Assembly (NCBI GenBank): GCA_051656605.1
Contig: JBOGCF010000026.1
Location: forward strand, 7,148 to 71,147
Reading direction: 5' to 3'
Origin: Tannerellaceae bacterium
GTDB lineage: Bacteria > Bacteroidota > Bacteroidia > Bacteroidales > CAMTPD01
DNA length: 64,000 nucleotides
Shown here: piece by piece, positions 1 through 64,000 of the stretch
How the letters are laid out: each line of letters opens with the position of its first letter
Numbering within the stretch: the stretch's first letter is position 1
Made by a program: the position numbers and the translations under genes
Notes under the pieces: model-generated
What the model saw: the letters and a program-made list of their open reading frames with translations, nothing else
The model's database searches: none
What the model was told of the DNA's origin: nothing

Positions 1-1
1 G

Positions 2-763
2 CACATCAATGTGCAAAAGATGCAAATGTTGGGAGCTAAAGTTGTTGCCGCAACATCGGGAAGTATGACGTTGAAAGATGCAACCAACGAGGCGATCAGA
101 GACTGGTGTTGTAATCCCGAAGATACATTCTATATCATCGGTTCGGTTGTAGGGCCTCACCCTTATCCGGATATGGTTGCCAAACTTCAATCAATCATTA
201 GCGAAGAGATCAAAAAACAGTTGAAAGAGAAAGAAGGCAGAGAGAATCCTGATTACTTGATCGCTTGTATTGGTGGTGGTAGTAATGCTGCCGGAACAAT
301 TTATCACTTCCTTGACGATGAGGATGTAGAGATTTTACTTGCCGAAGCCGGTGGTCTAGGTGTTGAAACCGGACATACTGCAGCAACCATTCAATTGGGT
401 AAAATCGGTGTACTTCACGGTAGTAAGACATTGGTAATGCAAGATGAGAACGGCCAGGTTGTTGAACCTTATTCGATTTCTGCCGGACTTGATTATCCTG
501 GTATCGGACCTATGTATGCACACCTTGCTCACACCGGACGTGTTCGCGTATTGGCGATCAATGATGAGGAAGCATTGGATGCGGCATTTGAATTGACAAG
601 AATAGAAGGTATTATTCCTGCATTGGAGTCATCACATGCATTGGCTGTATTGAAACGTAAAGAATTTGCACCTAACGATGTAGTCGTACTTACGGTTTCG
701 GGTCGTGGTGATAAAGATATGGAAACGTATGTTGCTGCAATGCAGAAACGTTCGATGAAGTAA
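2..763 (+). CDS. trpB: Tryptophan synthase beta subunit, 3' portion (gene begins upstream of the window)
   Basis: The frame is open to the window edge. TrpB-like sequence is present ([42 protein letters not shown]). It is followed directly by trpEGDCFA. Confidence 0.95.
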
Positions 764-785
764 AAACAACATTAGAATTGTGGGT

Positions 786-2195
786 ATGAAAGTCAATATA
801 AAATCACATAGCAAGAAGCTACTTGCCGATTTGCAAACGCCGGTTTCAATTTATCTAAAGCTGCGCGATTTGTTTCCGGAGTCGGCTTTGCTTGAAAGTT
901 CTGATTCACGCGGACACGAAAATAGTTATTCGTTGATCGGAATTGAACCCCGAGCTTTCTTTAAGCTTGAAAACAATCAAGTAACAGAGCACTACTCTGA
1001 AGAAACAGAGATTGTTTACACGATTAAAGAAAACTTGTCTCTTACAAATTGCCTAAATAAGTTTATCGGCAGATTCAAGGTTGAAAGCGAGCATGATATT
1101 GCTTTCGAGGCCAATGGTTTCTTTGGCTTTACATCCTACAATTCTACACGTTATTTCGAAACGTCACTTCCTCAGAATCCGAAGAAAAGCGAATTGGCTA
1201 TTCCGGATATGTACTATATCTTCTATCGTTTTGTGTTGGTAATTGATCATTATAAAAACGAGCTTACTATCATAGAGAATGTAGAAGAAGGGGAAGCTTC
1301 GCGCATGGAAGAGATCGAAACGCTGCTGATGTGTCGCAATTTTGCTTCGTATGGTTTCTCTGTAAAAGGCGAAGAATATTCTACCATCGACGGAGAGAAA
1401 TACAAAGAGATGGTGCGCAAAGGTATTGAGCATTGCAACCGTGGAGACGTATTCCAGTTGGTACTATCACGCCGATTTGTGCAGGAGTTTCAAGGAGATG
1501 ACTTTATGGTGTACCGCGCTCTTCGCTCGATCAACCCATCGCCTTACTTGTTTTACTTCGACTTTGGCTCGTTCCGAGTATTCGGATCTTCGCCCGAAAC
1601 ACATTGCCGCATTACAGACAACAGTGTTTACATCGACCCGATTGCAGGAACTTTCCGTCGTACCGGCGATCCCGAAAAGGATGCCGAGCTGGGGCGAGAG
1701 TTGTTGAAAGACCCGAAGGAAAATGCCGAGCATGTGATGTTGGTTGATTTGGCCCGCAATGATTTGAGCCGTAATGCAGAGTCGGTTTCGATCGACTTCT
1801 TCAAAGAAGTACACTTCTATTCGCATGTGATCCACTTGGTATCTCGTGTTCGTGGGGTGTTGCCTCAAGGTTTTAATCCCATCAAAGTATTGGCCGATTC
1901 GTTTCCTGCCGGAACACTTTCGGGAGCTCCAAAGATCAGAGCGATGCAGCTTATCGACGAATTGGAAATACACGACCGCGGAGCTTATGGTGGATGTATA
2001 GGTTATATTGGATTGAATGGAAACATCAATCAGGCAATTACCATCCGTTCTTTCGTAAGCAAAGGAAATAAATTATACTATCAGGCAGGAGCAGGAGTGG
2101 TTTCCAAGTCGAATCCCGAAAGCGAATTGCAAGAAGTAAACAACAAACTAGGGGCATTGAAAAAGGCAATCGACATGGCCGAAACGCTCTATTAA
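786..2195 (+). CDS. trpE: Anthranilate synthase component I
   Basis: Chorismate-binding enzyme motifs are present (FPAGTLSGAPKIRAMQLIDELE, RGAYGGCIGYIG). I prefer the ATG at 786 over the ORF-track GTG at 780. Confidence 0.93.
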   Translation: MKVNIKSHSKKLLADLQTPVSIYLKLRDLFPESALLESSDSRGHENSYSLIGIEPRAFFKLENNQVTEHYSEETEIVYTIKENLSLTNCLNKFIGRFKVESEHDIAFEANGFFGFTSYNSTRYFETSLPQNPKKSELAIPDMYYIFYRFVLVIDHYKNELTIIENVEEGEASRMEEIETLLMCRNFASYGFSVKGEEYSTIDGEKYKEMVRKGIEHCNRGDVFQLVLSRRFVQEFQGDDFMVYRALRSINPSPYLFYFDFGSFRVFGSSPETHCRITDNSVYIDPIAGTFRRTGDPEKDAELGRELLKDPKENAEHVMLVDLARNDLSRNAESVSIDFFKEVHFYSHVIHLVSRVRGVLPQGFNPIKVLADSFPAGTLSGAPKIRAMQLIDELEIHDRGAYGGCIGYIGLNGNINQAITIRSFVSKGNKLYYQAGAGVVSKSNPESELQEVNNKLGALKKAIDMAETLY

Positions 2196-2210
2196 TACAA
2201 GACTACAACA

Positions 2211-2780
2211 ATGAAAAAGATTTTATTATTCGACAATTACGACTCTTTTACATACAACTTGTATCATCTTGTAAGAGAGCTTGGCTACACAGATGTAGAG
2301 GTACATCGCAACGATTGTATTTCGCTGGATGAAGTAGAGCGATTCGACAAGATTATACTCTCACCGGGACCGGGTATTCCATCCGAAGCCGGCTTGCTTC
2401 TTCCACTGATCAAACGCTTTGCTGCGCATAAGAGTATACTGGGCGTTTGTCTCGGTCATCAGGCTATTGGCGAAGCTTTCGGAGCTTCATTGATCAATCT
2501 GCCTTCTGTTTTTCACGGAATCAGTTCGCACATTCAAGTGGTAGAGAACGATGTCTTGTTTGAAGGGCTTCCTATCCAATTGGAAGTGGGACGCTACCAT
2601 TCGTGGGCTGTAAGTACCGATGGTTTTCCGAGTCAACTGGCTGTAACGGCTACGGATGATGAAGGGATTATCATGGCATTGAAGCACAAAGAATACGATG
2701 TGCATGGCATTCAGTTTCACCCCGAATCAGTACTGACTCCGCAAGGAAAAGAAATGGTTCTTAACTTCCTAAAGCAATAA
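2211..2780 (+). CDS. trpG: Anthranilate synthase component II (glutamine amidotransferase)
   Basis: 189 aa class-I GATase with a catalytic Cys context (GVCLGHQAIG) and IQFHPESVLT. Confidence 0.93.
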   Translation: MKKILLFDNYDSFTYNLYHLVRELGYTDVEVHRNDCISLDEVERFDKIILSPGPGIPSEAGLLLPLIKRFAAHKSILGVCLGHQAIGEAFGASLINLPSVFHGISSHIQVVENDVLFEGLPIQLEVGRYHSWAVSTDGFPSQLAVTATDDEGIIMALKHKEYDVHGIQFHPESVLTPQGKEMVLNFLKQ

Positions 2781-2784
2781 AGAC

Positions 2785-3780
2785 ATGAAAAGTTTACTCA
2801 ATAGACTCACCGAACATCAGACGCTCTCGCAAGAGGAAGCACGAAACGTTCTGATCAATATGGCTGAAGGAAAGTACAACGACAGTCAGATCTCTGCTTT
2901 TCTTACGACCTATCTCATGCGTAGTATCACCATCCAAGAGCTTTTTGGTTTTCGTGAAGCGTTGTTGATGATGACGCGCCCCGTAGATTTGAAAGAGTTT
3001 GATGCCATAGACATCGTTGGTACCGGTGGTGATCATAAAAATACGTTCAATATCTCTACGCTTTCGTGTTTTGTAACTGCCGGTGCAGGTTATAAGGTGG
3101 CGAAACATGGTAACTTTGGTGCCTCTTCGATCAGTGGAGCTTCCAATGTTTTAGAGCATTTGGGGATAAAATTTTCAAATGATGAAGATGTGTTAAAACG
3201 TTCGATTGAGACCTCTGGAGTTGCCTATCTGCACGCTCCAATGTTTAATGAAGCAATGAAAAGAGTTGCTCCGGCGCGCAAATCGTTAGGAGTGCGTACG
3301 CTATTTAATATACTAGGTCCTCTCGTTAACCCTTCTCGTCCGAACAAAATGCTGCTTGGCGTGTTTAATTTAAAGTTAGCAAGACTTTATTCTTATCTGT
3401 ATCAGCATACATCAGAGCAATTTGCGATTGTAAATAGTCTCGATGGATACGATGAAATTTCGTTGACATCTCCATTTAAAGTTGTCACCTCAAAGGGAGA
3501 ATTTATCTATAATCCGGAAGATCTGGATTTCCTGACTTGTTCGCAAGAGTCTCTTTCTGGTGGAGATTCGGTTGCTTCGGCAGCACAAATATTCTTGGAT
3601 GTTTTGGAAAATAGCGCGACAGAAGCACAAAAATCATGTGTACTCGCAAATTCAGCGTTTGCTATTCAAACGGCAAACAATGCTTTAACTATCTCCGAAT
3701 GTTTGGCGCTGGCAAAAGAATCGCTCGAAAGTGGTGCCGCGAAGAAGTCGTTCTTGCAATTTCAGTCATTAAACTCGTAA
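2785..3780 (+). CDS. trpD: Anthranilate phosphoribosyltransferase
   Basis: 331 aa with the VGTGGDHKNTFNIST and KHGN motifs. Its position in the trp operon supports the call. Confidence 0.93.
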   Translation: MKSLLNRLTEHQTLSQEEARNVLINMAEGKYNDSQISAFLTTYLMRSITIQELFGFREALLMMTRPVDLKEFDAIDIVGTGGDHKNTFNISTLSCFVTAGAGYKVAKHGNFGASSISGASNVLEHLGIKFSNDEDVLKRSIETSGVAYLHAPMFNEAMKRVAPARKSLGVRTLFNILGPLVNPSRPNKMLLGVFNLKLARLYSYLYQHTSEQFAIVNSLDGYDEISLTSPFKVVTSKGEFIYNPEDLDFLTCSQESLSGGDSVASAAQIFLDVLENSATEAQKSCVLANSAFAIQTANNALTISECLALAKESLESGAAKKSFLQFQSLNS

Positions 3781-3794
3781 AAAGATTTATTACT

Positions 3795-4586
3795 ATGAAT
3801 ATCCTGCATACGATTATCGAACAAAAAAAGAAAGAGGTAGAACGTCACAAAGCGGCTTTTGGTCTCGATCACTTGCTTAGAACACAGTTGCTAGATCGCG
3901 AACCTGTATCTTTTAAAGAGTCTATATTGACGTCTTCTCATGGTATAATAGCCGAGTTTAAAAGAAAATCACCTTCGAAGGGATGGATTCATCCGGATGC
4001 TTGCGTGGAGCAAACCATTTTGGCATATTCCGATGCCGGAGCTGCGGCGATATCGGTACTTACCGACGAGCACTTCTTTGGCGGTTCGTTGAATGATTTG
4101 CGTAGAGCAAGACAACTTACATCAACTCCACTTCTACGCAAAGATTTCATCGTAGATGACTATCAAATCTATCAGGCAAAAGCTGTGGGTGCAGACTGTA
4201 TCTTACTTATTGCGGCAGCTTTGTCTGTGCAAGAGGTTACGCATTTTACCCAGTTGGCTCACTCGCTCGGATTAGAGGTATTGCTAGAGGTGCATAACGA
4301 GCAAGAATTGGAAACAATTGTTGCAGGCCCGGATATGGTAGGGGTAAACAACCGAAACTTAAAGACTTTTGTAACAAGCCTCGAGAATTCTCTTCGTTTG
4401 GCCGAGCTGATTCCGGATCAGTTTATCAAGATCTCTGAAAGTGGAATCTCCTCAACCAATAGTCTGGATACACTAAGAAAAGCAGGATATGATGGATTTC
4501 TGATGGGCGAAAACTTTATGAAGCATCATCGTCCCGGTGAAGCTTTGGTTTCGTTTGCAGGAGCATTACAATCGATGCCAGCTTGA
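3795..4586 (+). CDS. trpC: Indole-3-glycerol-phosphate synthase
   Basis: IIAEFKRKSPSKG motif in a TIM-barrel protein. The ATG at 3795 (MNILHTII) lies just after the trpD stop. The ORF-track start at 3636 overlaps trpD and is an upstream extension. Confidence 0.92.
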   Translation: MNILHTIIEQKKKEVERHKAAFGLDHLLRTQLLDREPVSFKESILTSSHGIIAEFKRKSPSKGWIHPDACVEQTILAYSDAGAAAISVLTDEHFFGGSLNDLRRARQLTSTPLLRKDFIVDDYQIYQAKAVGADCILLIAAALSVQEVTHFTQLAHSLGLEVLLEVHNEQELETIVAGPDMVGVNNRNLKTFVTSLENSLRLAELIPDQFIKISESGISSTNSLDTLRKAGYDGFLMGENFMKHHRPGEALVSFAGALQSMPA

Positions 4587-4602
4587 AAATAAGAATTCTT
4601 CA

Positions 4603-5244
4603 ATGAATCAAAATAACGTACGAATTAAAGTTTGCGGAATGAGGGAGGAAGAGAATGTCAAATCTCTCATCACGCAACCAATCGATTATATAGGGTTTAT
4701 TTTCTATGCAAAGTCTCCTCGCTATGTGAGCGAAGAAAGCTATGAAATGATCAAAAGCTTAGTTTGTTGTTGCAAGAAAACAGGTGTGTTTGTAAATGAA
4801 GACTACGAAACTATTCGAAGTATTGTTGCTGCATGCGGATTAGATGCCGTGCAGCTTCATGGCAATGAGTCACCACAGTTTTGTAACACTGTTAAATCTC
4901 TCGGAGTCGAGGTGTTTAAAGTATTCAGTATCGAGAAACCTTCCGATTTATTGCTTTGTAGTGATTATACGGATGTCGCAGACCTTTTTTTGTTTGACAC
5001 CAAATGCGCCGGTCACGGTGGCAGCGGAATGAAGTTCGACTGGAGTATCCTTGACAATTATATAGGGCAGGTTCCGTTCTTGTTGAGCGGAGGAATCGGC
5101 CCCGAAGATTATGAATCCCTTCTTGCCTACAAGCATCCAAAGCTTTACGGAGTAGACTTAAATAGCAAATTTGAAATTGCGCCAGCATTTAAAGATATAG
5201 AAACCCTTTCTTCTTTTATCCACAAATTACGTCACAATGAATAG
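4603..5244 (+). CDS. trpF: Phosphoribosylanthranilate isomerase
   Basis: IKVCGM and DAVQLHGNE motifs. The ATG at 4603 follows the trpC stop. The ORF-track start at 4537 is an extension into trpC. Confidence 0.9.
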   Translation: MNQNNVRIKVCGMREEENVKSLITQPIDYIGFIFYAKSPRYVSEESYEMIKSLVCCCKKTGVFVNEDYETIRSIVAACGLDAVQLHGNESPQFCNTVKSLGVEVFKVFSIEKPSDLLLCSDYTDVADLFLFDTKCAGHGGSGMKFDWSILDNYIGQVPFLLSGGIGPEDYESLLAYKHPKLYGVDLNSKFEIAPAFKDIETLSSFIHKLRHNE

Positions 5245-6010
5245 AATAGATCTGTTGTTCGCAACAAAACAAAATAATATCTTATCGGTATACTTCACTG
5301 CCGGATTTCCACAATTAAACAGTACATTATCTGTATTAGAAGCTTTACAAGCTAAAGGTGTAGACATGGTTGAAATCGGAGTTCCGTTTTCAGACCCTTT
5401 GGCAGACGGACCAGTGATTCAACAAAGTAGCCACGTGGCTATTCAAAACGGAATGAATCTGCGTTTGTTGTTTTCTCAATTGAAAGATGTACGTGAGCGT
5501 ATCCATATTCCATTGGTACTAATGACTTACTTCAATCCGGTTTTAGTTTTTGGCTTTGAAGAGTTTTGCAAGCAATGTGCCGAAGTGGGTATTGACGGAC
5601 TTATTATTCCGGATCTACCTTTTGCAGAATACGAGCAAACGTATAAAGCAATCACAGATAAGTACGGATTACACATGGCGATGTTGATTACGCCACAAAC
5701 CTCTGAGGCGCGTATTCGCCAGATCGATGATCTTACAAACGGATTCATTTATATGGTATCTTCGGCTTCCACTACTGGGGCAAAAGATCGCTTCTCGGAA
5801 GAACAGATCGGATACTTTGAACGTATCAATGCATTGGAACTGAAGAATCCGCGTCTTATCGGTTTTGGAATTTCAAACAATACGACCCTTCAATCGGCCT
5901 TTAGTCATGCGCGTGGAGCCATTGTAGGAAGTAAGTATGTGCAACTTCTAGGATCGGAAAAAAACATTGAGCAATCTGTAGATGCGTTATTTGCATCGTT
6001 GGGATTGTAA
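5237..6010 (+). CDS. trpA: Tryptophan synthase alpha subunit
   Basis: 257 aa with VDMVEIGVPFSDPLADGPVIQ. It overlaps the end of trpF by 8 nt, suggesting translational coupling. Confidence 0.94.
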   Translation: MNRIDLLFATKQNNILSVYFTAGFPQLNSTLSVLEALQAKGVDMVEIGVPFSDPLADGPVIQQSSHVAIQNGMNLRLLFSQLKDVRERIHIPLVLMTYFNPVLVFGFEEFCKQCAEVGIDGLIIPDLPFAEYEQTYKAITDKYGLHMAMLITPQTSEARIRQIDDLTNGFIYMVSSASTTGAKDRFSEEQIGYFERINALELKNPRLIGFGISNNTTLQSAFSHARGAIVGSKYVQLLGSEKNIEQSVDALFASLGL

Positions 6011-6027
6011 AAGAGATATCATGATAT

Positions 6028-6066
6028 AAAAAGAGAGCGACTCCAAACGGGGTCGCTCTCTTTGTG
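6028..6066. terminator. Bidirectional intrinsic terminator between trpA (+) and ansB (-)
   Basis: 13-bp stem AGAGAGCGACTCC / GGGGTCGCTCTCT (one G:U) with an AAAC loop. It is flanked by an A-run upstream and a T-run downstream. Confidence 0.8.
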
Positions 6067-6084
6067 TTCATTATGTTGGAGGAA

Positions 6085-7137
6085 TCAATATTCCATAAAC
6101 ATGCGTTGGATTTCTTTTGTGTCTTTTGTTTTAGTCAAAGCCAACATCAAAAGAACTCTTGATTTAGGAGACCCAAGGAAATATGAAGCTACATATCCGT
6201 GCTCGTCATCATTCACCTCACCGTTACGAGGTACCATACCTGTTTGAATGCGGCTAGATCTTACCACTTGGATACCTTGTTTTACACCTTTATCCAATAC
6301 GTCCATTACAGCAGGATAAATGTTACCATTACCTACACCTGCATGTACGATTCCATCTACTTTTGCTTTTACAAGCGCTTCAGCAGGAAGTGGAGATGCA
6401 TTTGCATAACCATAAAGAATATCAACAACCGGAAGTTTAGTTAGGTTTGTAACATCAAATTCACTTTGAGTTGTGTGACGTCTGATTTGATTTCTAGAGA
6501 AGAAAGGAGTTGATTCGTACATTACACCCATAGGACCGTAGTTAGGACATTTGAATGCATCTACGTTTGTTGTGTTTGTTTTAGTGATGTCGTCTGCACC
6601 AAGGATGTAGTCGTTCATCAATACCATTACACCTTTACCTACAGCTTGAGGATTTGATGCAAGAGCCACAGCTTTGAACAAGTTCAACGGACCATCAGCA
6701 CTAAGAGCTGTAGACGGACGCATTGATCCTACCAATACGACTGGTTTGTCGCTTTTTACGGTTAGATTCAGGAAGTACGCAGTTTCTTCCATAGTATCCG
6801 TTCCGTGCGTAATAACGATACCGTCGCAATTACCGGCAGCAAATACTTTGTTGATTTCTTTTGCCAATGCCAACCATACGTTGTCATTCATCTCTTGGCT
6901 TCCGATATTTGAGATTTGGATTCCTTTGATATCGGCAAGATCCATTAATTGAGGAACAGCTGCGATCAATTGATCCACTGTAGCAACACCGGCTGTGTAA
7001 CCTCCCGATGTAGATGTTTCAGCTGCACCGGCAATAGTACCACCTGTTGCAATAATAACGATACGTGGTTTGGTTTGTGCTTGTGCGCCTAATACAACAG
7101 CAAGCATCAGTACGAATAGTAAACTTAACTTCTTCAT
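6085..7137 (-). CDS. ansB: Periplasmic L-asparaginase, type II
   Basis: Signal peptide plus IIATGGTIAG and ITHGTDTMEETA active-site motifs. 350 aa. Confidence 0.93.
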   Translation of the reverse strand: MKKLSLLFVLMLAVVLGAQAQTKPRIVIIATGGTIAGAAETSTSGGYTAGVATVDQLIAAVPQLMDLADIKGIQISNIGSQEMNDNVWLALAKEINKVFAAGNCDGIVITHGTDTMEETAYFLNLTVKSDKPVVLVGSMRPSTALSADGPLNLFKAVALASNPQAVGKGVMVLMNDYILGADDITKTNTTNVDAFKCPNYGPMGVMYESTPFFSRNQIRRHTTQSEFDVTNLTKLPVVDILYGYANASPLPAEALVKAKVDGIVHAGVGNGNIYPAVMDVLDKGVKQGIQVVRSSRIQTGMVPRNGEVNDDEHGYVASYFLGSPKSRVLLMLALTKTKDTKEIQRMFMEY

Positions 7138-7181
7138 TGTTGAAATTATTAATGGTTTTTACTTAGACATTGTCTTAGCAA

Positions 7182-8378
7182 TTAGTTTACGTTGAACAAC
7201 CATCTGAAGCCTGTGATAAACATGTTTTCGCTATTTCCTTTTGGAAGTCCCGAAAACATAGCTGTATTCAAGCTTGTGTAACGATAACCGTACGAGAAGT
7301 GGAAGTTCAAGTTTGTATTATTAAACGGATAATATTCAAAAACAAAAGCACCAGTCCATCTGTGAAGAACTTCTGCATTTAGCTCTTTATCTTGACGTTG
7401 GTCGTAAATACCTTTTAGCCACATTACAAACTCGTTGTTTTTACCAAAGTTATACTGTGCACGTACAATCGCAGCTTGGTCTCTGGCAAAGATCAAGTTC
7501 TCCGCTTTCAAATCAATAGGACCATTTTGACGTACGCTGTTTAGTGTGAATACGTTTGAGAAGTCTTCTTGATAGTAATCACCAGTCATATACTCCAGTT
7601 GCAAATTTACCGGACCTAGCATAAATTGGTTACCGAAAGTATACCAGTTAGTTGTTTGGTTTTTGGCAACATTCGTTAGGTTATAACCCCAACGTGTTTT
7701 CCAAAGTCCGTTAAATAGATCACCAACCCACAAGAATGAGTAATGGAAAGCAAAGTCATAGCCCGGCACTGAGAATTCAGGACCCGAAGCGTCTGTTATT
7801 TCAAAGTTGAATTGTTGCTTTTTATATGTATAGGCTGCATTGATACCTGTAGAGTATCCTTGAAGAGAGCTTCCCGGAAGTGAGTAGAAGTATACATCTG
7901 CCGGATTGTATTCAAACTCGAATGTACCAAACTGTACCGGTTGTTTACCCACGGTAAGATCCCACCCTTTTCCTAGTTTAAAGTTTACAAAAGCAAAGTC
8001 GGTGCCGGCAAGGAAGTTGTCTTTACCAAGATCTCCGATCTTGTTTAAACGTTGTCTCACCAAGTAGCTAATGTTTGGTGTAATGTCACCTTGCAATACT
8101 AATTTGAAAGCATTGGCTTTAAACGCAGCAACGTCTTTGGTGTGCTGATTTACCGCACCATCAAAGTCGATACGCATATCCATCTTAATATTTAAGAGGT
8201 CACGATTCATTTTGATGTTTCGAAATAATCGAAAGTCATTTCTGTTTTGAGCAACAGCAGAGTCGATATTTACAACATTCTCTGGCTGTGTCGGCCCTGT
8301 TTCGTTCGTGCTAGCAGCGAGCATAGGCTGTGCCAGAAAAAAAGAGCTAAGACATAATGCCGATAGCCATGTTTTCAT
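7182..8378 (-). CDS. Outer-membrane porin-like beta-barrel (OprO/P-like superfamily, tentative), paralog of 22368-23432
   Basis: Signal peptide MKTWLSALCLSSFFLAQPMLAAS. The sequence has an alternating beta-strand pattern and a C-terminal aromatic-rich end. Full-length similarity to the ORF at 22368-23432 is visible by eye. It lies 44 nt upstream of ansB. The start at 8378 (MKTW) is preferred over 8420. Confidence 0.6.
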   Translation of the reverse strand: MKTWLSALCLSSFFLAQPMLAASTNETGPTQPENVVNIDSAVAQNRNDFRLFRNIKMNRDLLNIKMDMRIDFDGAVNQHTKDVAAFKANAFKLVLQGDITPNISYLVRQRLNKIGDLGKDNFLAGTDFAFVNFKLGKGWDLTVGKQPVQFGTFEFEYNPADVYFYSLPGSSLQGYSTGINAAYTYKKQQFNFEITDASGPEFSVPGYDFAFHYSFLWVGDLFNGLWKTRWGYNLTNVAKNQTTNWYTFGNQFMLGPVNLQLEYMTGDYYQEDFSNVFTLNSVRQNGPIDLKAENLIFARDQAAIVRAQYNFGKNNEFVMWLKGIYDQRQDKELNAEVLHRWTGAFVFEYYPFNNTNLNFHFSYGYRYTSLNTAMFSGLPKGNSENMFITGFRWLFNVN

Positions 8379-8546
8379 AACGTTCCTGTTTGGTTTTAGT
8401 TTTGTTTTAAATACTAACATAAAGATTAATGATTTAGTTTTGCGTCTTTTTTCCTTCTTGCGTTACTTATAAGAGTTTAACGATTATTGCATGATACTTT
8501 TGAGCGTAAAGACGCAATGATTGGATTGTCTGTTCATTAGTTTATG

Positions 8547-8554
8547 CAAAACTA
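8547..8554 (-). promoter_or_regulatory. Candidate Bacteroidetes -7 box (TAGTTTTG) for the porin-ansB unit
   Basis: Matches the TAnnTTTG consensus on the minus strand, about 170 nt upstream of the porin start. Confidence 0.35.
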
Positions 8555-8689
8555 CAACAATCTTGGGGAAGATTAAGTCATTGAATTTTAATAATAGAAT
8601 GCGATTTGTGAAATATATTCTACATAAAGCCTATATAGACAGTGGTTTGATTAAAAAATGTTTTAGATTTGAGTTTTAACAATTAAGGA

Positions 8690-8728
8690 AACCGTAATTT
8701 ATTGCGTTTTAGACAATGAATTACGGTT
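8690..8728 (-). terminator. Hairpin downstream of the ThuA-like gene
   Basis: Perfect 10-bp inverted repeat AACCGTAATT / AATTACGGTT with a 19-nt loop. There is no strong U-tract. Confidence 0.4.
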
Positions 8729-8800
8729 ATTGTTACATCAAGAAAGCTCAAGCTTTCAGATTTTAGTGTTATAATGTTTGTTTGTGATAAAGTATAAGTT

Positions 8801-9712
8801 TTAATCGATCATAGCGTTTAACTTAACATTATCTTTTGTTGGAAATTGAGCAGAGGCTTTTTGTTTTACTTTTCCGGTTGCTGCCCATTCGGCACCACGC
8901 AGTAGGGTCGTTTGAAAACCCTCGCACTGCATAGCCGGACTTTCGGCAGCTGTGCTTCCTGCATGTCCCAGCATGGTGTGAAACACCCTGCCTTTTCCAT
9001 ATTTAACGGTAAATAGCAACGGCTCTTCACGGCCCGACCCGCCGGTAGCTTTGTCAGAGAAAGCTGTGTAAAGCAAGCACTCGATATTGCCCGGACCCCT
9101 CATGCGGTCGTATAGTTCGTCCTTTGCATGAAGCCACTGTTGAGGCAAGCCCTTTACAATAGGATGGTCTTGATTGCGTTTGGTGAGTACATATTCGTGC
9201 TGTTGTCCGTGCGAACCGCCTGCTCCGGGAGTGCTATCTTTTACAAGTTTTCCATCTTGCCAATAGACCCAAGGTCCCGATTTTTCGTTTCTACCTTCCC
9301 AGCCGCCCAGTGCGATGATCTCATTAAAATCTTTCCAGTCGGGAAACGCATTGTCGGCAGCATGGTATACCACCACGCCTCCACCTTTGGAAACGAATTC
9401 AAGGAAACCGTCTTGGGTTTGTTGCGGCCAGTGATCGCCATTGTAGTCGAGTACTACTAGATCAAAAGGTTTGAAGTCGAGGATAAAGTTCGACATGTCT
9501 TTTCCTTTCTCGGGCGAAATGGCTACCTCCACATCAAATAACCTCGATCCCTCAAGTATATTTTCAAGAATCGGATAACTCACGGGCCAGTTGTGGTTGT
9601 TTTGGCCAGTAATCAAAAGAGTTTTGATAGGTTTTGCCGCAAATGTACAGAGCGGCATCAGAAGAGACAATAGCGATGCTACTGCCAATGATACAACGTG
9701 TTTCATGGTCAC
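8801..9712 (-). CDS. ThuA-domain (trehalose-utilisation-like, GATase1-like) secreted protein
   Basis: Signal peptide, then KTLLITGQNNHNW...DLVVLDYNGDHW...GGGVVVYHAADNAF, which is typical of the ThuA family. Confidence 0.7.
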   Translation of the reverse strand: MTMKHVVSLAVASLLSLLMPLCTFAAKPIKTLLITGQNNHNWPVSYPILENILEGSRLFDVEVAISPEKGKDMSNFILDFKPFDLVVLDYNGDHWPQQTQDGFLEFVSKGGGVVVYHAADNAFPDWKDFNEIIALGGWEGRNEKSGPWVYWQDGKLVKDSTPGAGGSHGQQHEYVLTKRNQDHPIVKGLPQQWLHAKDELYDRMRGPGNIECLLYTAFSDKATGGSGREEPLLFTVKYGKGRVFHTMLGHAGSTAAESPAMQCEGFQTTLLRGAEWAATGKVKQKASAQFPTKDNVKLNAMID

Positions 9713-9798
9713 AAAGCATTAAATTAAGTAATTGTTATTGAGGCTTAAATATAGTGTATCTACAACAAAGGCAAATCATTTTATCGAAAAATAAATGC

Positions 9799-9806
9799 TA
9801 TATTTG
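9799..9806 (+). promoter_or_regulatory. Candidate -7 box TATATTTG for the cyclophilin gene
   Basis: TAnnTTTG match 40 nt upstream of the ATG at 9846. It overlaps the ORF-track alternative start at 9795, which argues for the 9846 start. Confidence 0.4.
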
Positions 9807-9845
9807 TGTATAAGTAAACAAAAAGGATCAATTCATTATTACGTT

Positions 9846-10652
9846 ATGAGATTGTTGAAGAAATTATGTTTATTAGCCGTTTTAGTTTGTAGCGTGCTGC
9901 CTGCGTTTGCAGAAGTCGTTGTGATTAAAACAAATGTGGGCACGATGAAAATCAAGTTACACGACGATGTGCCGCGCCACAAAGAATACTTCCTCAAGTT
10001 GGTACGTGACGGATATTTCGACGAGACGTTATTCTATCGCACCATCAGCTATTTTATTGTACAAGGAGGAGCTCAAGACTCAAAAGCGGCACCTCCCGGA
10101 ATGAAAGTCGGTTATTTTGACCGATCGATGGAGATACCTTCCGAGATGAAACCGCATTACTTTCCTAAAAAAGGAGCTTTGGCCGCACCACGTCATGGTG
10201 ATGATGTGAATCCGGAGAAACGTTCCGATATGTCACAATTCTTTATCGTTTCGGGCAGGGTATACCCGGAAGCGGAAATCACCAACATGGAGCGTGAAAA
10301 AAACAATCCCATCAAACGCAAAGCAATGGACCGTTTTTACAAACCGGTAAAAGCAGAGATGGACTCACTAAAGTTGGGCAATCCTGAAGAATACAACAGG
10401 CGTGTGGTAGAAATCAATGCCAAAGTCGATTCGGTACTTCGCGCTACGCCCGGACACTTGCTTTTTACTCCGGAAGAAAAAGAAGCATATACTACTGTGG
10501 GCGGATGCCATTATTTGACCGACGACTATACCATCTTCGGGCAATTGATCGAAGGCTATGATGTGTTAGACATTATAGCAAACCAAGAAACCGACCTCAA
10601 TGATCGTCCCAAGAAAGACATCCGTATGCTAAAAGTCTACGTAGAACAATAA
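9846..10652 (+). CDS. Secreted peptidyl-prolyl cis-trans isomerase, cyclophilin type
   Basis: Signal peptide plus cyclophilin motifs (FYRTISYFIVQGG, SQFFIV, YTIFGQLIEGYDVLD) with an internal insertion. Confidence 0.85.
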   Translation: MRLLKKLCLLAVLVCSVLPAFAEVVVIKTNVGTMKIKLHDDVPRHKEYFLKLVRDGYFDETLFYRTISYFIVQGGAQDSKAAPPGMKVGYFDRSMEIPSEMKPHYFPKKGALAAPRHGDDVNPEKRSDMSQFFIVSGRVYPEAEITNMEREKNNPIKRKAMDRFYKPVKAEMDSLKLGNPEEYNRRVVEINAKVDSVLRATPGHLLFTPEEKEAYTTVGGCHYLTDDYTIFGQLIEGYDVLDIIANQETDLNDRPKKDIRMLKVYVEQ

Positions 10653-10670
10653 ATTTTCGACTCATACTTC

Positions 10671-10717
10671 AAAGCCTCTGTAAACCGGTAAACGCCTGTT
10701 TGCAGAGGCTTTTTTTG
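10671..10717 (+). terminator. Intrinsic terminator after the cyclophilin gene
   Basis: Stem AAAGCCTCTGTAAAC / GTTTGCAGAGGCTTT followed by a T7 run. Confidence 0.8.
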
Positions 10718-10776
10718 TGTCTTCAAAAAAAGAATTCAGATGATTAACATTATTTAATCGCATAAACTACACAACA

Positions 10777-10798
10777 ATACGATGAAGTCGTATGTTTG
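10777..10798 (+). promoter_or_regulatory. Candidate promoter/operator of BlaI-BlaR module 1
   Basis: -7 box TATGTTTG (10791-10798) overlapped by the inverted repeat ATACGA-N5-TCGTAT (10777-10793). Confidence 0.4.
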
Positions 10799-10824
10799 CA
10801 TTATAGTCGTAATACATTGAGTTT

Positions 10825-11199
10825 ATGGAAAAACTAACAGCAGTAGAAGAGGAAGCTATGCTTATCGTATGGCGCCTCGGCGGGGGAGTTACCAAAGACT
10901 TCCTCAATGAATATCCCGAGCCGAAGCCACCGTATACCACATTGGCCTCGGTGATGAAAAATTTAGAACGTAAAGGGTTCTTGCAAACCAAGCGATATGG
11001 GCCCACGTACTATTATTTCCCTCTTATCGACGAGCAGGAATATAAACGCAGTTCCCTTTCGGGGTTTGTAAAAAGATATTTCGCCGACTCGTACAAGTCC
11101 ATGATATCTTTCTTTGTGAAAGACGACAACATCTCAACCGAAGAGTTGAAAGAGATTCTCTCTCACATAGAAGAGGAACAAGAAAACAACACGCATTAA
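10825..11199 (+). CDS. BlaI/MecI/CopY-family winged-helix repressor (module 1)
   Basis: 124 aa. LT..EEEAMLIVWRLG..VTKDFL...KPPYTTLASVMKNLERKGFL is a typical Penicillinase_R fold sequence. Confidence 0.85.
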   Translation: MEKLTAVEEEAMLIVWRLGGGVTKDFLNEYPEPKPPYTTLASVMKNLERKGFLQTKRYGPTYYYFPLIDEQEYKRSSLSGFVKRYFADSYKSMISFFVKDDNISTEELKEILSHIEEEQENNTH

Positions 11200-11210
11200 T
11201 CGAAACGATT

Positions 11211-12623
11211 ATGAATATCGATCTTCTATACTTACTCAAAGTGAACGTGGCTTTGACTAGTTTCTATCTCGTATATAAACTGTTTTTTGGCAAAGACACC
11301 TTTTTCAAATTTCGCAGGGTAATGTTGCTCGCTGGTATTGCATTCGCATTTGTGTATCCGTTTATAGAGCTCAACAACTGGGTGGCAGAGCAGCGAATTT
11401 TTACCGGAGCGGCAGTTTACTACAGCGAGCTGAAAGAGTTTGTGGTAACGGCAGCTGAAGGAAATCAAAGTAACATGCCTCAGATGACCACCTACGCAGC
11501 AGGTCTTTATTTAATGATCAGTTTATTCTTTGCCGTTTTGTTTCTACTCAAGTGCAAAACGCTGGCGCAGATAAAACTGTCGAGTAGCAAGATCAGTCAC
11601 CAGGGCACAACAATGTATCTACCCCGCAAAGAGATGGCGCCATTTTCTTTTTTCGGATGGATCTTTTTAAACCCCGACATGTATTCGGATAGTGAACTCA
11701 AAGAAATCATCAAGCACGAGTCTACTCACTGCAGAGAGTGGCACAGTTTTGATCTTCTGGTCGCAGAATTGGTAAAAATAGCTTGTTGGATCAACCCGAT
11801 AGCATGGTTACTCAAACGCGAAATCGAACAAAACCTCGAGTACATAGCCGACCGCTCGGTCGTGGCATCGGGAGTAGATAAGCGATCTTACCAATACCAT
11901 CTCGTCGAGGTAGCATGCGGAGTTCCGCTTACTACCCTGAATACCGGATTTAATTATTGCAACTTAAAAAATCGAATCATTATGTTGAATCAAAAGAGAT
12001 CAAAGAATATATCAGGAGCAAAATATGCACTGTTTATCCCATTGTGTTTGTCATTTATCGCAGTGAACAACCTAGAAGCGGTAACCCGCATCGCGACGTC
12101 CGTAGTTACAGAAATCAAGGAAGCTCCCGAGATGAAGCCATTTCAGGACTTGACGGCCGCAGTGTTCCCAACCACAGTAAAGACAACCCGCGAAGCCGTT
12201 GAGGTGAGTCCGGTTATGCAAGACCAGAATAAAAAGCAAGAACCTCAAGACGAAGCTTTGGGTGAAGTCTTTGTAACGGTAGAAGATATGCCTGAGTTTC
12301 CGGGAGGACCAGGGGAGTTGATGAAATTTATTGCGAGTCATGTTAAATATCCGGTTGTAGCACAGCAAAATGGAATTCAAGGCCGCGTTGTGGTCGCGTT
12401 TATTGTAAACAAAGAAGGCAAAGTAGTGAAACCTGAAGTAGTGAAAGGGGTAGACCCTTCATTGGATAATGAAGCGATACGTGTGGTAAGCAGCATGCCA
12501 AAATGGAAGCCGGGTTCACAACGTGGAGTACCTGTAAACGTAAAATATACAGTTCCCGTACAATTTAAATTGCAAGGGGATGCAAAAGCAGACTCCGTAA
12601 AGACCGTTAAACCGATTAAATAA
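11211..12623 (+). CDS. BlaR1-like M56 metallopeptidase fused to a C-terminal TonB domain (module 1)
   Basis: N-terminal TM helices and an HExxH motif (HESTHCREWH). C-terminal TonB_C sequence (EDMPEFPGGPGELMKFIASHVKYPVVAQQNGIQGRVVV...VPVQF). Confidence 0.85.
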   Translation: MNIDLLYLLKVNVALTSFYLVYKLFFGKDTFFKFRRVMLLAGIAFAFVYPFIELNNWVAEQRIFTGAAVYYSELKEFVVTAAEGNQSNMPQMTTYAAGLYLMISLFFAVLFLLKCKTLAQIKLSSSKISHQGTTMYLPRKEMAPFSFFGWIFLNPDMYSDSELKEIIKHESTHCREWHSFDLLVAELVKIACWINPIAWLLKREIEQNLEYIADRSVVASGVDKRSYQYHLVEVACGVPLTTLNTGFNYCNLKNRIIMLNQKRSKNISGAKYALFIPLCLSFIAVNNLEAVTRIATSVVTEIKEAPEMKPFQDLTAAVFPTTVKTTREAVEVSPVMQDQNKKQEPQDEALGEVFVTVEDMPEFPGGPGELMKFIASHVKYPVVAQQNGIQGRVVVAFIVNKEGKVVKPEVVKGVDPSLDNEAIRVVSSMPKWKPGSQRGVPVNVKYTVPVQFKLQGDAKADSVKTVKPIK

Positions 12624-12745
12624 AAGCTAGGCTATTTACCGAAAAGGTACAAGCCAGAAAACAAAATGCAGTTGACGGATAGTGGAATACGCTATTTGTT
12701 AACTGCATTACCGCATTCTTTGTTAACAATATTTATTGAATAAAA

Positions 12746-12776
12746 TTTGCGTAGATACGAGGGTTACGTAAGTTTG
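12746..12776 (+). promoter_or_regulatory. Candidate promoter/operator of BlaI-BlaR module 2
   Basis: -33 TTTG (12746-12749), a 19-nt spacer, then -7 TAAGTTTG (12769-12776). The palindrome TTACGTAA (12764-12771) overlaps the -7 box. Confidence 0.5.
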
Positions 12777-12802
12777 TAAAACAGTCAAAATAAAACATAG
12801 TC

Positions 12803-13168
12803 ATGGAAAAACTAACATTTCAGGAAGAAGAAGCGATGCTTATTGTATGGAAACTCGGAGAAGGGGTAATTAAAGATTTTCTACAACATTATCCGGATCC
12901 GAAGCCTCCTTATACAACCTTAGCATCTATCGTAAAGAACTTAGAGCGTAAAGGATATGTAAAAGCGAAGCGATATGGTAATACTTATTGCTATACACCG
13001 CTTATTGAGCAAGATGCTTACAAACGCAACTCGATGTCTAACTTTGTGAATAAGTACTTCGCAAATTCGTACAAGTCGATGGTGTCTTTCTTTGCAAAAG
13101 ACGAGAAGATCTCTGCCGAAGAGTTGAAAGAGATTATGTCGATCATTGAGAAAGAGAACGAACAGTAA
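12803..13168 (+). CDS. BlaI/MecI/CopY-family repressor (module 2)
   Basis: 121 aa, clearly paralogous to 10825-11199 along its full length. Confidence 0.85.
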   Translation: MEKLTFQEEEAMLIVWKLGEGVIKDFLQHYPDPKPPYTTLASIVKNLERKGYVKAKRYGNTYCYTPLIEQDAYKRNSMSNFVNKYFANSYKSMVSFFAKDEKISAEELKEIMSIIEKENEQ

Positions 13169-13185
13169 TATAAAGGCTCTCTATT

Positions 13186-14550
13186 ATGAATTTAGATCTT
13201 GTATACTTTTTCAAGGCGAATATTGCTTTGGCCTGCTTTTATATAATGTATAAACTGTGTTTCAGTAACGATACATTCTTTCATATCAGACGTACCGTGT
13301 TGATATCGGGCATTCTTTTTGCTTTTGCATATCCTTTTATCGTTTTTCATAGTTGGGTAAAAGAGCAAAAGATTCTTTCAAATGCGGCAGACTATTATGT
13401 CGAATTGAAGGAACTGGTTGTAACGTCGACCCAAGCAGATCCGCTTTCATTTCAAAGTATACAAGGCTATCTATTCTACGTTTATCTCGGCATTTCGTTG
13501 TTGTTGGTTGCAAATTTTCTGATCAAGCTCTGCATGCTGTTGCGTATCAGGTTGGCAAGTCAACGCACGCAATATCGCGGAACCACATTGTATGTTCCGC
13601 GTGGCGAGATGGCGCCATTCTCTTTCTTCAATTGGATCTTTGTAGATCCGGCACGCTTTTCGGAAAGTGAAATCAGTGAAGTGGTGCTGCATGAACAAAC
13701 GCATAGCAAGGGCGGACATAGTTTCGACTTATTGATATTAGAGGTGGTCAAGATCTTATGCTGGGTAAATCCGTTTGTATGGCTTTTGTCGAGAGAGGTA
13801 GAACAAAACCTCGAATACATTGCCGACAATGCAGTTGTTTCGTCGGGCATTGATGCAAAAGCATATCAATATCATTTGGTCGAAGTGGCCAGCAATACAC
13901 CTATATCCGTATTGCATACCGGCTTCAACTATTATAACTTAAAGAAGCGCATCCTTGTGCTGAATCAAAAACGATCTAAGCGTATCACGTGTGCAAAATA
14001 CGCATTACTCGTTCCTGTGTGCGTGTTATTTATCGCCACAAATAGCATAGAGACTGTAACCAAGCTAGCCAACTCGATGGTGTCGGAAATCAAAGAGATC
14101 CCGGCGCAGTTAGCAGCAGCTCAACATTTGCCACAAGTGACTTTGCCTCAATTTATGCAAAAAGACAAATCCGAACAACCGGTATCTCTGGTTGTAGAGA
14201 AGCCGAAAGCAAAGCCGCTAGATCCGAATGAAGAGATTTTTGTTACCGTAGAAGACATGCCGGAGTTTCCGGGCGGACAACGTAACCTAATGAGCTTTAT
14301 CGGCAGAAACGTTAAGTATCCGGTTGTAGCACAAGAGAACGGAATACAAGGACGCGTAGTAGTTCAGTTCGTAATCAATAAAGACGGACAAGTAGCCGAT
14401 GCAACCGTTGTAAGAGGAGTAGACCCCTCTCTAGACAAAGAGGCGCTACGCGTGATTAATGCTATGCCTAACTGGAAACCCGGTTCACAGCGAGGTAATC
14501 CCGTAAACGTAAAATACACGGTGCCGGTACAATTCAGACTACAAATGTAA
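13186..14550 (+). CDS. BlaR1-like M56 metallopeptidase fused to a C-terminal TonB domain (module 2)
   Basis: HExxH motif (HEQTHSKGGH) and a TonB_C tail. Paralog of 11211-12623. Confidence 0.85.
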   Translation: MNLDLVYFFKANIALACFYIMYKLCFSNDTFFHIRRTVLISGILFAFAYPFIVFHSWVKEQKILSNAADYYVELKELVVTSTQADPLSFQSIQGYLFYVYLGISLLLVANFLIKLCMLLRIRLASQRTQYRGTTLYVPRGEMAPFSFFNWIFVDPARFSESEISEVVLHEQTHSKGGHSFDLLILEVVKILCWVNPFVWLLSREVEQNLEYIADNAVVSSGIDAKAYQYHLVEVASNTPISVLHTGFNYYNLKKRILVLNQKRSKRITCAKYALLVPVCVLFIATNSIETVTKLANSMVSEIKEIPAQLAAAQHLPQVTLPQFMQKDKSEQPVSLVVEKPKAKPLDPNEEIFVTVEDMPEFPGGQRNLMSFIGRNVKYPVVAQENGIQGRVVVQFVINKDGQVADATVVRGVDPSLDKEALRVINAMPNWKPGSQRGNPVNVKYTVPVQFRLQM

Positions 14551-14585
14551 CACACAAAACAAGTATACATGGTATCCATGTTGAG

Positions 14586-14620
14586 GCGGATAGGAGGTTT
14601 ACTCTTATCCGCTTTTTATT
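14586..14620 (+). terminator. Intrinsic terminator after BlaR module 2
   Basis: 11-bp stem GCGGATAGGAG / CTCTTATCCGC (one G:U), loop GTTTA, then TTTTTATTT. Confidence 0.85.
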
Positions 14621-14868
14621 TGTGGCACGGTGAAATACAATAAGCCGCTTTCGGGCGAAAAGGAAATCGGGTTTCGAGCATGCCAAAACAAGGTTGTTTC
14701 GATGATTTTAGCTCCTAGATTGCAGAACTCCGGTGTTTTTTCACCTTCGGAAAACGGCCTTTCCGCATTCCTCAAATCTCCCTTTTACGAGTCTCTTCCC
14801 TCTTTTGCGCGGCATCATCGCTTCGTACAGGTGGTTTTGAGGTATAAAAACGCCAAAAAGCATGCAAG

Positions 14869-15066
14869 GTTCTTGCAAAAAGGTCGTTTGGTTCTTATGA
14901 AAACGTTATTTGGTTCTCATAAGAACGTCGTTACGTTTTCGTGGAGGGTGTAAATTGTCTTCGAGGAAAACAAAAATAGTCTTCGCGGACATTTCCAGAA
15001 CTCTTCGTGGTGAATCAATTTACTCACCGTGAATACTTTTCTCACTCACTGCGGTGACTGAATGTA
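14869..15066. repeat. Phased 22-bp degenerate tandem repeat, at least 9 units, core GTCTTCGNGG
   Basis: Units start at 14869, 14891, 14913, 14935, 14957, 14979, 15001, 15023 and 15045. All begin (G/C)T(C/T)(T/A)(T/C)C(G/A)NG(G/A) when stacked by eye. Degenerate TTCG-containing copies continue across 14640-15400. Confidence 0.7.
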
Positions 15067-15469
15067 CGCACCATGCGTGCCGAGAAAGGTATGTGTGATC
15101 AATAAGGCACGTTGTTTCGTTTTGGCTGTGCTCACTGTCCCGATACCCTGGATGCTCAGACCAAAGCCACTGAGAGAGAGTTTGCCAAATCAAAAGGAAA
15201 GAGCAAGTACCCGATTTGTAAGATAATGAAAGCAGGTTTCGAATGTCGTTATAGGCAACGTTCGGTATCGGTTATCGCATAGCCTAAAATTGCGGCAATA
15301 CGTTAGATTTAAAACGATTCGATTTTTGGGTCATCTAGCGAAAAAATGCCCTTTTCGGTGATGAAAAGCGTCTTTTGCCGTTTGATTCCTTTTCGGGCAA
15401 AATAATTGGTTTTTTACAATAAGGTGCGGCCAGGCAAGATCGGAAATGAAACGATGAGGGTATAAACGC

Positions 15470-15510
15470 AAAAGAGGGTAACAGGCATCACGCCTCCCCC
15501 TCTTTTTATT
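15470..15510. terminator. Bidirectional terminator closing the etf/phn block
   Basis: Stem AAAAGAGGG / CCCTCTTTT with an inner GGC/GCC pairing. T-rich on both strands. Lies 55 nt downstream of the etfA stop. Confidence 0.65.
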
Positions 15511-15564
15511 TTCGACTTTTGAAAAACTTCCTACTCGAGGAATCTCTGTATAATCAAAGAGCTA

Positions 15565-16761
15565 TTAAACGTTTGCTCCTAAAATCTGTATCAATTCAGG
15601 CACAATCTCTTGTGCGTTGCCCACGATGCCGTAATGTGCCATCTCGAAGATCGGCGCGTCGGGGTCGTTGTTGATCGCTATCACCGTCTCCACATGATTC
15701 ATGCCCGACGTGTGTTGTATCTGTCCGCTGATGCCGCAGGCAATATACAAGCGCGGTGAAACACTTTTGCCCGTTTGGCCTACCTGCCGATCTACCGATA
15801 TCCAGCCCGCTTCTACGGCAGCGCGCGAACCGGCCACCATTCCGCCGAGCAAACCGGCTAGTCGTTCCAGGTTTCCAACGTGCTCTTTGCCTTGTATGCC
15901 TTTGCCGGCCGCGATCAATACGTCGGCATCTTCGATACGTTGCTTCGGTGTGGTGTCGGCATGCTCTTCGAGCAAGGTAACGCCATCGTTGAGCAGAGCC
16001 GTGTCAAACGCATGTTCGATGAGCAGACCTTTACGGTTGAAGTCGGGCGTTTGCGCTTGCATCACGCCCGGACGCACCGAAGCCATCTGCGGACGGTGAT
16101 GAGGCGTTTCGATCGTAGCCAGCAAGTTGCCACCGAAAGCGGGACGTTGCTGAAGCAAGTTGCCCGTTGCGTTGTCGATACGAAGCTCGGTACAGTCGGC
16201 CGTAAGACCGGTTTGCAATCGCGCCGCCGCACGTGCCGAAACTCCGCGTCCAAAGGCTGTAGCACCAATCAAGATAACCGACGGTTTGTAGCATTGCGCC
16301 AAATCGGCCAATACCTCGGCATGTCTGTTTTCGAGCATTGCGTCGAGTCCGTCATGGTTGGCGTGGTAGATTTGATCCGCACCGGAAGCAATCAGCTCGT
16401 TGCGTATCGCGTCGCTACAGGTACCAAGCACCACGGCCGATACGATCTCGTTATTTTGTTGTACCAATTCGCAGGCCTTGCCCAGCAGTTGTAGCGTAAC
16501 GGGATTTACGGCACCGTTGTTGAGTTCGCACAGTACCCAAATGCCGGCAAACTGTGACAAGTCGTCTGCCGCTGCGTTGGCGGTTTCGATCGTGATTGCT
16601 TCTGTAGGACATTCCGAGACGCAAGCGTTGCAAAGCTGGCAGGCATCTGCGTCTACTTCGGGGTATTCGCCCATCGAAAGGGCATTGTAACTACAAGCCC
16701 CTACGCATGCTTCGCATTGGATGCACGCGGTTGTATCTATATGTAACGGATGAACTTTCAT
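15565..16761 (-). CDS. etfA: Electron transfer flavoprotein alpha subunit with an N-terminal 2x[4Fe-4S] ferredoxin domain
   Basis: N-terminus has CIQCEACVGAC and CQLCNACVSECP (two CxxCxxCxxxC motifs). The C-terminus is an EtfA FAD domain (LYIACGISGQIQHTSGM, VIAINNDPDAPIF). Confidence 0.88.
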   Translation of the reverse strand: MKVHPLHIDTTACIQCEACVGACSYNALSMGEYPEVDADACQLCNACVSECPTEAITIETANAAADDLSQFAGIWVLCELNNGAVNPVTLQLLGKACELVQQNNEIVSAVVLGTCSDAIRNELIASGADQIYHANHDGLDAMLENRHAEVLADLAQCYKPSVILIGATAFGRGVSARAAARLQTGLTADCTELRIDNATGNLLQQRPAFGGNLLATIETPHHRPQMASVRPGVMQAQTPDFNRKGLLIEHAFDTALLNDGVTLLEEHADTTPKQRIEDADVLIAAGKGIQGKEHVGNLERLAGLLGGMVAGSRAAVEAGWISVDRQVGQTGKSVSPRLYIACGISGQIQHTSGMNHVETVIAINNDPDAPIFEMAHYGIVGNAQEIVPELIQILGANV

Positions 16762-16762
16762 A

Positions 16763-17533
16763 TCAAACGGTTTCCAAGGTTTTGATCAATGTGGCGAGAT
16801 CTTGTACGGTTTCAAACATGCGCACGCTGCCTGCTCGTTCGGGCACACCGGTGCGTACCACGCGGGTAGGTGAGCCAGCCAGTCCGATTTGGTCGGGATT
16901 CACTTGCAGGTCGGCCAGTCCCCAACGGATCAGCGGCTTGGTTTGCGCTGCCTCCCACCGGCGAATGGTAGGATGAGGAAGCTTGTTGGCTTCTTTGGTT
17001 ACGGTAACAGCGCACGGAAGCGTAACGCGAAGCTTTTGCACACCACGGTCGGTCCGTTTTTCCAGTGTAATGTCTTTGTTGCTAAGTTCGCAAATGCGTA
17101 CCAGATCGGTAAGCTGCGGCAGGTTGAGTTGTGCCGCTACACCCGGCCCCACCTGTGCCGTGTCGCCATCAATCGCTTGCTTGCCAAAGAGCAAAACGTC
17201 GCCCTTGCCCAGTTTGCGCACGGCGGCGGCCAATATCGCGCTTGTACTCCATGTATCGCTTCCTGCAAAGGCGCGATCGGAAAGCAATACAGCTTCGTCG
17301 GCTCCGAATACCATGGCTTCGCGCAGCGCGGCTTCGGCTTGCGGCGGTCCCATGGATACAACGGTGATGGTGCCGCCGGTTTGTGTTTTCATTTCTACCG
17401 CCGCTTGCAGTGCGTGCAAGTCATACGGATTTACTTGTGCCTTTGCGCCGGCACGTACCAGCGTATTGGTTTCCGGATCGATGTATATATTGGTTGAGGC
17501 GGGAACCTGCTTGATAAAAACGATATATTCCAA
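16763..17533 (-). CDS. etfB: Electron transfer flavoprotein beta subunit (anaerobe/bifurcating-type signature)
   Basis: MEYIVFIKQVP... and LLFGKQAIDGDTAQVGPGVAAQLNLPQ. The start codon is TTG at 17533. Its stop is 1 nt from the etfA start. Confidence 0.88.
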   Translation of the reverse strand: MEYIVFIKQVPASTNIYIDPETNTLVRAGAKAQVNPYDLHALQAAVEMKTQTGGTITVVSMGPPQAEAALREAMVFGADEAVLLSDRAFAGSDTWSTSAILAAAVRKLGKGDVLLFGKQAIDGDTAQVGPGVAAQLNLPQLTDLVRICELSNKDITLEKRTDRGVQKLRVTLPCAVTVTKEANKLPHPTIRRWEAAQTKPLIRWGLADLQVNPDQIGLAGSPTRVVRTGVPERAGSVRMFETVQDLATLIKTLETV

Positions 17534-17635
17534 AACGATACTCTTTTATCGGGAAAACTTCTTTCGGCTTCATAACGAAGGAGGAGAAGTTTCGGTTGTG
17601 TTAAGTTCTATTACTCTCTGTAGCGCGTTGCGTGA

Positions 17636-18865
17636 TCAGCCGCCCTTTTTGTTGGAACGTGCATCGGCACAACTCTTTTGAAAGGCAGGGTCGAACGGAT
17701 TGATCGCGCCGAAACGTTCGGGATCGAACGGTGCCGCGTTTACAAACGTTTCTTCGCCGGTAACGATTTCAGACAAGAGTCTGCCCATTCCTCCGCCTGC
17801 GGCAACTCCGCCACCGCAACAGCCCGAGGAGGTATAAAAGCCCTCCATGGATGAAACGCCACCTATGATGAAGTTGGCATCGGGTACGTAGCACGACGGA
17901 CCTGCCATGTAGTGCGCGATGCCCAGGTCGCGAAACTGCGGAAAGAAAGCCTCAAAGAGGGAAGCACTTTGCGAAAGCGTAGACCAGCCGTTGTCGGGAG
18001 TGAAGTCGACGTGCTCGATGTTTGTTTTCATCTCTTTGGGATCGTACGAAACGCATTCGGGTTCGCGGATGCCCACGATCAGTGCCCCAACATCGGGACG
18101 AGTAAAGGCGCGTGCGTCGGGCAATACGGCAAACGGCTGATTGGCCGGGAAAAGTGTCGGGTTTACTTCCGTGATCCAGAAGTGACTGCGCACAGGTGTG
18201 TGCGGCAAGCCGATGCCCAACGGGAAAGAAAGCAGGTTTGACCATGCTCCGGCAGCATCGATTACCACGGGCGCGTGTATTTCGTCGTTGTTGCTCAGGC
18301 GCACACCCGTAACGCGTTGGTTGCTGTGCAAGATGGTGCTTACGCCGGTACGTGTGCGAACAATCACGCCTCGTTTTTTTGCGGCTTTCGCATAGCCGTT
18401 GCAAAGAAGCGCCGCGTCGATGAATGCGTCTGTAGGCATCCAAACGGCTTCGCGCACCGATGTGTTGTCGATCCAAGGGAGCATCTCCTTCACGGCTTTC
18501 GGTCCCACTATTTCAGCTTCGATGCCAAAACGTTGCGCCGCCATGAGGGTGTCTTCCAGCCCTTTCTTGCTCGCTTCGCTTGCAGAGATGGTAAGGCTTC
18601 CTACTTGTTGCAGGTCGAGCGATTCGTTTAGTTCGCTTTGGATCTCTTCAATGCAATCGTAGGTTTCCTGCACCAGCTCCATCAGTCCCGGTTTGGTGCG
18701 GGCCCGGGTGAGCAGGCATGCGGCGCGACTGGTTGCTTGTGAGGCAATGTCGTTTTGTTCGCAAAGAACGATTTTACCCGCCTTGCGCTTGGCAAGCTGG
18801 TAAGCAGCGGAGGTTCCGAGGAGTCCTCCGCCTATGATAATGATATCTGCTGTTTGTGTTGCCAT
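17636..18865 (-). CDS. DAO-family FAD-dependent oxidoreductase (candidate amine/aminophosphonate dehydrogenase)
   Basis: 409 aa with an N-terminal DIIIIGGGLLGTSAAYQLAK Rossmann motif. The general layout resembles glycine/D-amino-acid oxidase or the sarcosine oxidase beta subunit. It starts 4 nt after the phnW stop. Confidence 0.75.
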   Translation of the reverse strand: MATQTADIIIIGGGLLGTSAAYQLAKRKAGKIVLCEQNDIASQATSRAACLLTRARTKPGLMELVQETYDCIEEIQSELNESLDLQQVGSLTISASEASKKGLEDTLMAAQRFGIEAEIVGPKAVKEMLPWIDNTSVREAVWMPTDAFIDAALLCNGYAKAAKKRGVIVRTRTGVSTILHSNQRVTGVRLSNNDEIHAPVVIDAAGAWSNLLSFPLGIGLPHTPVRSHFWITEVNPTLFPANQPFAVLPDARAFTRPDVGALIVGIREPECVSYDPKEMKTNIEHVDFTPDNGWSTLSQSASLFEAFFPQFRDLGIAHYMAGPSCYVPDANFIIGGVSSMEGFYTSSGCCGGGVAAGGGMGRLLSEIVTGEETFVNAAPFDPERFGAINPFDPAFQKSCADARSNKKGG

Positions 18866-18869
18866 GGAA

Positions 18870-19958
18870 TTATTCAGCTAAAACGGTTGCAACTGCTTGC
18901 GTGAGTGCTTCGAAGTCGCGTGGATGTACATCGCCAATGTTACCGATACGGAAGGTGTTTGCATCGGAAATCTTTCCCGGATAGATAACGAATCCGTGTT
19001 GTTTCAATTGCTCGTAGAATGTAGCAAAGCAGAAATCATCGTTCGGATACAGGAAAGAGGTGATGATTGGTGATTGCTTTTCGTCGCTGAGTAGGGTCGT
19101 ATAGCCCAGGGCTCTCATTCCTTTTACGAGGGTAGTGTGGCTGGTTTGGTAGCGGTTGTAGCGAGCTTCGATTCCGCCTTCTTCTTCCAGTTCTTTCAGT
19201 GCTTGGTGAAAAGCACGCACCACGTGGGTAGGAGAGGTGAAGCGCCACTTGCCTTTTCCTTTTTCCATTTCGTTCCATTGTGCGTACAGGTCTAGCGATA
19301 GTGATTTGGAAACACCCTTGCACGCTTCTAGTTTCTCTTTACGTGCAATTACAAAGCCGAAGCCGGGTACACCCTGAATACACTTGTTGGCACTGCTGAT
19401 CAAGAAATCAATGCCCAGCCCTTTTATGTCGATCGGAATTCCGCCAAAGCTGCTCATTGCGTCTACAATGTAAGTAAGGTTGTGCGCTTTGGCTACTTCT
19501 GCGATGGTTTCTATCGGGTTGATGATGCCGGTTGTGGTTTCGCAATGCACGACCGACAGGTGTGTAGTGCCCGGATATGCTTTAAGTGCTTCTTCAACTA
19601 CGGCAGGAGTCACTTGTTCGGTCTCGTGAAGTGAAACCAGGTTATAGTTGAGTCCCTGATACGTTGCTATTTCGGCCATGCGCGCACCATAGGCACCGTT
19701 GGCAACGATCAGCAGTTGGTCTTCCGGTTTCACGGCACAACCCAATGTTGCCTCTACTGCATACGTTCCGCTTCCTTGCAACAACACGGTGGTGTATTCA
19801 TGGTCAAGCCCGGCTGCCTTTAGCAAGCTTTCGCGTATTTCCGTCACGATACCGATGTTGTAGTCGTTGTCCCACGTGCACCAGTCTTGCAGCATGGCTT
19901 CTTTTACCGATTGAGAAGTTGTAAGCGGTCCGGGTGTAAGTAATAAATAGTTTCGCAT
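18870..19958 (-). CDS. phnW: 2-aminoethylphosphonate:pyruvate aminotransferase
   Basis: 362 aa class-V aminotransferase with the N-terminus [29 protein letters not shown], typical of PhnW. Adjacent to phnX. Confidence 0.88.
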
Positions 19959-19961
19959 GGC

Positions 19962-20777
19962 TTAGTTGTTTGAAGGGTTGATGTTGAGTCTATTATTGAT
20001 GGTCTCGATACATGCCGGTAGTTCTGCGATGGTGTCGATTACGAAGTGTGCGCCGGCTTTTAGCATGCGCGCTCTCACTTCTTCCTTGAGCGGAGTGAGT
20101 TCGTCGGCACTCATGTTGTTTACCTCCTCTTGGGTAAGACCTAATTCACTACTACCCAATACTAGTCCTACGGTCCACGTTTTTGCGTTTACCCCTTCCT
20201 TGATGTCTGCGATGGTATCTCCAACTTTTACAACCTTGTCTGTGCTGTCTACGTTTAGTGCAATCATGTTGTTGTAAATCATGAAAGGTGCAGGTCTGCC
20301 GGCTGGCATGCCTGAAGGAGTAATATAATGGTCTACGTTATATCCCTTTGCTGCTGCGCCCGGTACTACTACGTTCATCATCTCTTGGGTATAACCTGTA
20401 GTAGATCCGATCTTCATACCCTTTTCACGGAGCGACTGCAAGGTGTCGATCACGCCGTCGATTGGTGTAGTGTAGTCACTCAACGACTCGAAAAGGTATT
20501 TCTCGAAGCTTTTGTTCATGGCTACCACATCGTCCATGGTCCAGTCGCGGTTATACTTCGCCTTAAACTGCTCGTTGACCGAAGGCATGGATAGTATCGC
20601 CTTGATGTGATCGATTTTAAGTAGTCCCATCGGCTCGCGGGCCTGACGCGATGTAATGTGTATGCCGTATTCGCCTTCGAATACTTTAATAAATGCCTGA
20701 AGGGGTGCAAAACATCCGTAATCTACGGCCGTACCGGCCCAGTCCATAATAATACATGCTACATTTTTCATGTTCAA
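19962..20777 (-). CDS. phnX: Phosphonoacetaldehyde hydrolase (phosphonatase)
   Basis: HAD-fold protein with IIMDWAGTAVDYGCFAP and the Schiff-base lysine context MGLLKIDHI. Confidence 0.9.
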   Translation of the reverse strand: MNMKNVACIIMDWAGTAVDYGCFAPLQAFIKVFEGEYGIHITSRQAREPMGLLKIDHIKAILSMPSVNEQFKAKYNRDWTMDDVVAMNKSFEKYLFESLSDYTTPIDGVIDTLQSLREKGMKIGSTTGYTQEMMNVVVPGAAAKGYNVDHYITPSGMPAGRPAPFMIYNNMIALNVDSTDKVVKVGDTIADIKEGVNAKTWTVGLVLGSSELGLTQEEVNNMSADELTPLKEEVRARMLKAGAHFVIDTIAELPACIETINNRLNINPSNN

Positions 20778-20817
20778 AAGTCGTTTAGTAAGTAATTGAA
20801 TTTATTTTCTTGGATTG

Positions 20818-22131
20818 TTATTCGATAGAGTAAGCAGGAGTAAACGAAGGCACTCCGTTTTCTTTGCGGTGACGTTGCACAATGTACACGATCGAGAATG
20901 CAAAGGAGATGCAACAAACGATACCTACATAGCCTGCCAGGTTGTTGTAGAAAACCAACCAATCGATGTTGGGACTGCAAAATTCTTTTACAAGCAACAC
21001 GGCTACCGTTCCGGTGTATCCGATAAAATCGATCAGGGCGATAAAGAATCCTACGTTTCCTTTGATCTTGAAGCAAGCGATGAATCGGTCGAAAAAGATG
21101 GTTTGAAACGTAAGGTACGACGTGTACAAACACAGGCTTTGTACGAAGAGCCACGTGAGCGGCGAAAGCTCGAAGCGGCTGTGACCAAATGAGATCACCG
21201 TCATTACCACTGTTCCGATCATTACCATCACCAGTAGGGAGATAAGTGCTTTGAGGTTGTTCTTTACGAAGACCATGAGGCCGAACATTCCCAAGATTAT
21301 CAGCGTGACTACGCTGTCGAGCTGTGCAAAGATCCAGTCTGAGTACATGCTGGTATCGAAGATGTTGACTAAGAAGTCTTCCTTTATATCGCGCAGCACA
21401 ATCAGTAAGAGATTGGCGATGAAAAGCATGGTGAGTACGGGCATAAACTCAAGAAAGAGTTCTTTACGTGCCGACTTGTCGAGGGTTACTCGCTCTGTTT
21501 TCGTTTGTTTGTCGTGCGCGTCGGGATGTGGCAACTTGTTGAGCAAGTAGGCCAGAAGTGCAAGAATTGGTAGTGCAAACGCGCCGATAAAAGCCGGCAT
21601 CCAAAAGTCGCTGATGTGTAATGTATTGGTAACAAATAATCCGACCGACTTTGCCGTGCCCGACGCTACAACGATGCTGATCCCGAGCAGACTGGCAAGG
21701 ATGTCGGTAACGCGACGTCCTTCGATAAAACTGAAGATAACGCCCCACATGCAACCGAGCGACAAGCCGTTGAAAAACATGGCGGCAATGTTGTACGGCG
21801 CGGGGATGAGTCCGTAGGCTACAAGTGAGAGTTGCGCAGCCGTTACGGATGTAAGGATAAACTTAAAGCGGTTCTCCTTTTTTAGTTCCGATATTAATTT
21901 AATACCGATAAACTTAGCAATGAGATATCCGATAATTTGTGTGATGGTTACGATGGTCTTGTAATCGAAGCCAAGTATATCAAGTCCTGCGTAGGTCGAC
22001 GCAGTGTAGGGTTTGCGTAGTGCATAAACTAATGAGTAGGAGAGCAAGGCGGCGCCTCCGGCCCATAGTATAAAAAGGAGATCAGACATTCGTTTATTCG
22101 AATCGATCGTTTCGGTTGCTGTGTTGTTCAT
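20818..22131 (-). CDS. 12-TM MFS-like membrane transporter, putative AEP importer (possibly the DUF5690 family, from memory)
   Basis: 437 aa and highly hydrophobic with multiple predicted TM helices. It lies 40 nt upstream of phnX on the same strand. Confidence 0.6.
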   Translation of the reverse strand: MNNTATETIDSNKRMSDLLFILWAGGAALLSYSLVYALRKPYTASTYAGLDILGFDYKTIVTITQIIGYLIAKFIGIKLISELKKENRFKFILTSVTAAQLSLVAYGLIPAPYNIAAMFFNGLSLGCMWGVIFSFIEGRRVTDILASLLGISIVVASGTAKSVGLFVTNTLHISDFWMPAFIGAFALPILALLAYLLNKLPHPDAHDKQTKTERVTLDKSARKELFLEFMPVLTMLFIANLLLIVLRDIKEDFLVNIFDTSMYSDWIFAQLDSVVTLIILGMFGLMVFVKNNLKALISLLVMVMIGTVVMTVISFGHSRFELSPLTWLFVQSLCLYTSYLTFQTIFFDRFIACFKIKGNVGFFIALIDFIGYTGTVAVLLVKEFCSPNIDWLVFYNNLAGYVGIVCCISFAFSIVYIVQRHRKENGVPSFTPAYSIE

Positions 22132-22295
22132 ATATGTATTTTATTTCTATTTTCTTTGTTTCGACAGCAAAAGAATCGATTGTGTATTACAGGCTTGTTA
22201 CACGAGTGTGTCTGTTTTGTTTCCTGATAAGCAGGTGGTTAAGTTTAATAGTTCTGAAAGGTTTCTGTTATGGTTTTGTAACAAGGTGGGCGTGT

Positions 22296-22344
22296 AGAAA
22301 AAGAAATCCCTGCCGGTTAGCGATCGAATCTAACCGGCAGGGAT
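22296..22344 (-). terminator. Strong intrinsic terminator between porin paralog 2 and the transporter
   Basis: Perfect 15-bp stem ATCCCTGCCGGTTAG / CTAACCGGCAGGGAT with a 9-nt loop. On the minus strand it is followed by TTTCTTTTTC. Confidence 0.85.
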
Positions 22345-22367
22345 GTGTCGTATTTGTATTGTTGCTT

Positions 22368-23432
22368 TTAAATGATAGCGAAAAACCAACGGAAACCTGC
22401 AAGAATGCGGTTCTGATTGTTAGGGTTATAACCTGTGATTGCTTCGTTGTAGTGGGTGCGGCAAAACGCATACGCCAGGTGTACGTTTAGTTTGTCGCCT
22501 CCCAAGGGGTAATATTCCAATAATGTGGAAGCTGTATATTTATTGTAAATAGTGAGTGAATGATCTTTGTCGCGACGCTTGTCCCACATCCCTTTTACGC
22601 CGAATGCCCACCGGCGTTGTTTCCCCATAAAAAGTTTGTAGGAAACGATGGCCGTTTGGTCGTTTGCCATATACAGCGTGTTTTCATTCCACGAGGCCGG
22701 TTGGTAGTAGGCTCCGTTCATATAATCTACTTCGAGGGTCGATGATCCCAGTATCAGCTGATTGCCAACGGTGATCCATTGTGTCGTTTTGCCTTTGTCT
22801 ACGTTGGTAAGCATGTATCCGTAGCGGGTATTGAATGCGCCGTTGCAGAAAGAGCCTGCCCACATGGCGGCATAGTTGAAGGCGTAATCGTAGTCGGGCG
22901 CGGCAAACTGCGGAGCTCGTGCATCGGTGATTTGCAGGTTGAATTCCTGGTTGCGCACGGTGTACGCTGCTCGGATTCCGGTTTCGTATGCCTGAATCAG
23001 GTTGTTGGGTTGCGAGAAGAAGTAAAGCGTGGACGTGTTGTAGTTGTATTCGAATGTGCCGAGTTGCACGATTTGTTTCCCGGCCTCGATGCGCCAACGT
23101 TGCGTGGGACGGTAGATGAGCATGGCATAATCGGTGGCGGCAAGAAAGTTGTCTTTCGATACACTTCCCGACTTGTTGAGTCGCTGCCGTATGAGGTAGC
23201 CGAGTTGGGGCGAGAAGTCTCCTTCGAGAACGACGCGGAAAGTGGTTGCCTTGAATGCGGCATTGTTCTTTTCCCGGTTGTTGATACTGCCGTCGAAGTC
23301 GATACGTAAGTCAAGTTTGATGGCATGTTTCTCTTTGTTGAAAACAGAGTCGAGGCTAAAAGCTTGTGCCTTTTCGGTGATAAATAAAAATGAACACAGG
23401 GTTAGTAGTGTGTACGATAATGTGTGTTTCAT
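22368..23432 (-). CDS. Outer-membrane porin-like beta-barrel, paralog of 7182-8378
   Basis: Signal peptide MKHTLSYTLLTLCSFLFITEKAQA. Collinear similarity to the ansB-linked porin (RIDFDG..AAFKA..F+.VL.GD..P...YL+RQRLNK.G...KDNFLA.TD). Confidence 0.6.
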   Translation of the reverse strand: MKHTLSYTLLTLCSFLFITEKAQAFSLDSVFNKEKHAIKLDLRIDFDGSINNREKNNAAFKATTFRVVLEGDFSPQLGYLIRQRLNKSGSVSKDNFLAATDYAMLIYRPTQRWRIEAGKQIVQLGTFEYNYNTSTLYFFSQPNNLIQAYETGIRAAYTVRNQEFNLQITDARAPQFAAPDYDYAFNYAAMWAGSFCNGAFNTRYGYMLTNVDKGKTTQWITVGNQLILGSSTLEVDYMNGAYYQPASWNENTLYMANDQTAIVSYKLFMGKQRRWAFGVKGMWDKRRDKDHSLTIYNKYTASTLLEYYPLGGDKLNVHLAYAFCRTHYNEAITGYNPNNQNRILAGFRWFFAII

Positions 23433-23459
23433 GGAAAAATAGAGTTACTACAAATAAGA

Positions 23460-23489
23460 AGCCGCATTATCCAATGGAGTAATGCGGCT
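23460..23489 (-). terminator. Terminator after the FAD protein gene
   Basis: Perfect 10-bp stem AGCCGCATTA / TAATGCGGCT with a 10-nt loop. T-rich downstream on the minus strand. Confidence 0.7.
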
Positions 23490-23496
23490 GGGTATA

Positions 23497-25065
23497 TTAA
23501 GCGTTTGTTTTCGAGTACTGTTCCGTTATGCTTTCGGCACAACGTTCGCCGTCGATAGCGGCCGATACGATTCCGCCTGCATATCCGGCACCTTCACCAC
23601 ATGGGTAAAGTCCTTTGATGCGGATGTGTTGCAAGGTTTCTCTGTCGCGCAGGATACGAACAGGGGCAGAAGTGCGACTTTCCACGCCGATCATTACGGC
23701 TTCGTTGGTAAGGAAACCGTGCGACATTTTACCGAATTGCTTGAATCCGTCGCGCAGGCGCGATGTTACGAACTCCGGCATCCAGAAGTGAAGCGGAGAG
23801 GCAAGCAGACCCGGTGCATACGACGACTCGGGAAGATCAAATGAGTTCTTCTTGTTTACGAAGTCGACCATACGTTGTGCCGGTGCGGTTTGCTTCATGC
23901 CGCCGTTGAGCCAGCATAGTTCTTCGAGATGCTCTTGAAACTTCAATACGCAAAGCTCTTCGTGCTCGGCGTAGTCGGTAAGGTCTTCGGGACGCACTTC
24001 AACAACCATTCCTGAGTTTGCCCACTTTGATCCGCGGCGTGATGCCGACATTCCGTTCACAACTACTTGGCGCGGAGCGGTAGAAGCCGGAACGACTACA
24101 CCACCCGGACACATGCAGAATGAATAAACGCCGCGTCCGTTGGCTTGCGTTACAAAGCTGTATTCGGCAGCCGGAAGGTATTTTCCGCGACCATCTTTCG
24201 AGTGGTATTGGATCTGATCAATCAGCTCTTGCGGATGTTCGAGACGTACACCTACGGCAATTCCTTTGGCTTCGATCTCTACGCCTGCTTCTTTTAAGTA
24301 ATAATATACGTCGCGTGCCGAGTGACCGGTTGCGAGAATAACAGGGCCATTAAACGTGGTTCCGTTTTGTGTTTCGATACCGACAACTTCATCCTTCTCG
24401 AAGATCAACTTGTCCATACGTGTTTCGAAATGTACTTCTCCACCGCAACGGATGATGGTGTTGCGCATGTTTTCGATAATGCCCGGCAACTTGTCTGTTC
24501 CTACGTGCGGATGCGCGTCCATCAAGATTGAAGTGGAAGCGCCGTGTTGGCACAGGATATTCAAGATGCGGTCTACTGATCCGCGTTTTTTGCTACGGGT
24601 ATATAGTTTGCCGTCAGAGAACGCTCCGGCTCCACCTTCACCGAAACTGTAGTTCGACTCCGGGTCTACCAGGTGTTCGCGACTAATGCGTGCGATGTCT
24701 TTGCGACGGTCGTGTACGTTCTTTCCTCGTTCGATCACGATTGGGCGCATGTCTGCTTCGATCAAGCGGAGCGCGGCAAACAATCCGCCGGGACCCGCAC
24801 CTACTACGATTACGGCAGGCGCATTCGAAACATCTTTATAATCGATCGATGTATATTCTGCATCGGTAGGCAGTTCGTTGATGTATACACGAACTTTTAG
24901 ATTGATAAAGATGGTACGCTGACGTGCGTCGATAGAACGCTTCAGGATACGTACGGCTTTGATGTTTTTAGGAAGTATGTCGTGCTCTGTAGCAATGTAT
25001 TCTTTCAATTGCTGTTCTTGAGCGGCTATATGCGGTAATACGCGTAATTGAAACTCTTTTGTCAT
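23497..25065 (-). CDS. NAD(P)/FAD-dependent oxidoreductase (COG2509-like uncharacterised dehydrogenase)
   Basis: 522 aa with VIVVGAGPGGLFAALRL. The overall layout matches the conserved FAD-dependent protein family. Confidence 0.7.
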   Translation of the reverse strand: MTKEFQLRVLPHIAAQEQQLKEYIATEHDILPKNIKAVRILKRSIDARQRTIFINLKVRVYINELPTDAEYTSIDYKDVSNAPAVIVVGAGPGGLFAALRLIEADMRPIVIERGKNVHDRRKDIARISREHLVDPESNYSFGEGGAGAFSDGKLYTRSKKRGSVDRILNILCQHGASTSILMDAHPHVGTDKLPGIIENMRNTIIRCGGEVHFETRMDKLIFEKDEVVGIETQNGTTFNGPVILATGHSARDVYYYLKEAGVEIEAKGIAVGVRLEHPQELIDQIQYHSKDGRGKYLPAAEYSFVTQANGRGVYSFCMCPGGVVVPASTAPRQVVVNGMSASRRGSKWANSGMVVEVRPEDLTDYAEHEELCVLKFQEHLEELCWLNGGMKQTAPAQRMVDFVNKKNSFDLPESSYAPGLLASPLHFWMPEFVTSRLRDGFKQFGKMSHGFLTNEAVMIGVESRTSAPVRILRDRETLQHIRIKGLYPCGEGAGYAGGIVSAAIDGERCAESITEQYSKTNA

Positions 25066-25121
25066 CTTGTATATGTTCTGTATGCAAAGATACGATTTTC
25101 AAGGATGCTTCTTTCCCAAAA

Positions 25122-26489
25122 TTAGCTAAACAAAAAGCGAAAAGCTTCTTCTACTTTCCTAACGGTTACGATTTGTATATTCATTTTTGAGGTGTCGAAT
25201 CCTTTGAGGTTGTTGTGAGGGATGATGATCTTCTTAAAGCCTAACTTCTCGGCTTCAAGGATTCGTTGCTCGATTCGGTTTACCGGGCGGATCTCTCCCG
25301 ATAGTCCCACTTCTCCGGCCATACAGACTTGTCGATCGATGGCAATATCGAGGCTCGACGAAAGTACGGCACTGATTACGGCAAGGTCTATCGCGGGGTC
25401 ATTTACTTTGAGGCCTCCGGCAATGTTGAGGAAGACGTCTTTTTGAACAAGTTTGAAGCCGGCGCGCTTTTCGAGCACAGCCAGTAGCATGTTCATGCGT
25501 CTGCTGTCGAATCCGGTTGCCGAACGCTGCGGAGTTCCGTATACGGCCGTACTTACGAGTGCTTGTGTTTCGATGAGAAACGAGCGTACTCCTTCTATCG
25601 CTGCCGCAATGGCAACGCCGCTTAGGCCTTCGTGATTTTGGGTAAGCAGCAACTCCGACGGGTTACTTACCTGGCGCAGTCCGTTGCGTTGCATTTCGTA
25701 GATGCCGAGTTCGGCCGTACTACCAAAACGGTTTTTGATACTTCGCAAGATGCGGTACATGTAGTGCTGGTCGCCTTCAAACTGAAGTACGGTGTCTACA
25801 ATGTGCTCCAGTACTTTCGGTCCGGCGATGCTGCCTTCTTTATTAATGTGTCCGATGAGTAAAACCGGCGTGTTTGTTTCTTTTGCGTACTTAAGAATGA
25901 GGGCAGAGCTTTCGCGTACTTGCGCCACGCTACCCGGGGATGACTCTACCGTTTCGGTGAAAATGGTTTGAATCGAGTCTATAATTAATAAATCGGGATT
26001 GAGTTGTTTGGTGTGAGCAAATATCTGCTCGAGATTTGTTTCGCAAAGGATGTAGCAGTCGCTGGTTTCTTCGCTGAGGCGTTCGGCGCGTAGTTTTAGT
26101 TGTTTGTAGCTCTCTTCGCCCGAAACATAAAGGGTGTTGAACCCTTTCATTTGAAGTGCTGTTTGAAGAATCAGTGTTGATTTTCCGATTCCGGGTTCTC
26201 CGCCAATCAAGACCAAAGAGCCTTTAACGAGTCCTCCTCCCAATACGCGATTGAGTTCTTCGTCGCCCAAATTAATTCTGGTTTCTTCGCCGGAAGTGAT
26301 TTCTCTTAGCTTCTGAGGCTTTGCTTTTGGGGTGTCGAGTCCGGCAATGACACGTTTAGCAGATGTGTCTTTGGCCAAAACTTCTTCAACGTAAGTATTC
26401 CATTCTCCGCAAGCGGGACATTTGCCAATCCACTTAGGGGAGTCGGCTCCGCAATTGCTGCATACATAAACTGTTTTAGTCTTTGCCAT
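25122..26489 (-). CDS. radA: DNA repair protein RadA/Sms
   Basis: Zinc ribbon CSNCG...CPACGEW, Walker A GEPGIGKST, the KNRFG motif and a Lon-like C-terminal domain. Confidence 0.95.
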   Translation of the reverse strand: MAKTKTVYVCSNCGADSPKWIGKCPACGEWNTYVEEVLAKDTSAKRVIAGLDTPKAKPQKLREITSGEETRINLGDEELNRVLGGGLVKGSLVLIGGEPGIGKSTLILQTALQMKGFNTLYVSGEESYKQLKLRAERLSEETSDCYILCETNLEQIFAHTKQLNPDLLIIDSIQTIFTETVESSPGSVAQVRESSALILKYAKETNTPVLLIGHINKEGSIAGPKVLEHIVDTVLQFEGDQHYMYRILRSIKNRFGSTAELGIYEMQRNGLRQVSNPSELLLTQNHEGLSGVAIAAAIEGVRSFLIETQALVSTAVYGTPQRSATGFDSRRMNMLLAVLEKRAGFKLVQKDVFLNIAGGLKVNDPAIDLAVISAVLSSSLDIAIDRQVCMAGEVGLSGEIRPVNRIEQRILEAEKLGFKKIIIPHNNLKGFDTSKMNIQIVTVRKVEEAFRFLFS

Positions 26490-26565
26490 CTATTTAAATT
26501 TGATGTAAAAATAGGAATTATTTGGTGTATCAGCATGTTTATTAACAAGCATTTAGTTTATATTT

Positions 26566-27609
26566 GTGGCAAATAGAAATTATATGAGAAGTTTTGCAAG
26601 CGATAATAACTCGGGAGTACATCCTGATATTATGCAAGCTATATTCAATGCTAATACCAACCATGCGATCGGGTATGGGGATGACTGCTGGACTACCAGA
26701 GCGGTAGAAGTTATTAAACAACAATTCGGAGAGTCTGCATCTCCTTTTTTTGTTTTTAATGGGACTGGAGCTAATTGTGTTGCGCTACAAGCTGCTACGC
26801 GTTCGTTTCATAGTATTATTACTGCAACGGGCGGACATATTGAAGTAGATGAGTGCGGTGCTCCGACAAAAATGACCGGTTGTCATATTATTTCGATTCC
26901 TACTACAGACGGAAAACTAACGCCGGAATTGATCGCTCCTAAACTAACCGGATTCGGAGAATGCCATCATTCACAACCCAAAGTGGTTTATATATCACAA
27001 TCGACCGAGGTAGGTACGGTTTATACGCCACAGGAGATAAAAGCGATTGCTGATTTGATTCACGGTTACGGTATGTATCTGCATATGGATGGAGCGCGCT
27101 TGGCAAATGCTTGTGCAACGCTTGGTTGCAGCATGAAGGCTTGTACGGTGGATGCCGGGGTGGATATCCTAAGTTTGGGAGGTACAAAGAATGGCATGAT
27201 GATGGGAGAGGTTGTTATAGCTTTTAAACCAGAACTTGCTGTTGATTTAGCATTTATTAGAAAGCAATCTGCTCAATTAGCGTCGAAAATGCGCTATCTT
27301 ACAGCTCAATTTGATGCTTACTTCAATAACTCATTATGGCTTGCGAATGCAACGCATGCTAATAAGCAGGCGTTGAGACTAAAAGAAGCTTTGTCTGGTT
27401 TTGATGGATTTCAATTAGAATATCCGGTGCAGGCGAATGCTTTGTTTATTTCAATGCCCCAACAGATTATTGAAAAGCTTAGAGAACACTTCTTCTTTTA
27501 TACATGGGATGAAGCACGTAATGTGGTACGCTTTGTATGTTCTTGGGATACAACTGATGAAGATATCGAGGCGTTTATTGCAATTGTAAAGCAAAACGTA
27601 ACACAATAA
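26566..27609 (+). CDS. ltaE: Low-specificity L-threonine aldolase (beta-eliminating lyase fold)
   Basis: FASDNNSGVHP, a PLP-lysine region (SLGGTKNGMMMGE), 347 aa. The true start may be the internal M at 26584. Confidence 0.8.
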   Translation: MANRNYMRSFASDNNSGVHPDIMQAIFNANTNHAIGYGDDCWTTRAVEVIKQQFGESASPFFVFNGTGANCVALQAATRSFHSIITATGGHIEVDECGAPTKMTGCHIISIPTTDGKLTPELIAPKLTGFGECHHSQPKVVYISQSTEVGTVYTPQEIKAIADLIHGYGMYLHMDGARLANACATLGCSMKACTVDAGVDILSLGGTKNGMMMGEVVIAFKPELAVDLAFIRKQSAQLASKMRYLTAQFDAYFNNSLWLANATHANKQALRLKEALSGFDGFQLEYPVQANALFISMPQQIIEKLREHFFFYTWDEARNVVRFVCSWDTTDEDIEAFIAIVKQNVTQ

Positions 27610-27861
27610 AAACAGAGTAAAAACTTAAAAAGAATCAGCACAGAGCATCTTGTTCGCTCAATTTGAATGAATATTTAAATCTTTTGAATTGATAGTCTGC
27701 ATTTTGTAGGGTGATGATGATTGTATCTTAGAGGCGGGGAAGAGCTTATACTATAGTAGGCTCATTTGTTTATTTCACCGACAGGAAAAGCTAAGATGGT
27801 ATTGCTTCTGGGATGAGAATAAAGAAACCCAATAGAATAATTAAATCGACGAGTAAAAAGT

Positions 27862-30156
27862 ATGAAGATTAAAATGAACAAAGTGTTCGCGGTACTGGCT
27901 ATGGCATTGGCTAGTGTCGGGATAGCAAAAGCTGCTAATGGCTTTGATCCTGTAGACTACGTGAACCCACTGGTTGGAACTCAATCGACTTTCGAGCTTT
28001 CGACAGGTAACACGTATCCTGCAATTGCCCGCCCTTGGGGTATGAACTTCTGGATGCCGCAAACAGGAAAAATGGGCGATGGTTGGGCGTATATGTATAC
28101 TGCCAACAAGATCAGAGGTTTTAAGCAAACTCACCAACCGAGTCCTTGGATTAATGACTACGGTCAGTTTTCAATCATGCCGGTAACAACGGGCCCTGAG
28201 TTTGATCAAGATAAGAGAGCGAGTTGGTTCTCTCACAAAACAGAGGTTGCAAAACCATATTATTATAAAGTATATCTTGCCGACCATGATGTAGTAACAG
28301 AGATGACTACAACAGACCGCGCGGCGATGTTCCGTTTTACATTCCCAGAAGCAAAAGAGTCTTTCGTAGTATTGGACGCTTTTGATATGGGTTCATTTGT
28401 AAAGATTATTCCGGAAGAAAATAAAATTGTTGGTTACTCTACTAAAAATAGCGGAGGTGTACCTGCAAACTTCAAAAACTATTTCGTAATCACATTTGAT
28501 AAGCCAATCGAGCTAACATATACGTTTGGTGATTCAATTTTGAATAATGATTTGGAGCGCAAAGCAAACCACGTAGGTGCGGTTGTTGGCTTTAAGACAA
28601 AACGTGGCGAATTGGTACACGCGAAGGTTGCTTCATCATTTATCAGCATTGAGCAAGCGGAGCTAAACTTGAAAGAACTTGGAAACAACTCGTTCGATCA
28701 GTTGGTGGCAGCAAGCAAAAGCGAATGGAACAAAACATTGGGCCGCATTGAAGTTGAAGGCGGAACAGTAGATCAATTCAGAACATTCTATACAACGATG
28801 TATCGTTCATTGTTGTTCCCTCGTAAGTTTTACGAATATGACGCAAAAGGAAACATTGTACACTATAGCCCTTACAATGGTGAAGTGTTGCCAGGTTATA
28901 TGTTTACAGATACCGGTTTTTGGGATACATTCCGCGCGTTGTTCCCATTCTTGAACTTGATGTATCCAAGCATCAACAAAGAAATTCAAGAAGGTTTGAT
29001 CAATGCATACAAAGAAAGCGGCTTCTTCCCAGAGTGGGCTAGTCCGGGCCACAGAGGCTGTATGGTTGGTAACAACTCGGCTTCTATTCTTGTAGATGCA
29101 TACTTGAAAGGTGTGAAAGTAGACGATGTGAAAACAATGTATGAAGGTATGGTTCACGGAGCAAACAATGTTCACCCTGAAGTTAGCTCAACGGGTCGTC
29201 TTGGTCATGAGTATTATAATAAACTAGGTTATATTCCTTCAGACGTAAACATTCACGAAAATGCAGCTCGTACATTGGAGTATGCATACAACGACTGGTG
29301 TATTTACCAACTTGCAAAAGAGTTGAAACGTCCTAAGAAAGAGATTGAACTTTACAAGAAGCGTGCTTATAACTATAAGAACCTATTCAATAAAGACTTC
29401 AATTTGATGAGCGGACGCAAGTCTGACGGATCTTTCGATCCTAACTTCTCTCCATTGAAATGGGGTGGTGACTTTACCGAAGGTAATAGCTGGCACTATA
29501 GCTGGTCTGTATTCCACGACCCAGCAGGTCTTATTGAGTTGATGGGCGGACGCAAGATGTTTGTTCAAATGCTAGACTCTGTGTTTGGTGTTCCTCCTCA
29601 CTTTGATGATAGCTACTATGGTTTTGTAATTCACGAAATCCGCGAAATGCAAATCATGAACATGGGTAACTATGCACACGGTAACCAACCGATCCAACAC
29701 ATGATTTACTTGTACAACTATGCAGGTGAACCTTGGAAAGCTCAATACTGGGTGCGTGAGGTAATGAATAAAATGTACAATGCGAACCCTGATGGTTATT
29801 GCGGTGACGAAGATAACGGTCAAACTTCTGCATGGTATGTATTCTCAGCTCTTGGTTTCTATCCTGTAACTCCGGGTTCTGACCAGTATGTAATGGGTGC
29901 TCCTTTGTTTAAGAAAGCAACAATTACATTGGAGAATGGAAATAAGATCATTATCAATGCTCCGAACAATAGTGACAAGAATCGCTATGTAAACCGTGTT
30001 ACTGTAAACGGTAAAGAGTATTCGAAAACATATTACGGTCACTTTGATTTGATGAAGGGTGCTGTTATTGATATTGACATGACAGATACTCCAAACAAAA
30101 CACGTGGTATCAAGCCGGAAGATGCTCCATATTCATTCTCTGTGAATGAAAAGTAA
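27862..30156 (+). CDS. GH92 alpha-mannosidase (secreted)
   Basis: 764 aa with a signal peptide. GH92-typical sequences are present (VNPLVGT, GNTYPAIARPWGMNFW, GYCGDEDNGQTSAWYVFSALGFYPV). Confidence 0.9.
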   Translation: MKIKMNKVFAVLAMALASVGIAKAANGFDPVDYVNPLVGTQSTFELSTGNTYPAIARPWGMNFWMPQTGKMGDGWAYMYTANKIRGFKQTHQPSPWINDYGQFSIMPVTTGPEFDQDKRASWFSHKTEVAKPYYYKVYLADHDVVTEMTTTDRAAMFRFTFPEAKESFVVLDAFDMGSFVKIIPEENKIVGYSTKNSGGVPANFKNYFVITFDKPIELTYTFGDSILNNDLERKANHVGAVVGFKTKRGELVHAKVASSFISIEQAELNLKELGNNSFDQLVAASKSEWNKTLGRIEVEGGTVDQFRTFYTTMYRSLLFPRKFYEYDAKGNIVHYSPYNGEVLPGYMFTDTGFWDTFRALFPFLNLMYPSINKEIQEGLINAYKESGFFPEWASPGHRGCMVGNNSASILVDAYLKGVKVDDVKTMYEGMVHGANNVHPEVSSTGRLGHEYYNKLGYIPSDVNIHENAARTLEYAYNDWCIYQLAKELKRPKKEIELYKKRAYNYKNLFNKDFNLMSGRKSDGSFDPNFSPLKWGGDFTEGNSWHYSWSVFHDPAGLIELMGGRKMFVQMLDSVFGVPPHFDDSYYGFVIHEIREMQIMNMGNYAHGNQPIQHMIYLYNYAGEPWKAQYWVREVMNKMYNANPDGYCGDEDNGQTSAWYVFSALGFYPVTPGSDQYVMGAPLFKKATITLENGNKIIINAPNNSDKNRYVNRVTVNGKEYSKTYYGHFDLMKGAVIDIDMTDTPNKTRGIKPEDAPYSFSVNEK

Positions 30157-30182
30157 TCTTACCGACTACATAATTTAAGAAA

Positions 30183-30230
30183 ACGGGCAAAGTTTTTACG
30201 AAAAGTATTAACTTTGCCCGTCTTTATTTA
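30183..30230 (+). terminator. Intrinsic terminator after GH92
   Basis: 12-bp stem ACGGGCAAAGTT / AACTTTGCCCGT followed by CTTTATTT. Confidence 0.75.
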
Positions 30231-30236
30231 GAAATT

Positions 30237-31391
30237 ATGAAAAACAAAAAATTATTTCTAGCGTTCATACCCTTAATGATGACTTTCTTTACAATGGGAT
30301 TTGTAGACATTGTGGGTATTGCGACCAATTATGTCAAGGTAGACTTTGGCTTGTCTGATACGGTAGCCAACATACTTCCTCTGACGGTGTTTTTATGGTT
30401 TCTAGTTCTTTCCATTCCTGCCGCAGCATTAATGAATCGTTTTGGTAGAAAGAATGTGGTGATTGCAAGTGTTGTGATAACGTTTGCTTCGTTGCTAGTG
30501 CCAATCTTTGATTATAGTTTGCTGCTTATGGTGATTGCTTTTGGTCTCTTAGGTATTGGTAACGCTCTTATGCAGGTTTCATTGAATCCGCTTTTATCTA
30601 ATATACTTCCTACGAATCGACTGGCAGCAAGTCTTACCTTGGGACAATTCTTTAAAGGTTTGGCTGCTTTTGCCGCTCCGATTATTGCGGTTTGGGCTGC
30701 AACGTTCTTTGGAAGTTGGTTAATGATATTTCCGTTTCTTGCTTTCATAACGTTGACACCAACTGTGTGGTTGTTGTTTACAGATATTGAAGAGTCGCTC
30801 GATGAGGGACGTAATAACTCGATATTGGATAGTTTTCGTTTGTTTCGCAATACAACAGTATTGTTGTGTTTTATAGCGATCATTATGCATGTAGGTACGG
30901 ATGTTGGAATTAATACCACTGCTCCCAAGTTGATGATGGAGCGTTTAGGTTTGCCTCTTGAGCAAGCGAGTTATGCAACAAGCTTTTACTTTTTGGCTCG
31001 TACGATAGGATGCTTGATGGGGTCTTTTGTGTTGTCACACGTGTCGGCTCGAAAGGTATTCCTTGTTAGCGTGCTTTGTGTATTGGGAGGTTTAGTTGGC
31101 TTGTGGATTTCAAGTTCGGGAGTTTTGCTTTTTGGATCGTTAGTTCTGGTAGGACTAGGAAACTCTAATCTGTTTGCAATTATATTCTCAGAAGCATTAA
31201 ATGAGGAGTCGGATCGCCGAAATGAAGTGTCTGGGCTTATGATTATGGGGCTTACGGGAGGAGCTATTTTTCCCTTGTTGATGGGAGTTGCTTCTGATGC
31301 GACAGATAGTCAGGCCGGAGCGATTGGCGTATTGTTTATCTGTGCGGCATATCTGTTGTTGTTGACTCCGCGTATTCGTAAGCACTTGTAG
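30237..31391 (+). CDS. MFS sugar transporter (FucP-like)
   Basis: 384 aa, about 12 TM helices, an MFS-like loop motif (MNRFGRKN). Adjacent to GH92. Confidence 0.75.
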   Translation: MKNKKLFLAFIPLMMTFFTMGFVDIVGIATNYVKVDFGLSDTVANILPLTVFLWFLVLSIPAAALMNRFGRKNVVIASVVITFASLLVPIFDYSLLLMVIAFGLLGIGNALMQVSLNPLLSNILPTNRLAASLTLGQFFKGLAAFAAPIIAVWAATFFGSWLMIFPFLAFITLTPTVWLLFTDIEESLDEGRNNSILDSFRLFRNTTVLLCFIAIIMHVGTDVGINTTAPKLMMERLGLPLEQASYATSFYFLARTIGCLMGSFVLSHVSARKVFLVSVLCVLGGLVGLWISSSGVLLFGSLVLVGLGNSNLFAIIFSEALNEESDRRNEVSGLMIMGLTGGAIFPLLMGVASDATDSQAGAIGVLFICAAYLLLLTPRIRKHL

Positions 31392-31415
31392 TAAATCTTG
31401 TTTTGATGATATAAA

Positions 31416-31460
31416 GTCTTTGCAGTTTTGGTTACGACCAAAGTTGCAAAGGCTTTTTTT
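31416..31460 (+). terminator. Intrinsic terminator after the MFS gene
   Basis: Two-segment stem CTTTGCA-TTTGGT / ACCAAA-TGCAAAG, then a T7 run. Confidence 0.8.
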
Positions 31461-31553
31461 ATTTTAAGGAATTTGTAGAGTAGGGGCGGAGGAGTAAAAA
31501 CGAATGCAAACTTGATTGCAAAATTAGCATGAGCAGAAACATGAAGTGTAGAT

Positions 31554-31588
31554 ATAAAAAAAGAGAGTATTCTGCTGAATACTCTCTT
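31554..31588 (-). terminator. Intrinsic terminator of tRNA-fMet
   Basis: 12-bp stem AAGAGAGTATTC / GAATACTCTCTT with loop TGCT. A T7 run follows on the minus strand, 5 nt past the tRNA 3' end. Confidence 0.85.
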
Positions 31589-31593
31589 GATAG

Positions 31594-31665
<72 letters not shown>

Positions 31666-31695
31666 ATGTTTACCAATAACCTTTCGATTACAGTA

Positions 31696-31726
31696 CAAAG
31701 GTAATTAAATTATTTTTAATACCAAA
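31696..31726 (-). promoter_or_regulatory. Bacteroidetes-type promoter of tRNA-fMet
   Basis: On the minus strand: -33 TTTG (31726-31723), a 19-nt spacer, then -7 TACCTTTG (31703-31696). It lies about 30 nt upstream of the mature 5' end. Confidence 0.6.
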
Positions 31727-31821
31727 TTGTTGGCAACTTTTTTTTCTTTCACTTGTTTTGTACGGCCTTTTCATGTACTTTCGCACATATCTAAGTTAAT
31801 TGTGCAATACGAATAAAGAAT

Positions 31822-32409
31822 ATGACAGTTTCGAGAACGAGAGAAATGTTGGTTGATGTGGCAAGAAAACTTTTTGCCCGTGAAGGAGTGGAGAACACTA
31901 CAATGAACGACATTGCCATTGCTTCAGGTAAGGGTCGGAGGACATTGTATACCTACTTCAAAAGTAAGAATGAAATATATCTTGCAGTAGTAGAGTCTGA
32001 GCTCAAGCAACTATACACAGCTCTTCTTGAGGTAGAAAGCAAAGATCTTGCTCCTGATAAGAAGCTGATCGAGTTGATCTACACTCGTCTCGAGGCAGTA
32101 AAACGTGTCGTATTACGTAATGGTACATTAAGAGCCGACTTCTTTAGAGATATCTGGAAAGTTGAAAAAGTACGTAAGAACTTCGATTTGAAAGAAATTG
32201 AAATATTGAAACGTACGTTGGACGACGGTGTTGCAAAAGGTATATTCTTTGTTCCAGATACTGAAGTTACAGCTGCCATCCTGCATCATGCTGTAAAAGG
32301 GCTAGAAGTTCCTTTTATCAGAGGTCTTCTTGGTGATGATCAGGAAATGAAACAACGCAGAAAAGAGAATGTCATAAACTTATTATTCAACGGGCTAAAG
32401 ATTAAATAA
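31822..32409 (+). CDS. TetR/AcrR-family transcriptional regulator
   Basis: 195 aa with an N-terminal HTH (TTMNDIAIASGKGRRTLYTYFKSKNEIY). Confidence 0.85.
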   Translation: MTVSRTREMLVDVARKLFAREGVENTTMNDIAIASGKGRRTLYTYFKSKNEIYLAVVESELKQLYTALLEVESKDLAPDKKLIELIYTRLEAVKRVVLRNGTLRADFFRDIWKVEKVRKNFDLKEIEILKRTLDDGVAKGIFFVPDTEVTAAILHHAVKGLEVPFIRGLLGDDQEMKQRRKENVINLLFNGLKIK

Positions 32410-32413
32410 GCAC

Positions 32414-33361
32414 ATGTTTATCAACGCAACTGGGTTCTATATACCCTCAGAAAGAGTTCATAACGATTATTTCTTAGACGTTAACGGACTAACCAATGAA
32501 TGGATTCAGCAACGCACCGGGATTGTAACCCGATCAAAGGCTGCTGAAGATGAGAATATCAATACCATGAGCTTCGCGGCTGTTGAAAATGCTATTGAAA
32601 CTCTTCCTTATCCAATCGAAGATGTAGATCTAATTATTGCTGCATCTTATTCTCCATACGATACTGTAGGAACATTTGGACACGAAGTACAGCGTAAGTT
32701 TAATGTAGACAAAGCCCGAGTGGTGTATATCTCATCTGCTTGCTCATCTTTTCTAAATGCACTTGAAATTGTAGAAGGATATTTTGCAACAGGCAAAGCT
32801 ACTAAGGCCTTAGTTGTATCTGCCGATCACAATACCTATTATAGTAATGAGTCTGATCCGAAAGCCGGACACCTTTGGGGCGATGCTGCTGCTGCTTTCT
32901 TCTTGTCAAAAGAGCAAGTAAAAGAAGGAGAGCCTCGTATTGTAGATATCTTTACGCAAGGTTTGGGCCACATTGGTAAAGGACCAGACGGAGTAAAACT
33001 TCTTCCTGGCGACGGCGGTATTGTAATGCCGGACGGACGCGATGTATTCATTCAGGCATGTACCTATATGGCTAAGAATACACTCGATATTTTAGAAAAC
33101 AACAACTACACACTAGAGGATCTTTCATACCTTATCGGCCACCAAGCCAATATGCGTATCATGAGCAATATTGCTAAACAACTAAACTTGCCGGAAGAGA
33201 AGTTTCTGTCTAATATTGCAGAGCTTGGTAATACCGGATCGGTTAGTACGGCATTGGTATATGCACAGAATAAAGATCTATATAAGAAGGGCGACAAAAT
33301 CGTTCTTACTGTATTCGGCGGAGGATATTCGGCCGGCGTATGTTTGATTCAATTTGATTAA
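32414..33361 (+). CDS. fabH: 3-oxoacyl-ACP synthase III (KAS III, FabH-like)
   Basis: Cys-His-Asn contexts SSACSSF, IGHQANMRI and LGNTGSVS. 315 aa. Confidence 0.8.
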   Translation: MFINATGFYIPSERVHNDYFLDVNGLTNEWIQQRTGIVTRSKAAEDENINTMSFAAVENAIETLPYPIEDVDLIIAASYSPYDTVGTFGHEVQRKFNVDKARVVYISSACSSFLNALEIVEGYFATGKATKALVVSADHNTYYSNESDPKAGHLWGDAAAAFFLSKEQVKEGEPRIVDIFTQGLGHIGKGPDGVKLLPGDGGIVMPDGRDVFIQACTYMAKNTLDILENNNYTLEDLSYLIGHQANMRIMSNIAKQLNLPEEKFLSNIAELGNTGSVSTALVYAQNKDLYKKGDKIVLTVFGGGYSAGVCLIQFD

Positions 33362-33375
33362 AAAATAAAGATATT

Positions 33376-34122
33376 ATGGGATTATTAGATGGTAAAGTAG
33401 CTATCGTTACAGGTGCTGCTCGTGGTATTGGTAAAGCTATTGCGCTTAAGTTTGCACAAGAAGGAGCTAACATCGCTTTCACAGATCTTTCGATCGACGA
33501 CAATGCACTTGAAACTGAAAAAGAAATCGCTGCATTGGGTGTTAAAGTAAAAGGTTATGCTTCAAACGCTGCTGACTTTGAAGATACTCACAAAGTAGTA
33601 GAGCAAATCCACAAAGACTTTGGCCGTATCGACATCCTTGTAAACAACGCAGGTATTACTCGCGATGGTTTGATGATGCGTATGACAGAGCAACAATGGG
33701 ATATGGTTATCAACGTAAACCTAAAATCTGCATTTAACTTTGTTCACGCAGTAACTCCTATCATGATGCGTCAAAAAACAGGAAGCATCATCAATATGAG
33801 CTCCGTAGTAGGTGTGTCTGGTAACGCAGGACAAGCAAACTATTCTGCTTCAAAAGCAGGTATGATCGGTTTGGCTAAATCAATCGCTAAAGAACTTGGT
33901 TCAAGAGGCGTGCGTGCAAATGCAATTGCTCCGGGCTTCATCATTACAGAAATGACAGGACAATTGTCTGACGAAGTAAAAGCTAAATGGGCAGAAACAA
34001 TTCCAATGCGTCGCGGCGGTACACCGGAAGATGTTGCAAACACAGCACTTTATTTGGCTTCTGATCTTTCTGCATATGTAACAGGTCAGGTAGTACACGT
34101 TTGTGGTGGTATGAATATGTAA
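33376..34122 (+). CDS. fabG: 3-oxoacyl-ACP reductase
   Basis: SDR motifs VTGAARGIGKAIA, NNAGI and YSASKAG. 248 aa. Confidence 0.9.
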   Translation: MGLLDGKVAIVTGAARGIGKAIALKFAQEGANIAFTDLSIDDNALETEKEIAALGVKVKGYASNAADFEDTHKVVEQIHKDFGRIDILVNNAGITRDGLMMRMTEQQWDMVINVNLKSAFNFVHAVTPIMMRQKTGSIINMSSVVGVSGNAGQANYSASKAGMIGLAKSIAKELGSRGVRANAIAPGFIITEMTGQLSDEVKAKWAETIPMRRGGTPEDVANTALYLASDLSAYVTGQVVHVCGGMNM

Positions 34123-34131
34123 TATTGCTTC

Positions 34132-34812
34132 ATGGAAGTTATTTACGAAGACAATCATATCATTGCCGTTAACAAGACTTGCTCGGAGATTGTGCAAGGA
34201 GACAAAACGGGCGACAAACCTTTATCTGACATTGTAAAAGATTGGTTGAAGGTAAAGTACAACAAACCCGGAAACGTGTTTGTTGGCGTAACGCACCGTC
34301 TCGACCGTCCCGTTAGCGGATTGGTTCTTTTTGCCAAGACAAGTAAAGCACTTACCCGCCTAAACGAAATGTTTCGTGAAGGTGGTGTAAAGAAAACCTA
34401 TTGGGCCATTGTGCGCAACCGTCCGCCGCAAGAGGAGGGAGAGTTGGTACACTACTTGGTAAAGAATGAGAAGCAAAACAAATCGTATGCTTATCCTACC
34501 GAGAAGCCACAGTCTAAAAAGGCAATCTTGCATTACAAGTTGATCGCGAGCTCCGACAATTATCATTTATTGGAAGTAGATCTAAAGACAGGGCGTCATC
34601 ATCAGATACGTTGTCAGCTTGCCAAGATGGGATGTCCTATCAAAGGCGACTTGAAATACGGTTTTGATCGGTCAAACAAAGATGGAGGTATTAGCTTGCA
34701 CTCACGTAGAGCATCTTTTATCCATCCGGTTTCGAAAGAACAAATTGATATTGTTGCCCCGGTTCCGAACGATCCGCTTTGGAAAATGTTTGAAACGGCA
34801 GTAACCAAATAG
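34132..34812 (+). CDS. RluA-family pseudouridine synthase
   Basis: Catalytic motif HRLDRPVSGLVLFAKT plus a conserved C-terminal HQIR. Confidence 0.85.
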   Translation: MEVIYEDNHIIAVNKTCSEIVQGDKTGDKPLSDIVKDWLKVKYNKPGNVFVGVTHRLDRPVSGLVLFAKTSKALTRLNEMFREGGVKKTYWAIVRNRPPQEEGELVHYLVKNEKQNKSYAYPTEKPQSKKAILHYKLIASSDNYHLLEVDLKTGRHHQIRCQLAKMGCPIKGDLKYGFDRSNKDGGISLHSRRASFIHPVSKEQIDIVAPVPNDPLWKMFETAVTK

Positions 34813-34858
34813 TTTGAAATACCTTATATCCGAAAATGATATAAGACATCACATAAAA

Positions 34859-34905
34859 AAATCCTCGTTTGAACACTCTTTTATCAAGGGCTCAAACGGG
34901 GATTT
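34859..34905 (-). terminator. Hairpin whose U-tract lies on the minus strand
   Basis: Stem AAATCCTCGTTTGA / TCAAACGGGGATTT (one G:U). The A6 run lies on its + strand 5' side, which becomes a T6 run after the hairpin on the minus strand. On the + strand it is followed by CTTGCG. Confidence 0.45.
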
Positions 34906-35003
34906 CTTGCGTTAATACACTATGAACAACAGATGAGATATAGTACTGAAAGTGTCGATGTTTAATGTTCACGATAGTACTCATTAAGGTATGCCATCGT
35001 GAA

Positions 35004-35107
35004 CGTTAAGCTTAGACAGGTACGTGTCTAAGATGTGTACACGTACGTGACGCATTCTTGTCATATACCTGTCTAAGTTGTATACACGGTCGTGTCTAAG
35101 CTTAACG
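35004..35107. repeat. TGTCTAAG repeat / inverted-repeat element
   Basis: Perfect 15-bp inverted repeat CGTTAAGCTTAGACA (35004-35018) / TGTCTAAGCTTAACG (35093-35107). The 8-mer TGTCTAAG occurs 3 times directly (35025, 35070, 35093) and once inverted (35011-35018). There is an inner 8-bp hairpin GTACGTGT/ACACGTAC (35020-35046). Confidence 0.7.
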
Positions 35108-35159
35108 CATGCGATAAGCAGGCTTAAATCTGCCGAGGAGTTATCTTCGAGAAGTTTAT

Positions 35160-35205
35160 AAACGACAAAAGCAGTACGTTTCATTGATTTGAAAGTACTG
35201 CTTTT
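35160..35205 (-). terminator. Intrinsic terminator of yhhQ
   Basis: 11-bp stem AAAAGCAGTAC / GTACTGCTTTT with inner TTTCA/TGAAA pairing. T-rich after the hairpin on the minus strand. Confidence 0.8.
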
Positions 35206-35256
35206 ATCGTTAGATTATGATGTGTTTCGGTGTTTTGCTAGTAAAGAGAAGGGAGG

Positions 35257-35937
35257 TTATACCTCGCTGATTTTCCAGAAGCTATACGACACATCTTCGT
35301 CGTATACATCTGTTTGCTCTACACGTTTGATGTAGTTCACGATAAGTTTAGTAATCGGAAGGATTACAATTTCGTAAGCTGTTTTTAAAACCGCCTGCGT
35401 GCCGATCATGATTAGTAGATCATTAAACGGAACAATGCCAAAGAAAGCGATTGGGAAGAATACCATCGAATCGGCCGATTCTCCTACCATTGTTGAAACA
35501 ACGGCACGAAGCGAAAAATTGCGTCCGCCCGAGGCGATCTTCATTTTACTCATCACATAAGCGTTGAGAAACGAACCGATCAAAAATGCACAAAGGCTTG
35601 CTACGGCAATACGCGGAGTCATTGCAAAGATTGATTTAAAAGCTTCCTGTCCTTCGTAGAAAGGAGCTGCCGGAAGCGCAACTGCTATTTGTGCCAAACC
35701 AACCACAAAGAAGTTCATGGCAAACCCGCTCCAAATGATCAGACGCGCTTTTTTATAGCCCCATACTTCGGCTATCAGGTCGTTGATAATATAAGAAATC
35801 GGGAAAACGATAAGGCCGGCAGTTGCCGTGATAGGACCAATTTGAATTAGTTTGGTCTCGAGAAGATTTGCTGCAATCAAACAAACGTTGAATAAGATTG
35901 CAAGCATCATAAATGTAACTGAAACTTGTTTCTTCAT
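35257..35937 (-). CDS. yhhQ: Queuosine-precursor transporter (VUT/YhhQ family)
   Basis: 226 aa, about 6 TM helices. YhhQ-like sequence (FPISYIINDLIAEVWGYKKARLIIWSGF, ESADSMVFFPIAF). Confidence 0.85.
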   Translation of the reverse strand: MKKQVSVTFMMLAILFNVCLIAANLLETKLIQIGPITATAGLIVFPISYIINDLIAEVWGYKKARLIIWSGFAMNFFVVGLAQIAVALPAAPFYEGQEAFKSIFAMTPRIAVASLCAFLIGSFLNAYVMSKMKIASGGRNFSLRAVVSTMVGESADSMVFFPIAFFGIVPFNDLLIMIGTQAVLKTAYEIVILPITKLIVNYIKRVEQTDVYDEDVSYSFWKISEV

Positions 35938-35944
35938 TGTTATT

Positions 35945-35975
35945 CTTGTTTTTTACGTGGTTATACAAGCACACG
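35945..35975 (-). promoter_or_regulatory. Candidate preQ1-I riboswitch aptamer (H-type pseudoknot) in the yhhQ 5' UTR
   Basis: Minus-strand RNA is CGUG-UG-CUUG-UAUAAC-CACG-UAAAAAA-CAAG. P1 is CGUG/CACG and P2 is CUUG/CAAG. The loop ends in AAC and the L3 tail is A-rich, paralleling the Bsu/Tte preQ1-I layout. It ends 7 nt before the AUG. Confidence 0.5.
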
Positions 35976-36001
35976 GACCTCCACCATCGGATAATCTGCC
36001 G

Positions 36002-36009
36002 CAAAGTTA
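36002..36009 (-). promoter_or_regulatory. Candidate -7 box TAACTTTG for yhhQ
   Basis: TAnnTTTG match on the minus strand, about 27 nt upstream of the proposed aptamer and downstream of the M16 terminator. Confidence 0.45.
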
Positions 36010-36075
36010 CGGTTTTTATTTCTATTGCGAATCTAAATACTGTTAATGCGATGCGGAGACAAGTAGATTGCGAGG

Positions 36076-36129
36076 GAAGGAAGAAAAGAAAACCGGTGAT
36101 CTTGGGCTTTTTTGCACAAAATCACCGGT
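36076..36129 (-). terminator. Intrinsic terminator of the M16/cyclophilin operon
   Basis: Perfect 9-bp stem ACCGGTGAT / ATCACCGGT. On the minus strand it is followed by TTTCTTTTCTTCC. Confidence 0.8.
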
Positions 36130-36161
36130 CGTTATCCTTTGTTGTCTGTACGAATACAGCC

Positions 36162-37400
36162 TTACTTGTTGGCTTTGTAAAACAGCGTTGAGCAGTTGGT
36201 AGGGGCAAATACTTTGCGAGCTGTTGCTTGCACTTGTTCCGGAGTGGTAGCTCTGTAGCGAAGTACCTCGGTGTCGATGTCTTCGGCTTTGCCTACCAGT
36301 TCGTAAAAACAAAGACTCGAAGCCATGTTCGAATAGTGGATGTGTGAGAATAGGTGATTGGATTCGAACTTATTCTTCACTTTCTCCAGCTCGTTGTTGT
36401 CTACAAGTTCCTGACTCAACGCTGCGAGCTCTTCTTCAATTGCAGCATTGATGGTTTCAAGTGTATTGCCAGGCGTAGGTTTTGCCGTAACGTAGATGAC
36501 ACCCGGATCTATATCGCCCGAAATGTAAGCGTTTACTTCGGAGCAAAGTTGTTTGTTTTGCACCAAGTTTTGATACAAACGTGCCGAGCGGCCGTTGGCC
36601 AATACATCCGAAAGCATATCACAGGCATTGAAGTCGGCATCGGTACGTGAACACATGTGATAGGCTTTGAACAAGGCATCAAGAGGTACATCTTTGTAAA
36701 CCTCAAGGAAGCGAGCTTCTGTTTGCGGAGCTTCTTGTGCAATAGCACGAACCTTTATATCGCGTCGCGGAATCGGACCAAACCATTTCTCGGCTAGTTG
36801 TACCGCTTCTTTGAATTCGATATTTCCTGTAACGGCAACGATGGCATTGTTAGGTGCATAATGATTGTAGAAGAAAGCTTTTACATCATCTAGTGTTGCG
36901 TTTTCGATGTGAGAAAGATCTTTACCGATTGTAGGCCACATATAGGAGTGCGACTTGTAAGCAAGCGGTTTTAGCAAGTGCGGCACATCTCCATAAGGTT
37001 GGTTTAGTACGCGTTGCTTGAATTCCTCGATTACGACATGCTTTTGTACGTCGAGTGATTTTTGAGAGAAATCGAGCGAAAGCATTCGATCCGACTCTAA
37101 CCAGAAACCAATCTCTACGTTTTGTTTTGGTAAGGTAACGTAGTAGTTGGTATAGTCGTTGTTGGTCCAGGCATTGTTCTCGCCGCCGGCAAGCTGCAAG
37201 GGTCCGTCAAAATCGGGAATGTTGATGGATCCGCCAAACATAAGGTGTTCGAAGAGGTGTGCAAAACCTGTTTGATCAGGGTCTTCATCTCTTGCGCCTA
37301 CGTCATATAGCGTATTGATACATACCATTTGTGTGGTTGTATCTTTATAATGGATCAAACGAAGGCCGTTTGCCAGTTCATGTCTGTTTATTTGTGTCAC
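36162..37400 (-). CDS. M16-family (pitrilysin/insulinase-like) zinc peptidase
   Basis: HxxEH motif (GFAHLFEHLMFGG). 412 aa. Confidence 0.88.
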   Translation of the reverse strand: MTQINRHELANGLRLIHYKDTTTQMVCINTLYDVGARDEDPDQTGFAHLFEHLMFGGSINIPDFDGPLQLAGGENNAWTNNDYTNYYVTLPKQNVEIGFWLESDRMLSLDFSQKSLDVQKHVVIEEFKQRVLNQPYGDVPHLLKPLAYKSHSYMWPTIGKDLSHIENATLDDVKAFFYNHYAPNNAIVAVTGNIEFKEAVQLAEKWFGPIPRRDIKVRAIAQEAPQTEARFLEVYKDVPLDALFKAYHMCSRTDADFNACDMLSDVLANGRSARLYQNLVQNKQLCSEVNAYISGDIDPGVIYVTAKPTPGNTLETINAAIEEELAALSQELVDNNELEKVKNKFESNHLFSHIHYSNMASSLCFYELVGKAEDIDTEVLRYRATTPEQVQATARKVFAPTNCSTLFYKANK

Positions 37401-38077
37401 TTGTTTACGATTTTTAGTTTCATTTTTACGTCTTTCATCGGACGATCAGAGCCGTTTGTGTCTTGCTCTTGTATTTTCTCAATGGTGCGATGTCCCGAAA
37501 TCACTTCTCCGAAGATTGTGTATTTCCCATCCAAATGAGGAGAGCCGCCTTCAAGTTTATATGCTTCGCGTTGTTCGGGAGTAAACTCTCCGCTGAATTT
37601 ACCTTCCTCGATCATGTTGTCGAGTTCCATGTCTGTATAAATCTTACCCCAAACAATGTAAAATTGTGATGCTGACGATGCTTTATCCGGATTTATATCG
37701 TCGGGCGTACGTGCAGCTGCAAGCATGCCTCGTTTGTGAAAGTATTTTGGGTATACGATCTCTGCCGGAAGGGTATAACCAAGATCACCTTCTCCAAGCT
37801 CTGCGTCTGCTGTTGCATCTTTCGAATCAGGATCGCCTCCTTGAATCATAAAGTGCTTGATTACGCGATGAAACAACAATCCGTCGTAGAATTTCTCATT
37901 TACGAGTTTAATAAAGTTGTCGCGGTGTTGCGGAGTGTCGTTATAGAGTTTGACTTTTATTTTACCTTGATTGGTCTCGATTTGAACGATGGTCTCTTTT
38001 TCTTCTGCCTGCAAATTCATAGTTCCTACGAGAGCAAACAAGATGCCGATAGTGAAATGCTTAAATAGTTTCATCAT
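37397..38077 (-). CDS. Secreted peptidyl-prolyl cis-trans isomerase, cyclophilin type
   Basis: Signal peptide plus FHRVIKHFMIQGGDP, SQFYIV and YTIFGEVISG. It overlaps the start of the M16 gene by 4 nt. Confidence 0.88.
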   Translation of the reverse strand: MMKLFKHFTIGILFALVGTMNLQAEEKETIVQIETNQGKIKVKLYNDTPQHRDNFIKLVNEKFYDGLLFHRVIKHFMIQGGDPDSKDATADAELGEGDLGYTLPAEIVYPKYFHKRGMLAAARTPDDINPDKASSASQFYIVWGKIYTDMELDNMIEEGKFSGEFTPEQREAYKLEGGSPHLDGKYTIFGEVISGHRTIEKIQEQDTNGSDRPMKDVKMKLKIVNK

Positions 38078-38147
38078 GTTAATGCGTTAGTTGCAATACA
38101 AAGATATTAATTTTAATTAATCGAGGATAAAGCATTCACAGATAAAT

Positions 38148-38200
38148 ATCTAAAAAGCATCCTCTCTATTCGAATCTTAGCTCAAATAGAAAGGATGCTT
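38148..38200 (-). terminator. Intrinsic terminator of the fimbrillin-like gene
   Basis: Stem AAGCATCCT / AGGATGCTT with inner TCTATT/AATAGA pairing. TTTTTAG follows on the minus strand. Confidence 0.75.
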
Positions 38201-38224
38201 TCAGTGTAAAACAACGAGGTATAT

Positions 38225-39139
38225 TTATTGAATAGGATAAATCGGATTACCAGTTTCGTCTACATTGTTCCAAGCATTTACATATACTTCAGCAAAGTCA
38301 ATTTCATCAGCATTTACAATAGCCTTGAACAAATAGGAATTGCCCGCGCTAAGAGCTCCTGATGGAGCTGTAATTGCACTTGTATAAGTACGAGCCGCAG
38401 TTTCACCGTTGATAAGAACTGTAAAGGTTACTGCGATAGATCCTGAATAGGTAAGTGGCAGCATTGTGTATTGACAGTTCGTATTGGCAACACCCATATT
38501 AACAGGAGCTCCTAAAGTTGTAGCTGGCGTGATGACACCTGTTTGCAGATTCATTGTTGTTCCTTCTGTGGAAGGAGCAATCGTTGCAGATACAAGCTTG
38601 TTTATTTTAATACCAGTTCCTGCTGTCAAGTTAATGATAACTTGAGTGGCACGGTGATTAAGTGTTAGAATGCAATTGGTTGGTTGCGAGGCAACTTTTG
38701 TTTCAGACACTGCCCAAAGATAATCGATGCCATTTTTAAGAGGCTCAGACTTCCCGTCGGTGAATTTTACAGGAACTGTTGTGTTATTATTTGATACAGC
38801 ATAAAAGTCATATGTATTATTAGGCAAATACATATTGTACCCATTCATTCCGGCAAGAATACCAGGAGAACTGGCTTGATACAAACCAGCGGCAATTGGT
38901 GTGCCGGTTAGTTCCTTTACAGTGTCATTATAAGCATATATAAATACTTCATTCGATTGACGTAAAGGTGTTGCGGATTTCAACAGGTTTTGACTTTCAA
39001 CTCCGGCATTAAAACGCACAACATAATTTCCTTTGCCGTCAGTGTCACCCGGATTTGGATTAACATTGCAGTTGCAATCGTCATCGTCGCAAGCTGATGC
39101 TAATAGGACTAGTCCTAGTAAATAAAGAATCTTTTTCAT
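38225..39139 (-). CDS. Fimbrillin-family (Mfa/FimA-like) lipoprotein, tentative
   Basis: Lipobox LLASAC and a Thr/Asn-rich beta-rich sequence. DYLWA and LNHRATQVIINL resemble Bacteroidetes fimbrillin-like proteins. Confidence 0.5.
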   Translation of the reverse strand: MKKILYLLGLVLLASACDDDDCNCNVNPNPGDTDGKGNYVVRFNAGVESQNLLKSATPLRQSNEVFIYAYNDTVKELTGTPIAAGLYQASSPGILAGMNGYNMYLPNNTYDFYAVSNNNTTVPVKFTDGKSEPLKNGIDYLWAVSETKVASQPTNCILTLNHRATQVIINLTAGTGIKINKLVSATIAPSTEGTTMNLQTGVITPATTLGAPVNMGVANTNCQYTMLPLTYSGSIAVTFTVLINGETAARTYTSAITAPSGALSAGNSYLFKAIVNADEIDFAEVYVNAWNNVDETGNPIYPIQ

Positions 39140-39289
39140 AAAGCATTTGTATTAAATAAAGTAACATGTTAATGGAATTAACTCATTATCGATATTGTAA
39201 TAACATGAGCTTTATATCAAAGTTTTTCATTTAAGATTAGTCTTCTTTTTTTAGCGGAGTATTTATAATTTTTACAAAGAGAATAGTCC

Positions 39290-40018
39290 TTATTTTTCTT
39301 GCAAGCGTTTAATGGCTAGATCAAGAAGCATATCGTATTTCTTAATAGTCATGCTTTGCCATCTAAGCTTAACGTCAAGTTCTTCCTCAGGCGAAAGTTG
39401 CCAATTGATGTCACTCGTTCTCATTTTCGCAGTAGTAGCATAAAGCATTAAAGCAGCGCAAACCGAGATGTTGTAGCTTTCTGTAAATCCATACATGGGC
39501 ATTTTTACAAATCCGTCCGCATGCTTGATTACCTCATCCGATATACCTGTATGTTCGGTTCCGAATACAAGAGCTGTTTTCTCTGTAATATCCAGATCTT
39601 CTACCATACAGTCTTGCTCGTGAGGCATGGTCGCGATGATTTTATAACCCTCTTGTTTTAGAGTAGCAATCAGCGTAGATAGGTTGTTGCCATCGCGAGG
39701 TCCGAAACGGTGGTAATCGATCCATTTCTCGGCACCCGATGTAGGTCCCGGGCTAACTTTAAACTGGTGTTCGCGCTCGAGAATATACAGGTCTTGAATA
39801 CCAAAGCAGTCACACGAGCGCATTACGGCACTAGCGTTGTGCGGGTGTTCGATATCTTCCAGCACAACAGTAAGGTGTTTGGTTCGGTTCTTGATGTTTT
39901 TTTCAAAAAGGCTAAGCTTATTTTCTGTACAGAACTCGCTTAGTATTTGATAGATTTCTTGTTTTTCTTCAAACGAAAAAGAGGCCAATTTAGAAGGCTT
40001 ATCTTGAATTAATGGCAT
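39290..40018 (-). CDS. SpoU/TrmH-family RNA 2'-O-methyltransferase
   Basis: SPOUT knot motifs (HPHNASAVMRSCDCFG, ALVFGTEHTGIS, KMPMYGFTESYNISVCAA). Confidence 0.85.
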   Translation of the reverse strand: MPLIQDKPSKLASFSFEEKQEIYQILSEFCTENKLSLFEKNIKNRTKHLTVVLEDIEHPHNASAVMRSCDCFGIQDLYILEREHQFKVSPGPTSGAEKWIDYHRFGPRDGNNLSTLIATLKQEGYKIIATMPHEQDCMVEDLDITEKTALVFGTEHTGISDEVIKHADGFVKMPMYGFTESYNISVCAALMLYATTAKMRTSDINWQLSPEEELDVKLRWQSMTIKKYDMLLDLAIKRLQEK

Positions 40019-40048
40019 ATTATTTTGAAAGATTTGTTGAGTAATGTA

Positions 40049-40264
40049 TTAAACCGTACGTTTTACGCTTCCGCTCCATGAGCAGCCTAAGCAATAAATT
40101 ATTTCCGTATCGAAGCCCTCTAAAGTTTCTCCTTCCTTTGCCGGTACAATCTCATAATCTGCAGTAACTTTTACAAGGCGTCTGTCTCCATTCTCGTTTT
40201 TGATATAAAATCCCGATATCTTGCATTGAGGACAAAGTCTATGTTTTCTTTTGCTAATCATCAT
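40049..40264 (-). CDS. Small zinc-ribbon protein, function unknown
   Basis: 71 aa with CPQC ... CLGC cysteine pairs. Codon usage looks coding. Confidence 0.5.
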   Translation of the reverse strand: MMISKRKHRLCPQCKISGFYIKNENGDRRLVKVTADYEIVPAKEGETLEGFDTEIIYCLGCSWSGSVKRTV

Positions 40265-40337
40265 TTTGTGTTTAGGTTCAATACAAAAGTACTGAATAAT
40301 TTAGTAAGTTCGTTCTTCTTTAAATACAATTGGTACC

Positions 40338-41228
40338 ATGCACGAACACACAACTCATATTTTACGCGAGATAACGCCTTTGTCCGATTCCGATTGTTTC
40401 TACATCGTCGAGCGCTATAAAGGAGAGTTTACTTATCCACTTCATAATCACTTGGAGTTCGAACTTAATTACATTGAAAGTGGCACTGGTTTGCAACGGA
40501 TCGTAGGAGATTCGGTAGAAACAATCGGTGCGTATGACTTGGTTTTGATTACAGGAAAAGAGCTGGAGCACACTTGGCGACAAGCCGAATGTAATTCACC
40601 GCGAATCCGAGAGATTACGATTCAGTTTTCACAAGACTTGTTGTCGAAAAGTTTTATCGATAAGAATCAGTTTGCCTCAATACGTCTTATGCTCGAGAAG
40701 GCCCAAAATGGTCTTGTCTTTCCAATGCCGGCAATCATGAAGGTGTATAGTCTTATCGATTCGATGGTTAGTGAAACGCAGGGTTTCTATACCTTCCTCA
40801 AGTTTCTGTCTATTTTATATGAATTATCAATCACAAGTGATTATAGAACCTTGTCTAGTTCGTCGTTTGCAAAAGCCGATATTACCTACGACAGTAGAAG
40901 GGTACAAAAAGTACAGAACTACCTAAAGGAGCACTATATGGATGATATTGCATTGGAAGACTTGTCTCTGTTAGTTGGCATGACTCCTTCTGCCTTTAGT
41001 CGTTTCTTTAAGTTGCGAACCGGCAAGAATCCTACCGAGTACATTACCGAAATCCGTTTAGGGTATGCCGCACGTATGCTTGCCGACTCCACAAAGAGTG
41101 TGGCCGAGATTTGTTACGATTGCGGGTTTAACAACTTGTCGCACTTTAACCGTATTTTTAAACGAGATAAAGGATGTACTCCGACCGACTTTCGAGAAAA
41201 CTTCCGCAAAAAGAAGATTCTGATTTAA
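40338..41228 (+). CDS. AraC-family transcriptional regulator
   Basis: N-terminal cupin-like sensor and a C-terminal HTH_18 domain (LSLLVGMTPSAFSRFFK, CGFNNLSHFNRIFK). Confidence 0.9.
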   Translation: MHEHTTHILREITPLSDSDCFYIVERYKGEFTYPLHNHLEFELNYIESGTGLQRIVGDSVETIGAYDLVLITGKELEHTWRQAECNSPRIREITIQFSQDLLSKSFIDKNQFASIRLMLEKAQNGLVFPMPAIMKVYSLIDSMVSETQGFYTFLKFLSILYELSITSDYRTLSSSSFAKADITYDSRRVQKVQNYLKEHYMDDIALEDLSLLVGMTPSAFSRFFKLRTGKNPTEYITEIRLGYAARMLADSTKSVAEICYDCGFNNLSHFNRIFKRDKGCTPTDFRENFRKKKILI

Positions 41229-41349
41229 GTACAACCCTTCATTTTGAAAATAGTAAAAGTATCACGAACTGATAAGAAAGTATTAGCGAACTTCTGCTTT
41301 GAATCAGATATTTGTAGGACTTTATTTATATAGTCCCTAAAACTATTAT

Positions 41350-42528
41350 TTGATGAAAAGTTTCAAAGAAAGAATGGAGCTCCTTTTTGCAAAGCAAGAG
41401 GTGTTGTTGAGTAAATCTCAAGTTGTACTTGAGAGTGAAAATGGTATTTATAATCGCTGCCAAAACCCTGTGGTAACCGCTTCTCATATTCCGCTTACGT
41501 GGCGGTATGATTTTGATGAGAAACAAAATCCGTACTTGATGGAACGCATTATGATGAACGCGGCGTTTAATGCGGGAGCTGTAAAATGGAACGATAAATA
41601 CCTGTTAGTTGTGCGTGTAGAGGGTGCAGATCGTAAATCTTTCTTTGCAATAGCCGAAAGTCCGAACGGGCTTGATAATTTCCGCTTTTGGGAATACCCG
41701 ATTGATCTTCCTCTCGATAATGAGGTTGAAACCAACGTATATGATATGCGCATTACCGTGCATGAAGACGGCTGGATTTACGGAGTATTTTGTGCCGAAA
41801 TGAAAGATCCGAACGCACCCGAAGGCGACTTGTCTTCAGCGTGTGCCAATGCCGGTGTGGTGCGTACCAAAGACTTTATCCAGTGGGAGCGTTTGCCAAA
41901 TATTCAATCCAAGTCGCAACAGCGTAACGTGGTACTACATCCCGAATTTGTAACCGGGAAATATGCTTTGTATACCCGTCCGCAAGACGGATTTATCGAT
42001 ACGGGCAAAGGCGGAGGTATTGGTTGGGCGTTGGTTGAAAACATGGAAAAGGCTGTAATTAACGAAGAACAGATCATAGACTCCCGTCACTACCATACGA
42101 TCAAAGAATTAAAGAATGGTGAAGGTCCGCACCCGATAAAAACACCTAAAGGTTGGTTACATCTGGCTCATGGAGTAAGAGGTTGTGCTGCCGGGTTACG
42201 CTATGTTTTGTATTTGTATATGACATCGCTCGAAGATCCGACCAAGGTAATTGCTTCTCCCGGCGGCTACTTTATGGCTCCCGAAGGAGAGGAACGCATC
42301 GGAGATGTCTCGAATGTACTTTTCTCGAATGGCTGGATTGCCGATGAAGATGGCACGGTTTATATTTATTATGCATCGTCTGATACGCGCATGCACGTTG
42401 CAGTCTCATCAATAGATCAAATGATCGATTATTGTTTCAATACACCCGAAGACGGCTTGTATTCAAATACTTCTGTAGACCAAATATGCAAGCTGATTGA
42501 TAAAAATAAGGAAGTAATTAAAGGATAA
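41350..42528 (+). CDS. GH130 beta-mannoside phosphorylase (4-O-beta-D-mannosyl-D-glucose phosphorylase-like)
   Basis: 392 aa. [29 protein letters not shown]...[21 protein letters not shown] is typical of GH130 subfamily 1, as I recall it. Confidence 0.8.
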
Positions 42529-42642
42529 TGTCATAATAGTATCATATTTTGATAAATAGCTATTAGTTCCCTGCATTGTTAGCCCATACATTTGCATTCA
42601 TAATATTTTTTAATCTTAAAATCATTTGAAAAAACTAATGCT

Positions 42643-45600
42643 ATGAGAATGAAAAAGAAACTAAGTTTTCTTTTACTATTCTCTATTCTGACAACGATTG
42701 CGTTTGCTCAGAGTATGCGAACAGTAAAAGGTGTAGTGAAAGACAAAGGAGATCAAAGTCCGATGGTCGGTGTCAATGTTTTGGTGAAAGGCACAACACA
42801 CGGTACTTCTACCGATGTAGACGGCAACTACCAAATAGAAGTAGGAAACAATGCCGTTCTTGTATTCTCCTTTGTGGGGATGGGAAAACAAGAGATTCCC
42901 GTAAAGAATCAGAGCGAGATAAACGTGCTGATGACACCGGATCAAGAACTGGAAGAAGTTGTTGTTATTGGATACGGAACCATAAAGAAGAGTGATCTCA
43001 CCGGAGCGGTTTCGTCCATTTCAGCTAAAGATCTACAGGCAGATGTGCAAAAGGATGTGGCTTCGGCAATGCAGGGACGTATAGCAGGTGTTTCGGTAAC
43101 GTCAAGTTCAGGACAACCAGGCGGGTCTATGAACATCAATGTACGCGGACTAAGTTCGCTAGGTAATAATACTCCGCTTTATGTAATTGATGGCGTTTAC
43201 GGAGATATCAATACGGTAGATCCGGAAGATATTGCTTCGCTGGAAGTATTGAAAGATGCATCGGCGGCAGCTATTTACGGATCTCGAGCAGCAAACGGTG
43301 TAGTTTTGATTACAACCAAAGGAGGGAAAAAGAGTACACCACTCACCGTCAATGTAAATGTGTTTGGCGGTTTGCAAACAACGCCTAAGAAGTTAGACTT
43401 GCTCAACGGTGAGCAATGGGTTGGTTTATTGAATGGTGCCGGAGTCGACATCCCGATGAAAAGCTTCGAAGGCCCGGGAACAAACTGGCAAGACGAAGCC
43501 TTTCGTACGGCTCCGATGGTAAAAGCAAACCTATCTTTGAATGGTGGTACAGACAATGCCACATACTTGGTATCTACAGGCGTTTTGTCGCAGGATGGTA
43601 TCATTCGTTCTACCGATTACAGCTCATTTAATCTACGTGCTAAAACAGACTTCTCCCTATTCAACGATCATTTACGTATCGGCGAAACACTTATATTCAA
43701 GAACTCCCGCATGCGCAATTACGAAGGTGGAGTTACCAATATTTTGCGTATGCCTTCTGTTTTGCCGGTTTATGATGAAAACCGTATCGGAGGCTTTTCC
43801 GCACCGGAAACATGGATGAAGAATATGGCCAATCCGGTAGGAGAATTGATGGTAAACAACAATACCGATCATGTAACCGAAATCTTGTTAAATGCCTTTG
43901 CTGAGTTAGATCTTTACAAAGGGTTGAAATACAAACTAAATGTAGGGTATAATAAAAACAACGGTCGCACATACAACAAGATTGGTGTCTATGACTTCGG
44001 AGTTGCCGGCAAGAACGATGCTGCCGACCTTGACGAGAGTGCTTTCTTTAGCGATTCGTGGTTGGTAGAGAACACCTTGCACTACGATCAAACGTTTAAG
44101 AAGAATACCATTTCAGCCTTTGTCGGTTACACAGCACAAAAGGCATCCTATCGCACGTTTGGTGCAAGTCGCCTCGATTTGCCCGAAGGAACAGATGTAA
44201 TCAGTGCCGGCTCTTCTTCTACACAAAAAGCTACCGGCAGTGCCAATGAGAACTCACTCGTATCTATGCTGGGGCGTGTCAATTACAGTTATGACTCACG
44301 TTACATGATTTCGGCGTCGATACGTCGCGATGGTTCATCCCGTTTTGCCAAGGGGCATCGTTACGGTTGGTTCCCTTCGGCCTCTGTGGGTTGGAACATG
44401 CAGAATGAAAAGTTCTTTGCACCGCTAACCAAAGTGGTAGATCAATTGAAACTGAGAGCCAGTTACGGAAAACTGGGCAACCAAGACGTTGGTAATTACC
44501 TTACACAATCCATCGTTTCGTATGGGATGCACTATGTTCAAGGCGGCAGTCCGGCTTGGTGGTTGGGGCAAATACCCGGAGCAAATTGGGCATCGCCAAA
44601 AGATCTTACATGGGAAGAAACAGGAACGTTCAACTTCGGTTTCGACCTTTCGATGTGGGACAACCGCTTCTCGATGTCGTTGGATGCTTATAAACAAGAA
44701 ACCCAAAACGTATTGTTGAGCATTTCGATGCCACCATCTACCGGTATGGGTGGATCCCCTACGATGAATGCCGGAACCATTGTAAACAAAGGTGTTGAAC
44801 TAGCTTTCAACCACCGCAATACCATCAATGAATTCAACTACAACATTGGCCTGAACCTGACTACAATCAAAAATAAAGTGAAGGACGTGACAGTGGGTAA
44901 CAAGCAAGAATTCTCCGGTTTCAGTCCGTGGGGCGAAGGCGTTATCTCGTGGGCAAAAGTAGGTGAGCCTATCGGTTCGTTCTATTTATTGCAAACAGAC
45001 GGAATTTTCCAATCGCAGGAAGAAGTACTTGCACACAGTAAAGACGGCGTGTTGATACAAAAACAAGCCGAGCCGGGCGATATCCGTTACGTCGATTACA
45101 ACGGAGACGGCAAGATTACTGTAGATGGAGACGCACAGTATGCGGGAAGTCCGTTCCCGGATCTAACGATGGGGCTACGTGCCGGACTCGACTGGAGAGG
45201 TATCGACTTTACGATGTTTTTCGACGGCACCTTCGGTAACAAAATCTACAACCACACACGTGCCAGATCGGAACAAATGAAAGAGGTTCAGAACTTCTCT
45301 ACAACTGTTCTTGATTACTGGACTCCTACCAACACAAACACCGATATGCCTCGTTTCATTCCTACCGACCCCAACAATAACGCAGAGCGTGTAAGTGATC
45401 GTTGGCTCGAAGACGGATCTTTCTTCCGATTGAAAACATTGGAACTGGGATACACATTGCCCGAAAATGCAGTAAGCAAGCTTCGTCTCAGTAGATTGCG
45501 TGTATATGCATCGTTCGAGAACTTATTCACCGCAACAAAGTATAAAGGTTATACTCCCGACTTAGGACAATACGACGGTGTATTCACGCGTGGTGTCGAT

Positions 45601-45657
45601 GTAGGTCGCTATCCTATTCCGCGCACCTATATGATGGGTATTCAACTTGATTTCTGA
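42643..45657 (+). CDS. susC: SusC-family TonB-dependent outer-membrane transporter
   Basis: 1004 aa with a signal peptide, a carboxypeptidase-regulatory-like N-domain (VKGVVKD...DVDGNYQI), a plug (NINVRGLSS) and a C-terminal F. Confidence 0.93.
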   Translation: MRMKKKLSFLLLFSILTTIAFAQSMRTVKGVVKDKGDQSPMVGVNVLVKGTTHGTSTDVDGNYQIEVGNNAVLVFSFVGMGKQEIPVKNQSEINVLMTPDQELEEVVVIGYGTIKKSDLTGAVSSISAKDLQADVQKDVASAMQGRIAGVSVTSSSGQPGGSMNINVRGLSSLGNNTPLYVIDGVYGDINTVDPEDIASLEVLKDASAAAIYGSRAANGVVLITTKGGKKSTPLTVNVNVFGGLQTTPKKLDLLNGEQWVGLLNGAGVDIPMKSFEGPGTNWQDEAFRTAPMVKANLSLNGGTDNATYLVSTGVLSQDGIIRSTDYSSFNLRAKTDFSLFNDHLRIGETLIFKNSRMRNYEGGVTNILRMPSVLPVYDENRIGGFSAPETWMKNMANPVGELMVNNNTDHVTEILLNAFAELDLYKGLKYKLNVGYNKNNGRTYNKIGVYDFGVAGKNDAADLDESAFFSDSWLVENTLHYDQTFKKNTISAFVGYTAQKASYRTFGASRLDLPEGTDVISAGSSSTQKATGSANENSLVSMLGRVNYSYDSRYMISASIRRDGSSRFAKGHRYGWFPSASVGWNMQNEKFFAPLTKVVDQLKLRASYGKLGNQDVGNYLTQSIVSYGMHYVQGGSPAWWLGQIPGANWASPKDLTWEETGTFNFGFDLSMWDNRFSMSLDAYKQETQNVLLSISMPPSTGMGGSPTMNAGTIVNKGVELAFNHRNTINEFNYNIGLNLTTIKNKVKDVTVGNKQEFSGFSPWGEGVISWAKVGEPIGSFYLLQTDGIFQSQEEVLAHSKDGVLIQKQAEPGDIRYVDYNGDGKITVDGDAQYAGSPFPDLTMGLRAGLDWRGIDFTMFFDGTFGNKIYNHTRARSEQMKEVQNFSTTVLDYWTPTNTNTDMPRFIPTDPNNNAERVSDRWLEDGSFFRLKTLELGYTLPENAVSKLRLSRLRVYASFENLFTATKYKGYTPDLGQYDGVFTRGVDVGRYPIPRTYMMGIQLDF

Positions 45658-45679
45658 TAATCTACTTAATCTATTCGAT

Positions 45680-47299
45680 ATGAAAAAAATAGGAACTACG
45701 ATATTGACTTGCGCACTGCTATCGGGGATGATCAGTTGTAACGAGTCTGATTTCTTGGATTTGAATAATCCGAACAACGCCACTACAGAAGACTTCTGGA
45801 AATCTGAGAAGGATGCTGTGGCAGCCATGGCAACGGTCTACTCGCCTATACGCGGACAAATGTATGGTTACTGGGGAGGTTTTACCGGCTTCCAAAATAT
45901 GAACGTACGGGCCGATGATACGTGGGCGCTGGTCGACGACCCCGAAACGTGGAAGATTACTACTTTCGTCAATACGCCGACATCGGATCGTATGGACTTT
46001 GACAAAATGTACAAAAGCATTCACCGTGCCAATGTTTTCTTGGCAAATGTAGATAACGTGCCGATGGAAGACGCAAAGAAAGCCGAAATGACAGGTGAGG
46101 CTAAGTTCTTGCGTGCCTTCAATTACTTCTTGTTGGTAACTAACTTTGGAGAAGTACCATTACGCATTAAGGTTGTAGAAGGCAGTGAAGACGCAGCATT
46201 GGCAAGCAGTTCGGAGGCAGATATCTGGAAGCAAATCGAAGCAGACCTTACAGATGCGATGAATGCGCTGCCGGTAGCACGTCCCGAAAAGGAGAAAGGT
46301 CGCGTTGAAAAAGGAGCTGCAGTAGCTTATCTTGGCAAAGCTTATTTGTATCAACAGAAATACGCTGAGGCGGAACAACTCTTGGCAACTTTGATGACAA
46401 CACCGTATGCATACGGATTGATGGACCAGTACGAACACAACTTCACACCCGAGTTTGAGCTCAACAAAGAGTCGATATTCGAATTGTGCTATGCGAAGTT
46501 TGGTAGCGGTTCTTGGGGGCAAGAAGGAGTGAACGATACACAGGGCGTGATTATTCCGCAAATGATCGGGACTCCGCTTACAGGAGGATGGTTCAAGCTG
46601 ATGCCTACCACTGCGATAGTAGACGAGTTTATGATCGAAGAGCGTCCCGAGGGTTCCGACTCGAAGTTTGATAAGCGGATGTACACATCCTTCTTCTTTA
46701 AGTACTCCGACTTTGGAGATGTAAAGGAAGATGCCAAATGGTATGGCAGTCGTTACGATATGGATCAGTTGTGGGAGTCTACAAAAGGAAAACGCGAAAC
46801 AGGCGGAGCACCCGACTTTACCAAGTTTGGCGGAGAAAAAGGGCGCTTCCTAATCAAGAAGTTTACCAGCTTCTATATGGATAATAAAAACGGAGACTCG
46901 ATGTACGAGACTACACCGATCGACAACAACCTCCGCGTGATGCGTTATGCCGAAGTCTTACTCATGTATGCTGAGGCGGCTACTCAAAACGGAAACCTTG
47001 CAGGGGCAAACAATGCGCTGGCTCAGATCCGCGAGCGTGCCGGATTAGAAGCAAAAACATTTGCCTCGGGAAACGAGCTGATTGCAGAGATTATGCATCA
47101 GAATATGTTGGAGTTTTACTTTGAAGGACACCGCTTCTTCGACTTGAAACGTTGGTACAACTATGAAGGGATGAAAGCAGTATTGATCGAAAACAACAAG
47201 CAAGGCGTGGATAACTTTGAGCCGAAACACTTCGTTTATCCCATACCACAAGGTGAGTTGAATACCAATACCGCAATCAAGCAAAACCCATTGTGGTAA
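45680..47299 (+). CDS. susD: SusD/RagB-family nutrient-binding lipoprotein
   Basis: Lipobox LSGMISC. SusD-like TPR core with the C-terminal motif FEGHRFFDLKRW. The start at 45680 (MKKIG) is preferred over 45647. Confidence 0.92.
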   Translation: MKKIGTTILTCALLSGMISCNESDFLDLNNPNNATTEDFWKSEKDAVAAMATVYSPIRGQMYGYWGGFTGFQNMNVRADDTWALVDDPETWKITTFVNTPTSDRMDFDKMYKSIHRANVFLANVDNVPMEDAKKAEMTGEAKFLRAFNYFLLVTNFGEVPLRIKVVEGSEDAALASSSEADIWKQIEADLTDAMNALPVARPEKEKGRVEKGAAVAYLGKAYLYQQKYAEAEQLLATLMTTPYAYGLMDQYEHNFTPEFELNKESIFELCYAKFGSGSWGQEGVNDTQGVIIPQMIGTPLTGGWFKLMPTTAIVDEFMIEERPEGSDSKFDKRMYTSFFFKYSDFGDVKEDAKWYGSRYDMDQLWESTKGKRETGGAPDFTKFGGEKGRFLIKKFTSFYMDNKNGDSMYETTPIDNNLRVMRYAEVLLMYAEAATQNGNLAGANNALAQIRERAGLEAKTFASGNELIAEIMHQNMLEFYFEGHRFFDLKRWYNYEGMKAVLIENNKQGVDNFEPKHFVYPIPQGELNTNTAIKQNPLW

Positions 47300-47346
47300 A
47301 AGATAAAACCTTTTATGGTAATGTAGTAAGTTAGTAATGGGTAGAG

Positions 47347-47386
47347 AACCGGGGAGGGAGAGGTAGTCCTTTCCCGGTTTTTTCGT
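47347..47386 (+). terminator. Intrinsic terminator after susD
   Basis: 9-bp stem AACCGGGGA / TTCCCGGTT (one G:U) followed by a T6 run. Confidence 0.7.
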
Positions 47387-47411
47387 TTGTTTGTGCTAAA
47401 ACTGAAGTCAC

Positions 47412-49193
47412 ATGAAAAAACAAATCTTGCTTATACTTTACGTATGCTCAGCTTATTTACTGTCGAGCTGTACCGCCGGCGACGACTCCGGGCAGCTGAA
47501 TCCAAGCATCGATCACATCGAAAGCATACTTTCTCGAGGGCGGCTACTGCTCGATGCAGAAGAACGAAATCAAACACTTTTCCTTTATTTCGAGAGCGAT
47601 ACCGTTTCCCTTTCTGCCGATGCGTATATCGATTGTACGGTACAAAAAGAGAAGTGGACCACCATGTTACGTTTATTCGACAACCACACCCTGCAAATAC
47701 CTACCTTGGGAACTTCGCTGGGCATAAAGAGCGAAAACATTGCAGTAAACGTATCCGGATATGCGCCGCTGTCGGCTCAGGTCGACTTGTCGCTACCCAT
47801 TGAAGGACGTGTAAAGGTTGGTATCAACGGGCGCACCGATACCCTTTGTTCCGTTACCCACTTGTCTGACAAGTACGGATACAATCACGTGGTCGACATT
47901 CACGGCATGTACCCCGATGCTTTAAACAAAGTGTATATCAGTTTGACCGATAAAGACGGCAACATAAGGCTCACCGACAGCATCAACATACAAACCCAAT
48001 CCATCGAATCCATCCTATTGCCCAAGATCGCAATCACAACGTGCAACAAGCAACAACTCGACGGCCATTTTATTTTCGTAAATTACCTGGGCGAAAGCGA
48101 GGTAGACCCTGTGTGTCCGTTCGTGATGGATAGCGACGGAAGTATACGATGGCTGCTTTCGTTGAAGCAACACCCCAAGCTCGGCAATCTCAACGGAGGC
48201 TGTGGTTTTCACCGTCTTCGCAACGGCAACTTCGTGTGTGGCGATGTGATTTCGGGGATGATCTTCGAGATAAACCTGTGGGGAGAGGTCGTAAACGAAT
48301 GGTCGCTTCGAAGCAAAGGCTACGAGTTTCACCACGAGATCATCGAGATACCAAGCGGCAACTTCATTATTACTGTAAGCAAAACCAGCAGTTATCACCT
48401 TTCGGGAGTAGCAACAATCGAAGATGTCATCGTAGAGATCGACCGCCAAACGGGCAATGTCGTGCGCGAGTGGGACCTAAAGGAGTCGCTCGATGAATAC
48501 AGAAACCTGCTCAAATCGCCCGCTATTCCGGGATACAACGATTGGGCACACTGCAATGCAGTTTTGTATGATGAAAAAGACAATACCCTTATCGTGTCGT
48601 CGCGTTTTCAGGGACTGGTCAAACTAACCATGGATAATAGCCCCGTATGGATTGCTTCGCCGCACAAAGGGTGGGGGCAAAATCGAAAAGGGATGTCACT
48701 AGCAGGAAATCTGTTGAATCCGATCGCGGAAGATGGACGAGCAATCACCGATGCAGCCGTGTTGCAAGGAGATGCCAACATGTCGGGATTCGACTGGTCG
48801 TGGGGTGGTCACAATCCGGTCTTGTTGTCCGATGGTTCGATTCTGATGTTCGATAACGGCTTTTCCCGTTGTTACAAAGACGACTCACCCTATAGCCGGG
48901 CCGTGATTTACAAGGTTGATGAAACCAACAAAACCATCCGTCAGCAATGGAGCTACGGAAAGCAGCGCGGCGAAGAAACCTATGCATGGGCCGTGTCGGG
49001 TGTGCAGTATCTGCCCCGTACCGATCATGTCTTGTTTTGCCCCGGTATCGACACCCCCAACAGCAACGGAGTGGGAGGAAAGATCATCGAGATAGACCGT
49101 GCCACCCATCAAGTCTGCTTCGAAGCCCACCTGTCTACCTATTGCAAGATTGCCTTTCACAGGGCCTTTAAGCAGTCAATTTATAACAACTAA
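47412..49193 (+). CDS. Arylsulfotransferase (ASST)-like beta-propeller lipoprotein, tentative
   Basis: 593 aa with lipobox LLSSC. An N-terminal Arylsulfotran_N-like region (HVVDIHGMYPDALNKVYISL) and propeller-region motifs (EFHHEI, NDWAHCNAV). The length matches ASST proteins. Confidence 0.5.
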   Translation: MKKQILLILYVCSAYLLSSCTAGDDSGQLNPSIDHIESILSRGRLLLDAEERNQTLFLYFESDTVSLSADAYIDCTVQKEKWTTMLRLFDNHTLQIPTLGTSLGIKSENIAVNVSGYAPLSAQVDLSLPIEGRVKVGINGRTDTLCSVTHLSDKYGYNHVVDIHGMYPDALNKVYISLTDKDGNIRLTDSINIQTQSIESILLPKIAITTCNKQQLDGHFIFVNYLGESEVDPVCPFVMDSDGSIRWLLSLKQHPKLGNLNGGCGFHRLRNGNFVCGDVISGMIFEINLWGEVVNEWSLRSKGYEFHHEIIEIPSGNFIITVSKTSSYHLSGVATIEDVIVEIDRQTGNVVREWDLKESLDEYRNLLKSPAIPGYNDWAHCNAVLYDEKDNTLIVSSRFQGLVKLTMDNSPVWIASPHKGWGQNRKGMSLAGNLLNPIAEDGRAITDAAVLQGDANMSGFDWSWGGHNPVLLSDGSILMFDNGFSRCYKDDSPYSRAVIYKVDETNKTIRQQWSYGKQRGEETYAWAVSGVQYLPRTDHVLFCPGIDTPNSNGVGGKIIEIDRATHQVCFEAHLSTYCKIAFHRAFKQSIYNN

Positions 49194-49285
49194 AAAGCAC
49201 CGCGATGCGTGTCATGTCTCTGTAGCCGCACTGTTTACTTGTAGGTTAATTAATGATACAACGAGCAGATATGCAAAATATATAC

Positions 49286-49293
49286 TATCTTTG
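49286..49293 (+). promoter_or_regulatory. Candidate -7 box TATCTTTG for DEAD-box helicase 1
   Basis: TAnnTTTG match 49 nt upstream of the ATG at 49342. Confidence 0.45.
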
Positions 49294-49341
49294 CAAGCTC
49301 AAAAAAACGAATACAAGCCGAGACGGCTACAGATACATTAC

Positions 49342-50811
49342 ATGACATTTGAAAATTTAAAACTTTCGGAAGCGCTTCTTAAAGCCGTGTCCGAGCAAGG
49401 TTATATAAATCCTACGCCTATTCAGGCAGAAGCTATTCCTATTATCTTAGAAGGTGAAGATCTTTTTGGTTGTGCCCAGACGGGTACAGGCAAGACTGCC
49501 GCATTCTCGATACCGATCATCCAATTGCTCGAAAAGCAGGTGGGACGCACGCGTAAGCATGGCGTGAAAGCATTGATCCTGACTCCAACGCGCGAACTCG
49601 CAATCCAGATTGGCGAATGTTTCGACGCGTACGCAACACATACGTTGATTTCGCACACCGTGATCTTTGGTGGAGTTTCGGCAAAGCCGCAAATCGACGC
49701 GCTTCGTCGCGGAGTTGATGTGGTAATTGCTACGCCGGGCCGATTGCTCGACCTCAACAATCAAGGACACCTTTCGCTGAAAGACTTGTCGTTCTTTGTT
49801 CTTGATGAGGCGGATCGTATGCTCGACATGGGCTTTATTCACGACATTCGTCGCATTTTGCCGTTGCTTCCCGAAAAAAGACAATCGCTTTTCTTCTCGG
49901 CAACCATGCCGTCGGAGATTGTCGGTTTGGCTTCGAAGATCTTGAAGTTCCCACGCAAAATCGAGGTAACACCCGTATCCTCTACCGTAGATAAGATTGA
50001 ACAACACGTATACTTTGTAGAGAAAGCAGACAAACGAAACCTGCTGATCGAAGTACTTCAACAGCATGATATCGAATCGGTTCTTATCTTTTCGCGTACC
50101 AAACACGGTGCCGACCGCATTTCGAAGATGCTAAACAAAGAAGGCATCAAGGCCGACGCAATCCACGGCGACAAGTCGCAAACGGCGCGTCAACGTGCTT
50201 TGTCCAACTTCAAAAGCAAAGAATCGAAAGTGCTTATCGCAACAGATATCGCAGCTCGTGGTATTGACGTAGATCACTTATCGCACGTAATCAATTACGA
50301 CATTCCGAACATTGCCGAAACCTATGTGCATCGTATCGGTCGCACCGGTAGAGCAGGGCGCGAAGGTATGGCCATTTCGTTTTGCGATACCGAGGAAGTA
50401 GAATACTTGCACCAGATTAAGAAGCTGACAGGAGCGAAGATCAATATCAACGACTCGCACAATGCAGCATCGAAGATCATTATGGATGCATTCAAAGCCA
50501 TGCAGTTGCCAAAAACAATGACCAAGGCTGAGGGAACGCAGAGCGCTAGTCGCAAAAAAGAGCAACCTTGGAAACGAGGCAAAAAAGACGGCAAACCACA
50601 ATCGAGTCAAGGCGGTAAGCCGCAAGGTCAAGGTGGTAAGTCACAAAGCGCAAGCGGCAAACCGCAACAAAAGCGAGATGATCGAAGATCAAGCTCTGCT
50701 TCTAAGTCGGAAAACCGTCGTCCCGAAAACAGATGGGGCAAGTCGGACCGTCGCTCGGGCTCCGCATCGGGCAAGCCTGCGCACCGCGGTTCTCAACGCG
50801 AACGCCGATAA
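49342..50811 (+). CDS. DEAD-box ATP-dependent RNA helicase with a basic Gly/Lys/Gln/Arg-rich C-terminal tail
   Basis: Q-motif TPIQ, AQTGTGKT, PTRELA, VLDEADRM, SAT, HRIGRTGRAG. The start at 49342 (MTFENLKL) is preferred. The ORF-track start at 49099 overlaps the upstream gene. Confidence 0.92.
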   Translation: MTFENLKLSEALLKAVSEQGYINPTPIQAEAIPIILEGEDLFGCAQTGTGKTAAFSIPIIQLLEKQVGRTRKHGVKALILTPTRELAIQIGECFDAYATHTLISHTVIFGGVSAKPQIDALRRGVDVVIATPGRLLDLNNQGHLSLKDLSFFVLDEADRMLDMGFIHDIRRILPLLPEKRQSLFFSATMPSEIVGLASKILKFPRKIEVTPVSSTVDKIEQHVYFVEKADKRNLLIEVLQQHDIESVLIFSRTKHGADRISKMLNKEGIKADAIHGDKSQTARQRALSNFKSKESKVLIATDIAARGIDVDHLSHVINYDIPNIAETYVHRIGRTGRAGREGMAISFCDTEEVEYLHQIKKLTGAKININDSHNAASKIIMDAFKAMQLPKTMTKAEGTQSASRKKEQPWKRGKKDGKPQSSQGGKPQGQGGKSQSASGKPQQKRDDRRSSSASKSENRRPENRWGKSDRRSGSASGKPAHRGSQRERR

Positions 50812-50884
50812 ATAAAACCGGTACGTAAAGCATCGTCTTTGCGTACGACAAATAATCCTGCGATTTATAGATCCGGGATCACTC

Positions 50885-50935
50885 AAGCGTCTCATGCTAT
50901 CATAACAACGATAGCACGAGACGCTTTTTTATTTT
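50885..50935 (+). terminator. Intrinsic terminator after helicase 1
   Basis: Long stem AAGCGTCTC-TGCTATC / GATAGCA-GAGACGCTT followed by TTTTTTATTTTT. Confidence 0.85.
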
Positions 50936-51082
50936 TATATAATATATCATCTGCGTAAACAAAAGATAAGACCAATAAACATAGCAAATGTAAAATGCGA
51001 CATTCTTTATCGATTCCCATTTATATCATTATCAACAATTAAGCGCATCGTCGTGTTTGACAAAGTACACACGTAAAGATCG

Positions 51083-52366
51083 ATGTTGATTATGAAGAGT
51101 TCGAAGCGATATATTATAATGGGATTGTTGCTATTCATGCTATTTGCATGCAGTCGCACTACTTTCGTTACGCAAAGTTTCTACAAGATCTTTCCTGTAG
51201 AAGTGGAAAAAGCAACCATCCCGCCCGAAGGCTACAGTTTGGTTTATGTAAATCATCTGGGGCGAAACAACTACAGTTACTCCTCCAATACCGAGCAGAT
51301 CAATTACCTGCTCGACGTACTTTACAATGCCTATTCGCAAGGCGCACTTACCTCGAAAGGGGAAGCGCTGAAGAATGCCTTAAGTGCCAATTTGGCTTTT
51401 ATGCAAGGGCGAAAAGGGGGAGCTTCGGCCATCGAAACCGACTGGCAACGAGCATCGGCCCAAGAGATGCAAGCCGACTATCCGGGTGCATTCGACAAAT
51501 CGATCTGCCTCATTGCATCCAACGATTTACGTGCCATGCAAAGTATGGTTGCTTTTGCAAGTGTCTTACTCAATACACCGGTTGCTTCGCGTATGCACAT
51601 TATGGCACAAGGGGATGTAGATCCTTTGTTGGGATTTTATAAGTTGAGCGATCAGTTTATCACTTATCAAAACAACGTGATGAGTTCGATGGCTCCGAGT
51701 TACAATTTCGACCCCAATGAGCTGTTGGAACAACTGTTTACCGACGATTTTTTGCAGTCTATGCCAAACGGATATACCTTTTGCACCGGATTGTATGATG
51801 TCTATAAACAAAGTGAGCAGCCGGGTACACTGGTTGCATTGCCTTCGTTGAAGCAAAAAGGAGTATTCGAATTGCTCGATGCCCGAGGCAATGATTTGAA
51901 ATATAAAATCTATGGTCCCGATCCCAAAGCCGACGGTCTCAATTCGGAAATCTCCTATCCGCTGCTCAGCGACTTTATTGCAACGGTAGATGGTGCGCTC
52001 GAGAGTGATACGCTTTCCGGTGTATTCCGCTTTGCGAGTGAGGAGGTATTTGCCCCGTTGCTTGTATTGATGGAGGTGGCTTCTCCCGCTCAAGGTGCGA
52101 CTGCACCACTCGAAACTTCTTGGAATTACGCAGCGTGGGTACCAACCGGTGCCGACATCAAATGGATTGTTTATAAAAACAATGCCGACGATGTGCTGGT
52201 AAAGATGGAGGTGAATGGGAAGGAGACCAACTTTCCGTTGCAATCGGACGTGGCGCCTTTTTATCGCTGGGCCGACGTGAAAACGTATTACCAAAACAAA
52301 CTAAACGGTCTCGGGATCGACGATCACCTACCGTTAGAATTGCAGATAAAATCTTACAGATTGTGA
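51083..52366 (+). CDS. Histidine-acid-phosphatase (MINPP/branch-2)-like lipoprotein with divergent catalytic motifs, tentative
   Basis: Lipobox LFAC. PEGYSLVYVNHLGRNNY aligns by eye with PEG..V..L.RHGxRxP. FASEEVFAPLLVLM aligns with F.HAE..PLL. 427 aa. Confidence 0.4.
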   Translation: MLIMKSSKRYIIMGLLLFMLFACSRTTFVTQSFYKIFPVEVEKATIPPEGYSLVYVNHLGRNNYSYSSNTEQINYLLDVLYNAYSQGALTSKGEALKNALSANLAFMQGRKGGASAIETDWQRASAQEMQADYPGAFDKSICLIASNDLRAMQSMVAFASVLLNTPVASRMHIMAQGDVDPLLGFYKLSDQFITYQNNVMSSMAPSYNFDPNELLEQLFTDDFLQSMPNGYTFCTGLYDVYKQSEQPGTLVALPSLKQKGVFELLDARGNDLKYKIYGPDPKADGLNSEISYPLLSDFIATVDGALESDTLSGVFRFASEEVFAPLLVLMEVASPAQGATAPLETSWNYAAWVPTGADIKWIVYKNNADDVLVKMEVNGKETNFPLQSDVAPFYRWADVKTYYQNKLNGLGIDDHLPLELQIKSYRL

Positions 52367-52394
52367 AATTGAAGAATCTGCCGTACATTCTTTA

Positions 52395-52402
52395 TACCTT
52401 TG
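52395..52402 (+). promoter_or_regulatory. Candidate -7 box TACCTTTG for DEAD-box helicase 2
   Basis: TAnnTTTG match 35 nt upstream of the ATG at 52437. Confidence 0.45.
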
Positions 52403-52436
52403 TATTTTAATTGCGCTAAGCTAAAATACAACATAC

Positions 52437-53663
52437 ATGACATTTGCAGATCTTCAACTCAATCAACGCATCCAATCTATCCTTTCTACGCAAGGCTTCG
52501 ACACGCCCACGGCAATACAGACCGAGGCGATTCCCGTGATTTTAGGGAATCACGACGTGCTGGCAAGCGCGCAAACGGGCACCGGCAAAACGGCGGCCTT
52601 CGCGCTTCCTATCCTGCACAGTCTTGAATTGTCGGCATCACGCGGAGCATTGAAAGCATTGATTTTGGCGCCTACGCGTGAGTTGGCTTTGCAAACCTAC
52701 GAGAGTATGCAACAGTGGATGGAGGGGAGTGATCTGCAAATGGCGGTGATCTACGGCGGAGTACCGTACGAAACGCAAATCGAAGCGCTTGGCAACCGCC
52801 CGGATGTCATTGTGGCTACGCCCGGTCGCCTGATCGACCTTTGGGAACAAGGGTATATTTCATTCTCCGATCTCATGTATTTTATACTCGATGAAGTGGA
52901 TCAAATGCTCGATCTTGGCTTTCAAGAAGCCATCGGCTTGCTTGCAAAGCAAAAGCCCGAGGCGTGTCGTTCGCTTTTCTTTTCGGCTACCATGCCGGCA
53001 GAGATCAAAGCTCTTGCCGACGCGATACTGAAAGATCCGGTTTATATTGCCGCTGCTCCGGTGGCTTCTACACTCGAAAACATCGACCAGTCTTTGTACT
53101 TTGCCGAAAGGGATATGATGGACAACTTGCTGATTCACCTAGTGCGCAAGTCTGGTTTCTCGTCCGGAATGGTTTTTACCCGCTCGCGCAAAGTGGCCGA
53201 TATACTGGCTTCGCATCTTACCGATGCAGGGTTTCCGGCCGAAGCCTTTCATAGCGACCGCAGTCAGGCCGCACGCGAATACATCTTGGGTCGTTTTAAG
53301 TCGGGCGAAACCAAACTATTGGTCGCTACCGATATCGCGGCGCGCGGCATTCATGTCGACGGACTTAGCCACGTGTTTAACTATGGTTTGCCGCAAATGT
53401 CGGAGACCTACATTCACCGTATCGGGCGCACCGGCCGAGCGGGGGCTTGCGGAATCGCACTTACGATTGCCGAGCCGCAGGAATATGGTATGTTTACCGA
53501 GGTTCAAAAACTCATGAAGCGCAGCGTGCCTGTGGTAGGAAACCATCCGTTCGTAACGCTTACTTTGCAAAAGGCGCTAATGGATGTGGTGGAGAAACAA
53601 AATAAACCCAAGCCGGCCGCAAAGGGAAGCAATAACAAGAAGAAGCGTTACCAACGACGCTGA
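52437..53663 (+). CDS. DEAD-box-family RNA helicase (motif II is DEVD)
   Basis: TAIQ, AQTGTGKT, PTRELA, ILDEVDQM, SAT, HRIGRTGRAG. 408 aa with a short Lys-rich tail. Confidence 0.9.
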   Translation: MTFADLQLNQRIQSILSTQGFDTPTAIQTEAIPVILGNHDVLASAQTGTGKTAAFALPILHSLELSASRGALKALILAPTRELALQTYESMQQWMEGSDLQMAVIYGGVPYETQIEALGNRPDVIVATPGRLIDLWEQGYISFSDLMYFILDEVDQMLDLGFQEAIGLLAKQKPEACRSLFFSATMPAEIKALADAILKDPVYIAAAPVASTLENIDQSLYFAERDMMDNLLIHLVRKSGFSSGMVFTRSRKVADILASHLTDAGFPAEAFHSDRSQAAREYILGRFKSGETKLLVATDIAARGIHVDGLSHVFNYGLPQMSETYIHRIGRTGRAGACGIALTIAEPQEYGMFTEVQKLMKRSVPVVGNHPFVTLTLQKALMDVVEKQNKPKPAAKGSNNKKKRYQRR

Positions 53664-53708
53664 TCACGGCATCGAATAACGGCAGTTTTCATATAGATTA
53701 AGCCTTGT

Positions 53709-53810
53709 GCCCCGGGGCTCCCATCTTTGCGAGCCCCGTGGTTCGTATTTGCGTGGGCCCACACAAAGACTGACCAGGGCCCACAACCATCTTTGCGTGG
53801 GCCCACGCAA
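53709..53810. repeat. Cluster of GC-rich extragenic palindromes (REP-like)
   Basis: Contains GCCCCGGGGC (53709-53718) and hairpin GGGGCTC[CCATCTTTGC]GAGCCCC (53714-53737). Also the near-palindrome TTTGCGTGGGCCCACACAAA (53748-53767) and hairpin GGGCCCAC[AACCATCTTTGC]GTGGGCCC (53777-53804). A perfect 18-bp palindrome TTGCGTGGGCCCACGCAA lies at 53793-53810. Confidence 0.75.
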
Positions 53811-53893
53811 GGTTTAGTTGTCACGTAGTTTATGCTTGTTTATTGTACGATGCGTTTCTAATCGTCGATACGAACGTCTTTATATATAGAAGT

Positions 53894-53942
53894 AAAAAAT
53901 CCCGCCTGTAAGCATTTATTACGATGCTTTCAGGCGGGATTA
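53894..53942 (-). terminator. Intrinsic terminator of the DUF3127 gene
   Basis: Stem AATCCCGCCTG / CAGGCGGGATT with inner AAGCAT/ATGCTT pairing. A T6 run follows on the minus strand. Confidence 0.85.
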
Positions 53943-54000
53943 TTTATGTTTAAATCCAAAAAACGTTTGGCAAAGCTATGGCGTTTGCGTTGGTTTTTGA

Positions 54001-54348
54001 TTAGAAAGGAAGATCATCTTGCTGTGCAGGTTCCAAAGGCATATCGTTGAAGTCTGGCATTGGTGATCCGGCCGGAGCAGCATTTTCTTGTCCTTCGATG
54101 TTCCAAGCTTTTAGATCTGTATACCATCTTCCGTTATACTCGCGACTCTCTACGTCAAAATCGACAGAAACGGTTGAGCCTATCGCGAATGATTCCACAT
54201 TAAACTTGTCTCCCCACAATGAGAAGCAAACTTTTTTAGGATACTGATCTTCGGTTTCGATCACAAAGTTTTGCTTTTTCCATACCCCATTGCGTCCTTC
54301 GCCTGTTTGTGTAGGCAGAACCAAAATCATTTTACCGGAAATTTTCAT
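54001..54348 (-). CDS. DUF3127-family small protein (OB-fold-like), function unknown
   Basis: 115 aa. MKISGKMILVLPTQTGEGRNGVWKKQNFVIETEDQYPKKVCFSLWGDK matches my recollection of Bacteroidetes DUF3127 proteins. Confidence 0.7.
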   Translation of the reverse strand: MKISGKMILVLPTQTGEGRNGVWKKQNFVIETEDQYPKKVCFSLWGDKFNVESFAIGSTVSVDFDVESREYNGRWYTDLKAWNIEGQENAAPAGSPMPDFNDMPLEPAQQDDLPF

Positions 54349-54536
54349 TCTCTAAGATTTATATAAATATGAATAGTTTCATCATTTGTAAAGAAAAACA
54401 AATTAACGTTATCTATCTAATACAAAATAAAAGACGTTTGTTATAAAGAAAATCGCTAATCATTACTCAGCGCGAGTATGCAAAGATAAGAGATTTACCG
54501 TTTATATAGATGTTCAATAAATATAATTAGAGAGAT

Positions 54537-55823
54537 ATGAGTCATCTTATTTTGTTAACGAGTACCTTCCAAACCGGTTACTCAGAAGTTTCAGATTGGT
54601 TTATCAAACATGCTAACCAGCTTCTTCGCGATGTGGGGCTTTCGCCTCAAAGTGCGGATAGCTTTGATCGTCTTGTAATTCTGGCAGGAGTATTTCTAAT
54701 TGCCTATTTCTCGTATTTATTACTATCAAAGGTGGTGATTAGGGGAGTACATGGTATCGTGAAGAGGACAAAGACTCGGTATGATACGATCTTGTATGAT
54801 AACTACTTCTTCCATCGGTTGTTTGGTTTAATACCTCCGTTATTGGTAGAGTTTCTTGCGCCGCTAGCGTTTAAGAATCCGGATAATATGTTGCTGGCGT
54901 TTATAGAGAAAGGTGTAGCGGTGTACGTTACAATAGTCTTTATTAAAGTATGTACGGCTTTGATCAACTCTGCATTTCAGTATTTCGCAAACGGCAATTC
55001 CGACGGTTATCAAACCTATAAGAGTGCGGCCGAAATTATGAAAATATCGGTAATCGTATTTGGTTGCCTTGTAATTGTAGGGATCTTTTTGTCGAAGTCT
55101 GTTGCAGGTGTTATTACCGGATTGAGTGCATTTGCTGCCGTATTGATGTTGATCTTTAAAGATACGTTGCTTGGTTTTATTGCCGGCTTGCAGCTTGCCG
55201 AATACAAAATGGTAAAGGTGGGCGACTGGATTGTGGTGCCCGATAGCTTGGCAAACGGTACTGTAATCGAAATGTCTCTTATTACGATTAAAGTGCAAAA
55301 CTTTGATAATACGATTGTAACCGTACCTCCTTATTCGCTGATTAGTGGTCAGTTCCAAAACTGGAAAGGGATGTCTGATTCGGGTGTGCGCCGTATTAAG
55401 AAGACGATCTTGCTTGATCAGCTTACCATCAAGCGTATCGATGAATCGTTTATTGCTAAAGTGAAAGATAATCCGATACTTGGCGGTTATCTCGACGATA
55501 AATACATGACAGAGAATACAGGAGGTATCACAACTTCGCCTAGGGATATGACTACCAACGTGGGCTTGTTCCGTGTTTGGGTGCAACACTATTTGCAGAA
55601 TAATCCGGATGTAAGTGTGAATCCGTACATTGTATTGCAAGGCGACGAATCTACCGGTGCCGGTTATCCTTTCTTGCTCAACTTCTTTATCAACACTACT
55701 GTTTGGCAAGATTATGAAATCATTCAATCACGAATCTTTGAAGAGATCATGACTGCGGTGGAAGTGTTTGATCTGAAACTGTTCCAATACAAGACAAGTA
55801 TTCAATCAGGTTTGCCTCAATAA
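54537..55823 (+). CDS. Mechanosensitive ion channel (MscS family)
   Basis: N-terminal TM helices and an MscS core (VKVGDWIVVPDSLANGTVIEMSLITIKVQNFDNTIVTVP). Confidence 0.88.
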   Translation: MSHLILLTSTFQTGYSEVSDWFIKHANQLLRDVGLSPQSADSFDRLVILAGVFLIAYFSYLLLSKVVIRGVHGIVKRTKTRYDTILYDNYFFHRLFGLIPPLLVEFLAPLAFKNPDNMLLAFIEKGVAVYVTIVFIKVCTALINSAFQYFANGNSDGYQTYKSAAEIMKISVIVFGCLVIVGIFLSKSVAGVITGLSAFAAVLMLIFKDTLLGFIAGLQLAEYKMVKVGDWIVVPDSLANGTVIEMSLITIKVQNFDNTIVTVPPYSLISGQFQNWKGMSDSGVRRIKKTILLDQLTIKRIDESFIAKVKDNPILGGYLDDKYMTENTGGITTSPRDMTTNVGLFRVWVQHYLQNNPDVSVNPYIVLQGDESTGAGYPFLLNFFINTTVWQDYEIIQSRIFEEIMTAVEVFDLKLFQYKTSIQSGLPQ

Positions 55824-55842
55824 CAGGTTAAGTGGTTTGTTA

Positions 55843-55890
55843 AAAAGCTGCATGTTTAGAGTTTTATGCTCAAAGCTTGCAGCTTTTTTC
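55843..55890 (+). terminator. Intrinsic terminator after mscS
   Basis: Stem AAAAGCTGCA / TGCAGCTTTT followed by a T-run. Confidence 0.7.
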
Positions 55891-55976
55891 ATTTAAAGAG
55901 GCTCTAATAGATAGCGTGTCTTTAATTTGTATAAATTAGTGATATTATTTGTTTGTATTAATAAAAAGATAAGATT

Positions 55977-56555
55977 ATGAAAAGATTTCTTCTAGTATTA
56001 TCCTTGGTAGTGGCTTCAATTGGAGCTAAAGGACAATGTAATTTAAGCTTTGGTCCTAAGGTTGGATTGAATGTTTCGGATCTGACGAATGGTGACTATT
56101 CGGCGAGAGTAGGCATGAATGTCGGTATTTTTGCTCAATATCGTTTTAATAACTCATGGGCGGTGCAACCGGAGATCCTTTATTCGATGCAAGGAGCTAA
56201 ACTAGACCATCTTCTGGACGGAGGAAGTTCGAATAGAACTTATAAAGTAGACTATATCTCTGTGCCAATTTTAGCTAAGTTTTATGCAACGCAAGGACTG
56301 AGCTTTGGTATTGGTCCGCAGGTGGCGTTCCGTGTAAAGGCTGATAACGGCGGTGGAACATATGATAACAATGAGACATTTAAAGATAAAACGAATCCGG
56401 TAGAACTAGCTGCGGCGGTTGGTGCTGCATACGACTTTCCTTTTGGTATTGTCTTGGATGCGCGTTATACAATCGGAATGACTAAAACCTTTAAATCTGA
56501 TTTTTGGGAAGGACATAATAGTGTGTTCCAATTCAGCGTAGGCTATAAGTTTTGA
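55977..56555 (+). CDS. Small outer-membrane beta-barrel protein (OMP_b-brl_2 / porin-family), copy 1
   Basis: Signal peptide. LSFGPKVGLNVS..., VQPEILYSMQGAK, DYISVPILAKFY, and a C-terminal FQFSVGYKF. Confidence 0.8.
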   Translation: MKRFLLVLSLVVASIGAKGQCNLSFGPKVGLNVSDLTNGDYSARVGMNVGIFAQYRFNNSWAVQPEILYSMQGAKLDHLLDGGSSNRTYKVDYISVPILAKFYATQGLSFGIGPQVAFRVKADNGGGTYDNNETFKDKTNPVELAAAVGAAYDFPFGIVLDARYTIGMTKTFKSDFWEGHNSVFQFSVGYKF

Positions 56556-56760
56556 TGATAGCTTGCAAAATACATGAAATTGCTGTTTTAAAATATCTGA
56601 ATATTATTGAAGTTATTCTCTCGTTGGATAAATATCAAGTCGCTAATAGTCAGAGGTTGTTTTTGTAAACTCATTCCAATTTGTTTGTAAAACTTATACA
56701 TAAATAGTTTAATTGCAGAGCTGGGCTAAAACAAAAGGTTTGGCTGATGGTTTTTATTAA

Positions 56761-56768
56761 TAAGTTTG
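56761..56768 (+). promoter_or_regulatory. Candidate -7 box TAAGTTTG for OMP copy 2
   Basis: TAnnTTTG match 50 nt upstream of the ATG at 56818. Confidence 0.4.
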
Positions 56769-56817
56769 TAGCACATTATTTTTGTTATAAAACCGATTAA
56801 TTATTAAATTAAACAAG

Positions 56818-57387
56818 ATGAAAAAGTTTGTTTTGATGGCAGCAATGGCAATGGTATCATTGGGTGCATTCTGTCAAGAAGGTTTGAGCTTTGGTCCTAA
56901 AATTGGATTGAATATTGCAAATATGACGAATATGGACACTGATAGCCGAGTTGGTATGAATGTAGGTATCTTTGCTCAGTATCGTTTCAATCAATGGATT
57001 GGTGTTCAACCTGAGGTTTTGTATTCGATGCAAGGTGCTAAAGCTGATGCTTTAGGTTTTACAGGAACAATGAAAGTTGACTACATCAATGTACCTATCT
57101 TGGCAAAATTGTATGTATTCAACGGATTGAATATCGAACTTGGTCCTCAGTTTGGTTTCTGTACACGTGCCAAAGGAGATGTTAGTTATGATGGTGATAG
57201 CTTTGTAAACGGCGACTTGAAAGACAATGTAAATACATTTGACTTTGGTATCGCAATGGGCTTGGCTTATGACTTCGACTTTGGTCTTACAGCTAATGCA
57301 CGTTATGTTGCAGGTACAACTGATGTAATCAAGAATAGCGACGTTCGCAACAGTGTATTCCAAATTGGAGTTGGTTATAAATTCTGA
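56818..57387 (+). CDS. Small outer-membrane beta-barrel protein, copy 2 (tandem paralog)
   Basis: Same architecture and motifs as 55977-56555 (LSFGPKIGLNIA, VQPEVLYSMQGAK, DYINVPILAKLY, FQIGVGYKF). Confidence 0.8.
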   Translation: MKKFVLMAAMAMVSLGAFCQEGLSFGPKIGLNIANMTNMDTDSRVGMNVGIFAQYRFNQWIGVQPEVLYSMQGAKADALGFTGTMKVDYINVPILAKLYVFNGLNIELGPQFGFCTRAKGDVSYDGDSFVNGDLKDNVNTFDFGIAMGLAYDFDFGLTANARYVAGTTDVIKNSDVRNSVFQIGVGYKF

Positions 57388-57404
57388 TAACGATAGTAAC
57401 AATT

Positions 57405-57447
57405 AAAAAGCGGAGTTGAGGTTTATTCTCAACTCCGCTTTTTTGTT
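57405..57447. terminator. Bidirectional intrinsic terminator
   Basis: 11-bp stem GCGGAGTTGAG / CTCAACTCCGC, loop GTTTATT, flanked by A5 and T6 runs. Confidence 0.85.
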
Positions 57448-57449
57448 TC

Positions 57450-57845
57450 TTATTGGTGCATTCCAACATACATTCCGATAAAATAAGGAATCAACCAAAT
57501 ACACCATACAACAATACTAAACTTGTTGAAGTTTTTCCTTGCTTTTTCGCTGCCCTTAAAGTATGTCCACACAGCCCAAGAAGCATGGATAAACATAAGG
57601 ACAATTGCAATAATTCCGGTAATGGTGTGGATTTCGTCGTGATGACCTGTTAGTTTGGCAATATGAGCCATTAGTGAAGTTCCGATCGTGTCGAATAAAA
57701 ATCCGAACAAAAAGAAGATTACATGCCATCCATTAAGGTGTTTTTGCAACTTCTCACCCCATACACCAATGGTATAAAATACAAGAGCGGATGAGATGAT
57801 GGTAATCGCTGCAATTAGAAAATGTAAGTCTACGGCGTTTGTCAT
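57450..57845 (-). CDS. Small 4-TM integral membrane protein with conserved histidines (possibly TIGR03987/HsmA-like, uncertain)
   Basis: Four hydrophobic helices and several His residues within them. The start at 57845 (MTNAVDL) is preferred over 57884. Confidence 0.55.
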   Translation of the reverse strand: MTNAVDLHFLIAAITIISSALVFYTIGVWGEKLQKHLNGWHVIFFLFGFLFDTIGTSLMAHIAKLTGHHDEIHTITGIIAIVLMFIHASWAVWTYFKGSEKARKNFNKFSIVVWCIWLIPYFIGMYVGMHQ

Positions 57846-57974
57846 AATAGTAATGTTTGTTGTATATCTAAAACAAAGAATCATTTCAATGGTTTAAAGT
57901 GATTATTCGTATTTTATAACATTTGATATGCAAGATTTTCATGCTCTTATCCGTTATATAGAATAGACAATTCA

Positions 57975-59642
57975 ATGAACATAGAAATGGCAAAAGAAAA
58001 GATCTACACATTACCTTATTTGCTCGACCGAAGTGTGAAACAATACTCGAATCGATTGGCATTGTCGTTTGTAGAGAAACATAAAATCACATATAAGGGA
58101 CTTGGAGCATTGGCTCGAAAAATATCGTTTTTTCTTTCGTTTCATGACGTAGAGAAAGGTGATAAAGTTGCGTTACTAGGCGAGAATTCGCCAAACTGGA
58201 GTGCTGCTTTTTGGGGAATTACGTACGGTGGAGCTGTAGCTGTGCCCATTCTTCCTGATTTTTCGGCTGCGGAGATTAATAATATCTTGGAACATTCGGA
58301 GTCGAAAGTGTTATTTATTTCACAACGTATTTATAAACGAATTGGCGATGCGCTCAACTTTAAGGGACATCTTTTCTTCATCGATCACTTTGATACGGAA
58401 GATGAAGAAGAAAGACTTACTACTGTTCATAATGCGAAGGACTTTGAGAGTTATGAACCGGAAGAGGTGTTGTCTGAAGATTTGGCTAGTATTATTTATA
58501 CCTCCGGTACTACCGGGCGATCAAAAGGGGTAATGCTAACGCATGGTAACCTGACTTTTGTTGCGGAAAAGGTGCGTTCGATTCAGGAGGTATATGATAC
58601 GGATAGTTTCTTGTCTGTATTACCTTTGTCGCATGTTTATGAAAATGTGCTGGGATTGATCTTGCCAATCAGCCGTGGAGCTTCTGTTTATTATATGAGT
58701 AAACCTCCTACACCTACGTTATTGATGAAAGCTCTAGAAGAGGTGAAGCCAACCATGATGTTGATTGTGCCGTTGATCATTGAGAAGATTTACTTTTCTC
58801 GTATTCGTCCCGAATTGACTCGAAACTTTTTGATGCGTAATATGTATCACATATGGCCAATTAATCACTTTATGAATCGAAAGGCCGGTAAGATGTTGAA
58901 GAAGGCTTTTGGTGGTAGACTTCGCTTCTTGGGAATTGGTGGAGCACCGCTTGATGTCTCGACCGAACGTTTCTTGCGCGATGGTGCAGTACCGTATTCA
59001 TGTGGATATGGTCTTACAGAAACGGCTTCTCTTATTTTTGGTTCGAAGGTTGGAAAGGTTAAGTTTCGTTCGGTAGGCCCTCCTCTCGAAGGAGTGAGTT
59101 ATATGATTCGTAAACCAAGTGATAAGGCGATAGAAGGAGAAGTGGTTGTGAAAGGTAGAGGAGTAATGCGTGGTTATTTTAAAGATACGGAGCAGACACG
59201 CCAGGTGCTTTCACCGGATGGATGGTTCAGTACCGGAGATCTTGCTGAGATGAAGAATGGAAACTTGTATATTCGCGGTCGTTCTAAGAATATGATCTTG
59301 GGTCCGAGCGGTGAAAACATATATCCGGAGGAGATCGAGTCTGTATTGAATACGATGGATGGAGTAGAAGAGTCTGTTGTATATGAAAAACGTGGACGTA
59401 TTATTGCTAAGGTTTATATTAATCCGGAGAATCTGGCAAAGAAATACGATGCATTTAAGCAATTGGCTTCTTTTAAGCAGGAAGAATTGCAAGGAAGACT
59501 TGATAACTATGCAACTGAGTTAAAGAAGAAATTGAATGCTCATCTCAATAGGTATTCGCAGGTACAGGATATGATTTTGATGAATGCTCCGTTTGAAAAG
59601 ACTCCGACGCATAAGATAAAACGATTCTTGTATCAGAACTAA
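57975..59642 (+). CDS. Long-chain-fatty-acid--CoA ligase / AMP-dependent synthetase
   Basis: AMP-binding motifs IIYTSGTTGRSKGVMLTHGNL, YGLTET, TGDL. 555 aa. Confidence 0.88.
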   Translation: MNIEMAKEKIYTLPYLLDRSVKQYSNRLALSFVEKHKITYKGLGALARKISFFLSFHDVEKGDKVALLGENSPNWSAAFWGITYGGAVAVPILPDFSAAEINNILEHSESKVLFISQRIYKRIGDALNFKGHLFFIDHFDTEDEEERLTTVHNAKDFESYEPEEVLSEDLASIIYTSGTTGRSKGVMLTHGNLTFVAEKVRSIQEVYDTDSFLSVLPLSHVYENVLGLILPISRGASVYYMSKPPTPTLLMKALEEVKPTMMLIVPLIIEKIYFSRIRPELTRNFLMRNMYHIWPINHFMNRKAGKMLKKAFGGRLRFLGIGGAPLDVSTERFLRDGAVPYSCGYGLTETASLIFGSKVGKVKFRSVGPPLEGVSYMIRKPSDKAIEGEVVVKGRGVMRGYFKDTEQTRQVLSPDGWFSTGDLAEMKNGNLYIRGRSKNMILGPSGENIYPEEIESVLNTMDGVEESVVYEKRGRIIAKVYINPENLAKKYDAFKQLASFKQEELQGRLDNYATELKKKLNAHLNRYSQVQDMILMNAPFEKTPTHKIKRFLYQN

Positions 59643-59670
59643 AAGCTATCAGCTAAACTCTATAAAATAG

Positions 59671-59710
59671 AAAAACGAGGTCTTCAATTGATTTGAAAGA
59701 CCTCGTTTTA
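59671..59710. terminator. Bidirectional intrinsic terminator
   Basis: 13-bp stem AAAACGAGGTCTT / AAGACCTCGTTTT between convergent genes. Confidence 0.85.
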
Positions 59711-59733
59711 TATATAAAGATTTTGGCGTAATC

Positions 59734-60468
59734 TTATTCAGATTCTCTTACAAGCTCAATTTGTGTTCCATTATTTAATACCCAATTGATGGTTGTATTG
59801 GTATAATTGATCACAAGATTATGAGACAAATAAGGATTTTCTGTTTGATAAAATAAGGCCAGTGCTTGGTTCGTTGTTAATTGCCATGATCCCTTTGTGA
59901 GATATAGGTCTGTTTGGGATGCAAGGTTGTAGATTGCACAAGTGAATTGATGATTGGGCAAGATGGTAAATACCACCTTATTTTGTGCATCTTGTTGGTT
60001 TGGTAAGTAATTAACATAGGTTCCAACAATATTCCCGCCTTCCGGACACTCGGTATTTTGAGTGAGTGATGTAACATATGAAACAACAAGTCTGTTTTGT
60101 GTGATCCCTGCGGCATCTGTATACGGTTGAGTAAACCCACGAAGTTGTACAAAAACAGGATTTTCCATGGTAGGATCTACTGCTGTATATTTATCTAATA
60201 ATGTTTGAAATGCACTTTCTCGAGCTATAGGCAAAGTCATTCCGGTGGCACAACTGGTAAAGACCGGATTGAAGTTGTTCATATAGAATAAACCAGAATA
60301 ATAGAAGTTTGATTCACTAACGATAACAGGACCAATTCCCATCGATTCAACATTCTGACTACTTGGGGGTGTGTATGCAGAGCCTGCTTTTTGCACATTA
60401 CTGCTACTTCCACATGATGAGAAGATCAGCGTAGCTACTGCACTTAATGTAAGAAGTGTCTTTTTCAT
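59734..60468 (-). CDS. Lipoprotein of unknown function (NlpE/lipocalin-like, very tentative), paralog A
   Basis: Lipobox IFSSC. It shares ESNFY, F(T)xCATG, RG(F/Y), C....NI(V/T)GTY, GSW and LSH..INY.N.TI.W with the neighbouring gene. Confidence 0.6.
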   Translation of the reverse strand: MKKTLLTLSAVATLIFSSCGSSSNVQKAGSAYTPPSSQNVESMGIGPVIVSESNFYYSGLFYMNNFNPVFTSCATGMTLPIARESAFQTLLDKYTAVDPTMENPVFVQLRGFTQPYTDAAGITQNRLVVSYVTSLTQNTECPEGGNIVGTYVNYLPNQQDAQNKVVFTILPNHQFTCAIYNLASQTDLYLTKGSWQLTTNQALALFYQTENPYLSHNLVINYTNTTINWVLNNGTQIELVRESE

Positions 60469-60655
60469 AATCTGTTGTTTTTGTTTTAGATAGTTTCTTA
60501 TTAAACAAGGAGGTTTATTTTAAGTTGTAAATTATGTGCTGTTTTGAGTGTGAAAAAGTATTGTTATATAATGCAAAAAGAGAGACTCAATCTCGAGCCT
60601 CTCTTTCTTAAGAATAGATATATTTATTTAATCACGAAAGGAGTAAAATCCTTTT

Positions 60656-61384
60656 TTATTTTTTGGTAAATGTAAATGTTGCACCACCATTATCAGTCCA
60701 GCTAATTGTATTATTACTGTAATTGATTGTTGCAGTATGAGACAAAGTCGAGTCTTGAGCCAAATAATTTAATGAAACTTGGTCTGCTTGAAGAAGATTC
60801 CAAGAACCATCAACTTTAGCGGTTTGCTTTTTATCTTTTAGATCCAAAGTAATAACGGAAAATTGATAGTCTTTACCCACAGTGAGCGTCATTTCTTCAG
60901 TTGCTTTTTCTTTCGAAGGCACCATACAGATATAAGTTCCGGTGATGTTTTTCTGTGTAGTACAGGTTTCATCTTGTCTCCATCCTGTAATATCCGAGAT
61001 CACAAATTGTTGACCTCCTTTATCATTAGGTGCAAAATATCCTCTGAATTCACCTAATACGGGTTTTTCTCCTTTAGGTTGCATCTGGGTATATTCTTTT
61101 GCAACATCGTCATAGTCGCCGGTTTTTGCGATTGTAAGCTTTGCTCCTGTTGCGCAATCAGTAAAGTAACTGCCGTTTGCATCGGAGCTAACTTCTCCGC
61201 AAAAATAGAAATTAGATTCTGCAATGTTTACCGGACCAGGCGATGCCGGATAATTGTTTTCTGCTGCTAACTCTTGTGGTGTAGGAGGAGATGTGGTTGC
61301 AGATTCTTCACTTGTCGTTTTTTTGCCTTGTGAACAAGAAGCCATAAACAATACAGCTCCTACAATGTAAACTAGTTTTTTCAT
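60656..61384 (-). CDS. Lipoprotein of unknown function, paralog B
   Basis: Lipobox FMASC. Collinear with 59734-60468 (242 vs 244 aa). Confidence 0.6.
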   Translation of the reverse strand: MKKLVYIVGAVLFMASCSQGKKTTSEESATTSPPTPQELAAENNYPASPGPVNIAESNFYFCGEVSSDANGSYFTDCATGAKLTIAKTGDYDDVAKEYTQMQPKGEKPVLGEFRGYFAPNDKGGQQFVISDITGWRQDETCTTQKNITGTYICMVPSKEKATEEMTLTVGKDYQFSVITLDLKDKKQTAKVDGSWNLLQADQVSLNYLAQDSTLSHTATINYSNNTISWTDNGGATFTFTKK

Positions 61385-61490
61385 AAAATCTTAGGAACGA
61401 TAATAGTAATGCATAATGAAACAACATCCTTCTTGCTTTTGCAAATACAAAAGATAAAGAAGGTGTATCTAGATTACTGAATCGAATATC

Positions 61491-61670
61491 TTATAATTCT
61501 TCGATTTCAGAATGCTCTTCATTCCATGTATCCGGAGCTGCTTCCGGATCTTCCTGACTTTGAAGCCAAGCATAGTACTCGTCTTTGGTTACCCATTCTC
61601 CGGTTGCGCTGTTGTAATATTCTATTTCGTTAGTTTCCGGATTAAATCTTTTTTCTTTGTTATCATCCAT
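61491..61670 (-). CDS. Unannotated small acidic protein (59 aa), hypothetical
   Basis: Hand translation of the minus strand gives MDDNKEKRFNPETNEIEYYNSATGEWVTKDEYYAWLQSQEDPEAAPDTWNEEHSEIEEL*. It falls below the 60-aa ORF-track cutoff. It is on the same strand and downstream of gtrA. Confidence 0.35.
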   Translation of the reverse strand: MDDNKEKRFNPETNEIEYYNSATGEWVTKDEYYAWLQSQEDPEAAPDTWNEEHSEIEEL

Positions 61671-61763
61671 GACAATTACATTTTATGTGAATTTATCAGT
61701 TCGTTAATGATATAAGCTGTTTTTATCGTAATTGTTCATTTGATTAAGGTTTTTCTGTCTTAA

Positions 61764-62168
61764 TTATTTCGTGTGTTTAAACACAAAGCGTAGTAGGAGA
61801 AAGTTGAGAGGTAGTGCGATTATAAATACCGGGAATGGAGCTGCTTCTTTGGGAATCCCAATCCAAATAAAGAAATTAAGAAAACCTAATTGCATAACGT
61901 AATTAAAACCTTGTTGCATTAGAAAACCAATACTTTTCTGTAGTGATGGCTTTTGCTTAAAGGTAAAATATGAAGTAAGAAAGAAGTTGGAGGTAATGCT
62001 TACAATTGAAGCCAATGTATAAGAAAGACTAGGAGAGCAGATTTGTGTAAGCGGTAAGTATATTAAATACAGAATCAATGTTATTAGTGTTCCAACGATG
62101 ATAAAACGAATGAATTGCCCTTGCTTAGTTGGAGCATTTACCTTTTTTATTACAGATGATAGGTTCAT
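61764..62168 (-). CDS. GtrA-family membrane protein
   Basis: 134 aa, 4 TM helices. The QFIRFIIVGTL N-terminal motif is typical of GtrA-like proteins. Confidence 0.75.
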   Translation of the reverse strand: MNLSSVIKKVNAPTKQGQFIRFIIVGTLITLILYLIYLPLTQICSPSLSYTLASIVSITSNFFLTSYFTFKQKPSLQKSIGFLMQQGFNYVMQLGFLNFFIWIGIPKEAAPFPVFIIALPLNFLLLRFVFKHTK

Positions 62169-62417
62169 GTTTGAATTATGCGATTAGGAAGTAAAGATAC
62201 TTTAATTTTTGTTGCAGTTGTCAAGATTATAACTCTTTTCCTATTTTAACAGCGAATCTAACAAACTTACAAAAAGGATTACTTGTTCTTGTTGAAAGAG
62301 CATGGGAAATAGTTCCTAATGTGAAATTTAGAATTAAGAATAATCTGGAGGAGTTTGCATTGGATATTAAATATATACAAAAGGATATAATGCAATGAAT
62401 ATCATTGTAAGATTCTA

Positions 62418-62425
62418 TATCTTTG
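62418..62425 (+). promoter_or_regulatory. Candidate -7 box TATCTTTG for the L,D-transpeptidase gene
   Basis: TAnnTTTG match 56 nt upstream of the ATG at 62481. Confidence 0.4.
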
Positions 62426-62480
62426 TAATATACGAATTAGAACTGCACCCTCTTCCTATATTTTAAAAGGAGGATCTATT

Positions 62481-63407
62481 ATGAAAATGAAGCGTATGTT
62501 CGTTTGTTGTTTATTTTTCAGTCTATCATTTATGCACTCTTATGCATCAGATAGTATACAAATTAAGGAGGATTTGTTATATGACAAATATACACTAAAT
62601 GATACGTATAAATATGGAAAAGAAGAACGTGAAATTCAATGGAGTAAAATCAAACAAGGATTACGTAATATAGATAACTTTGAACATGAATATATAACAT
62701 TCGGAATTTTGCAGAATGTGAAAAATACGAATGGAAAACCTCCGGCAACAAAAGACTTTATTAAGACCAAATGGAATTATATAACTGATTCATTAGGTGT
62801 GCGTCAAAGTCAAGCTATTCCTCTCTATGATTTGAACGATTTATCTCAACCGGCGATATATGGTCGTGATGGTGCTTTGATTGCGATCTTGAGTGATAGT
62901 CTGGACTATTATAAGATTGCGATAGCATCAAAAGACGGTGAATGGTATGTGCCGAAGAAGTATGTATTTGACTTAGGTCCGGTTCATTTTGATAAAGTTA
63001 TTTTTGTGGATCGAAAGAATCAAAATATTGTAACTCTTGAATATTCGGATGGAGAATGGTTGGTTAGGAGTAAAAACCCAGCAACGACCGGATTGAATCA
63101 TCCACCATATAAAGAAGCTACACCTCTGGGAATATATGTGTTGCAGCATAAACTAGCTAAGATGGTTTATCTCAAAGATGGATCAAGTGAAGTGGGTGGA
63201 TATGCGCCTTATGCAAACCGTTTTACTGACGGAGCATATATTCATGGTGTTCCTGTAAATGAGCCGCATACTGAAATGGTAGAATATAGTTCTACACTAG
63301 GAACAACCCCGCGTTCGCATATGTGTGTGCGTAATGCGACTTCTCATGCTAAATTTATTTACGACTGGGCGCCTGTAAACGAGACGCTGGTCTATGTGAT
63401 CGAATAA
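62481..63407 (+). CDS. L,D-transpeptidase (YkuD-domain) family protein
   Basis: Signal peptide and a C-terminal YkuD catalytic region (IHGVP...TPRSHMCVRN, which is an H...S-H-x-C-V-R context). Confidence 0.75.
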   Translation: MKMKRMFVCCLFFSLSFMHSYASDSIQIKEDLLYDKYTLNDTYKYGKEEREIQWSKIKQGLRNIDNFEHEYITFGILQNVKNTNGKPPATKDFIKTKWNYITDSLGVRQSQAIPLYDLNDLSQPAIYGRDGALIAILSDSLDYYKIAIASKDGEWYVPKKYVFDLGPVHFDKVIFVDRKNQNIVTLEYSDGEWLVRSKNPATTGLNHPPYKEATPLGIYVLQHKLAKMVYLKDGSSEVGGYAPYANRFTDGAYIHGVPVNEPHTEMVEYSSTLGTTPRSHMCVRNATSHAKFIYDWAPVNETLVYVIE

Positions 63408-63430
63408 TCAATTGTATTTGCCAAGACTAA

Positions 63431-64000
63431 ATGAAGAGATTCTTATTTTTTGCTATCACAACGCTAACTCTTAGTTTTTCTTTGAGTGCGATAGTATCAA
63501 CAGCCAGTGCGACAACCCCTGTTGTTACTCCATTTCCTAAAATTCCAGAAACAGTAGCCACCTCTACGGTTGCTCCAATTTTACATATTGACTCGCATGA
63601 ATTATATAATCGGATGAATTTATCTTCGAAAATCAATTTCGAGGTCTTTGATTTGGCTATTAAAGGTTATTTGCGTATCAACAAGCGAAAGGAGATTATC
63701 ACTTTAGTCGATTTCTCAAAACCTTCAACTCAAGAACGTTTATATGTATTGGACTTAAAACAGGAGAAGGTTTTGTTTGCTTCCCATGTTGCACATGGGC
63801 GTAATAGTGGACAAAACTTTGCAACTTCTTTTTCCAATAAGAGTGGATCGTATCAAAGCTCATTAGGCTTTTATCTTACAGAAGGTACTTATCAGGGTAA
63901 GAATGGCTATTCTCTTATTTTGGATGGATTGGAAAAAGGAATTAACGATAATGCTCGGGCTCGAGCTATTGTAATGCATGGTGCGAATTATGCGAATCCA
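63431..64000 (+). CDS. Murein L,D-transpeptidase catalytic-domain (YkuD_2-like) protein, 5' portion (runs off the window)
   Basis: Missing from the ORF track because there is no stop in the window. Hand translation gives MKRFLFFAITTLTLSFSLSA...LYVLDLKQEKVLFASHVAHGRNSGQNFATSFSNKSGSYQSSLGFYLTEGTYQGKNGYSLILDGLEKGINDNARARAIVMHGANYANP, open for 190 codons. Confidence 0.8.
   Translation, partial: MKRFLFFAITTLTLSFSLSAIVSTASATTPVVTPFPKIPETVATSTVAPILHIDSHELYNRMNLSSKINFEVFDLAIKGYLRINKRKEIITLVDFSKPSTQERLYVLDLKQEKVLFASHVAHGRNSGQNFATSFSNKSGSYQSSLGFYLTEGTYQGKNGYSLILDGLEKGINDNARARAIVMHGANYANP

Follow-up and report, generated by a model that had tools for sequence, protein, structure and literature searches.

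The question raised by this locus is what occupies a long non-coding gap between two convergent genes of a Tannerellaceae bacterium, and whether a 22-nt repeat within the gap is a functional element. The window analyzed is a 64,000-nucleotide stretch of contig JBOGCF010000026.1. The gap extends from 14621 to 15564 (944 bp), and the 3′ ends of a gene with BlaR/TonB_C domains and a fer4-EtfA gene (Pfam) converge on it. An intrinsic terminator of the BlaR/TonB_C gene, with a 14-bp stem followed by a T-run, was detected by a terminator scan on the plus strand at 14583 to 14615; this terminator is invariant in relatives, bounds the gap on its left side and is outside the element. The etfA terminator hairpin, at approximately 15470 to 15506 on the minus strand, was predicted to be stable on both strands (fold z of −3.7 and −3.8). 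The T-run of this hairpin is good on the plus strand but only short on the minus strand, and the hairpin could act in both directions. The original observation that no convincing open reading frame lies between the two convergent terminators was borne out. The same gap, flanked by the same genes, was present in every relative found; these relatives represent approximately five lineages and belong to a single Tannerellaceae clade at the genus level. Pfam analysis of 16 neighboring ORFs (6085 to 26489) indicated that the surrounding genes are metabolic.

The repeat array is located on the plus strand at 14869 to 15088, where ten head-to-tail units of 22 nt occupy 220 bp in exact register. Nine of these units had been predicted and all were found at the expected positions, while a tenth unit, starting at 15067 (CGCACCATGCGTGCCGAGAAAG), carries on the register. 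In an autocorrelation of 14869 to 15066, 54.5% of positions matched at lag 22 (z = 7.9); lag 44 had a z of 6.8, and no other lag exceeded a z of 2.4. None of 1,000 order-1 Markov simulations, matched for dinucleotide frequencies, reached the observed maximum. The proposed periodicity (z of ∼8 at lag 22) thus stands against simulated sequence and is local to the array. When the sequence was stacked at a period of 22, the ten best columns carried 11.05 bits versus 4.47 ± 0.88 bits for random placements, and stacks at periods of 19 to 21 and 23 to 25 yielded 2.8 to 4.9 bits. No other 200-nt stretch in the 64-kb window is as periodic. Tandem Repeats Finder (TRF) called only 2.8 copies (14868 to 14929) because the units are degenerate; any two units are identical at 2 to 16 of the 22 positions, approximately 10 nt are common to the units and the information resides mostly in unit positions 1 to 10. 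Three sub-families were apparent on the plus strand: units 1 to 3 (GTTCTYRYRA.AAC), each of which is an imperfect palindrome; units 4 to 7 (GTYTTCGNGG or CTCTTCGTGG); and units 8 to 10 (CTCACYGYG or CGCACCATG). Similarity between units follows a gradient among neighbors, with units 1 to 3, 4 to 7 and 7 to 9 being the most alike.

The periodicity does not extend to the rest of the gap. Only ∼220 of the 944 bp are built from the repeat, contrary to the proposal that it makes up the whole gap; the lag-22 signal was not significant for 14621 to 14868 (z = 2.9; P = 0.11 after correction for all lags), and no periodicity was detected for 15067 to 15564 (z = 0.8). Looser TTCG copies do occur as described, with 16 on the plus strand and 3 on the minus strand of the gap relative to an expectation of ∼5.8, but those outside 14938 to 15004 are not in 22-nt phase. 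Similarly, the suggestion that all of the cores face one side of the DNA is only approximately right. With a helical repeat of 10.5 bp, successive sites 22 bp apart would be rotated by ∼34 degrees, so that ten cores would spiral through about one full turn.

Coding potential was evaluated from substitution patterns and protein searches. Variable columns were distributed across the three codon phases as 63/47/56 in the gap, indicating an absence of phase, as compared to 29/12/86 in blaR and 30/12/81 in etfA. The 107-aa ORF at 14630 to 14953, which had been regarded as probably spurious, is indeed so: there was no Pfam match, no homologue was found among 5.8 billion proteins and the frame is broken in relatives. 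The search of 5.8 billion proteins also gave no support for the suggestion that frame-shifting repeats of this type underlie hypothetical proteins in Bacteroides annotations. The possibility that the region is a protein gene or a recent pseudogene, perhaps with an unusual mode of reading, drew on a HMMER search in which the best-kept minus-strand frame was compared to 1.84 billion representatives. A single match, P0245 (178 aa), was obtained to the minus-strand translation of 15023 to 15190 (E = 6.5 × 10−9), and this frame has only ∼2 stops per 145 codons in four relatives tested. P0245 was rejected as a real gene, as it is a spurious call at the same locus in a close relative and every other lineage has one to three in-frame stops. 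Furthermore, the shortage of stops was not significant (P of 0.06 to 0.08 for one of six frames, as assessed with shuffles), and the amino acid identity of ∼73% is that expected from 14% random nucleotide change. With no substitution phase, broken frames and no Pfam matches or homologues, the region is non-coding, as predicted, and a coding explanation is effectively refuted.

Conservation was examined in approximately five closely related lineages with at least 80% identity. Four-fold sites, taken from the six lineages compared, served as a neutral yardstick (proportions variable of 0.32 in etfA and 0.43 in blaR). In the array, 17% of the columns vary, compared with 32 to 43% at neutral sites (P = 3 × 10−7). 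Unit positions 1 to 5 vary in 1 of 50 columns versus 36 of 170 columns elsewhere in the units (Fisher p = 5 × 10−4), and there were no indels in 248 aligned columns among nine relatives. Preservation of the exact register without indels, despite drift of the units, indicates that the spacing is under selection. The 22-nt phasing is, therefore, real and kept by selection, as evidenced by both the register and the constraint on unit positions. Purifying selection acts on the array register and on the core positions, and the element is confined to one clade. A genome scan and a metagenome scan each detected one close relative, and protein searches with both flanking genes fell from at least 90% identity straight to 56%, indicating that the clade is isolated and that a deeper comparison is impossible.

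Constraint is unevenly distributed within and around the array. Variability is 4% at 14853 to 14902 and rises to 45% of columns, a neutral rate, between the end of unit 2 and the start of unit 4 (14903 to 14946). The best-conserved part, from the second half of unit 4 to unit 10 on the plus strand (14947 to 15081), varies in 15 of 135 columns (11%; P = 1 × 10−8 versus the etfA 4-fold rate), and the 12-nt "variable" halves of units 5, 7, 8 and 10 are also kept among relatives. The unit 4 core is rewritten (GTTGTCACGA) in the L060/L065 lineage. An inverted repeat, I4, with 14-nt arms and an 8-nt spacer, pairs the unit 2 core with the unit 3 core (14891 to 14926). A putative decayed extra unit on the plus strand at 15108 to 15119 (GTTGTTTCG) is invariant in relatives and falls on the 22-nt grid (15111), two periods beyond unit 10; its likeness to the unit 4 core requires a 1-nt indel. 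Further to the right are a second conserved island without periodicity (15167 to 15276; 19 of 110 columns variable; P = 4 × 10−4) and a third at 15376 to 15425 (6 of 50 columns; P = 1 × 10−3). The third island takes in a hairpin, TTTTGCC...GGCAAAA (helix of 15374 to 15379 and 15396 to 15401), and the T6 run that comes after it. When the 615-nt segment was calibrated against 4-fold sites, only four islands were constrained, and the indel argument is valid for the array only. Neutral-rate stretches (14903 to 14946, 15082 to 15166, 15277 to 15375 and 15426 to 15459) make up about half of ∼600 nt. To the left of the array, the spacer at 14621 to 14852, which carries most of the spurious 107-aa ORF, has a few small conserved islands (GGTTTCG and TTTTTCACCTTCGGAAAAC); 49% of its columns vary in six lineages versus 32 to 43% at 4-fold sites, and its rate of evolution equals or exceeds the neutral one. 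Alignment indicated that 14770 to 14845 is swapped for unrelated sequence in L069/L059 and that 67 to 206 nt are inserted in relatives at 15459, immediately to the left of the etfA hairpin.

These patterns bear on whether the array is simply an old tandem duplication decaying without function, with the apparent conservation reflecting local differences in divergence such as those caused by recent recombination between lineages. Stepwise duplication predicts the neighbor gradient in unit similarity, the neutral rates of the two flanks differ (0.32 versus 0.43), 14903 to 14946 evolves neutrally and no copy or function was found elsewhere. However, variabilities of 4% (14853 to 14902) and 11% (14947 to 15081) are found beside neutral segments within 250 bp (P of 1 × 10−6 to 1 × 10−8 versus the lowest neutral estimate), a contrast that is hard to obtain from recombination history alone. 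The periodic conservation within units and a register that is intact after wide unit-to-unit divergence also argue against decay, and we regard this explanation as improbable.

The left edge of the conserved segment raised the question of whether the selected molecule is an RNA. This edge, at 14853 to 14877, consists of an A-run and then a hairpin, TGCAAG-GTT-CTTGCA (14877 to 14863 in the terminator scan), which on the minus strand looks like a small terminator, with TGCTTTTT after the hairpin. Conservation starts at the A-run and the hairpin stem is invariant in nine of nine sequences. A close rival to a DNA element, although itself unlikely, is that the array is the 3′ part of an orphan minus-strand non-coding RNA ending at this hairpin and U-run (14877 to 14853). 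Such an RNA would be transcribed on its own or as a long 3′ untranslated region of the etf operon, would start somewhere between 15380 and 15460 and would present CCNCGAAGAC-type repeats as multiple, sponge-like sites for a protein or other RNAs. Coincidence of the conservation boundary with the terminator-like signal is consistent with this proposal, as are the conserved islands spanning ∼600 nt up to 15425, the location of the insertions in relatives just outside this span, the short minus-strand T-run of the etfA hairpin and the strand asymmetry of TTCG. Folding also favored the minus strand for 14831 to 14980 (z of −4.2 to −4.7 and a structure conservation index of 0.88 to 0.97, versus −2.8 to −3.6 and 0.73 to 0.88 for the plus strand) and for 14850 to 14932 (z of −5.4 versus −3.0). 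One compensatory pair, 14898/14919, changes from T-A to C-G (counts of four UA, four CG and one CA) through an intermediate that is a wobble on the minus strand only; this pair, located in the inverted repeat I4, is the only clear example in the region.

Other observations weigh against the RNA. Most of the proposed span is devoid of a thermodynamic structure signal, as only 14831 to 15010 has a fold z below −2.8 and values outside units 1 to 3 range from −2.4 to +1.7. Compensatory pairs number 1 to 5 among 62 to 151 predicted pairs, with a covariation term of ∼0 for the approximately five lineages of at least 80% identity, and some wobble changes favor the plus strand. The evidence for RNA structure is, therefore, weak and favors neither strand. 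No Rfam 15 family matched the gap at the gathering score or even at an E value of 10, apart from one chance match (E = 8.7), and no tRNA or tmRNA was found. No sigma-70-like promoter was detected in the gap and no Bacteroidetes promoter pattern (TTTG/TAnnTTTG) is conserved; the TA of the one TAnnTTTG box within the gap is missing from the L060/L065/L073 lineages, and a second match at 14549 is inside the blaR coding sequence. About half of the 600 nt evolves at a neutral rate, and the exact 22-nt spacing of the units is left unexplained by an RNA.

Copies of the element were sought elsewhere in the window, in plasmids and in phages, and none was found. Outside the array, the core occurs in the 64-kb window at chance frequency (27 matches versus 25 expected), and an nhmmer search of the window with the conserved segment detected only the segment itself. 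No match was obtained by blastn to PLSDB plasmids or phage records, and three viral pattern scans detected only unrelated lambdoid iterons, which share the 22-nt spacing in a two-core pattern, and chance matches. The array is thus not part of a dispersed family, a possibility raised at the outset, as far as the window, plasmids and phages are concerned. An origin of replication was rejected, as cumulative GC skew does not turn at the array position, and an inverton was rejected, as relatives do not keep the long inverted repeats, I1 and I6.

A mobile origin was also considered, in which the array would be a relic of an element end or recombination arm, with phased sites for a transposase or integrase/Xis, comparable to those of Tn7 or Mu ends or phage att arms, at the border of a GC-rich phn/etf island. 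The ends of Tn7 and Mu carry 22-bp transposase-binding repeats, the phn/etf operon bordering the gap is compositionally distinct (GC content of 0.46 to 0.55 versus ∼0.42) and the conserved segment is flanked in relatives by a replacement and an insertion. Set against these points are the lack of a transposase or integrase among the 16 neighboring ORFs (6085 to 26489), of an inverted partner array in the window and of a plasmid or phage match, as well as purifying selection, which is unexpected for a relic. The notion that the element travels with the etf/phn operon was similarly rejected: the nearest other copy of the operon (L078; EtfA 56% identical) has a dissimilar 520-nt spacer and lacks the element. 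A mobile relic is, therefore, very unlikely.

Comparison with known systems produced partial likenesses. The R6K gamma origin consists of seven 22-bp iterons, and the array resembles the iterons of theta plasmids and lambdoid origins, such as the lambda origin, in being head-to-tail, non-coding and spaced at 22 bp, a distance that aligns bound proteins along the helix; its ten units exceed the minimum for iterons of three direct repeats of 17 to 22 bp in helical phase. However, iterons are nearly identical, whereas the array units share only 2 to 16 of 22 positions. Iterons are also found on plasmids, phages or ICEs, where a rep gene, DnaA boxes and an AT-rich region for unwinding adjoin them, while the array is chromosomal, syntenic across relatives and without a rep gene among the neighbors scanned. 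Several units are small imperfect palindromes and the array is intergenic at 3′ ends, as are REP/BIME elements, but REP/BIME elements recur at many scattered sites in a genome and the array motif is present nowhere else in the 64 kb. A GC-rich REP-like family, different from the array, is located at 53700 to 53810. CsrB/RsmZ sponge RNAs have many short motifs ∼20 nt apart in a non-coding locus, which would suit a minus-strand RNA; their motifs are, however, irregularly spaced, CsrA-dependent and located in hairpin loops, in contrast to the exact spacing and weak hairpin support of the array, and CsrA is not known from Bacteroidota. ToxI-like loci of type III toxin-antitoxin systems contain near-identical repeats of 34 to 40 nt followed by a toxN/abiQ-type gene, whereas the array has degenerate 22-nt units and no conserved ORF in the gap. 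Unlike CRISPR loci, with identical repeats of 23 to 50 nt and strain-variable unique spacers, the array has a degenerate 10-nt core and "spacers" that are conserved in relatives. The closest parallel from the same phylum is with AraC-type hybrid two-component (HTCS) regulators of Bacteroides, for which direct repeats ∼21 bp apart were predicted to place monomers on one DNA face (Ravcheev et al. 2013, PMC3878776). The mean center-to-center distance of 21 bp compares with 22 bp in the array; those operators consist of two sites upstream of PUL operons, by the regulator gene, while the array has ten sites between gene ends and no AraC-type or HTCS regulator was found among the 16 neighboring ORFs (6085 to 26489). 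The array is a real, selected orphan element without a match to anything known.

Our preferred explanation, which is tentative and falls short of even probability, is that the array is a phased DNA element bound cooperatively by a putative protein. The array (14869 to 15088) would act in cis and provide ten short recognition patches, formed by unit positions 1 to 5 plus 9 to 10, at intervals of 22 bp or approximately two helical turns. A sequence-specific DNA-binding protein would fill these patches cooperatively, producing an extended, gently spiralling nucleoprotein complex similar to those of iteron and operator arrays. The selected property would then be protein binding to duplex DNA. Because both neighboring genes end here, the purpose would be titration, a roadblock or structural organization rather than promoter control. 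This explanation is supported by the exact register despite drift, the periodic constraint within units, the poor support for RNA structure, the absence of transcription signals and the precedents of Bacteroides direct repeats (PMC3878776) and lambdoid 22-nt iterons. Several features do not fit well with protein binding. With a gene 3′ end on either side, the array has no promoter to control, and no candidate gene for the binding protein adjoins it. A BlaI operator was rejected, as the BlaI-type repressors of the neighborhood appear to use a different sequence, ATACGA-N5-WCGTA, that is shared by two blaI promoters and absent from the array. Arrays recognized by a single protein usually show much greater uniformity than these units, which split into three dissimilar sub-families, and the whole 22 nt, not the core alone, is kept in units 5, 7, 8 and 10. 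The two rightward islands and the terminator-like hairpin at the left edge would be better suited to a transcript, and the comparisons are limited to approximately five closely related lineages.

A bolder proposal, to which we attach little probability, is that the array represents an undescribed kind of Bacteroidota chromosomal cis element, born by tandem duplication in one genus-level Tannerellaceae lineage. Such an element would be either a ten-site, 22-bp-phased pad for the helical filament of a dedicated protein or a multi-site sponge RNA, with a role unrelated to replication or promoter control, such as titrating a regulator or keeping converging transcription units apart. The importance of the element is limited by its confinement, as far as seen, to one small clade, by the lack of a link to a known phenotype and by the uncultured state of the organism. 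Conserved non-coding elements of uncultured gut Bacteroidota are, nevertheless, almost unexplored, and this phylum is not known to follow the classical Csr and Hfq paradigms. Exact helical-scale spacing combined with periodic conservation that has outlasted heavy drift is an unusually clear signature and points to a specific macromolecular partner. Finding this partner would bring to light a new system of DNA binding, built on an extended array, or else a regulatory RNA of a new, multi-site type.

The gap between blaR and etfA was 1,014 nt long and lay between convergent genes. Its left neighbor (13186-14550, plus strand) encodes a fusion of a BlaR-type M56 peptidase with a TonB C-terminal domain, and its right neighbor, a ferredoxin-fused EtfA (15565-16761, minus strand), is the final gene of a GC-rich operon. 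A Tannerellaceae MAG was identified as the source by an exact match to this EtfA. A terminator scan placed the BlaR terminator at 14583-14615, and the hairpin ending etfA (~15470-15506) folded stably on both strands. The etfA operon (HAD hydrolase, class-V aminotransferase, DAO-type oxidoreductase, EtfB and EtfA) had a GC content of 0.46 to 0.55 compared to ~0.42 in its surroundings. The GC-rich region, 15565-25065, also codes for DUF5690 and porin O/P and has the look of an acquired catabolic island of the aminophosphonate type; its gene order was the same in L078, the contig with the nearest other etf operon (EtfA 56% identical). On the other side, two tandem blaI-blaR(TonB_C) pairs occupy 10826-14550, with BlaR proteins that are 56% identical. 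This system is widespread in Bacteroidota.

The original prediction was that 0.94 kb of the gap (14621-15564) is built from a phased 22-bp repeat. All nine of the units it described were present at the positions given, and a tenth continued the register, giving an array at 14869-15088. Autocorrelation of 14869-15066 detected a significant 22-nt period, with base matches of 54.5% at lag 22 (z 7.9), a further peak at lag 44 (z 6.8) and all other lags at z ≤2.4; the observed maximum was reached by 0/1,000 order-1 Markov simulations matched for dinucleotide frequency. With stacking at period 22, the ten best columns contained 11.05 bits versus 4.47 ± 0.88 at random placements, and ≤4.9 bits were obtained at periods 19 to 21 and 23 to 25. 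The array was the most periodic 200-nt stretch within the 64-kb window. The lag-22 signal was weak in the left part of the gap (z 2.9; P of 0.11 over all lags) and absent from the right 500 nt (z 0.8), indicating that ~220 bp, not 0.94 kb, is repeat-built. The looser TTCG copies reported across the gap were indeed enriched and strand biased (16 versus 3, with ~5.8 expected) but were out of the 22-nt phase except in four units. A weak lag-22 signal was also present at 53700-53810, where an 874-nt gap (53663-54537) contains three palindromic elements that are GC rich and REP-like (TTTGCGTGGGCCCACGCAAGG type). Searches within the window ruled out a REP family for the array.

The units form three subfamilies along a neighbor gradient, with pairwise identities of 2 to 16 of 22. 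Units 1 to 3 (GTTCTYRYRA.AAC) are each an imperfect 14-bp palindrome, units 4 to 7 carry GTYTTCGNGG (CTCTTCGTGG) and units 8 to 10 carry CTCACYGYG (CGCACCATG). Units 2 and 3 together form a 14-bp inverted repeat, the site of the sole clear compensatory change (T-A to C-G). The suggestion that all cores face one side of the DNA was only approximately correct, as at 10.5 bp per turn the ten cores would spiral through about one turn along the array.

One close relative was found in a genome scan (L003, an uncultured "Porphyromonadaceae" MAG) and one in a metagenome scan (L059, a crocodile gut co-assembly). In protein searches with both flanking genes, identity dropped from at least 90% straight to 56%, indicating that the clade is isolated. 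Extra contigs came from the 90% EtfA cluster, whose members were looked up. Among all recovered contigs, each one that could cover the complete gap had the order blaI-blaR, gap, etfA, with gap lengths of 1,014 to 1,221 nt. These contigs represent ~5 lineages (≥80% identity), a shallow phylogenetic depth for all comparisons. Across 14853-15459, relatives were 76 to 97% identical among themselves and 80 to 97% identical to the window, which has a private 1-nt deletion at 15159 (an extra C is present in 9/9 relatives).

The neutral yardstick was the fraction of variable 4-fold degenerate sites in the same six representative sequences as were used for the gap segments (0.32 in etfA and 0.43 in blaR). 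Fractions of variable columns were neutral or faster at 14621-14852 (0.49) and neutral at 14903-14946 (0.45), 15082-15166 (0.31), 15277-15375 (0.34) and 15426-15459 (0.50). Constraint was detected at 14853-14902 (0.04; P of 1e-6), 14947-15081 (0.11; P of 1e-8), 15167-15276 (0.17; P of 4e-4) and 15376-15425 (0.12; P of 1e-3). This calibration ruled out strong constraint over the whole 615-nt segment and indicated, from sequence variability, that, terminators aside, no other non-coding part of the gap is as constrained as the array. Within the array, 1/50 columns varied at unit positions 1 to 5 versus 36/170 at other positions (Fisher P of 5e-4), and there were no indels over 248 aligned columns despite the divergence between units. 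A decaying duplication without function was considered unlikely. In the L060/L065 lineage, unit 3 has turned into a perfect palindrome (GTTCTTGCAAGAAC) and unit 4 has a rewritten core. In the left spacer, the L069/L059 lineage carries an equally long but unrelated sequence in place of 14770-14845, suggesting a local recombination hot spot adjoining the array. Purine-rich low-complexity insertions (GGGAGGAGGGTGATGGGAAGAGG...) of 67 to 206 nt occurred at 15459, separating the conserved segment from the etfA terminator (+67 nt in L060/L062 and +206 nt in L065/L068).

A coding role for the region was highly improbable. The 107-aa ORF (14630-14953) proved spurious, as had been suspected: it had no Pfam match, a search of 5.8 billion proteins returned no homologue, and the frame was interrupted in relatives. 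Against the most distant full-length relative, substitutions were concentrated at third codon positions, as expected, in blaR (29/12/86) and etfA (30/12/81) and in no gap segment; variable gap columns in ten sequences were distributed 63/47/56 by phase. The best-kept frame (minus strand, 15023-15190), queried by HMMER against 1.84 billion representatives, had one match, the 178-aa database protein P0245 (15023-15459, minus strand). This was rejected as a spurious gene call at the same locus in an L062-like strain that happens to lack two in-frame stops. Every other lineage tested had 1 to 3 in-frame stops, amino acid identity equaled the expectation from random nucleotide change, the stop shortage was not significant and no Pfam domain was found.

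The array may instead form the 3′ part of a non-coding RNA transcribed from the minus strand, a reading only slightly less likely than that of a protein-binding DNA array. A small minus-strand hairpin with a T-run (14877-14853) lies exactly at the start of conservation, and windows across 14831-14980 folded better than shuffles, with a larger effect for the minus strand (z −4.2 to −4.7, with a structure conservation index of 0.88 to 0.97) than for the plus strand (z −2.8 to −3.6); the corresponding values for 14850-14932 were z −5.4 versus −3.0. However, fold z scores for the remaining span were between −2.4 and +1.7, RNAalifold found 1 to 5 compensatory pairs of 62 to 151 predicted with a covariation term of ~0 among ~5 lineages, and single wobble changes pointed to differing strands. 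Rfam yielded no family match and the promoter searches no conserved candidate; within the gap itself, the sole TAnnTTTG box has lost its TA in the L060/L065/L073 lineages, and a second match, at 14549, is inside the blaR coding sequence. Moreover, the exact 22-nt register and periodic conservation are predicted by helical phasing on duplex DNA and required by no RNA model.

Among known systems, unit stacks across lineages ruled out a CRISPR array, and a ToxI-type array was also ruled out. A viral scan turned up lambdoid origins, whose 22-bp iterons have spacing like that of the array: ~40 related phage contigs (L004 and L007-L058; 45 to 50 kb) carried 3 to 4 iterons (GTTTTCGGGGATCCCTTTCCCT) at 22-nt spacing. 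These were retrieved solely because the core GTTTTCGGGG is shared by chance. Unlike iterons, the array has non-uniform repeats and lacks a rep gene or replicon; none was found among the neighboring genes scanned, and there was no plasmid or phage match. A mobile-element relic was considered very unlikely. Bacteroides HTCS regulators have predicted direct repeats ~21 bp apart (PMC3878776), but the array has neither the upstream position nor the adjacent regulator of such operators. Its way of working would most resemble that of iterons or operator arrays, but the array does not qualify as either class. A phased, putatively protein-binding DNA array is a reading that we favor tentatively. Counting against it, the gap contains no promoter to regulate, the units are heterogeneous, no candidate binding-protein gene was found near the array and a motif of another kind is common to the two blaI promoters. 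That motif, ATACGA-N5-WCGTA, overlaps the TAnnTTTG −7 box in both promoters and is a candidate BlaI operator. No such array element was present at the L078 operon. Taken as sequence evidence, these results indicated that the array is a genuine non-coding orphan element that is under selection and restricted to one clade.

Follow-up and report, generated by a model that had tools for sequence, protein, structure and literature searches.

PbfC of Azospirillum sp. B510, a flavoprotein of about 410 aa with a single DAO-fold domain, converts N-methyl-AEP (AEP, 2-aminoethylphosphonate) to phosphonoacetaldehyde and methylamine, with a 400-fold discrimination against AEP. It reacts poorly with O2 and does not reduce NAD(P)+ (Zangelmi et al. 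2023, PMC10590968). The dimethylglycine and sarcosine dehydrogenases are likewise DAO-fold amine dehydrogenases that give their electrons to an ETF and not to O2; they carry an additional folate-binding C-terminal half and use an AMP-containing canonical mitochondrial ETF that feeds ETF:ubiquinone oxidoreductase. The Ldh-EtfAB complex (LctBCD) of Acetobacterium woodii is an electron-confurcating lactate dehydrogenase, the substrate of which cannot reduce NAD+ directly, and its ferredoxin domain is needed for confurcation. CarCDE (caffeyl-CoA reductase-Etf, PDB 6fah) works in the bifurcating (reductive) direction with an acyl-CoA dehydrogenase-fold reductase as partner; in both CarCDE and Ldh-EtfAB the ferredoxin domain serves the low-potential branch. 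One glycine of EtfB has been described as invariant in bifurcating ETFs. Near relatives of such ETFs can be non-bifurcating, as in the Clostridium propionicum enzyme, and the Ldh-linked ETF of one anaerobe was shown to be canonical.

The locus described here lies in a stretch of 64,000 nucleotides, the whole of which is called the window. The initial annotation had proposed a block of seven genes on the minus strand; an ORF check found seven co-directional ORFs there, and coordinates and family assignments agreed. The expected families PF01266 (DAO), PF01012 and PF00766 (ETF) and Fer4 were all assigned. The features are as follows.

22368..23432, minus strand: Porin_O_P outer-membrane porin (PF07396, E 3e-13)
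22306..22344, minus strand: terminator-like hairpin past the porin stop codon (15-bp stem, 9-nt loop)
20818..22131, minus strand: DUF5690 inner-membrane permease (PF18943, E 1.6e-140)
19962..20777, minus strand: PhnX, phosphonoacetaldehyde hydrolase (TIGR01422, 338 bits against a cutoff of 220)
18870..19958, minus strand: PhnW, 2-aminoethylphosphonate:pyruvate transaminase (TIGR02326, 563 bits against a cutoff of 401)
17636..18865, minus strand: predicted PbfC-like FAD-dependent aminophosphonate dehydrogenase, DAO fold, 409 aa (PF01266, E 9e-61)
17534..17635, minus strand: spacer of 102 nt between the pbfC-like gene and etfB (structure not significant, z -0.62)
16763..17533, minus strand: EtfB, bifurcating type, TTG start (PF01012)
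15565..16761, minus strand: EtfA with an N-terminal 2x[4Fe-4S] ferredoxin domain of the CarE type (PF01012, PF00766, two Fer4 motifs)
15470..15506, unstranded: hairpin with A-run and U-run flanks (-19.7 kcal/mol, z -3.87)

The spacers reported earlier were correct, with 3 nt between phnX and phnW, 4 nt between phnW and the flavoprotein gene, and 1 nt between etfB and etfA. The DUF5690 gene and phnX are 40 nt apart; the spacer before etfB is 102 nt long in the window versus 4-50 nt in most related loci. The co-direction of the seven genes held, but the porin probably has its own transcript, separate from the downstream genes, because the hairpin directly 3' of its stop codon has a perfect stem and a U-rich tract (22296-22305). 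It folded at -28.2 kcal/mol (z -7.55), and 0 of 200 shuffles folded equally well. The layout is probably one porin gene plus a six-gene operon, DUF5690-phnX-phnW-DAO-etfB-etfA. A terminator had been placed past etfA, and the hairpin found at 15470-15506 is likely a bidirectional terminator closing the operon. As also remarked in the initial annotation, the ETF has no usual partner nearby: neither an acyl-CoA dehydrogenase gene nor one for a lactate dehydrogenase was found within about 10 kb of the locus.

PhnW and PhnX, the two enzymes of the phosphonatase pathway, both scored above the NCBIfam equivalog cutoffs, and the DWAGT and LKIDHI motifs were both found in PhnX. An ATG at 20771 may be the true start of phnX. 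The basic unit DUF5690-phnX-phnW also stands alone in Bacteroidales, for example in Parabacteroides gordonii, whereas in the window pbfC-etfB-etfA follow on its 3' side and lengthen it. The protein first described as a 12-TM transporter belongs to Pfam DUF5690. Members of this family are encoded upstream of phnX-phnW across Bacteroidales, and a paralogue is encoded upstream of the pbfC-like gene. A comparison of the DUF5690 protein with the PDB gave no match; judged by its sequence, it is therefore not a transporter of the AepP/GlpT-type MFS. It is a candidate aminophosphonate importer, which would differ from AepXVW, AepP, AepSTU and PhnCDE.

The 409-aa flavoprotein aligned with Azospirillum PbfC over 409 positions (E 4e-80) with 38.6% identity, a value that does not fix its substrate specificity. 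Its matches to PbfB, PbfD1 and PbfD2 had E values of 4e-4 or worse and were confined to the FAD-binding N-terminus. The PbfC cluster representative (P0364) was its fifth best match among 1.84 billion representatives, and its best characterised relatives were PbfC, 1y56_B of P. horikoshii, dimethylglycine dehydrogenase and sarcosine oxidase beta. Residues T53, R54, R56, R267 and H318 do not vary among the Bacteroidales proteins and are common to PbfC; a Thermoflexales homologue linked to PhoX has them too, but homologues from non-phosphorus contexts have others in their place. R362 is common to the flavoprotein and PbfC and is Leu in the Thermoflexales protein. The two also have in common the C-terminal tail C-A-x-A-R-S-x-K and the motifs AA(A/C)LLTRAR, PVRS(Q/H)(Y/F)WIT, GIAHY and GCCGxGxAAxGGxGR. 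The nearest relatives outside Bacteroidales are encoded in phnW-phnX-DAO (P0366) and DAO-DUF5690-HD (P0362) contexts. Equally similar homologues (36-40% identity) adjoin trimethylamine monooxygenase and TMAO demethylase genes, and others of this identity lie in peptide-transporter, amidohydrolase or other non-phosphonate contexts. The tree was star-like, and the clade joining the window protein and PbfC had 12-25% bootstrap. The Bacteroidales proteins form a separate 50%-identity cluster, and their genes always have etfBA downstream, whereas the listed PbfC representatives are all from Proteobacteria. The Azospirillum gene adjoins phnW and phnX as in the window, but no ETF gene lies within 12 kb of it.

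Both ETF subunits were then compared with the PDB, and the five solved bifurcating ETFs were the top matches for both, far ahead of the canonical ones. EtfB scored 183-195 bits against the five bifurcating EtfB structures, CarD being among its best matches, versus 80 or less against canonical ones. The best match of EtfA was CarE (6fah_A, 311 bits), over its full length (residues 11-394) and with the dicluster ferredoxin domain covered. EtfB carries QAIDGDTAQVGP; Gly123 in DGDTAQVGP, the equivalent of the diagnostic glycine, and the wider motif are invariant in 35/35 relatives. The alpha-FAD signature LYIACGISGQIQHTSG is present in EtfA, and its two clusters, CIQCEACVGAC and CQLCNACVSEC, correspond to CxxCxxCxxxC motifs kept in 33/33 relatives. 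By sequence, EtfB has the marks of a second FAD site, the bifurcating one, and EtfA those of a CarE-like 2x[4Fe-4S] domain, in line with the features of anaerobe-type, bifurcating ETFs noted at the outset. The arrangement resembles that of Ldh-EtfAB, where a dehydrogenase gene likewise adjoins the genes for an EtfB of the bifurcating type and for an EtfA whose N-terminus is a ferredoxin domain; the dehydrogenase is of the GlcD type there and of the DAO fold here, and LctC has one [4Fe-4S] cluster versus two motifs in the window EtfA. The window differs from the dimethylglycine and sarcosine systems in that its ETF is bifurcating in type and no gene for a quinone reductase lies near it.

We examined synteny in 37 Bacteroidales-type loci with a pbfC-like gene. 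Among those with enough downstream sequence, the pbfC-like gene was followed by etfB in 36/36 and then by etfA in 35/35, so the linkage was kept in every such locus; a metagenome locus with an EtfA only 45% identical had the identical order. The phnX-phnW pair lies within 10 kb of the pbfC-like gene in 13/37 loci (chance expectation, well below one locus), usually as a separate DUF5690-phnX-phnW module; the window has the merged form. Millionella massiliensis, Bacteroides sp. GD17 and a pair of Bacteroides MAGs have this merged gene order too, indicating that the window arrangement is not due to chance. The merged operon occurs in at least five genomes of several families. Wide occurrence of the DAO-etfBA trio away from phn genes had been named as evidence against a phosphonate role, and it was found in part: among the 21 loci with full flanks, 15 had no phnX or phnW within about 10 kb. 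These 15 still have the DUF5690 permease paralogue.

With a probability of roughly 0.7, the operon and the nearby Porin_O_P gene serve anaerobic aminophosphonate scavenging, in which PbfC-EtfBA oxidises N-methyl-AEP to phosphonoacetaldehyde, probably with confurcation. The porin would let the substrate through the outer membrane, and the DUF5690 permease would carry it across the inner one. PhnW would transaminate plain AEP to phosphonoacetaldehyde, and the flavoprotein would convert an AEP derivative unusable by PhnW, most likely N-methyl-AEP, to phosphonoacetaldehyde and the free amine; PhnX would then split this aldehyde into acetaldehyde and phosphate. Since O2 is hardly used by PbfC-type enzymes, NAD(P)+ is not reduced by them and the host lives anaerobically, the co-encoded EtfBA, perhaps in a physical complex with the flavoprotein, may re-oxidise the reduced flavin through the alpha-FAD that the mobile domain of EtfA carries. 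The second-FAD-site features of EtfB and the CarE-like domain of EtfA point to confurcation of the Ldh-EtfAB kind, where a mid-potential donor and reduced ferredoxin reduce NAD+: most likely, amine + reduced ferredoxin + 2 NAD+ would give imine + oxidised ferredoxin + 2 NADH, pulled forward by imine hydrolysis and C-P cleavage. The initial annotation had suggested that the DAO enzyme oxidises an N-alkylated aminophosphonate and passes electrons to the adjacent ETF, a coupling it did not know to have been described. Full-length PbfC homology, invariant etfBA synteny and the bifurcating-ETF hallmarks support this as far as computation reaches, and no paper that connects an ETF with phosphonate catabolism came up in a literature search. 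The operon linkage in gut Bacteroidales suggests a candidate electron acceptor for PbfC and, if true, an oxygen-free route to the use of methylated phosphonates.

It is unlikely that EtfBA is a plain carrier, with the same substrate and first acceptor, that hands electrons to an acceptor encoded elsewhere, such as an ETF oxidoreductase that reduces menaquinone for fumarate respiration, or another high-potential partner reached via the iron-sulfur domain. Canonical ETFs do act as acceptors for the dimethylglycine and sarcosine dehydrogenases, which are of the DAO fold, bifurcating-like ETFs of anaerobes can be non-bifurcating, and menaquinone (about -74 mV) would be thermodynamically suited to accept electrons from an amine; however, no ETF:quinone oxidoreductase, FixC or FixX gene was found in any of the 37 loci, and both the EtfB glycine motif and the CarE-type ferredoxin domain are kept throughout. 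We consider it very improbable that the flavoprotein-EtfBA system oxidises a small anionic compound other than a phosphonate, either an amine or an alcohol, and lies next to phnWX in the window by accident; such a substrate could be derived from an amino acid or be a phosphate ester (phosphoethanolamine or glycerol-3-phosphate, for instance). The recurrence of phnXW near the module, the six residues specifically common to validated PbfC (T53 to R362 above), the phosphonate-type clusters of the nearest relatives outside Bacteroidales, and a module permease paralogous to the one heading DUF5690-phnX-phnW operons argue against it, although most fully flanked loci have no phnWX nearby, homologues of 36-40% identity occur in other contexts, and GlpA-type models match the N-terminal half of the flavoprotein. 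In FixABCX systems a flavoprotein and a ferredoxin-like protein accompany the bifurcating ETF, but there is next to no chance that the flavoprotein is such a FixC/ETF-QO-like re-oxidant of the ETF instead of a substrate dehydrogenase: PF01266 matches its whole length, no FixC or ETF-QO model was among the matches listed, and its family matches and PbfC homology contradict this identity.

With regard to the porin, a paralogue adjoins an asparaginase gene, and Porin_O_P is for this reason not a specific phosphorus marker here. In 22 related loci the Porin_O_P gene lies directly 3' of etfA, unlike its position in the window.

ORF and profile searches confirmed all seven minus-strand ORFs that the initial annotation had placed in this block; the motifs it quoted and its spacers of 3 nt (phnX/phnW), 4 nt (the pbfC-like gene starts 4 nt downstream of phnW) and 1 nt (etfB/etfA) were also correct.

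Features of the minus-strand block in the window
15470-15506, hairpin with flanking A- and U-runs, closing the block
15565-16761, minus strand, EtfA (PF01012, PF00766 and two Fer4 motifs; profile search)
16763-17533, minus strand, EtfB (profile search)
17636-18865, minus strand, full-length PF01266 (DAO) flavoprotein (profile search)
18870-19958, minus strand, PhnW (TIGR02326, 563 bits vs cutoff 400.8)
19962-20777, minus strand, PhnX (TIGR01422, 338 bits vs cutoff 220)
20818-22131, minus strand, DUF5690 protein (Pfam)
22306-22344, hairpin with a 15-bp perfect stem and then a U-tract, directly 3' of the porin stop (-28.2 kcal/mol, z -7.6)
22368-23432, minus strand, Porin_O_P protein (profile search)

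The seven genes had been read as one block. A hairpin with a U-tract follows the porin stop; therefore, the porin gene probably stands apart, and the likely layout is a porin gene alone and, after it, an operon of six genes. The 102 nt that separate the flavoprotein gene from etfB were unstructured (z -0.6). The same genes were present at 89-98% identity in the MAG contig L005. Mechanical ORF calling started both phnX and etfB with TTG. For phnX, the ATG at 20771, two codons downstream of the TTG, is the more likely start; etfB has no in-frame ATG upstream of its TTG, and its product aligned to solved EtfB proteins from residue 2. Rfam gave no RNA families in 14000-26000 of the window, and a sigma-70 promoter scan of the window, using a model ill-suited to Bacteroidota promoters, gave fewer matches than shuffled sequences.

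PhnW and PhnX both scored above the equivalog cutoffs of their models. PhnX contains DWAGT and LKIDHI, which we take to be the Asp nucleophile and Schiff-base Lys motifs. A search for PhnX homologues yielded Parabacteroides-type sequences only, among the 120 matches listed.

All domains expected from the initial annotation (DAO PF01266, ETF PF01012 and PF00766, Fer4) were found. PF01266 spans residues 7-366 of the 409-aa flavoprotein (Pfam, E 9e-61), and this single-domain architecture of about 410 aa is that of PbfC, the N-methyl-2-aminoethylphosphonate (N-methyl-AEP) dehydrogenase of Azospirillum sp. B510. The PbfC reference sequence is printed in the supplement of Zangelmi et al. (2023; PMC10590968), and its exact version was recovered from plasmid pAB510a. 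The alignment of the flavoprotein with PbfC runs from residue 6 to the flavoprotein's C-terminus (38.6% identity, E 4e-80), but PbfB, PbfD1 and PbfD2 aligned only at E 4e-4 or worse; no characterised enzyme, PbfB and PbfD included, was closer to it than validated PbfC. The two proteins have distinctive motifs in common, including a C-terminal CAxARSxK tail. The best solved structure matched at E 5e-29, and the top structure matches were P. horikoshii 1y56_B, dimethylglycine dehydrogenase and sarcosine oxidase beta. All matches in NCBIfam, to amine oxidases, were below threshold; TIGR03329 and TIGR03364, the latter used to annotate PbfD enzymes, scored the protein far under their cutoffs. Assignment as a FixC/ETF-quinone oxidoreductase was rejected because the best matches were amine oxidases and dehydrogenases, and no FixC/ETF-QO model appeared among the Pfam or 25 NCBIfam matches listed.

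An exhaustive homologue search over 1.84 billion cluster representatives placed all Bacteroidales members in one 50%-identity cluster, and the next representatives were 43% identical or less to the flavoprotein. The representative of PbfC's own cluster (database protein P0364, 65% identical to PbfC) ranked fifth. Other close representatives came from the clusters phnW-phnX-DAO and DAO-DUF5690-HD. Residues T53, R54, R56, R267 and H318 were invariant across the Bacteroidales flavoproteins and common to PbfC and the closest outside homologue, a Thermoflexales protein adjoining the phosphatase PhoX. Homologues at the same distance whose genes lie next to those for trimethylamine monooxygenase and TMAO demethylase, peptide transporters or amidohydrolases have other residues at these positions. 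R362 is also found in PbfC, whereas the Thermoflexales protein has Leu there. These six residues bear on the predicted oxidation of N-methyl-AEP by the flavoprotein to phosphonoacetaldehyde and methylamine, with poor O2 reactivity.

In a neighbour-joining tree of 68 sequences (200 bootstraps), which was star-like, the clade of the window protein and PbfC without the Q267 and Y267 groups had 12-25% support, and a wider clade had 79-90%; the sister relationship between the Bacteroidales clade and PbfC was left unresolved. Its place in the PbfC group is thus argued from sequence similarity, signature residues and gene context; the tree offers no supported clade for it. The comparison with PbfB/C/D and FixC/ETF-QO proposed in the initial annotation pointed, by similarity, to PbfC rather than to PbfB/PbfD or FixC/ETF-QO.

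Homologues of 38-43% identity were seen in three differing contexts, around position 10000 each of contigs L040, L041 and L042: PhoX (Thermoflexales), trimethylamine monooxygenase with TMAO demethylase (Rhodospirillales), and PhnD-PhnC-PhnE-PhnE (Methylomirabilia). The Methylomirabilia homologue lies directly upstream of this phosphonate ABC transporter, and its group has Tyr for Arg267. Pfam identified PhnDCE, PhoX and Tmm/Tdm among the neighbours of the distant DAO homologues; phmmer found no ETF or phn genes beside them.

Both ETF subunits scored far higher against the five bifurcating ETFs of known structure (CarDE, T. maritima FixAB, C. difficile EtfAB, A. fermentans EtfAB and LctBC) than against canonical ETFs: 237-311 bits vs 150 or less for EtfA, and 183-195 bits vs 80 or less for EtfB. 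The alignment of EtfA to CarE, the EtfA of the caffeyl-CoA reductase complex, begins at residue 11, and the match therefore takes in the dicluster ferredoxin domain. The EtfA N-terminus carries two CxxCxxCxxxC motifs with Fer4 matches, and both motifs were present in 33/33 relatives. Gly123 of EtfB (A. fermentans numbering) is reported to occur without exception in bifurcating ETFs, whereas canonical ETFs have bulkier residues there; a small residue at this position makes room for the second flavin. The window EtfB has G123 within DGDTAQVGP, aligned to G123 of 4kpu_B and invariant in 35/35 relatives. Bit scores, Gly123 and the dicluster motifs thus support the reading of the pair as an anaerobe-type, candidate bifurcating ETF. 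On a Thermoplasmata contig, ferredoxin-domain EtfA proteins of about 46% identity are paired with acyl-CoA dehydrogenase, so this ETF type seems to have taken on a new partner.

The gene neighbourhood was compared across 37 Bacteroidales-type loci, from Rikenellaceae, Porphyromonadaceae and Paludibacteraceae records and eight genera (Bacteroides, Phocaeicola, Paraprevotella, Prevotella, Xylanibacter, Marseilla, Mediterranea and Parabacteroides). Where downstream sequence sufficed, etfB followed the pbfC-like gene in 36/36 loci, and etfA came after it in 35/35; of the synteny that the initial annotation proposed to test across Bacteroidota, pbfC-etfBA was thus conserved in Bacteroidales-type loci. 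The commonest unit was DUF5690-pbfC-etfB-etfA-Porin_O_P (22 loci), in which the porin start overlaps the etfA stop. The link to phnWX held only in part: phnX-phnW lay within 10 kb in 13/37 loci, but were absent within about 10 kb in 15/21 fully flanked loci, which counts against a phosphonate link. In 6 of the 13, phnX-phnW made up a second module, with a separate DUF5690 paralogue at its head. The merged order DUF5690-phnX-phnW-pbfC-etfB-etfA also occurs in Millionella massiliensis, Bacteroides sp. GD17 and two Bacteroides MAGs, and Parabacteroides gordonii has a bare DUF5690-phnX-phnW beside Porin_O_P and a PHO4 phosphate transporter.

A 665-aa DAO-EtfB fusion (P0031) was discarded as evidence for a complex. 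The likeliest explanation is that one G was lost following an A6 run (L004:6285-6310), which abolishes the normal GG-stop ending; EtfA is also split on the same contig of this MAG. The fusion is thus a probable 1-nt deletion artefact, and the evidence that bears on a putative dehydrogenase-EtfAB complex is gene adjacency.

PbfC converts N-methyl-AEP to phosphonoacetaldehyde and methylamine with a kcat/KM of 4.5e4 M-1 s-1 (Zangelmi et al., 2023; PMC10590968) and a 400-fold discrimination against AEP. It is active with DCPIP but hardly with O2, and NAD(P)+ is not reduced; the authors left the physiological acceptor of PbfC open, as 'a quinone ... or perhaps some carrier protein', and oxidative routes to phosphonoacetaldehyde were judged aerobic only (PMC10590968). 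The PbfC examples listed are Proteobacteria throughout, and no ETF genes were found within 12 kb of Azospirillum pbfC.

The analysis shows gene identities, homology, synteny and ETF hallmarks. We give a probability of roughly 70% to the reading that the operon serves anaerobic aminophosphonate scavenging, with PbfC re-oxidised by EtfBA, probably in a confurcating manner. The substrate would enter through the porin and then DUF5690; PhnW would process AEP and the PbfC-like enzyme N-methyl-AEP or a similar derivative; PhnX would release phosphate, and the reduced FAD of PbfC would be re-oxidised by the alpha-FAD of EtfA. The initial proposal that the DAO enzyme acts on N-alkylated AEP and passes electrons to the adjacent ETF gains support, at the level of sequence, from PbfC homology, synteny and the ETF hallmarks.

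Amine/imine couples lie far above NAD+/NADH (proline/P5C, roughly -0.1 V), which fits the failure of PbfC to reduce NAD(P)+. With ferredoxin at about -450 mV, NADH at -320 mV and menaquinone at -74 mV, the sensible electron outlets in a strict anaerobe are menaquinone, or confurcation with reduced ferredoxin onto NAD+. By analogy with the confurcating lactate dehydrogenase of Acetobacterium woodii (Ldh-EtfAB), confurcation is favoured because the second-FAD site and the ferredoxin domain are conserved and the loci have no ETF:quinone oxidoreductase gene. Ldh-EtfAB cannot confurcate without its ferredoxin domain. The chance that electrons leave by this route is put at about one half. The full reaction, in which PbfC-EtfBA would convert N-methyl-AEP, reduced ferredoxin and 2 NAD+ to phosphonoacetaldehyde, methylamine and 2 NADH, is put forward more tentatively, at somewhat less than even odds.

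PhnWX, PbfC and bifurcating ETFs are already known. No account of their combination was found in the literature, in agreement with the initial annotation: publications naming both AEP and ETF were unrelated to phosphonate-ETF coupling, and nothing relevant was found joining phosphonate with EtfAB or PF01266 with bifurcation. The PbfB/C/D paper (PMC10590968) and later papers of that group, up to September 2026, do not mention ETF, ferredoxin or Bacteroidetes. The pbfC-etfB-etfA linkage, invariant in Bacteroidales, points to one specific candidate acceptor for PbfC, and this candidate is testable with three recombinant proteins. An oxygen-free route would indicate how strict anaerobes in animal guts could use N-methylated phosphonates, head groups of invertebrate phosphonolipids among them. 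Should the ETF function as predicted from its sequence, an amine dehydrogenase would join the partners of bifurcating ETFs, so far acyl-CoA dehydrogenases, caffeyl-CoA reductase, lactate dehydrogenase and FixCX. If PbfC-EtfBA is confurcating, we know of no earlier ETF-based bifurcating or confurcating complex in which the partner has a DAO fold and the substrate is an amine. Taken further, ETF could be the long-sought physiological acceptor of PbfC-type dehydrogenases generally, with a housekeeping ETF in this role in aerobes.

Across Bacteroidales, DUF5690 stands first in both the phnX-phnW and the pbfC-etfBA modules. It makes a good candidate for a family of aminophosphonate permeases yet to be characterised, which gives this domain a functional hypothesis. 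It had no match at E of 1 or below among solved structures, including GlpT, a relative of AepP. In a DUF5690 tree, the window permease (20818-22131, minus strand) grouped with the P. gordonii copy, which suggests that a basic AEP operon gained pbfC-etfBA. On a short, unrelated metagenome contig (L056:93-4040), a DAO protein 43% identical to the window protein is followed by DUF5690, HD-domain and PHP-domain proteins. PhnZ, a C-P-cleaving oxygenase, is an HD-domain enzyme, and this cluster may therefore be another phosphonate-processing cluster of different design.

Nearly all related loci encode, divergently from DUF5690, a conserved protein of about 295-302 aa with a helix-turn-helix-like stretch at its N-terminus, for example:
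L001:7583-8491, minus strand, conserved protein of about 300 aa
L049:7541-8422, minus strand, conserved protein of about 300 aa
L004:761-1639, minus strand, conserved protein of about 300 aa

It had no significant Pfam match and was absent from the 64-kb window and the Millionella locus. Four two-module genomes (L019, L023, L029 and L033) have two paralogues of about 39% identity, one per module. This unannotated family emerges as a likely cognate regulator.

A second Porin_O_P paralogue (7182-8420, minus strand) lies directly upstream of an asparaginase gene (6085-7137, minus strand); therefore, porins of this family in this genome are not necessarily phosphate-specific. Just past the etfA terminator, on the strand opposite to the operon, the window encodes tandem BlaR1/M56-like sensors (11211-12623 and 13186-14550, plus strand), each fused to a TonB C-terminal domain, with a small BlaI-like, repressor-sized ORF (12803-13168) between them.

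Follow-up and report, generated by a model that had tools for sequence, protein, structure and literature searches.

A probable type II-like preQ1-I riboswitch in the yhhQ leader of a Tannerellaceae bacterium, predicted to turn off translation, and its relatives in Bacteroidales

Among the solved preQ1-I aptamers is the type II aptamer of T. tengcongensis (Tte; PDB 3Q50), which, together with the aptamer of B. subtilis (Bsu), provides the reference for the element described here. Three types of the class are distinguished: (i) type I, in which UC stands before the 3′ strand of P1 and UU after its 5′ strand, the tail has a conserved C and two ligands are bound; (ii) type II, whose signature is the dinucleotide AC immediately 5′ of the P1 3′ strand; and (iii) type III, which combines UU and AC with a pyrimidine-rich loop and an AAGG Shine-Dalgarno sequence (PMC11625349). 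Type III has been validated by crystal structure and is nearly confined to Pseudomonadota (PMC11625349, PMC10622847). In the solved structures the ligand is read by the L1 uridine, the specificity cytidine, the last adenine of L3 and the G at the top of P1 (PMC10622847, PMC11625349), and the corresponding parts of the two reference aptamers run ...UACAC-CCUCU AUAAAAAA CUAA in Bsu and ...GUAAC-CCCAG UUAACAAAA CAAGG in Tte (PMC10639078). YhhQ is a transporter of the queuosine precursors preQ0 and preQ1 (Zallot 2017, PMC5372724), and its gene is a recognised preQ1 riboswitch target (PMC5372724), as had been stated in a preliminary description of the present locus made from the sequence alone. That description was unsure how well preQ1-I is documented in Bacteroidota. 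A partial answer comes from a 2024 review, in which Bacteroidota appear among the phyla with type I and the distribution of type II is given as similar (PMC11625349); an older regulon survey listed two RNA regulogs in Bacteroidaceae and placed preQ1 riboswitches mostly in Firmicutes (PMC3766115).

The DNA analysed, hereafter the window, is a stretch of 64,000 nt in which yhhQ (COG1738/Vut_1) lies on the minus strand (Table 1); the Pfam match of the encoded protein bears out the gene name proposed in the preliminary description. When the minus strand was reread from 36009 to 35935, it agreed exactly with the earlier transcription, including the location and sequence of the motif, P1 (CGUG/CACG), P2 (CUUG/CAAG) and the 7 nt that separate the P2 3′ strand from the AUG (AAUAACA, 35944-35938). 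The tail of the aptamer is CAAGAAUAACA and has no AAGG. From the position of a Bacteroidetes-type −7 box, the aptamer is placed in the 5′ UTR; the box probably serves as a promoter element, judging by the known Bacteroides consensus, and a TAnnTTTG box was present within 120 nt upstream in 159 of 190 related aptamers compared with 6% of random 120-nt segments. The hairpin at 36081..36129, a strong terminator, sets the upstream M16 peptidase gene apart from the yhhQ unit, and a terminator-like hairpin, which the terminator scan left unflagged because its loop is 17 nt long, lies 3′ of yhhQ; on these grounds yhhQ appears to stand alone as a unit, which the hairpin at 35161..35201 suggests to be monocistronic. 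Neither queC nor queF was found within the 64-kb window. Three open reading frames that overlap the leader in antisense or out of frame (35852-36046 and 35937-36191 on the plus strand, 35753-36004 on the minus strand) were without support and were dismissed. No convincing P0 hairpin was present in the window leader, where the best stem abutting P1 has 3 bp. Across distinct related leaders a P0 hairpin of at least 5 bp abutting P1 was found in 39%, compared with 7% of shuffles, with P0 sequences unrelated from lineage to lineage. In some Parabacteroides the transcript start must fall almost at P1.

Table 1. Elements of the yhhQ leader and its surroundings, in window coordinates
Feature	Sequence	Position	Strand	Remark
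Candidate pseudoknot	CGUG-UG-CUUG-UAUAAC-CACG-UAAAAAA-CAAG	35975-35945	minus	31 nt, ends 7 nt 5′ of yhhQ AUG
−7 box, Bacteroidetes-type	UAACUUUG / TAACTTTG	36002..36009	minus	fits TAnnTTTG; 26 nt 5′ of P1
Leader, 5′ part	CGGCAGAUUAUCCGAUGGUGGAGGUC	35976..36001	minus	26 nt; from sequence
P1 5′ strand	CGUG	35975-35972	minus	pairs with 35959-35956
L1	UG	35971-35970	minus	U35971 is the counterpart of ligand-contacting U6
P2 5′ strand, within the P1 loop	CUUG	35969-35966	minus	pairs with 35948-35945
L2	UAUAAC	35965-35960	minus	C35960 is the predicted specificity cytidine, preceded by A35961
P1 3′ strand	CACG	35959-35956	minus	pairs with P1 5′ strand; covariation
L3	UAAAAAA	35955-35949	minus	A-rich; covers −12 to −18 relative to AUG
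P2 3′ strand	CAAG	35948-35945	minus	−11 to −8 relative to AUG
Spacer, pseudoknot to start codon	AAUAACA	35944-35938	minus	7 nt; from sequence
yhhQ start codon	AUG	35937-35935	minus	from sequence
yhhQ (COG1738/Vut_1), predicted regulated gene		35257..35937	minus	PF02592, E 1.4e-50
Terminator-like hairpin 3′ of yhhQ	GCAGUAC...GUACUGC, then U-tract	35161..35201	minus	read from sequence
Strong terminator hairpin of upstream M16 peptidase gene	ACCGGUGAU...AUCACCGGU, then U-tract	36081..36129	minus

The window element follows the architecture of the Tte and Bsu aptamers in that (i) its parts are ordered P1-L1-P2-L2-P1′-L3-P2′ and can form the H-type pseudoknot of the preQ1-I class; (ii) U is the first base of L1 and AC the last two of L2, the predicted specificity cytidine, C35960, directly abutting the P1 3′ strand in an invariant column; (iii) a G-C pair (G35972-C35959) tops P1, where it would floor the pocket, and the pair of P2 that borders the ligand site is G-C as well; (iv) the final A of L3 lies next to C35948 of P2; and (v) it is linked to queuosine genes, standing in the leaders of genes for queuosine synthesis or salvage. 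The placement of the C given in the preliminary description for the two aptamers agrees with the published sequences (PMC10639078). By position, G35972 corresponds to the pocket-floor G5 of Tte, U35971 to its U6 and A35949 to its ligand-contacting L3 adenine. The lengths of L1 (2 nt), L2 (6 nt) and P2 (4 bp) equal those of Bsu, and the resemblance of UAAAAAA to the Bsu queC element, noticed earlier, amounts to identity with the 3′-terminal 7 nt of the Bsu L3 (PMC10639078). Like the Tte aptamer, the window element would act on translation through its 3′ tail. The two references differ from it in several respects: P1 has 4 bp in place of 5, L3 has 7 nt in place of 8-9, and the predicted stability of the P1 hairpin is far lower (−1.6 kcal/mol, compared with −5.9 for Tte and −4.4 for Bsu). 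The loss of one base pair from P1 and of one base from L3 are by our reasoning plausibly coupled, because L3 would run along the P1 minor groove. Further differences are the second L1 base, a purine here and in Tte a cytidine (C7) that forms a ceiling triple; the P2/tail region, which lacks a Shine-Dalgarno sequence and coincides with the A-rich initiation region typical of Bacteroidota; and the failure of the Rfam PreQ1 model RF00522 to recognise the aptamer.

Among the described types, the type II rule is followed by A35961 and C35960, both invariant; a 5-bp P1, which is typical of the two solved type II representatives and not stated as defining, is absent. The short P1 that the preliminary description had flagged was found in the window and in nearly all relatives: P1 has 4 bp in nearly all Bacteroidales copies, and a fifth position would bring together C and U or two Us. 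The type I aptamer of Carnobacterium antarcticum, with its two stacked ligands, resembles the window element in its pseudoknot fold as a whole and in the residues of the alpha site, whereas the latter has AC and UG in place of UC and UU; a single ligand is therefore expected. Type III, as represented by the E. coli yhhQ leader, is alike in its gene family (yhhQ), its action at the level of translation, which is predicted for the window element, its very small H-type pseudoknot, its AC and in being missed by RF00522; it differs in having UU, a short pyrimidine-rich loop, a 3-nt L2 and a ligand-contacting AAGG in the tail, where the window element has UG, the 6-nt UAUAAC and no Shine-Dalgarno sequence. 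Since a U and a purine follow P1 and AC precedes the P1 3′ strand in the window and its relatives, the element is type II-like, and we consider it very probable that it is a preQ1-I aptamer of this kind in the yhhQ 5′ UTR that serves as an OFF switch on translation.

On the model of the Tte and Bsu structures, preQ1 (or preQ0) would stack between P1 and P2 and pair with C35960, with further contacts from U35971, A35949 and G35972, and the A-rich L3 would occupy the minor groove of P1. With ligand bound, L3 and the P2 3′ strand, which span positions −18 to −8 before the AUG, would be held in the knot; such folding would hide the A-tract needed by the ribosome and reduce translation of the transporter when queuosine precursor suffices, which would make the element an OFF switch at the translation level. 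The A-rich start region without a strong Shine-Dalgarno sequence, on which this mechanism depends in the preliminary description, was recovered in the window genes at large. With start codons crudely assigned, an SD-like 4-mer preceded one of 35 long window ORFs, and A reached peaks of 0.54-0.66 at positions −14 to −12, with G depleted. The spacer between knot and AUG is 3-7 nt in nearly all relatives (mode 4, window 7); three relatives parse with a spacer of 0 owing to an alternative ATG. A gap of 3-7 nt leaves no room for a terminator, and the extended P2 that is possible in Bacteroides (AUUCUAG/CAGGAAU) would leave no more than 1 nt before the AUG. From the short spacer and the position of the knot over the A-rich initiation zone, we infer an OFF switch on translation. 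The same aptamer could instead act mainly through transcription, by pausing or Rho-dependent termination, or through mRNA decay, rather than by a direct block of initiation. Members of the preQ1 family can cause ligand-dependent transcriptional pausing (PMC11625349), and the translational control proposed here is read from sequence; however, the knot-AUG gap excludes a terminator, the P2 extension of Bacteroides comes to lie next to the AUG, and the knot overlaps the A-rich −12 to −14 start zone of the window genome, so that we regard control by transcription or decay as unlikely.

The genes downstream of the motif bear on the nature of the ligand. Among the metagenome matches listed, 111 of 120 copies had a YhhQ homologue downstream (43-75% identity) and three (L105, L155, L181) lay directly 5′ of queC-queF; the motif was also found directly 5′ of queF in L116 and 167 nt 5′ of queC in L097, the enzymes of the motif-linked loci being identified by Pfam (QueC 1.4e-75, QueF 2.1e-33). 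Since the transporter and the enzymes of preQ0 and preQ1 synthesis share one motif, the ligand is probably a queuosine precursor. Within the same fold and logic, the physiological ligand might be a 7-deazapurine other than preQ1, namely preQ0, or queuine or some related compound of salvage. YhhQ imports preQ0 in preference to preQ1 (PMC10622847, PMC5372724), the affinity of the Tte type II aptamer for preQ0 is only 17-fold below that for preQ1 (PMC10622847), and the second L1 base of the window aptamer is unlike that of Tte. Every residue by which Tte and Bsu read the ligand is nonetheless conserved, and the occurrence of the motif at queC-queF and at queF, where preQ1 is the end product, fits feedback by preQ1; a ligand other than preQ1 thus seems quite improbable, and preQ1 remains the ligand we favour for the yhhQ aptamer.

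Conservation of the element was examined in leaders of yhhQ loci gathered on protein similarity alone from 80 genomes of Tannerellaceae and Bacteroidaceae, which with the window gave 81 leaders; the genomes nearest to the window were two Porphyromonadaceae/Tannerellaceae MAGs (L001 and L002). In all 81 leaders the motif was present just 5′ of the start codon, with P1, P2, the AC dinucleotide, the L1 uridine and the A-rich L3 kept. The spacer differs between the window and L001 though their aptamers are identical. The first base of L1 was U in 81 of 81 leaders, and the equivalent of the G35972-C35959 pair at the top of P1 was likewise present in 81 of 81 when read in register; the second L1 base was mostly G or A, with few U or C. 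The A and C at the end of L2 formed invariant columns in both alignments described below, L3 was 7 nt long in 76 of 78 leaders with invariant adenines, and the G35966-C35948 pair was invariant in 72 of 72 aptamers of the second alignment. Around these fixed positions P1 took the forms CGUG/CACG, CGAG/CUCG, AGUG/CACU and UGAG/CUCG, and in two Bacteroidaceae MAGs (L072 and L076) CGGGAG/CUCCCG with a longer L3.

A metagenome scan extended these observations. In the search pattern L1, P2, the AC and the tail were fixed, as was the P1 3′ strand at its first base; the other three of its four nucleotides and the whole P1 5′ strand were left free. It returned at least 120 loci. Among the metagenome matches listed, P1 was paired at all four positions in 112 of 119 copies, as CGAG/CUCG (53 copies), CGUG/CACG (38 copies), AGAG/CUCU (19 copies), AGUG/CACU (1 copy) and UGAG/CUCG (1 copy). 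The only two matches of this pattern on viral contigs were set aside as chance, having neither P1 pairing nor a queuosine gene, and these unpaired matches are a useful control. P2 varied less than P1, yet compensatorily, with UUUG/CAAA in L077 and CCAG/CAGG in L065. Bacteroides and Phocaeicola have CUAG/CAGG or CUAG/CAAG, which contain an internal A-A mismatch; in Tte, P2 has canonical pairs at just two of four steps (PMC11625349). A locus with tandem aptamers (L123) has a matched P1 and P2 of its own in each unit, the upstream P2 being CCUG/CAGG.

Covariation in both helices, which the preliminary description had proposed to look for in related yhhQ leaders, was found in two alignments and, for P1, on a protein tree. 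In the unfiltered MAFFT alignment of the protein-anchored leaders (alignment A1), 92.4% of cells were paired compared with 84.4% in shuffles, and the covariation score was 0.246 compared with 0.108, with none of 500 shuffles as high; when the register was slid, pairing fell to only 23-53%. In alignment A2, which comprised 72 distinct aptamers pre-filtered for pairing, the values were 96.5% compared with 86.4% and 0.249 compared with 0.081, again with none of 500 shuffles as high. The Bacteroides group has two extra nucleotides between P1 and P2, for which MAFFT displaced its P1 5′ strand by 2 columns. These rows were reread in register by script; the same register shifts account for apparent exceptions at the uridine and at the top G-C pair in the pair counts. 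A parse of P1 from the anchors only was ambiguous owing to the CGUGUG repeat. Since counts of sequences are not counts of events, P1 states were mapped on a neighbour-joining tree built from the 171 YhhQ proteins encoded downstream. At the third P1 pair, A-U and U-A replaced each other in at least 6 independent events, with no unpaired intermediate at that position seen on the 171-protein tree, and the first pair changed at least 10 times; the P2 labels from this mapping were set aside, since they contain a mis-parse (TTGG/CAAG). The covariation was confined to two of four positions in each helix.

These data also weigh on the possibility of a conserved leader element that binds no ligand, such as an A-rich translation enhancer or a protein or sRNA site peculiar to yhhQ. 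Sequence conservation is high in the tail and loops and could in part reflect constraint from translation initiation, A-rich leaders are usual in the window genome, and the Rfam model fails. Against such an element stand the many independent compensatory changes in two helices, the occurrence of the motif before unrelated queuosine genes and the position-by-position match to the solved preQ1 aptamer architecture, and we judge it very unlikely.

Chance and automated scoring were assessed for the window itself. A generic descriptor (P1 and P2 of 4 bp each, a 2-nt L1 with U first, AC at the end of L2, and 6-9 nt of A-rich L3) matched once on the two strands of the window, at the candidate. In 64-kb sequences simulated with a first-order Markov model it matched 0.36 times on average and at least once in 30% of runs. 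The pseudoknot motif alone is thus weak evidence and not beyond chance; what is beyond chance is its place on the coding strand of yhhQ, 7 nt before the gene, together with its conservation elsewhere. That the motif is a chance array of short complementary tetramers, as the simulated frequency would allow, is already refuted by its presence in the 81 orthologous leaders and at least 119 metagenome copies with covariation, and its probability is negligible. A single-strand fold of the whole leader was no better than shuffles (z = +1.47) in ViennaRNA, whose model does not cover pseudoknots.

The Rfam PreQ1 model (RF00522) scored the window leader at 11.5 bits, below its gathering score of 39, and its alignment covered the tail UAAAAAAC-AAGAAUAA only, with the hairpin deleted. 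None of 20 orthologous loci reached the threshold, nor did the L072 leader, and the model missed the element in all 21 Bacteroidales leaders scanned. At the gathering threshold, an Rfam scan of the whole window returned tRNA only; weak matches to P26, STnc240 and CopA in the leader were rejected as the terminator hairpin of the upstream gene. RF00522 also gave no match on the yhhQ leader of E. coli K-12, which by eye (UUGGG-UU-CCCU-CAC-CCCAA...AAAAAGG) agrees with the published description of type III. Judged by this one leader, the model seems not to cover every accepted subtype, and its failure on the window deserves little weight. The preliminary description had named as speaking against it a low covariance-model score in combination with a pseudoknot not conserved in orthologous leaders: the score was indeed low, but the pseudoknot was conserved throughout, and the preQ1-I interpretation appears supported at the level of sequence comparison. 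A covariance model built from the Bacteroidales copies gave a single match in the window; its score of 47.6 bits (runner-up 8.8 bits) is partly by construction because the window sequence sat in the model. This model recovered every locus but the two with the long L3; in the version designated R1 it carries the 2-column MAFFT shift of the Bacteroides-group P1 5′ strand.

In relation to the literature, the riboswitch class, its link to the gene and its presence in the phylum are already on record, and the variant features are the 4-bp P1 and the platform without a Shine-Dalgarno sequence. In the literature searched, no report was found that ties B. thetaiotaomicron to a preQ1 riboswitch, and a full-text search of the same literature for the exact Bacteroides and Parabacteroides aptamer strings returned no paper; the supplements of PMC8752633 contained no Bacteroidales names and no matching sequences. 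We tentatively advance, as a possibility that is less likely than the aptamer assignment and somewhat doubtful, that the Bacteroidales copies might constitute an uncatalogued miniature subtype of preQ1-I (4-bp P1, 7-nt L3 and an optional P0 stacked on P1), unseen by Rfam annotation, which would gate SD-independent translation by hiding the A-rich tract from −8 to −18 on which the ribosomes of Bacteroidota depend. If so, it would be a natural model of riboswitch-controlled initiation without SD/anti-SD pairing, and the salvage of queuosine precursors in Bacteroides, Phocaeicola and Parabacteroides, dominant genera of the human gut, would be under riboswitch control.

With the class, its ligand logic and the yhhQ link established, no concept is changed by these results. 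A platform that lacks a Shine-Dalgarno sequence, and in which the A-rich tail of the aptamer is itself the initiation region, would offer a very small system for the block of initiation by a riboswitch in a phylum where SD pairing is not used, and the combination of a 4-bp P1 with a 7-nt L3 would probe the lower size limit of a natural aptamer. The element precedes yhhQ in Bacteroides, Phocaeicola, Parabacteroides and Tannerella, and queC/queF in environmental relatives; the queuosine-precursor economy of major gut bacteria may be controlled by riboswitches and yet be unannotated as such.

The similarity between the window and the two closest related loci, L001 and L002, was found to begin near position 36047, at CATTAACAG, and to cover the promoter, the leader, and yhhQ. 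Upstream of this point the window sequence is unrelated to that of L001 and L002; thus, neither the gene for the M16 peptidase nor the terminator hairpin that follows it lies next to yhhQ in those genomes. When compared with the window, L001 encodes an identical YhhQ protein and differs in the -7 box and spacer, while L002 has an identical leader and a YhhQ protein of 97% identity.

A hairpin, P0, was detected directly 5′ of P1 (gap of 0 to 1 nt) in 39% of the distinct leaders compared with 7% of shuffles. The carriers include leaders L016, L027-L037, L049, L064, L067, L092, L099, and L122, among others, and their P0 stems are of unrelated sequence from lineage to lineage. In the window leader, P0 is absent or trivial. 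Where present, P0 may stack on the short P1.

Variation in candidate aptamer number was also observed (see the table for coordinates). In L123 and L119, a single yhhQ gene is preceded by two adjoining aptamers with no spacer. The helices differ between the two L123 units, each being matched within its own unit: (i) CGAG/CUCG (P1) and CCUG/CAGG (P2) in the first; and (ii) CGUG/CACG (P1) and CUUG/CAAG (P2) in the second. The upstream unit of the L119 pair has a degenerate P2. In L077 (Bacteroidales bacterium Barb4), yhhQ itself is duplicated in tandem, with one aptamer per copy, both scoring 39.9 bits.

Features of the window and of related loci
Feature	Record	Position	Strand	Score
tRNA gene	window	31594-31665	minus	60.9 bits (Rfam)
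Tandem aptamers	L123	1121-1180	minus (of locus)	
Tandem aptamers	L119	1835-1895		
Duplicated yhhQ	L077	958-2409		
Long-L3 version	L072	~455-505		
Long-L3 version	L076	~520-572		
yhhQ leader, E. coli K-12	L203	6160-6220		

A divergent version of the aptamer was identified upstream of yhhQ in two Bacteroidaceae MAGs (L072 and L076), with a 6-bp P1 (CGGGAG/CUCCCG), a P2 of CUAG/CUAG, and an L3 of 14 nt (AUAAAACAUUAAAA). This version had no Rfam match (both at the gathering threshold, and L072 also at the E-value threshold), nor was it detected by R1, the covariance model built from Bacteroidales copies. The E. coli K-12 yhhQ leader, UUGGGUUCCCUCACCCCAAUGGUUAAUCAAAAAGGUACAAUAUG, fits by sequence the published description of type III preQ1-I; it was unmatched by RF00522 even at E up to 10 (251-nt search), and its record carries no riboswitch annotation.

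Within the window, the tRNA gene was the sole Rfam match at the gathering threshold. Only 1 of the 35 start regions of long ORFs had a Shine-Dalgarno motif; across these regions, A content peaked sharply at -14 to -12, and G was depleted. This combination is the signature expected of Bacteroidota.
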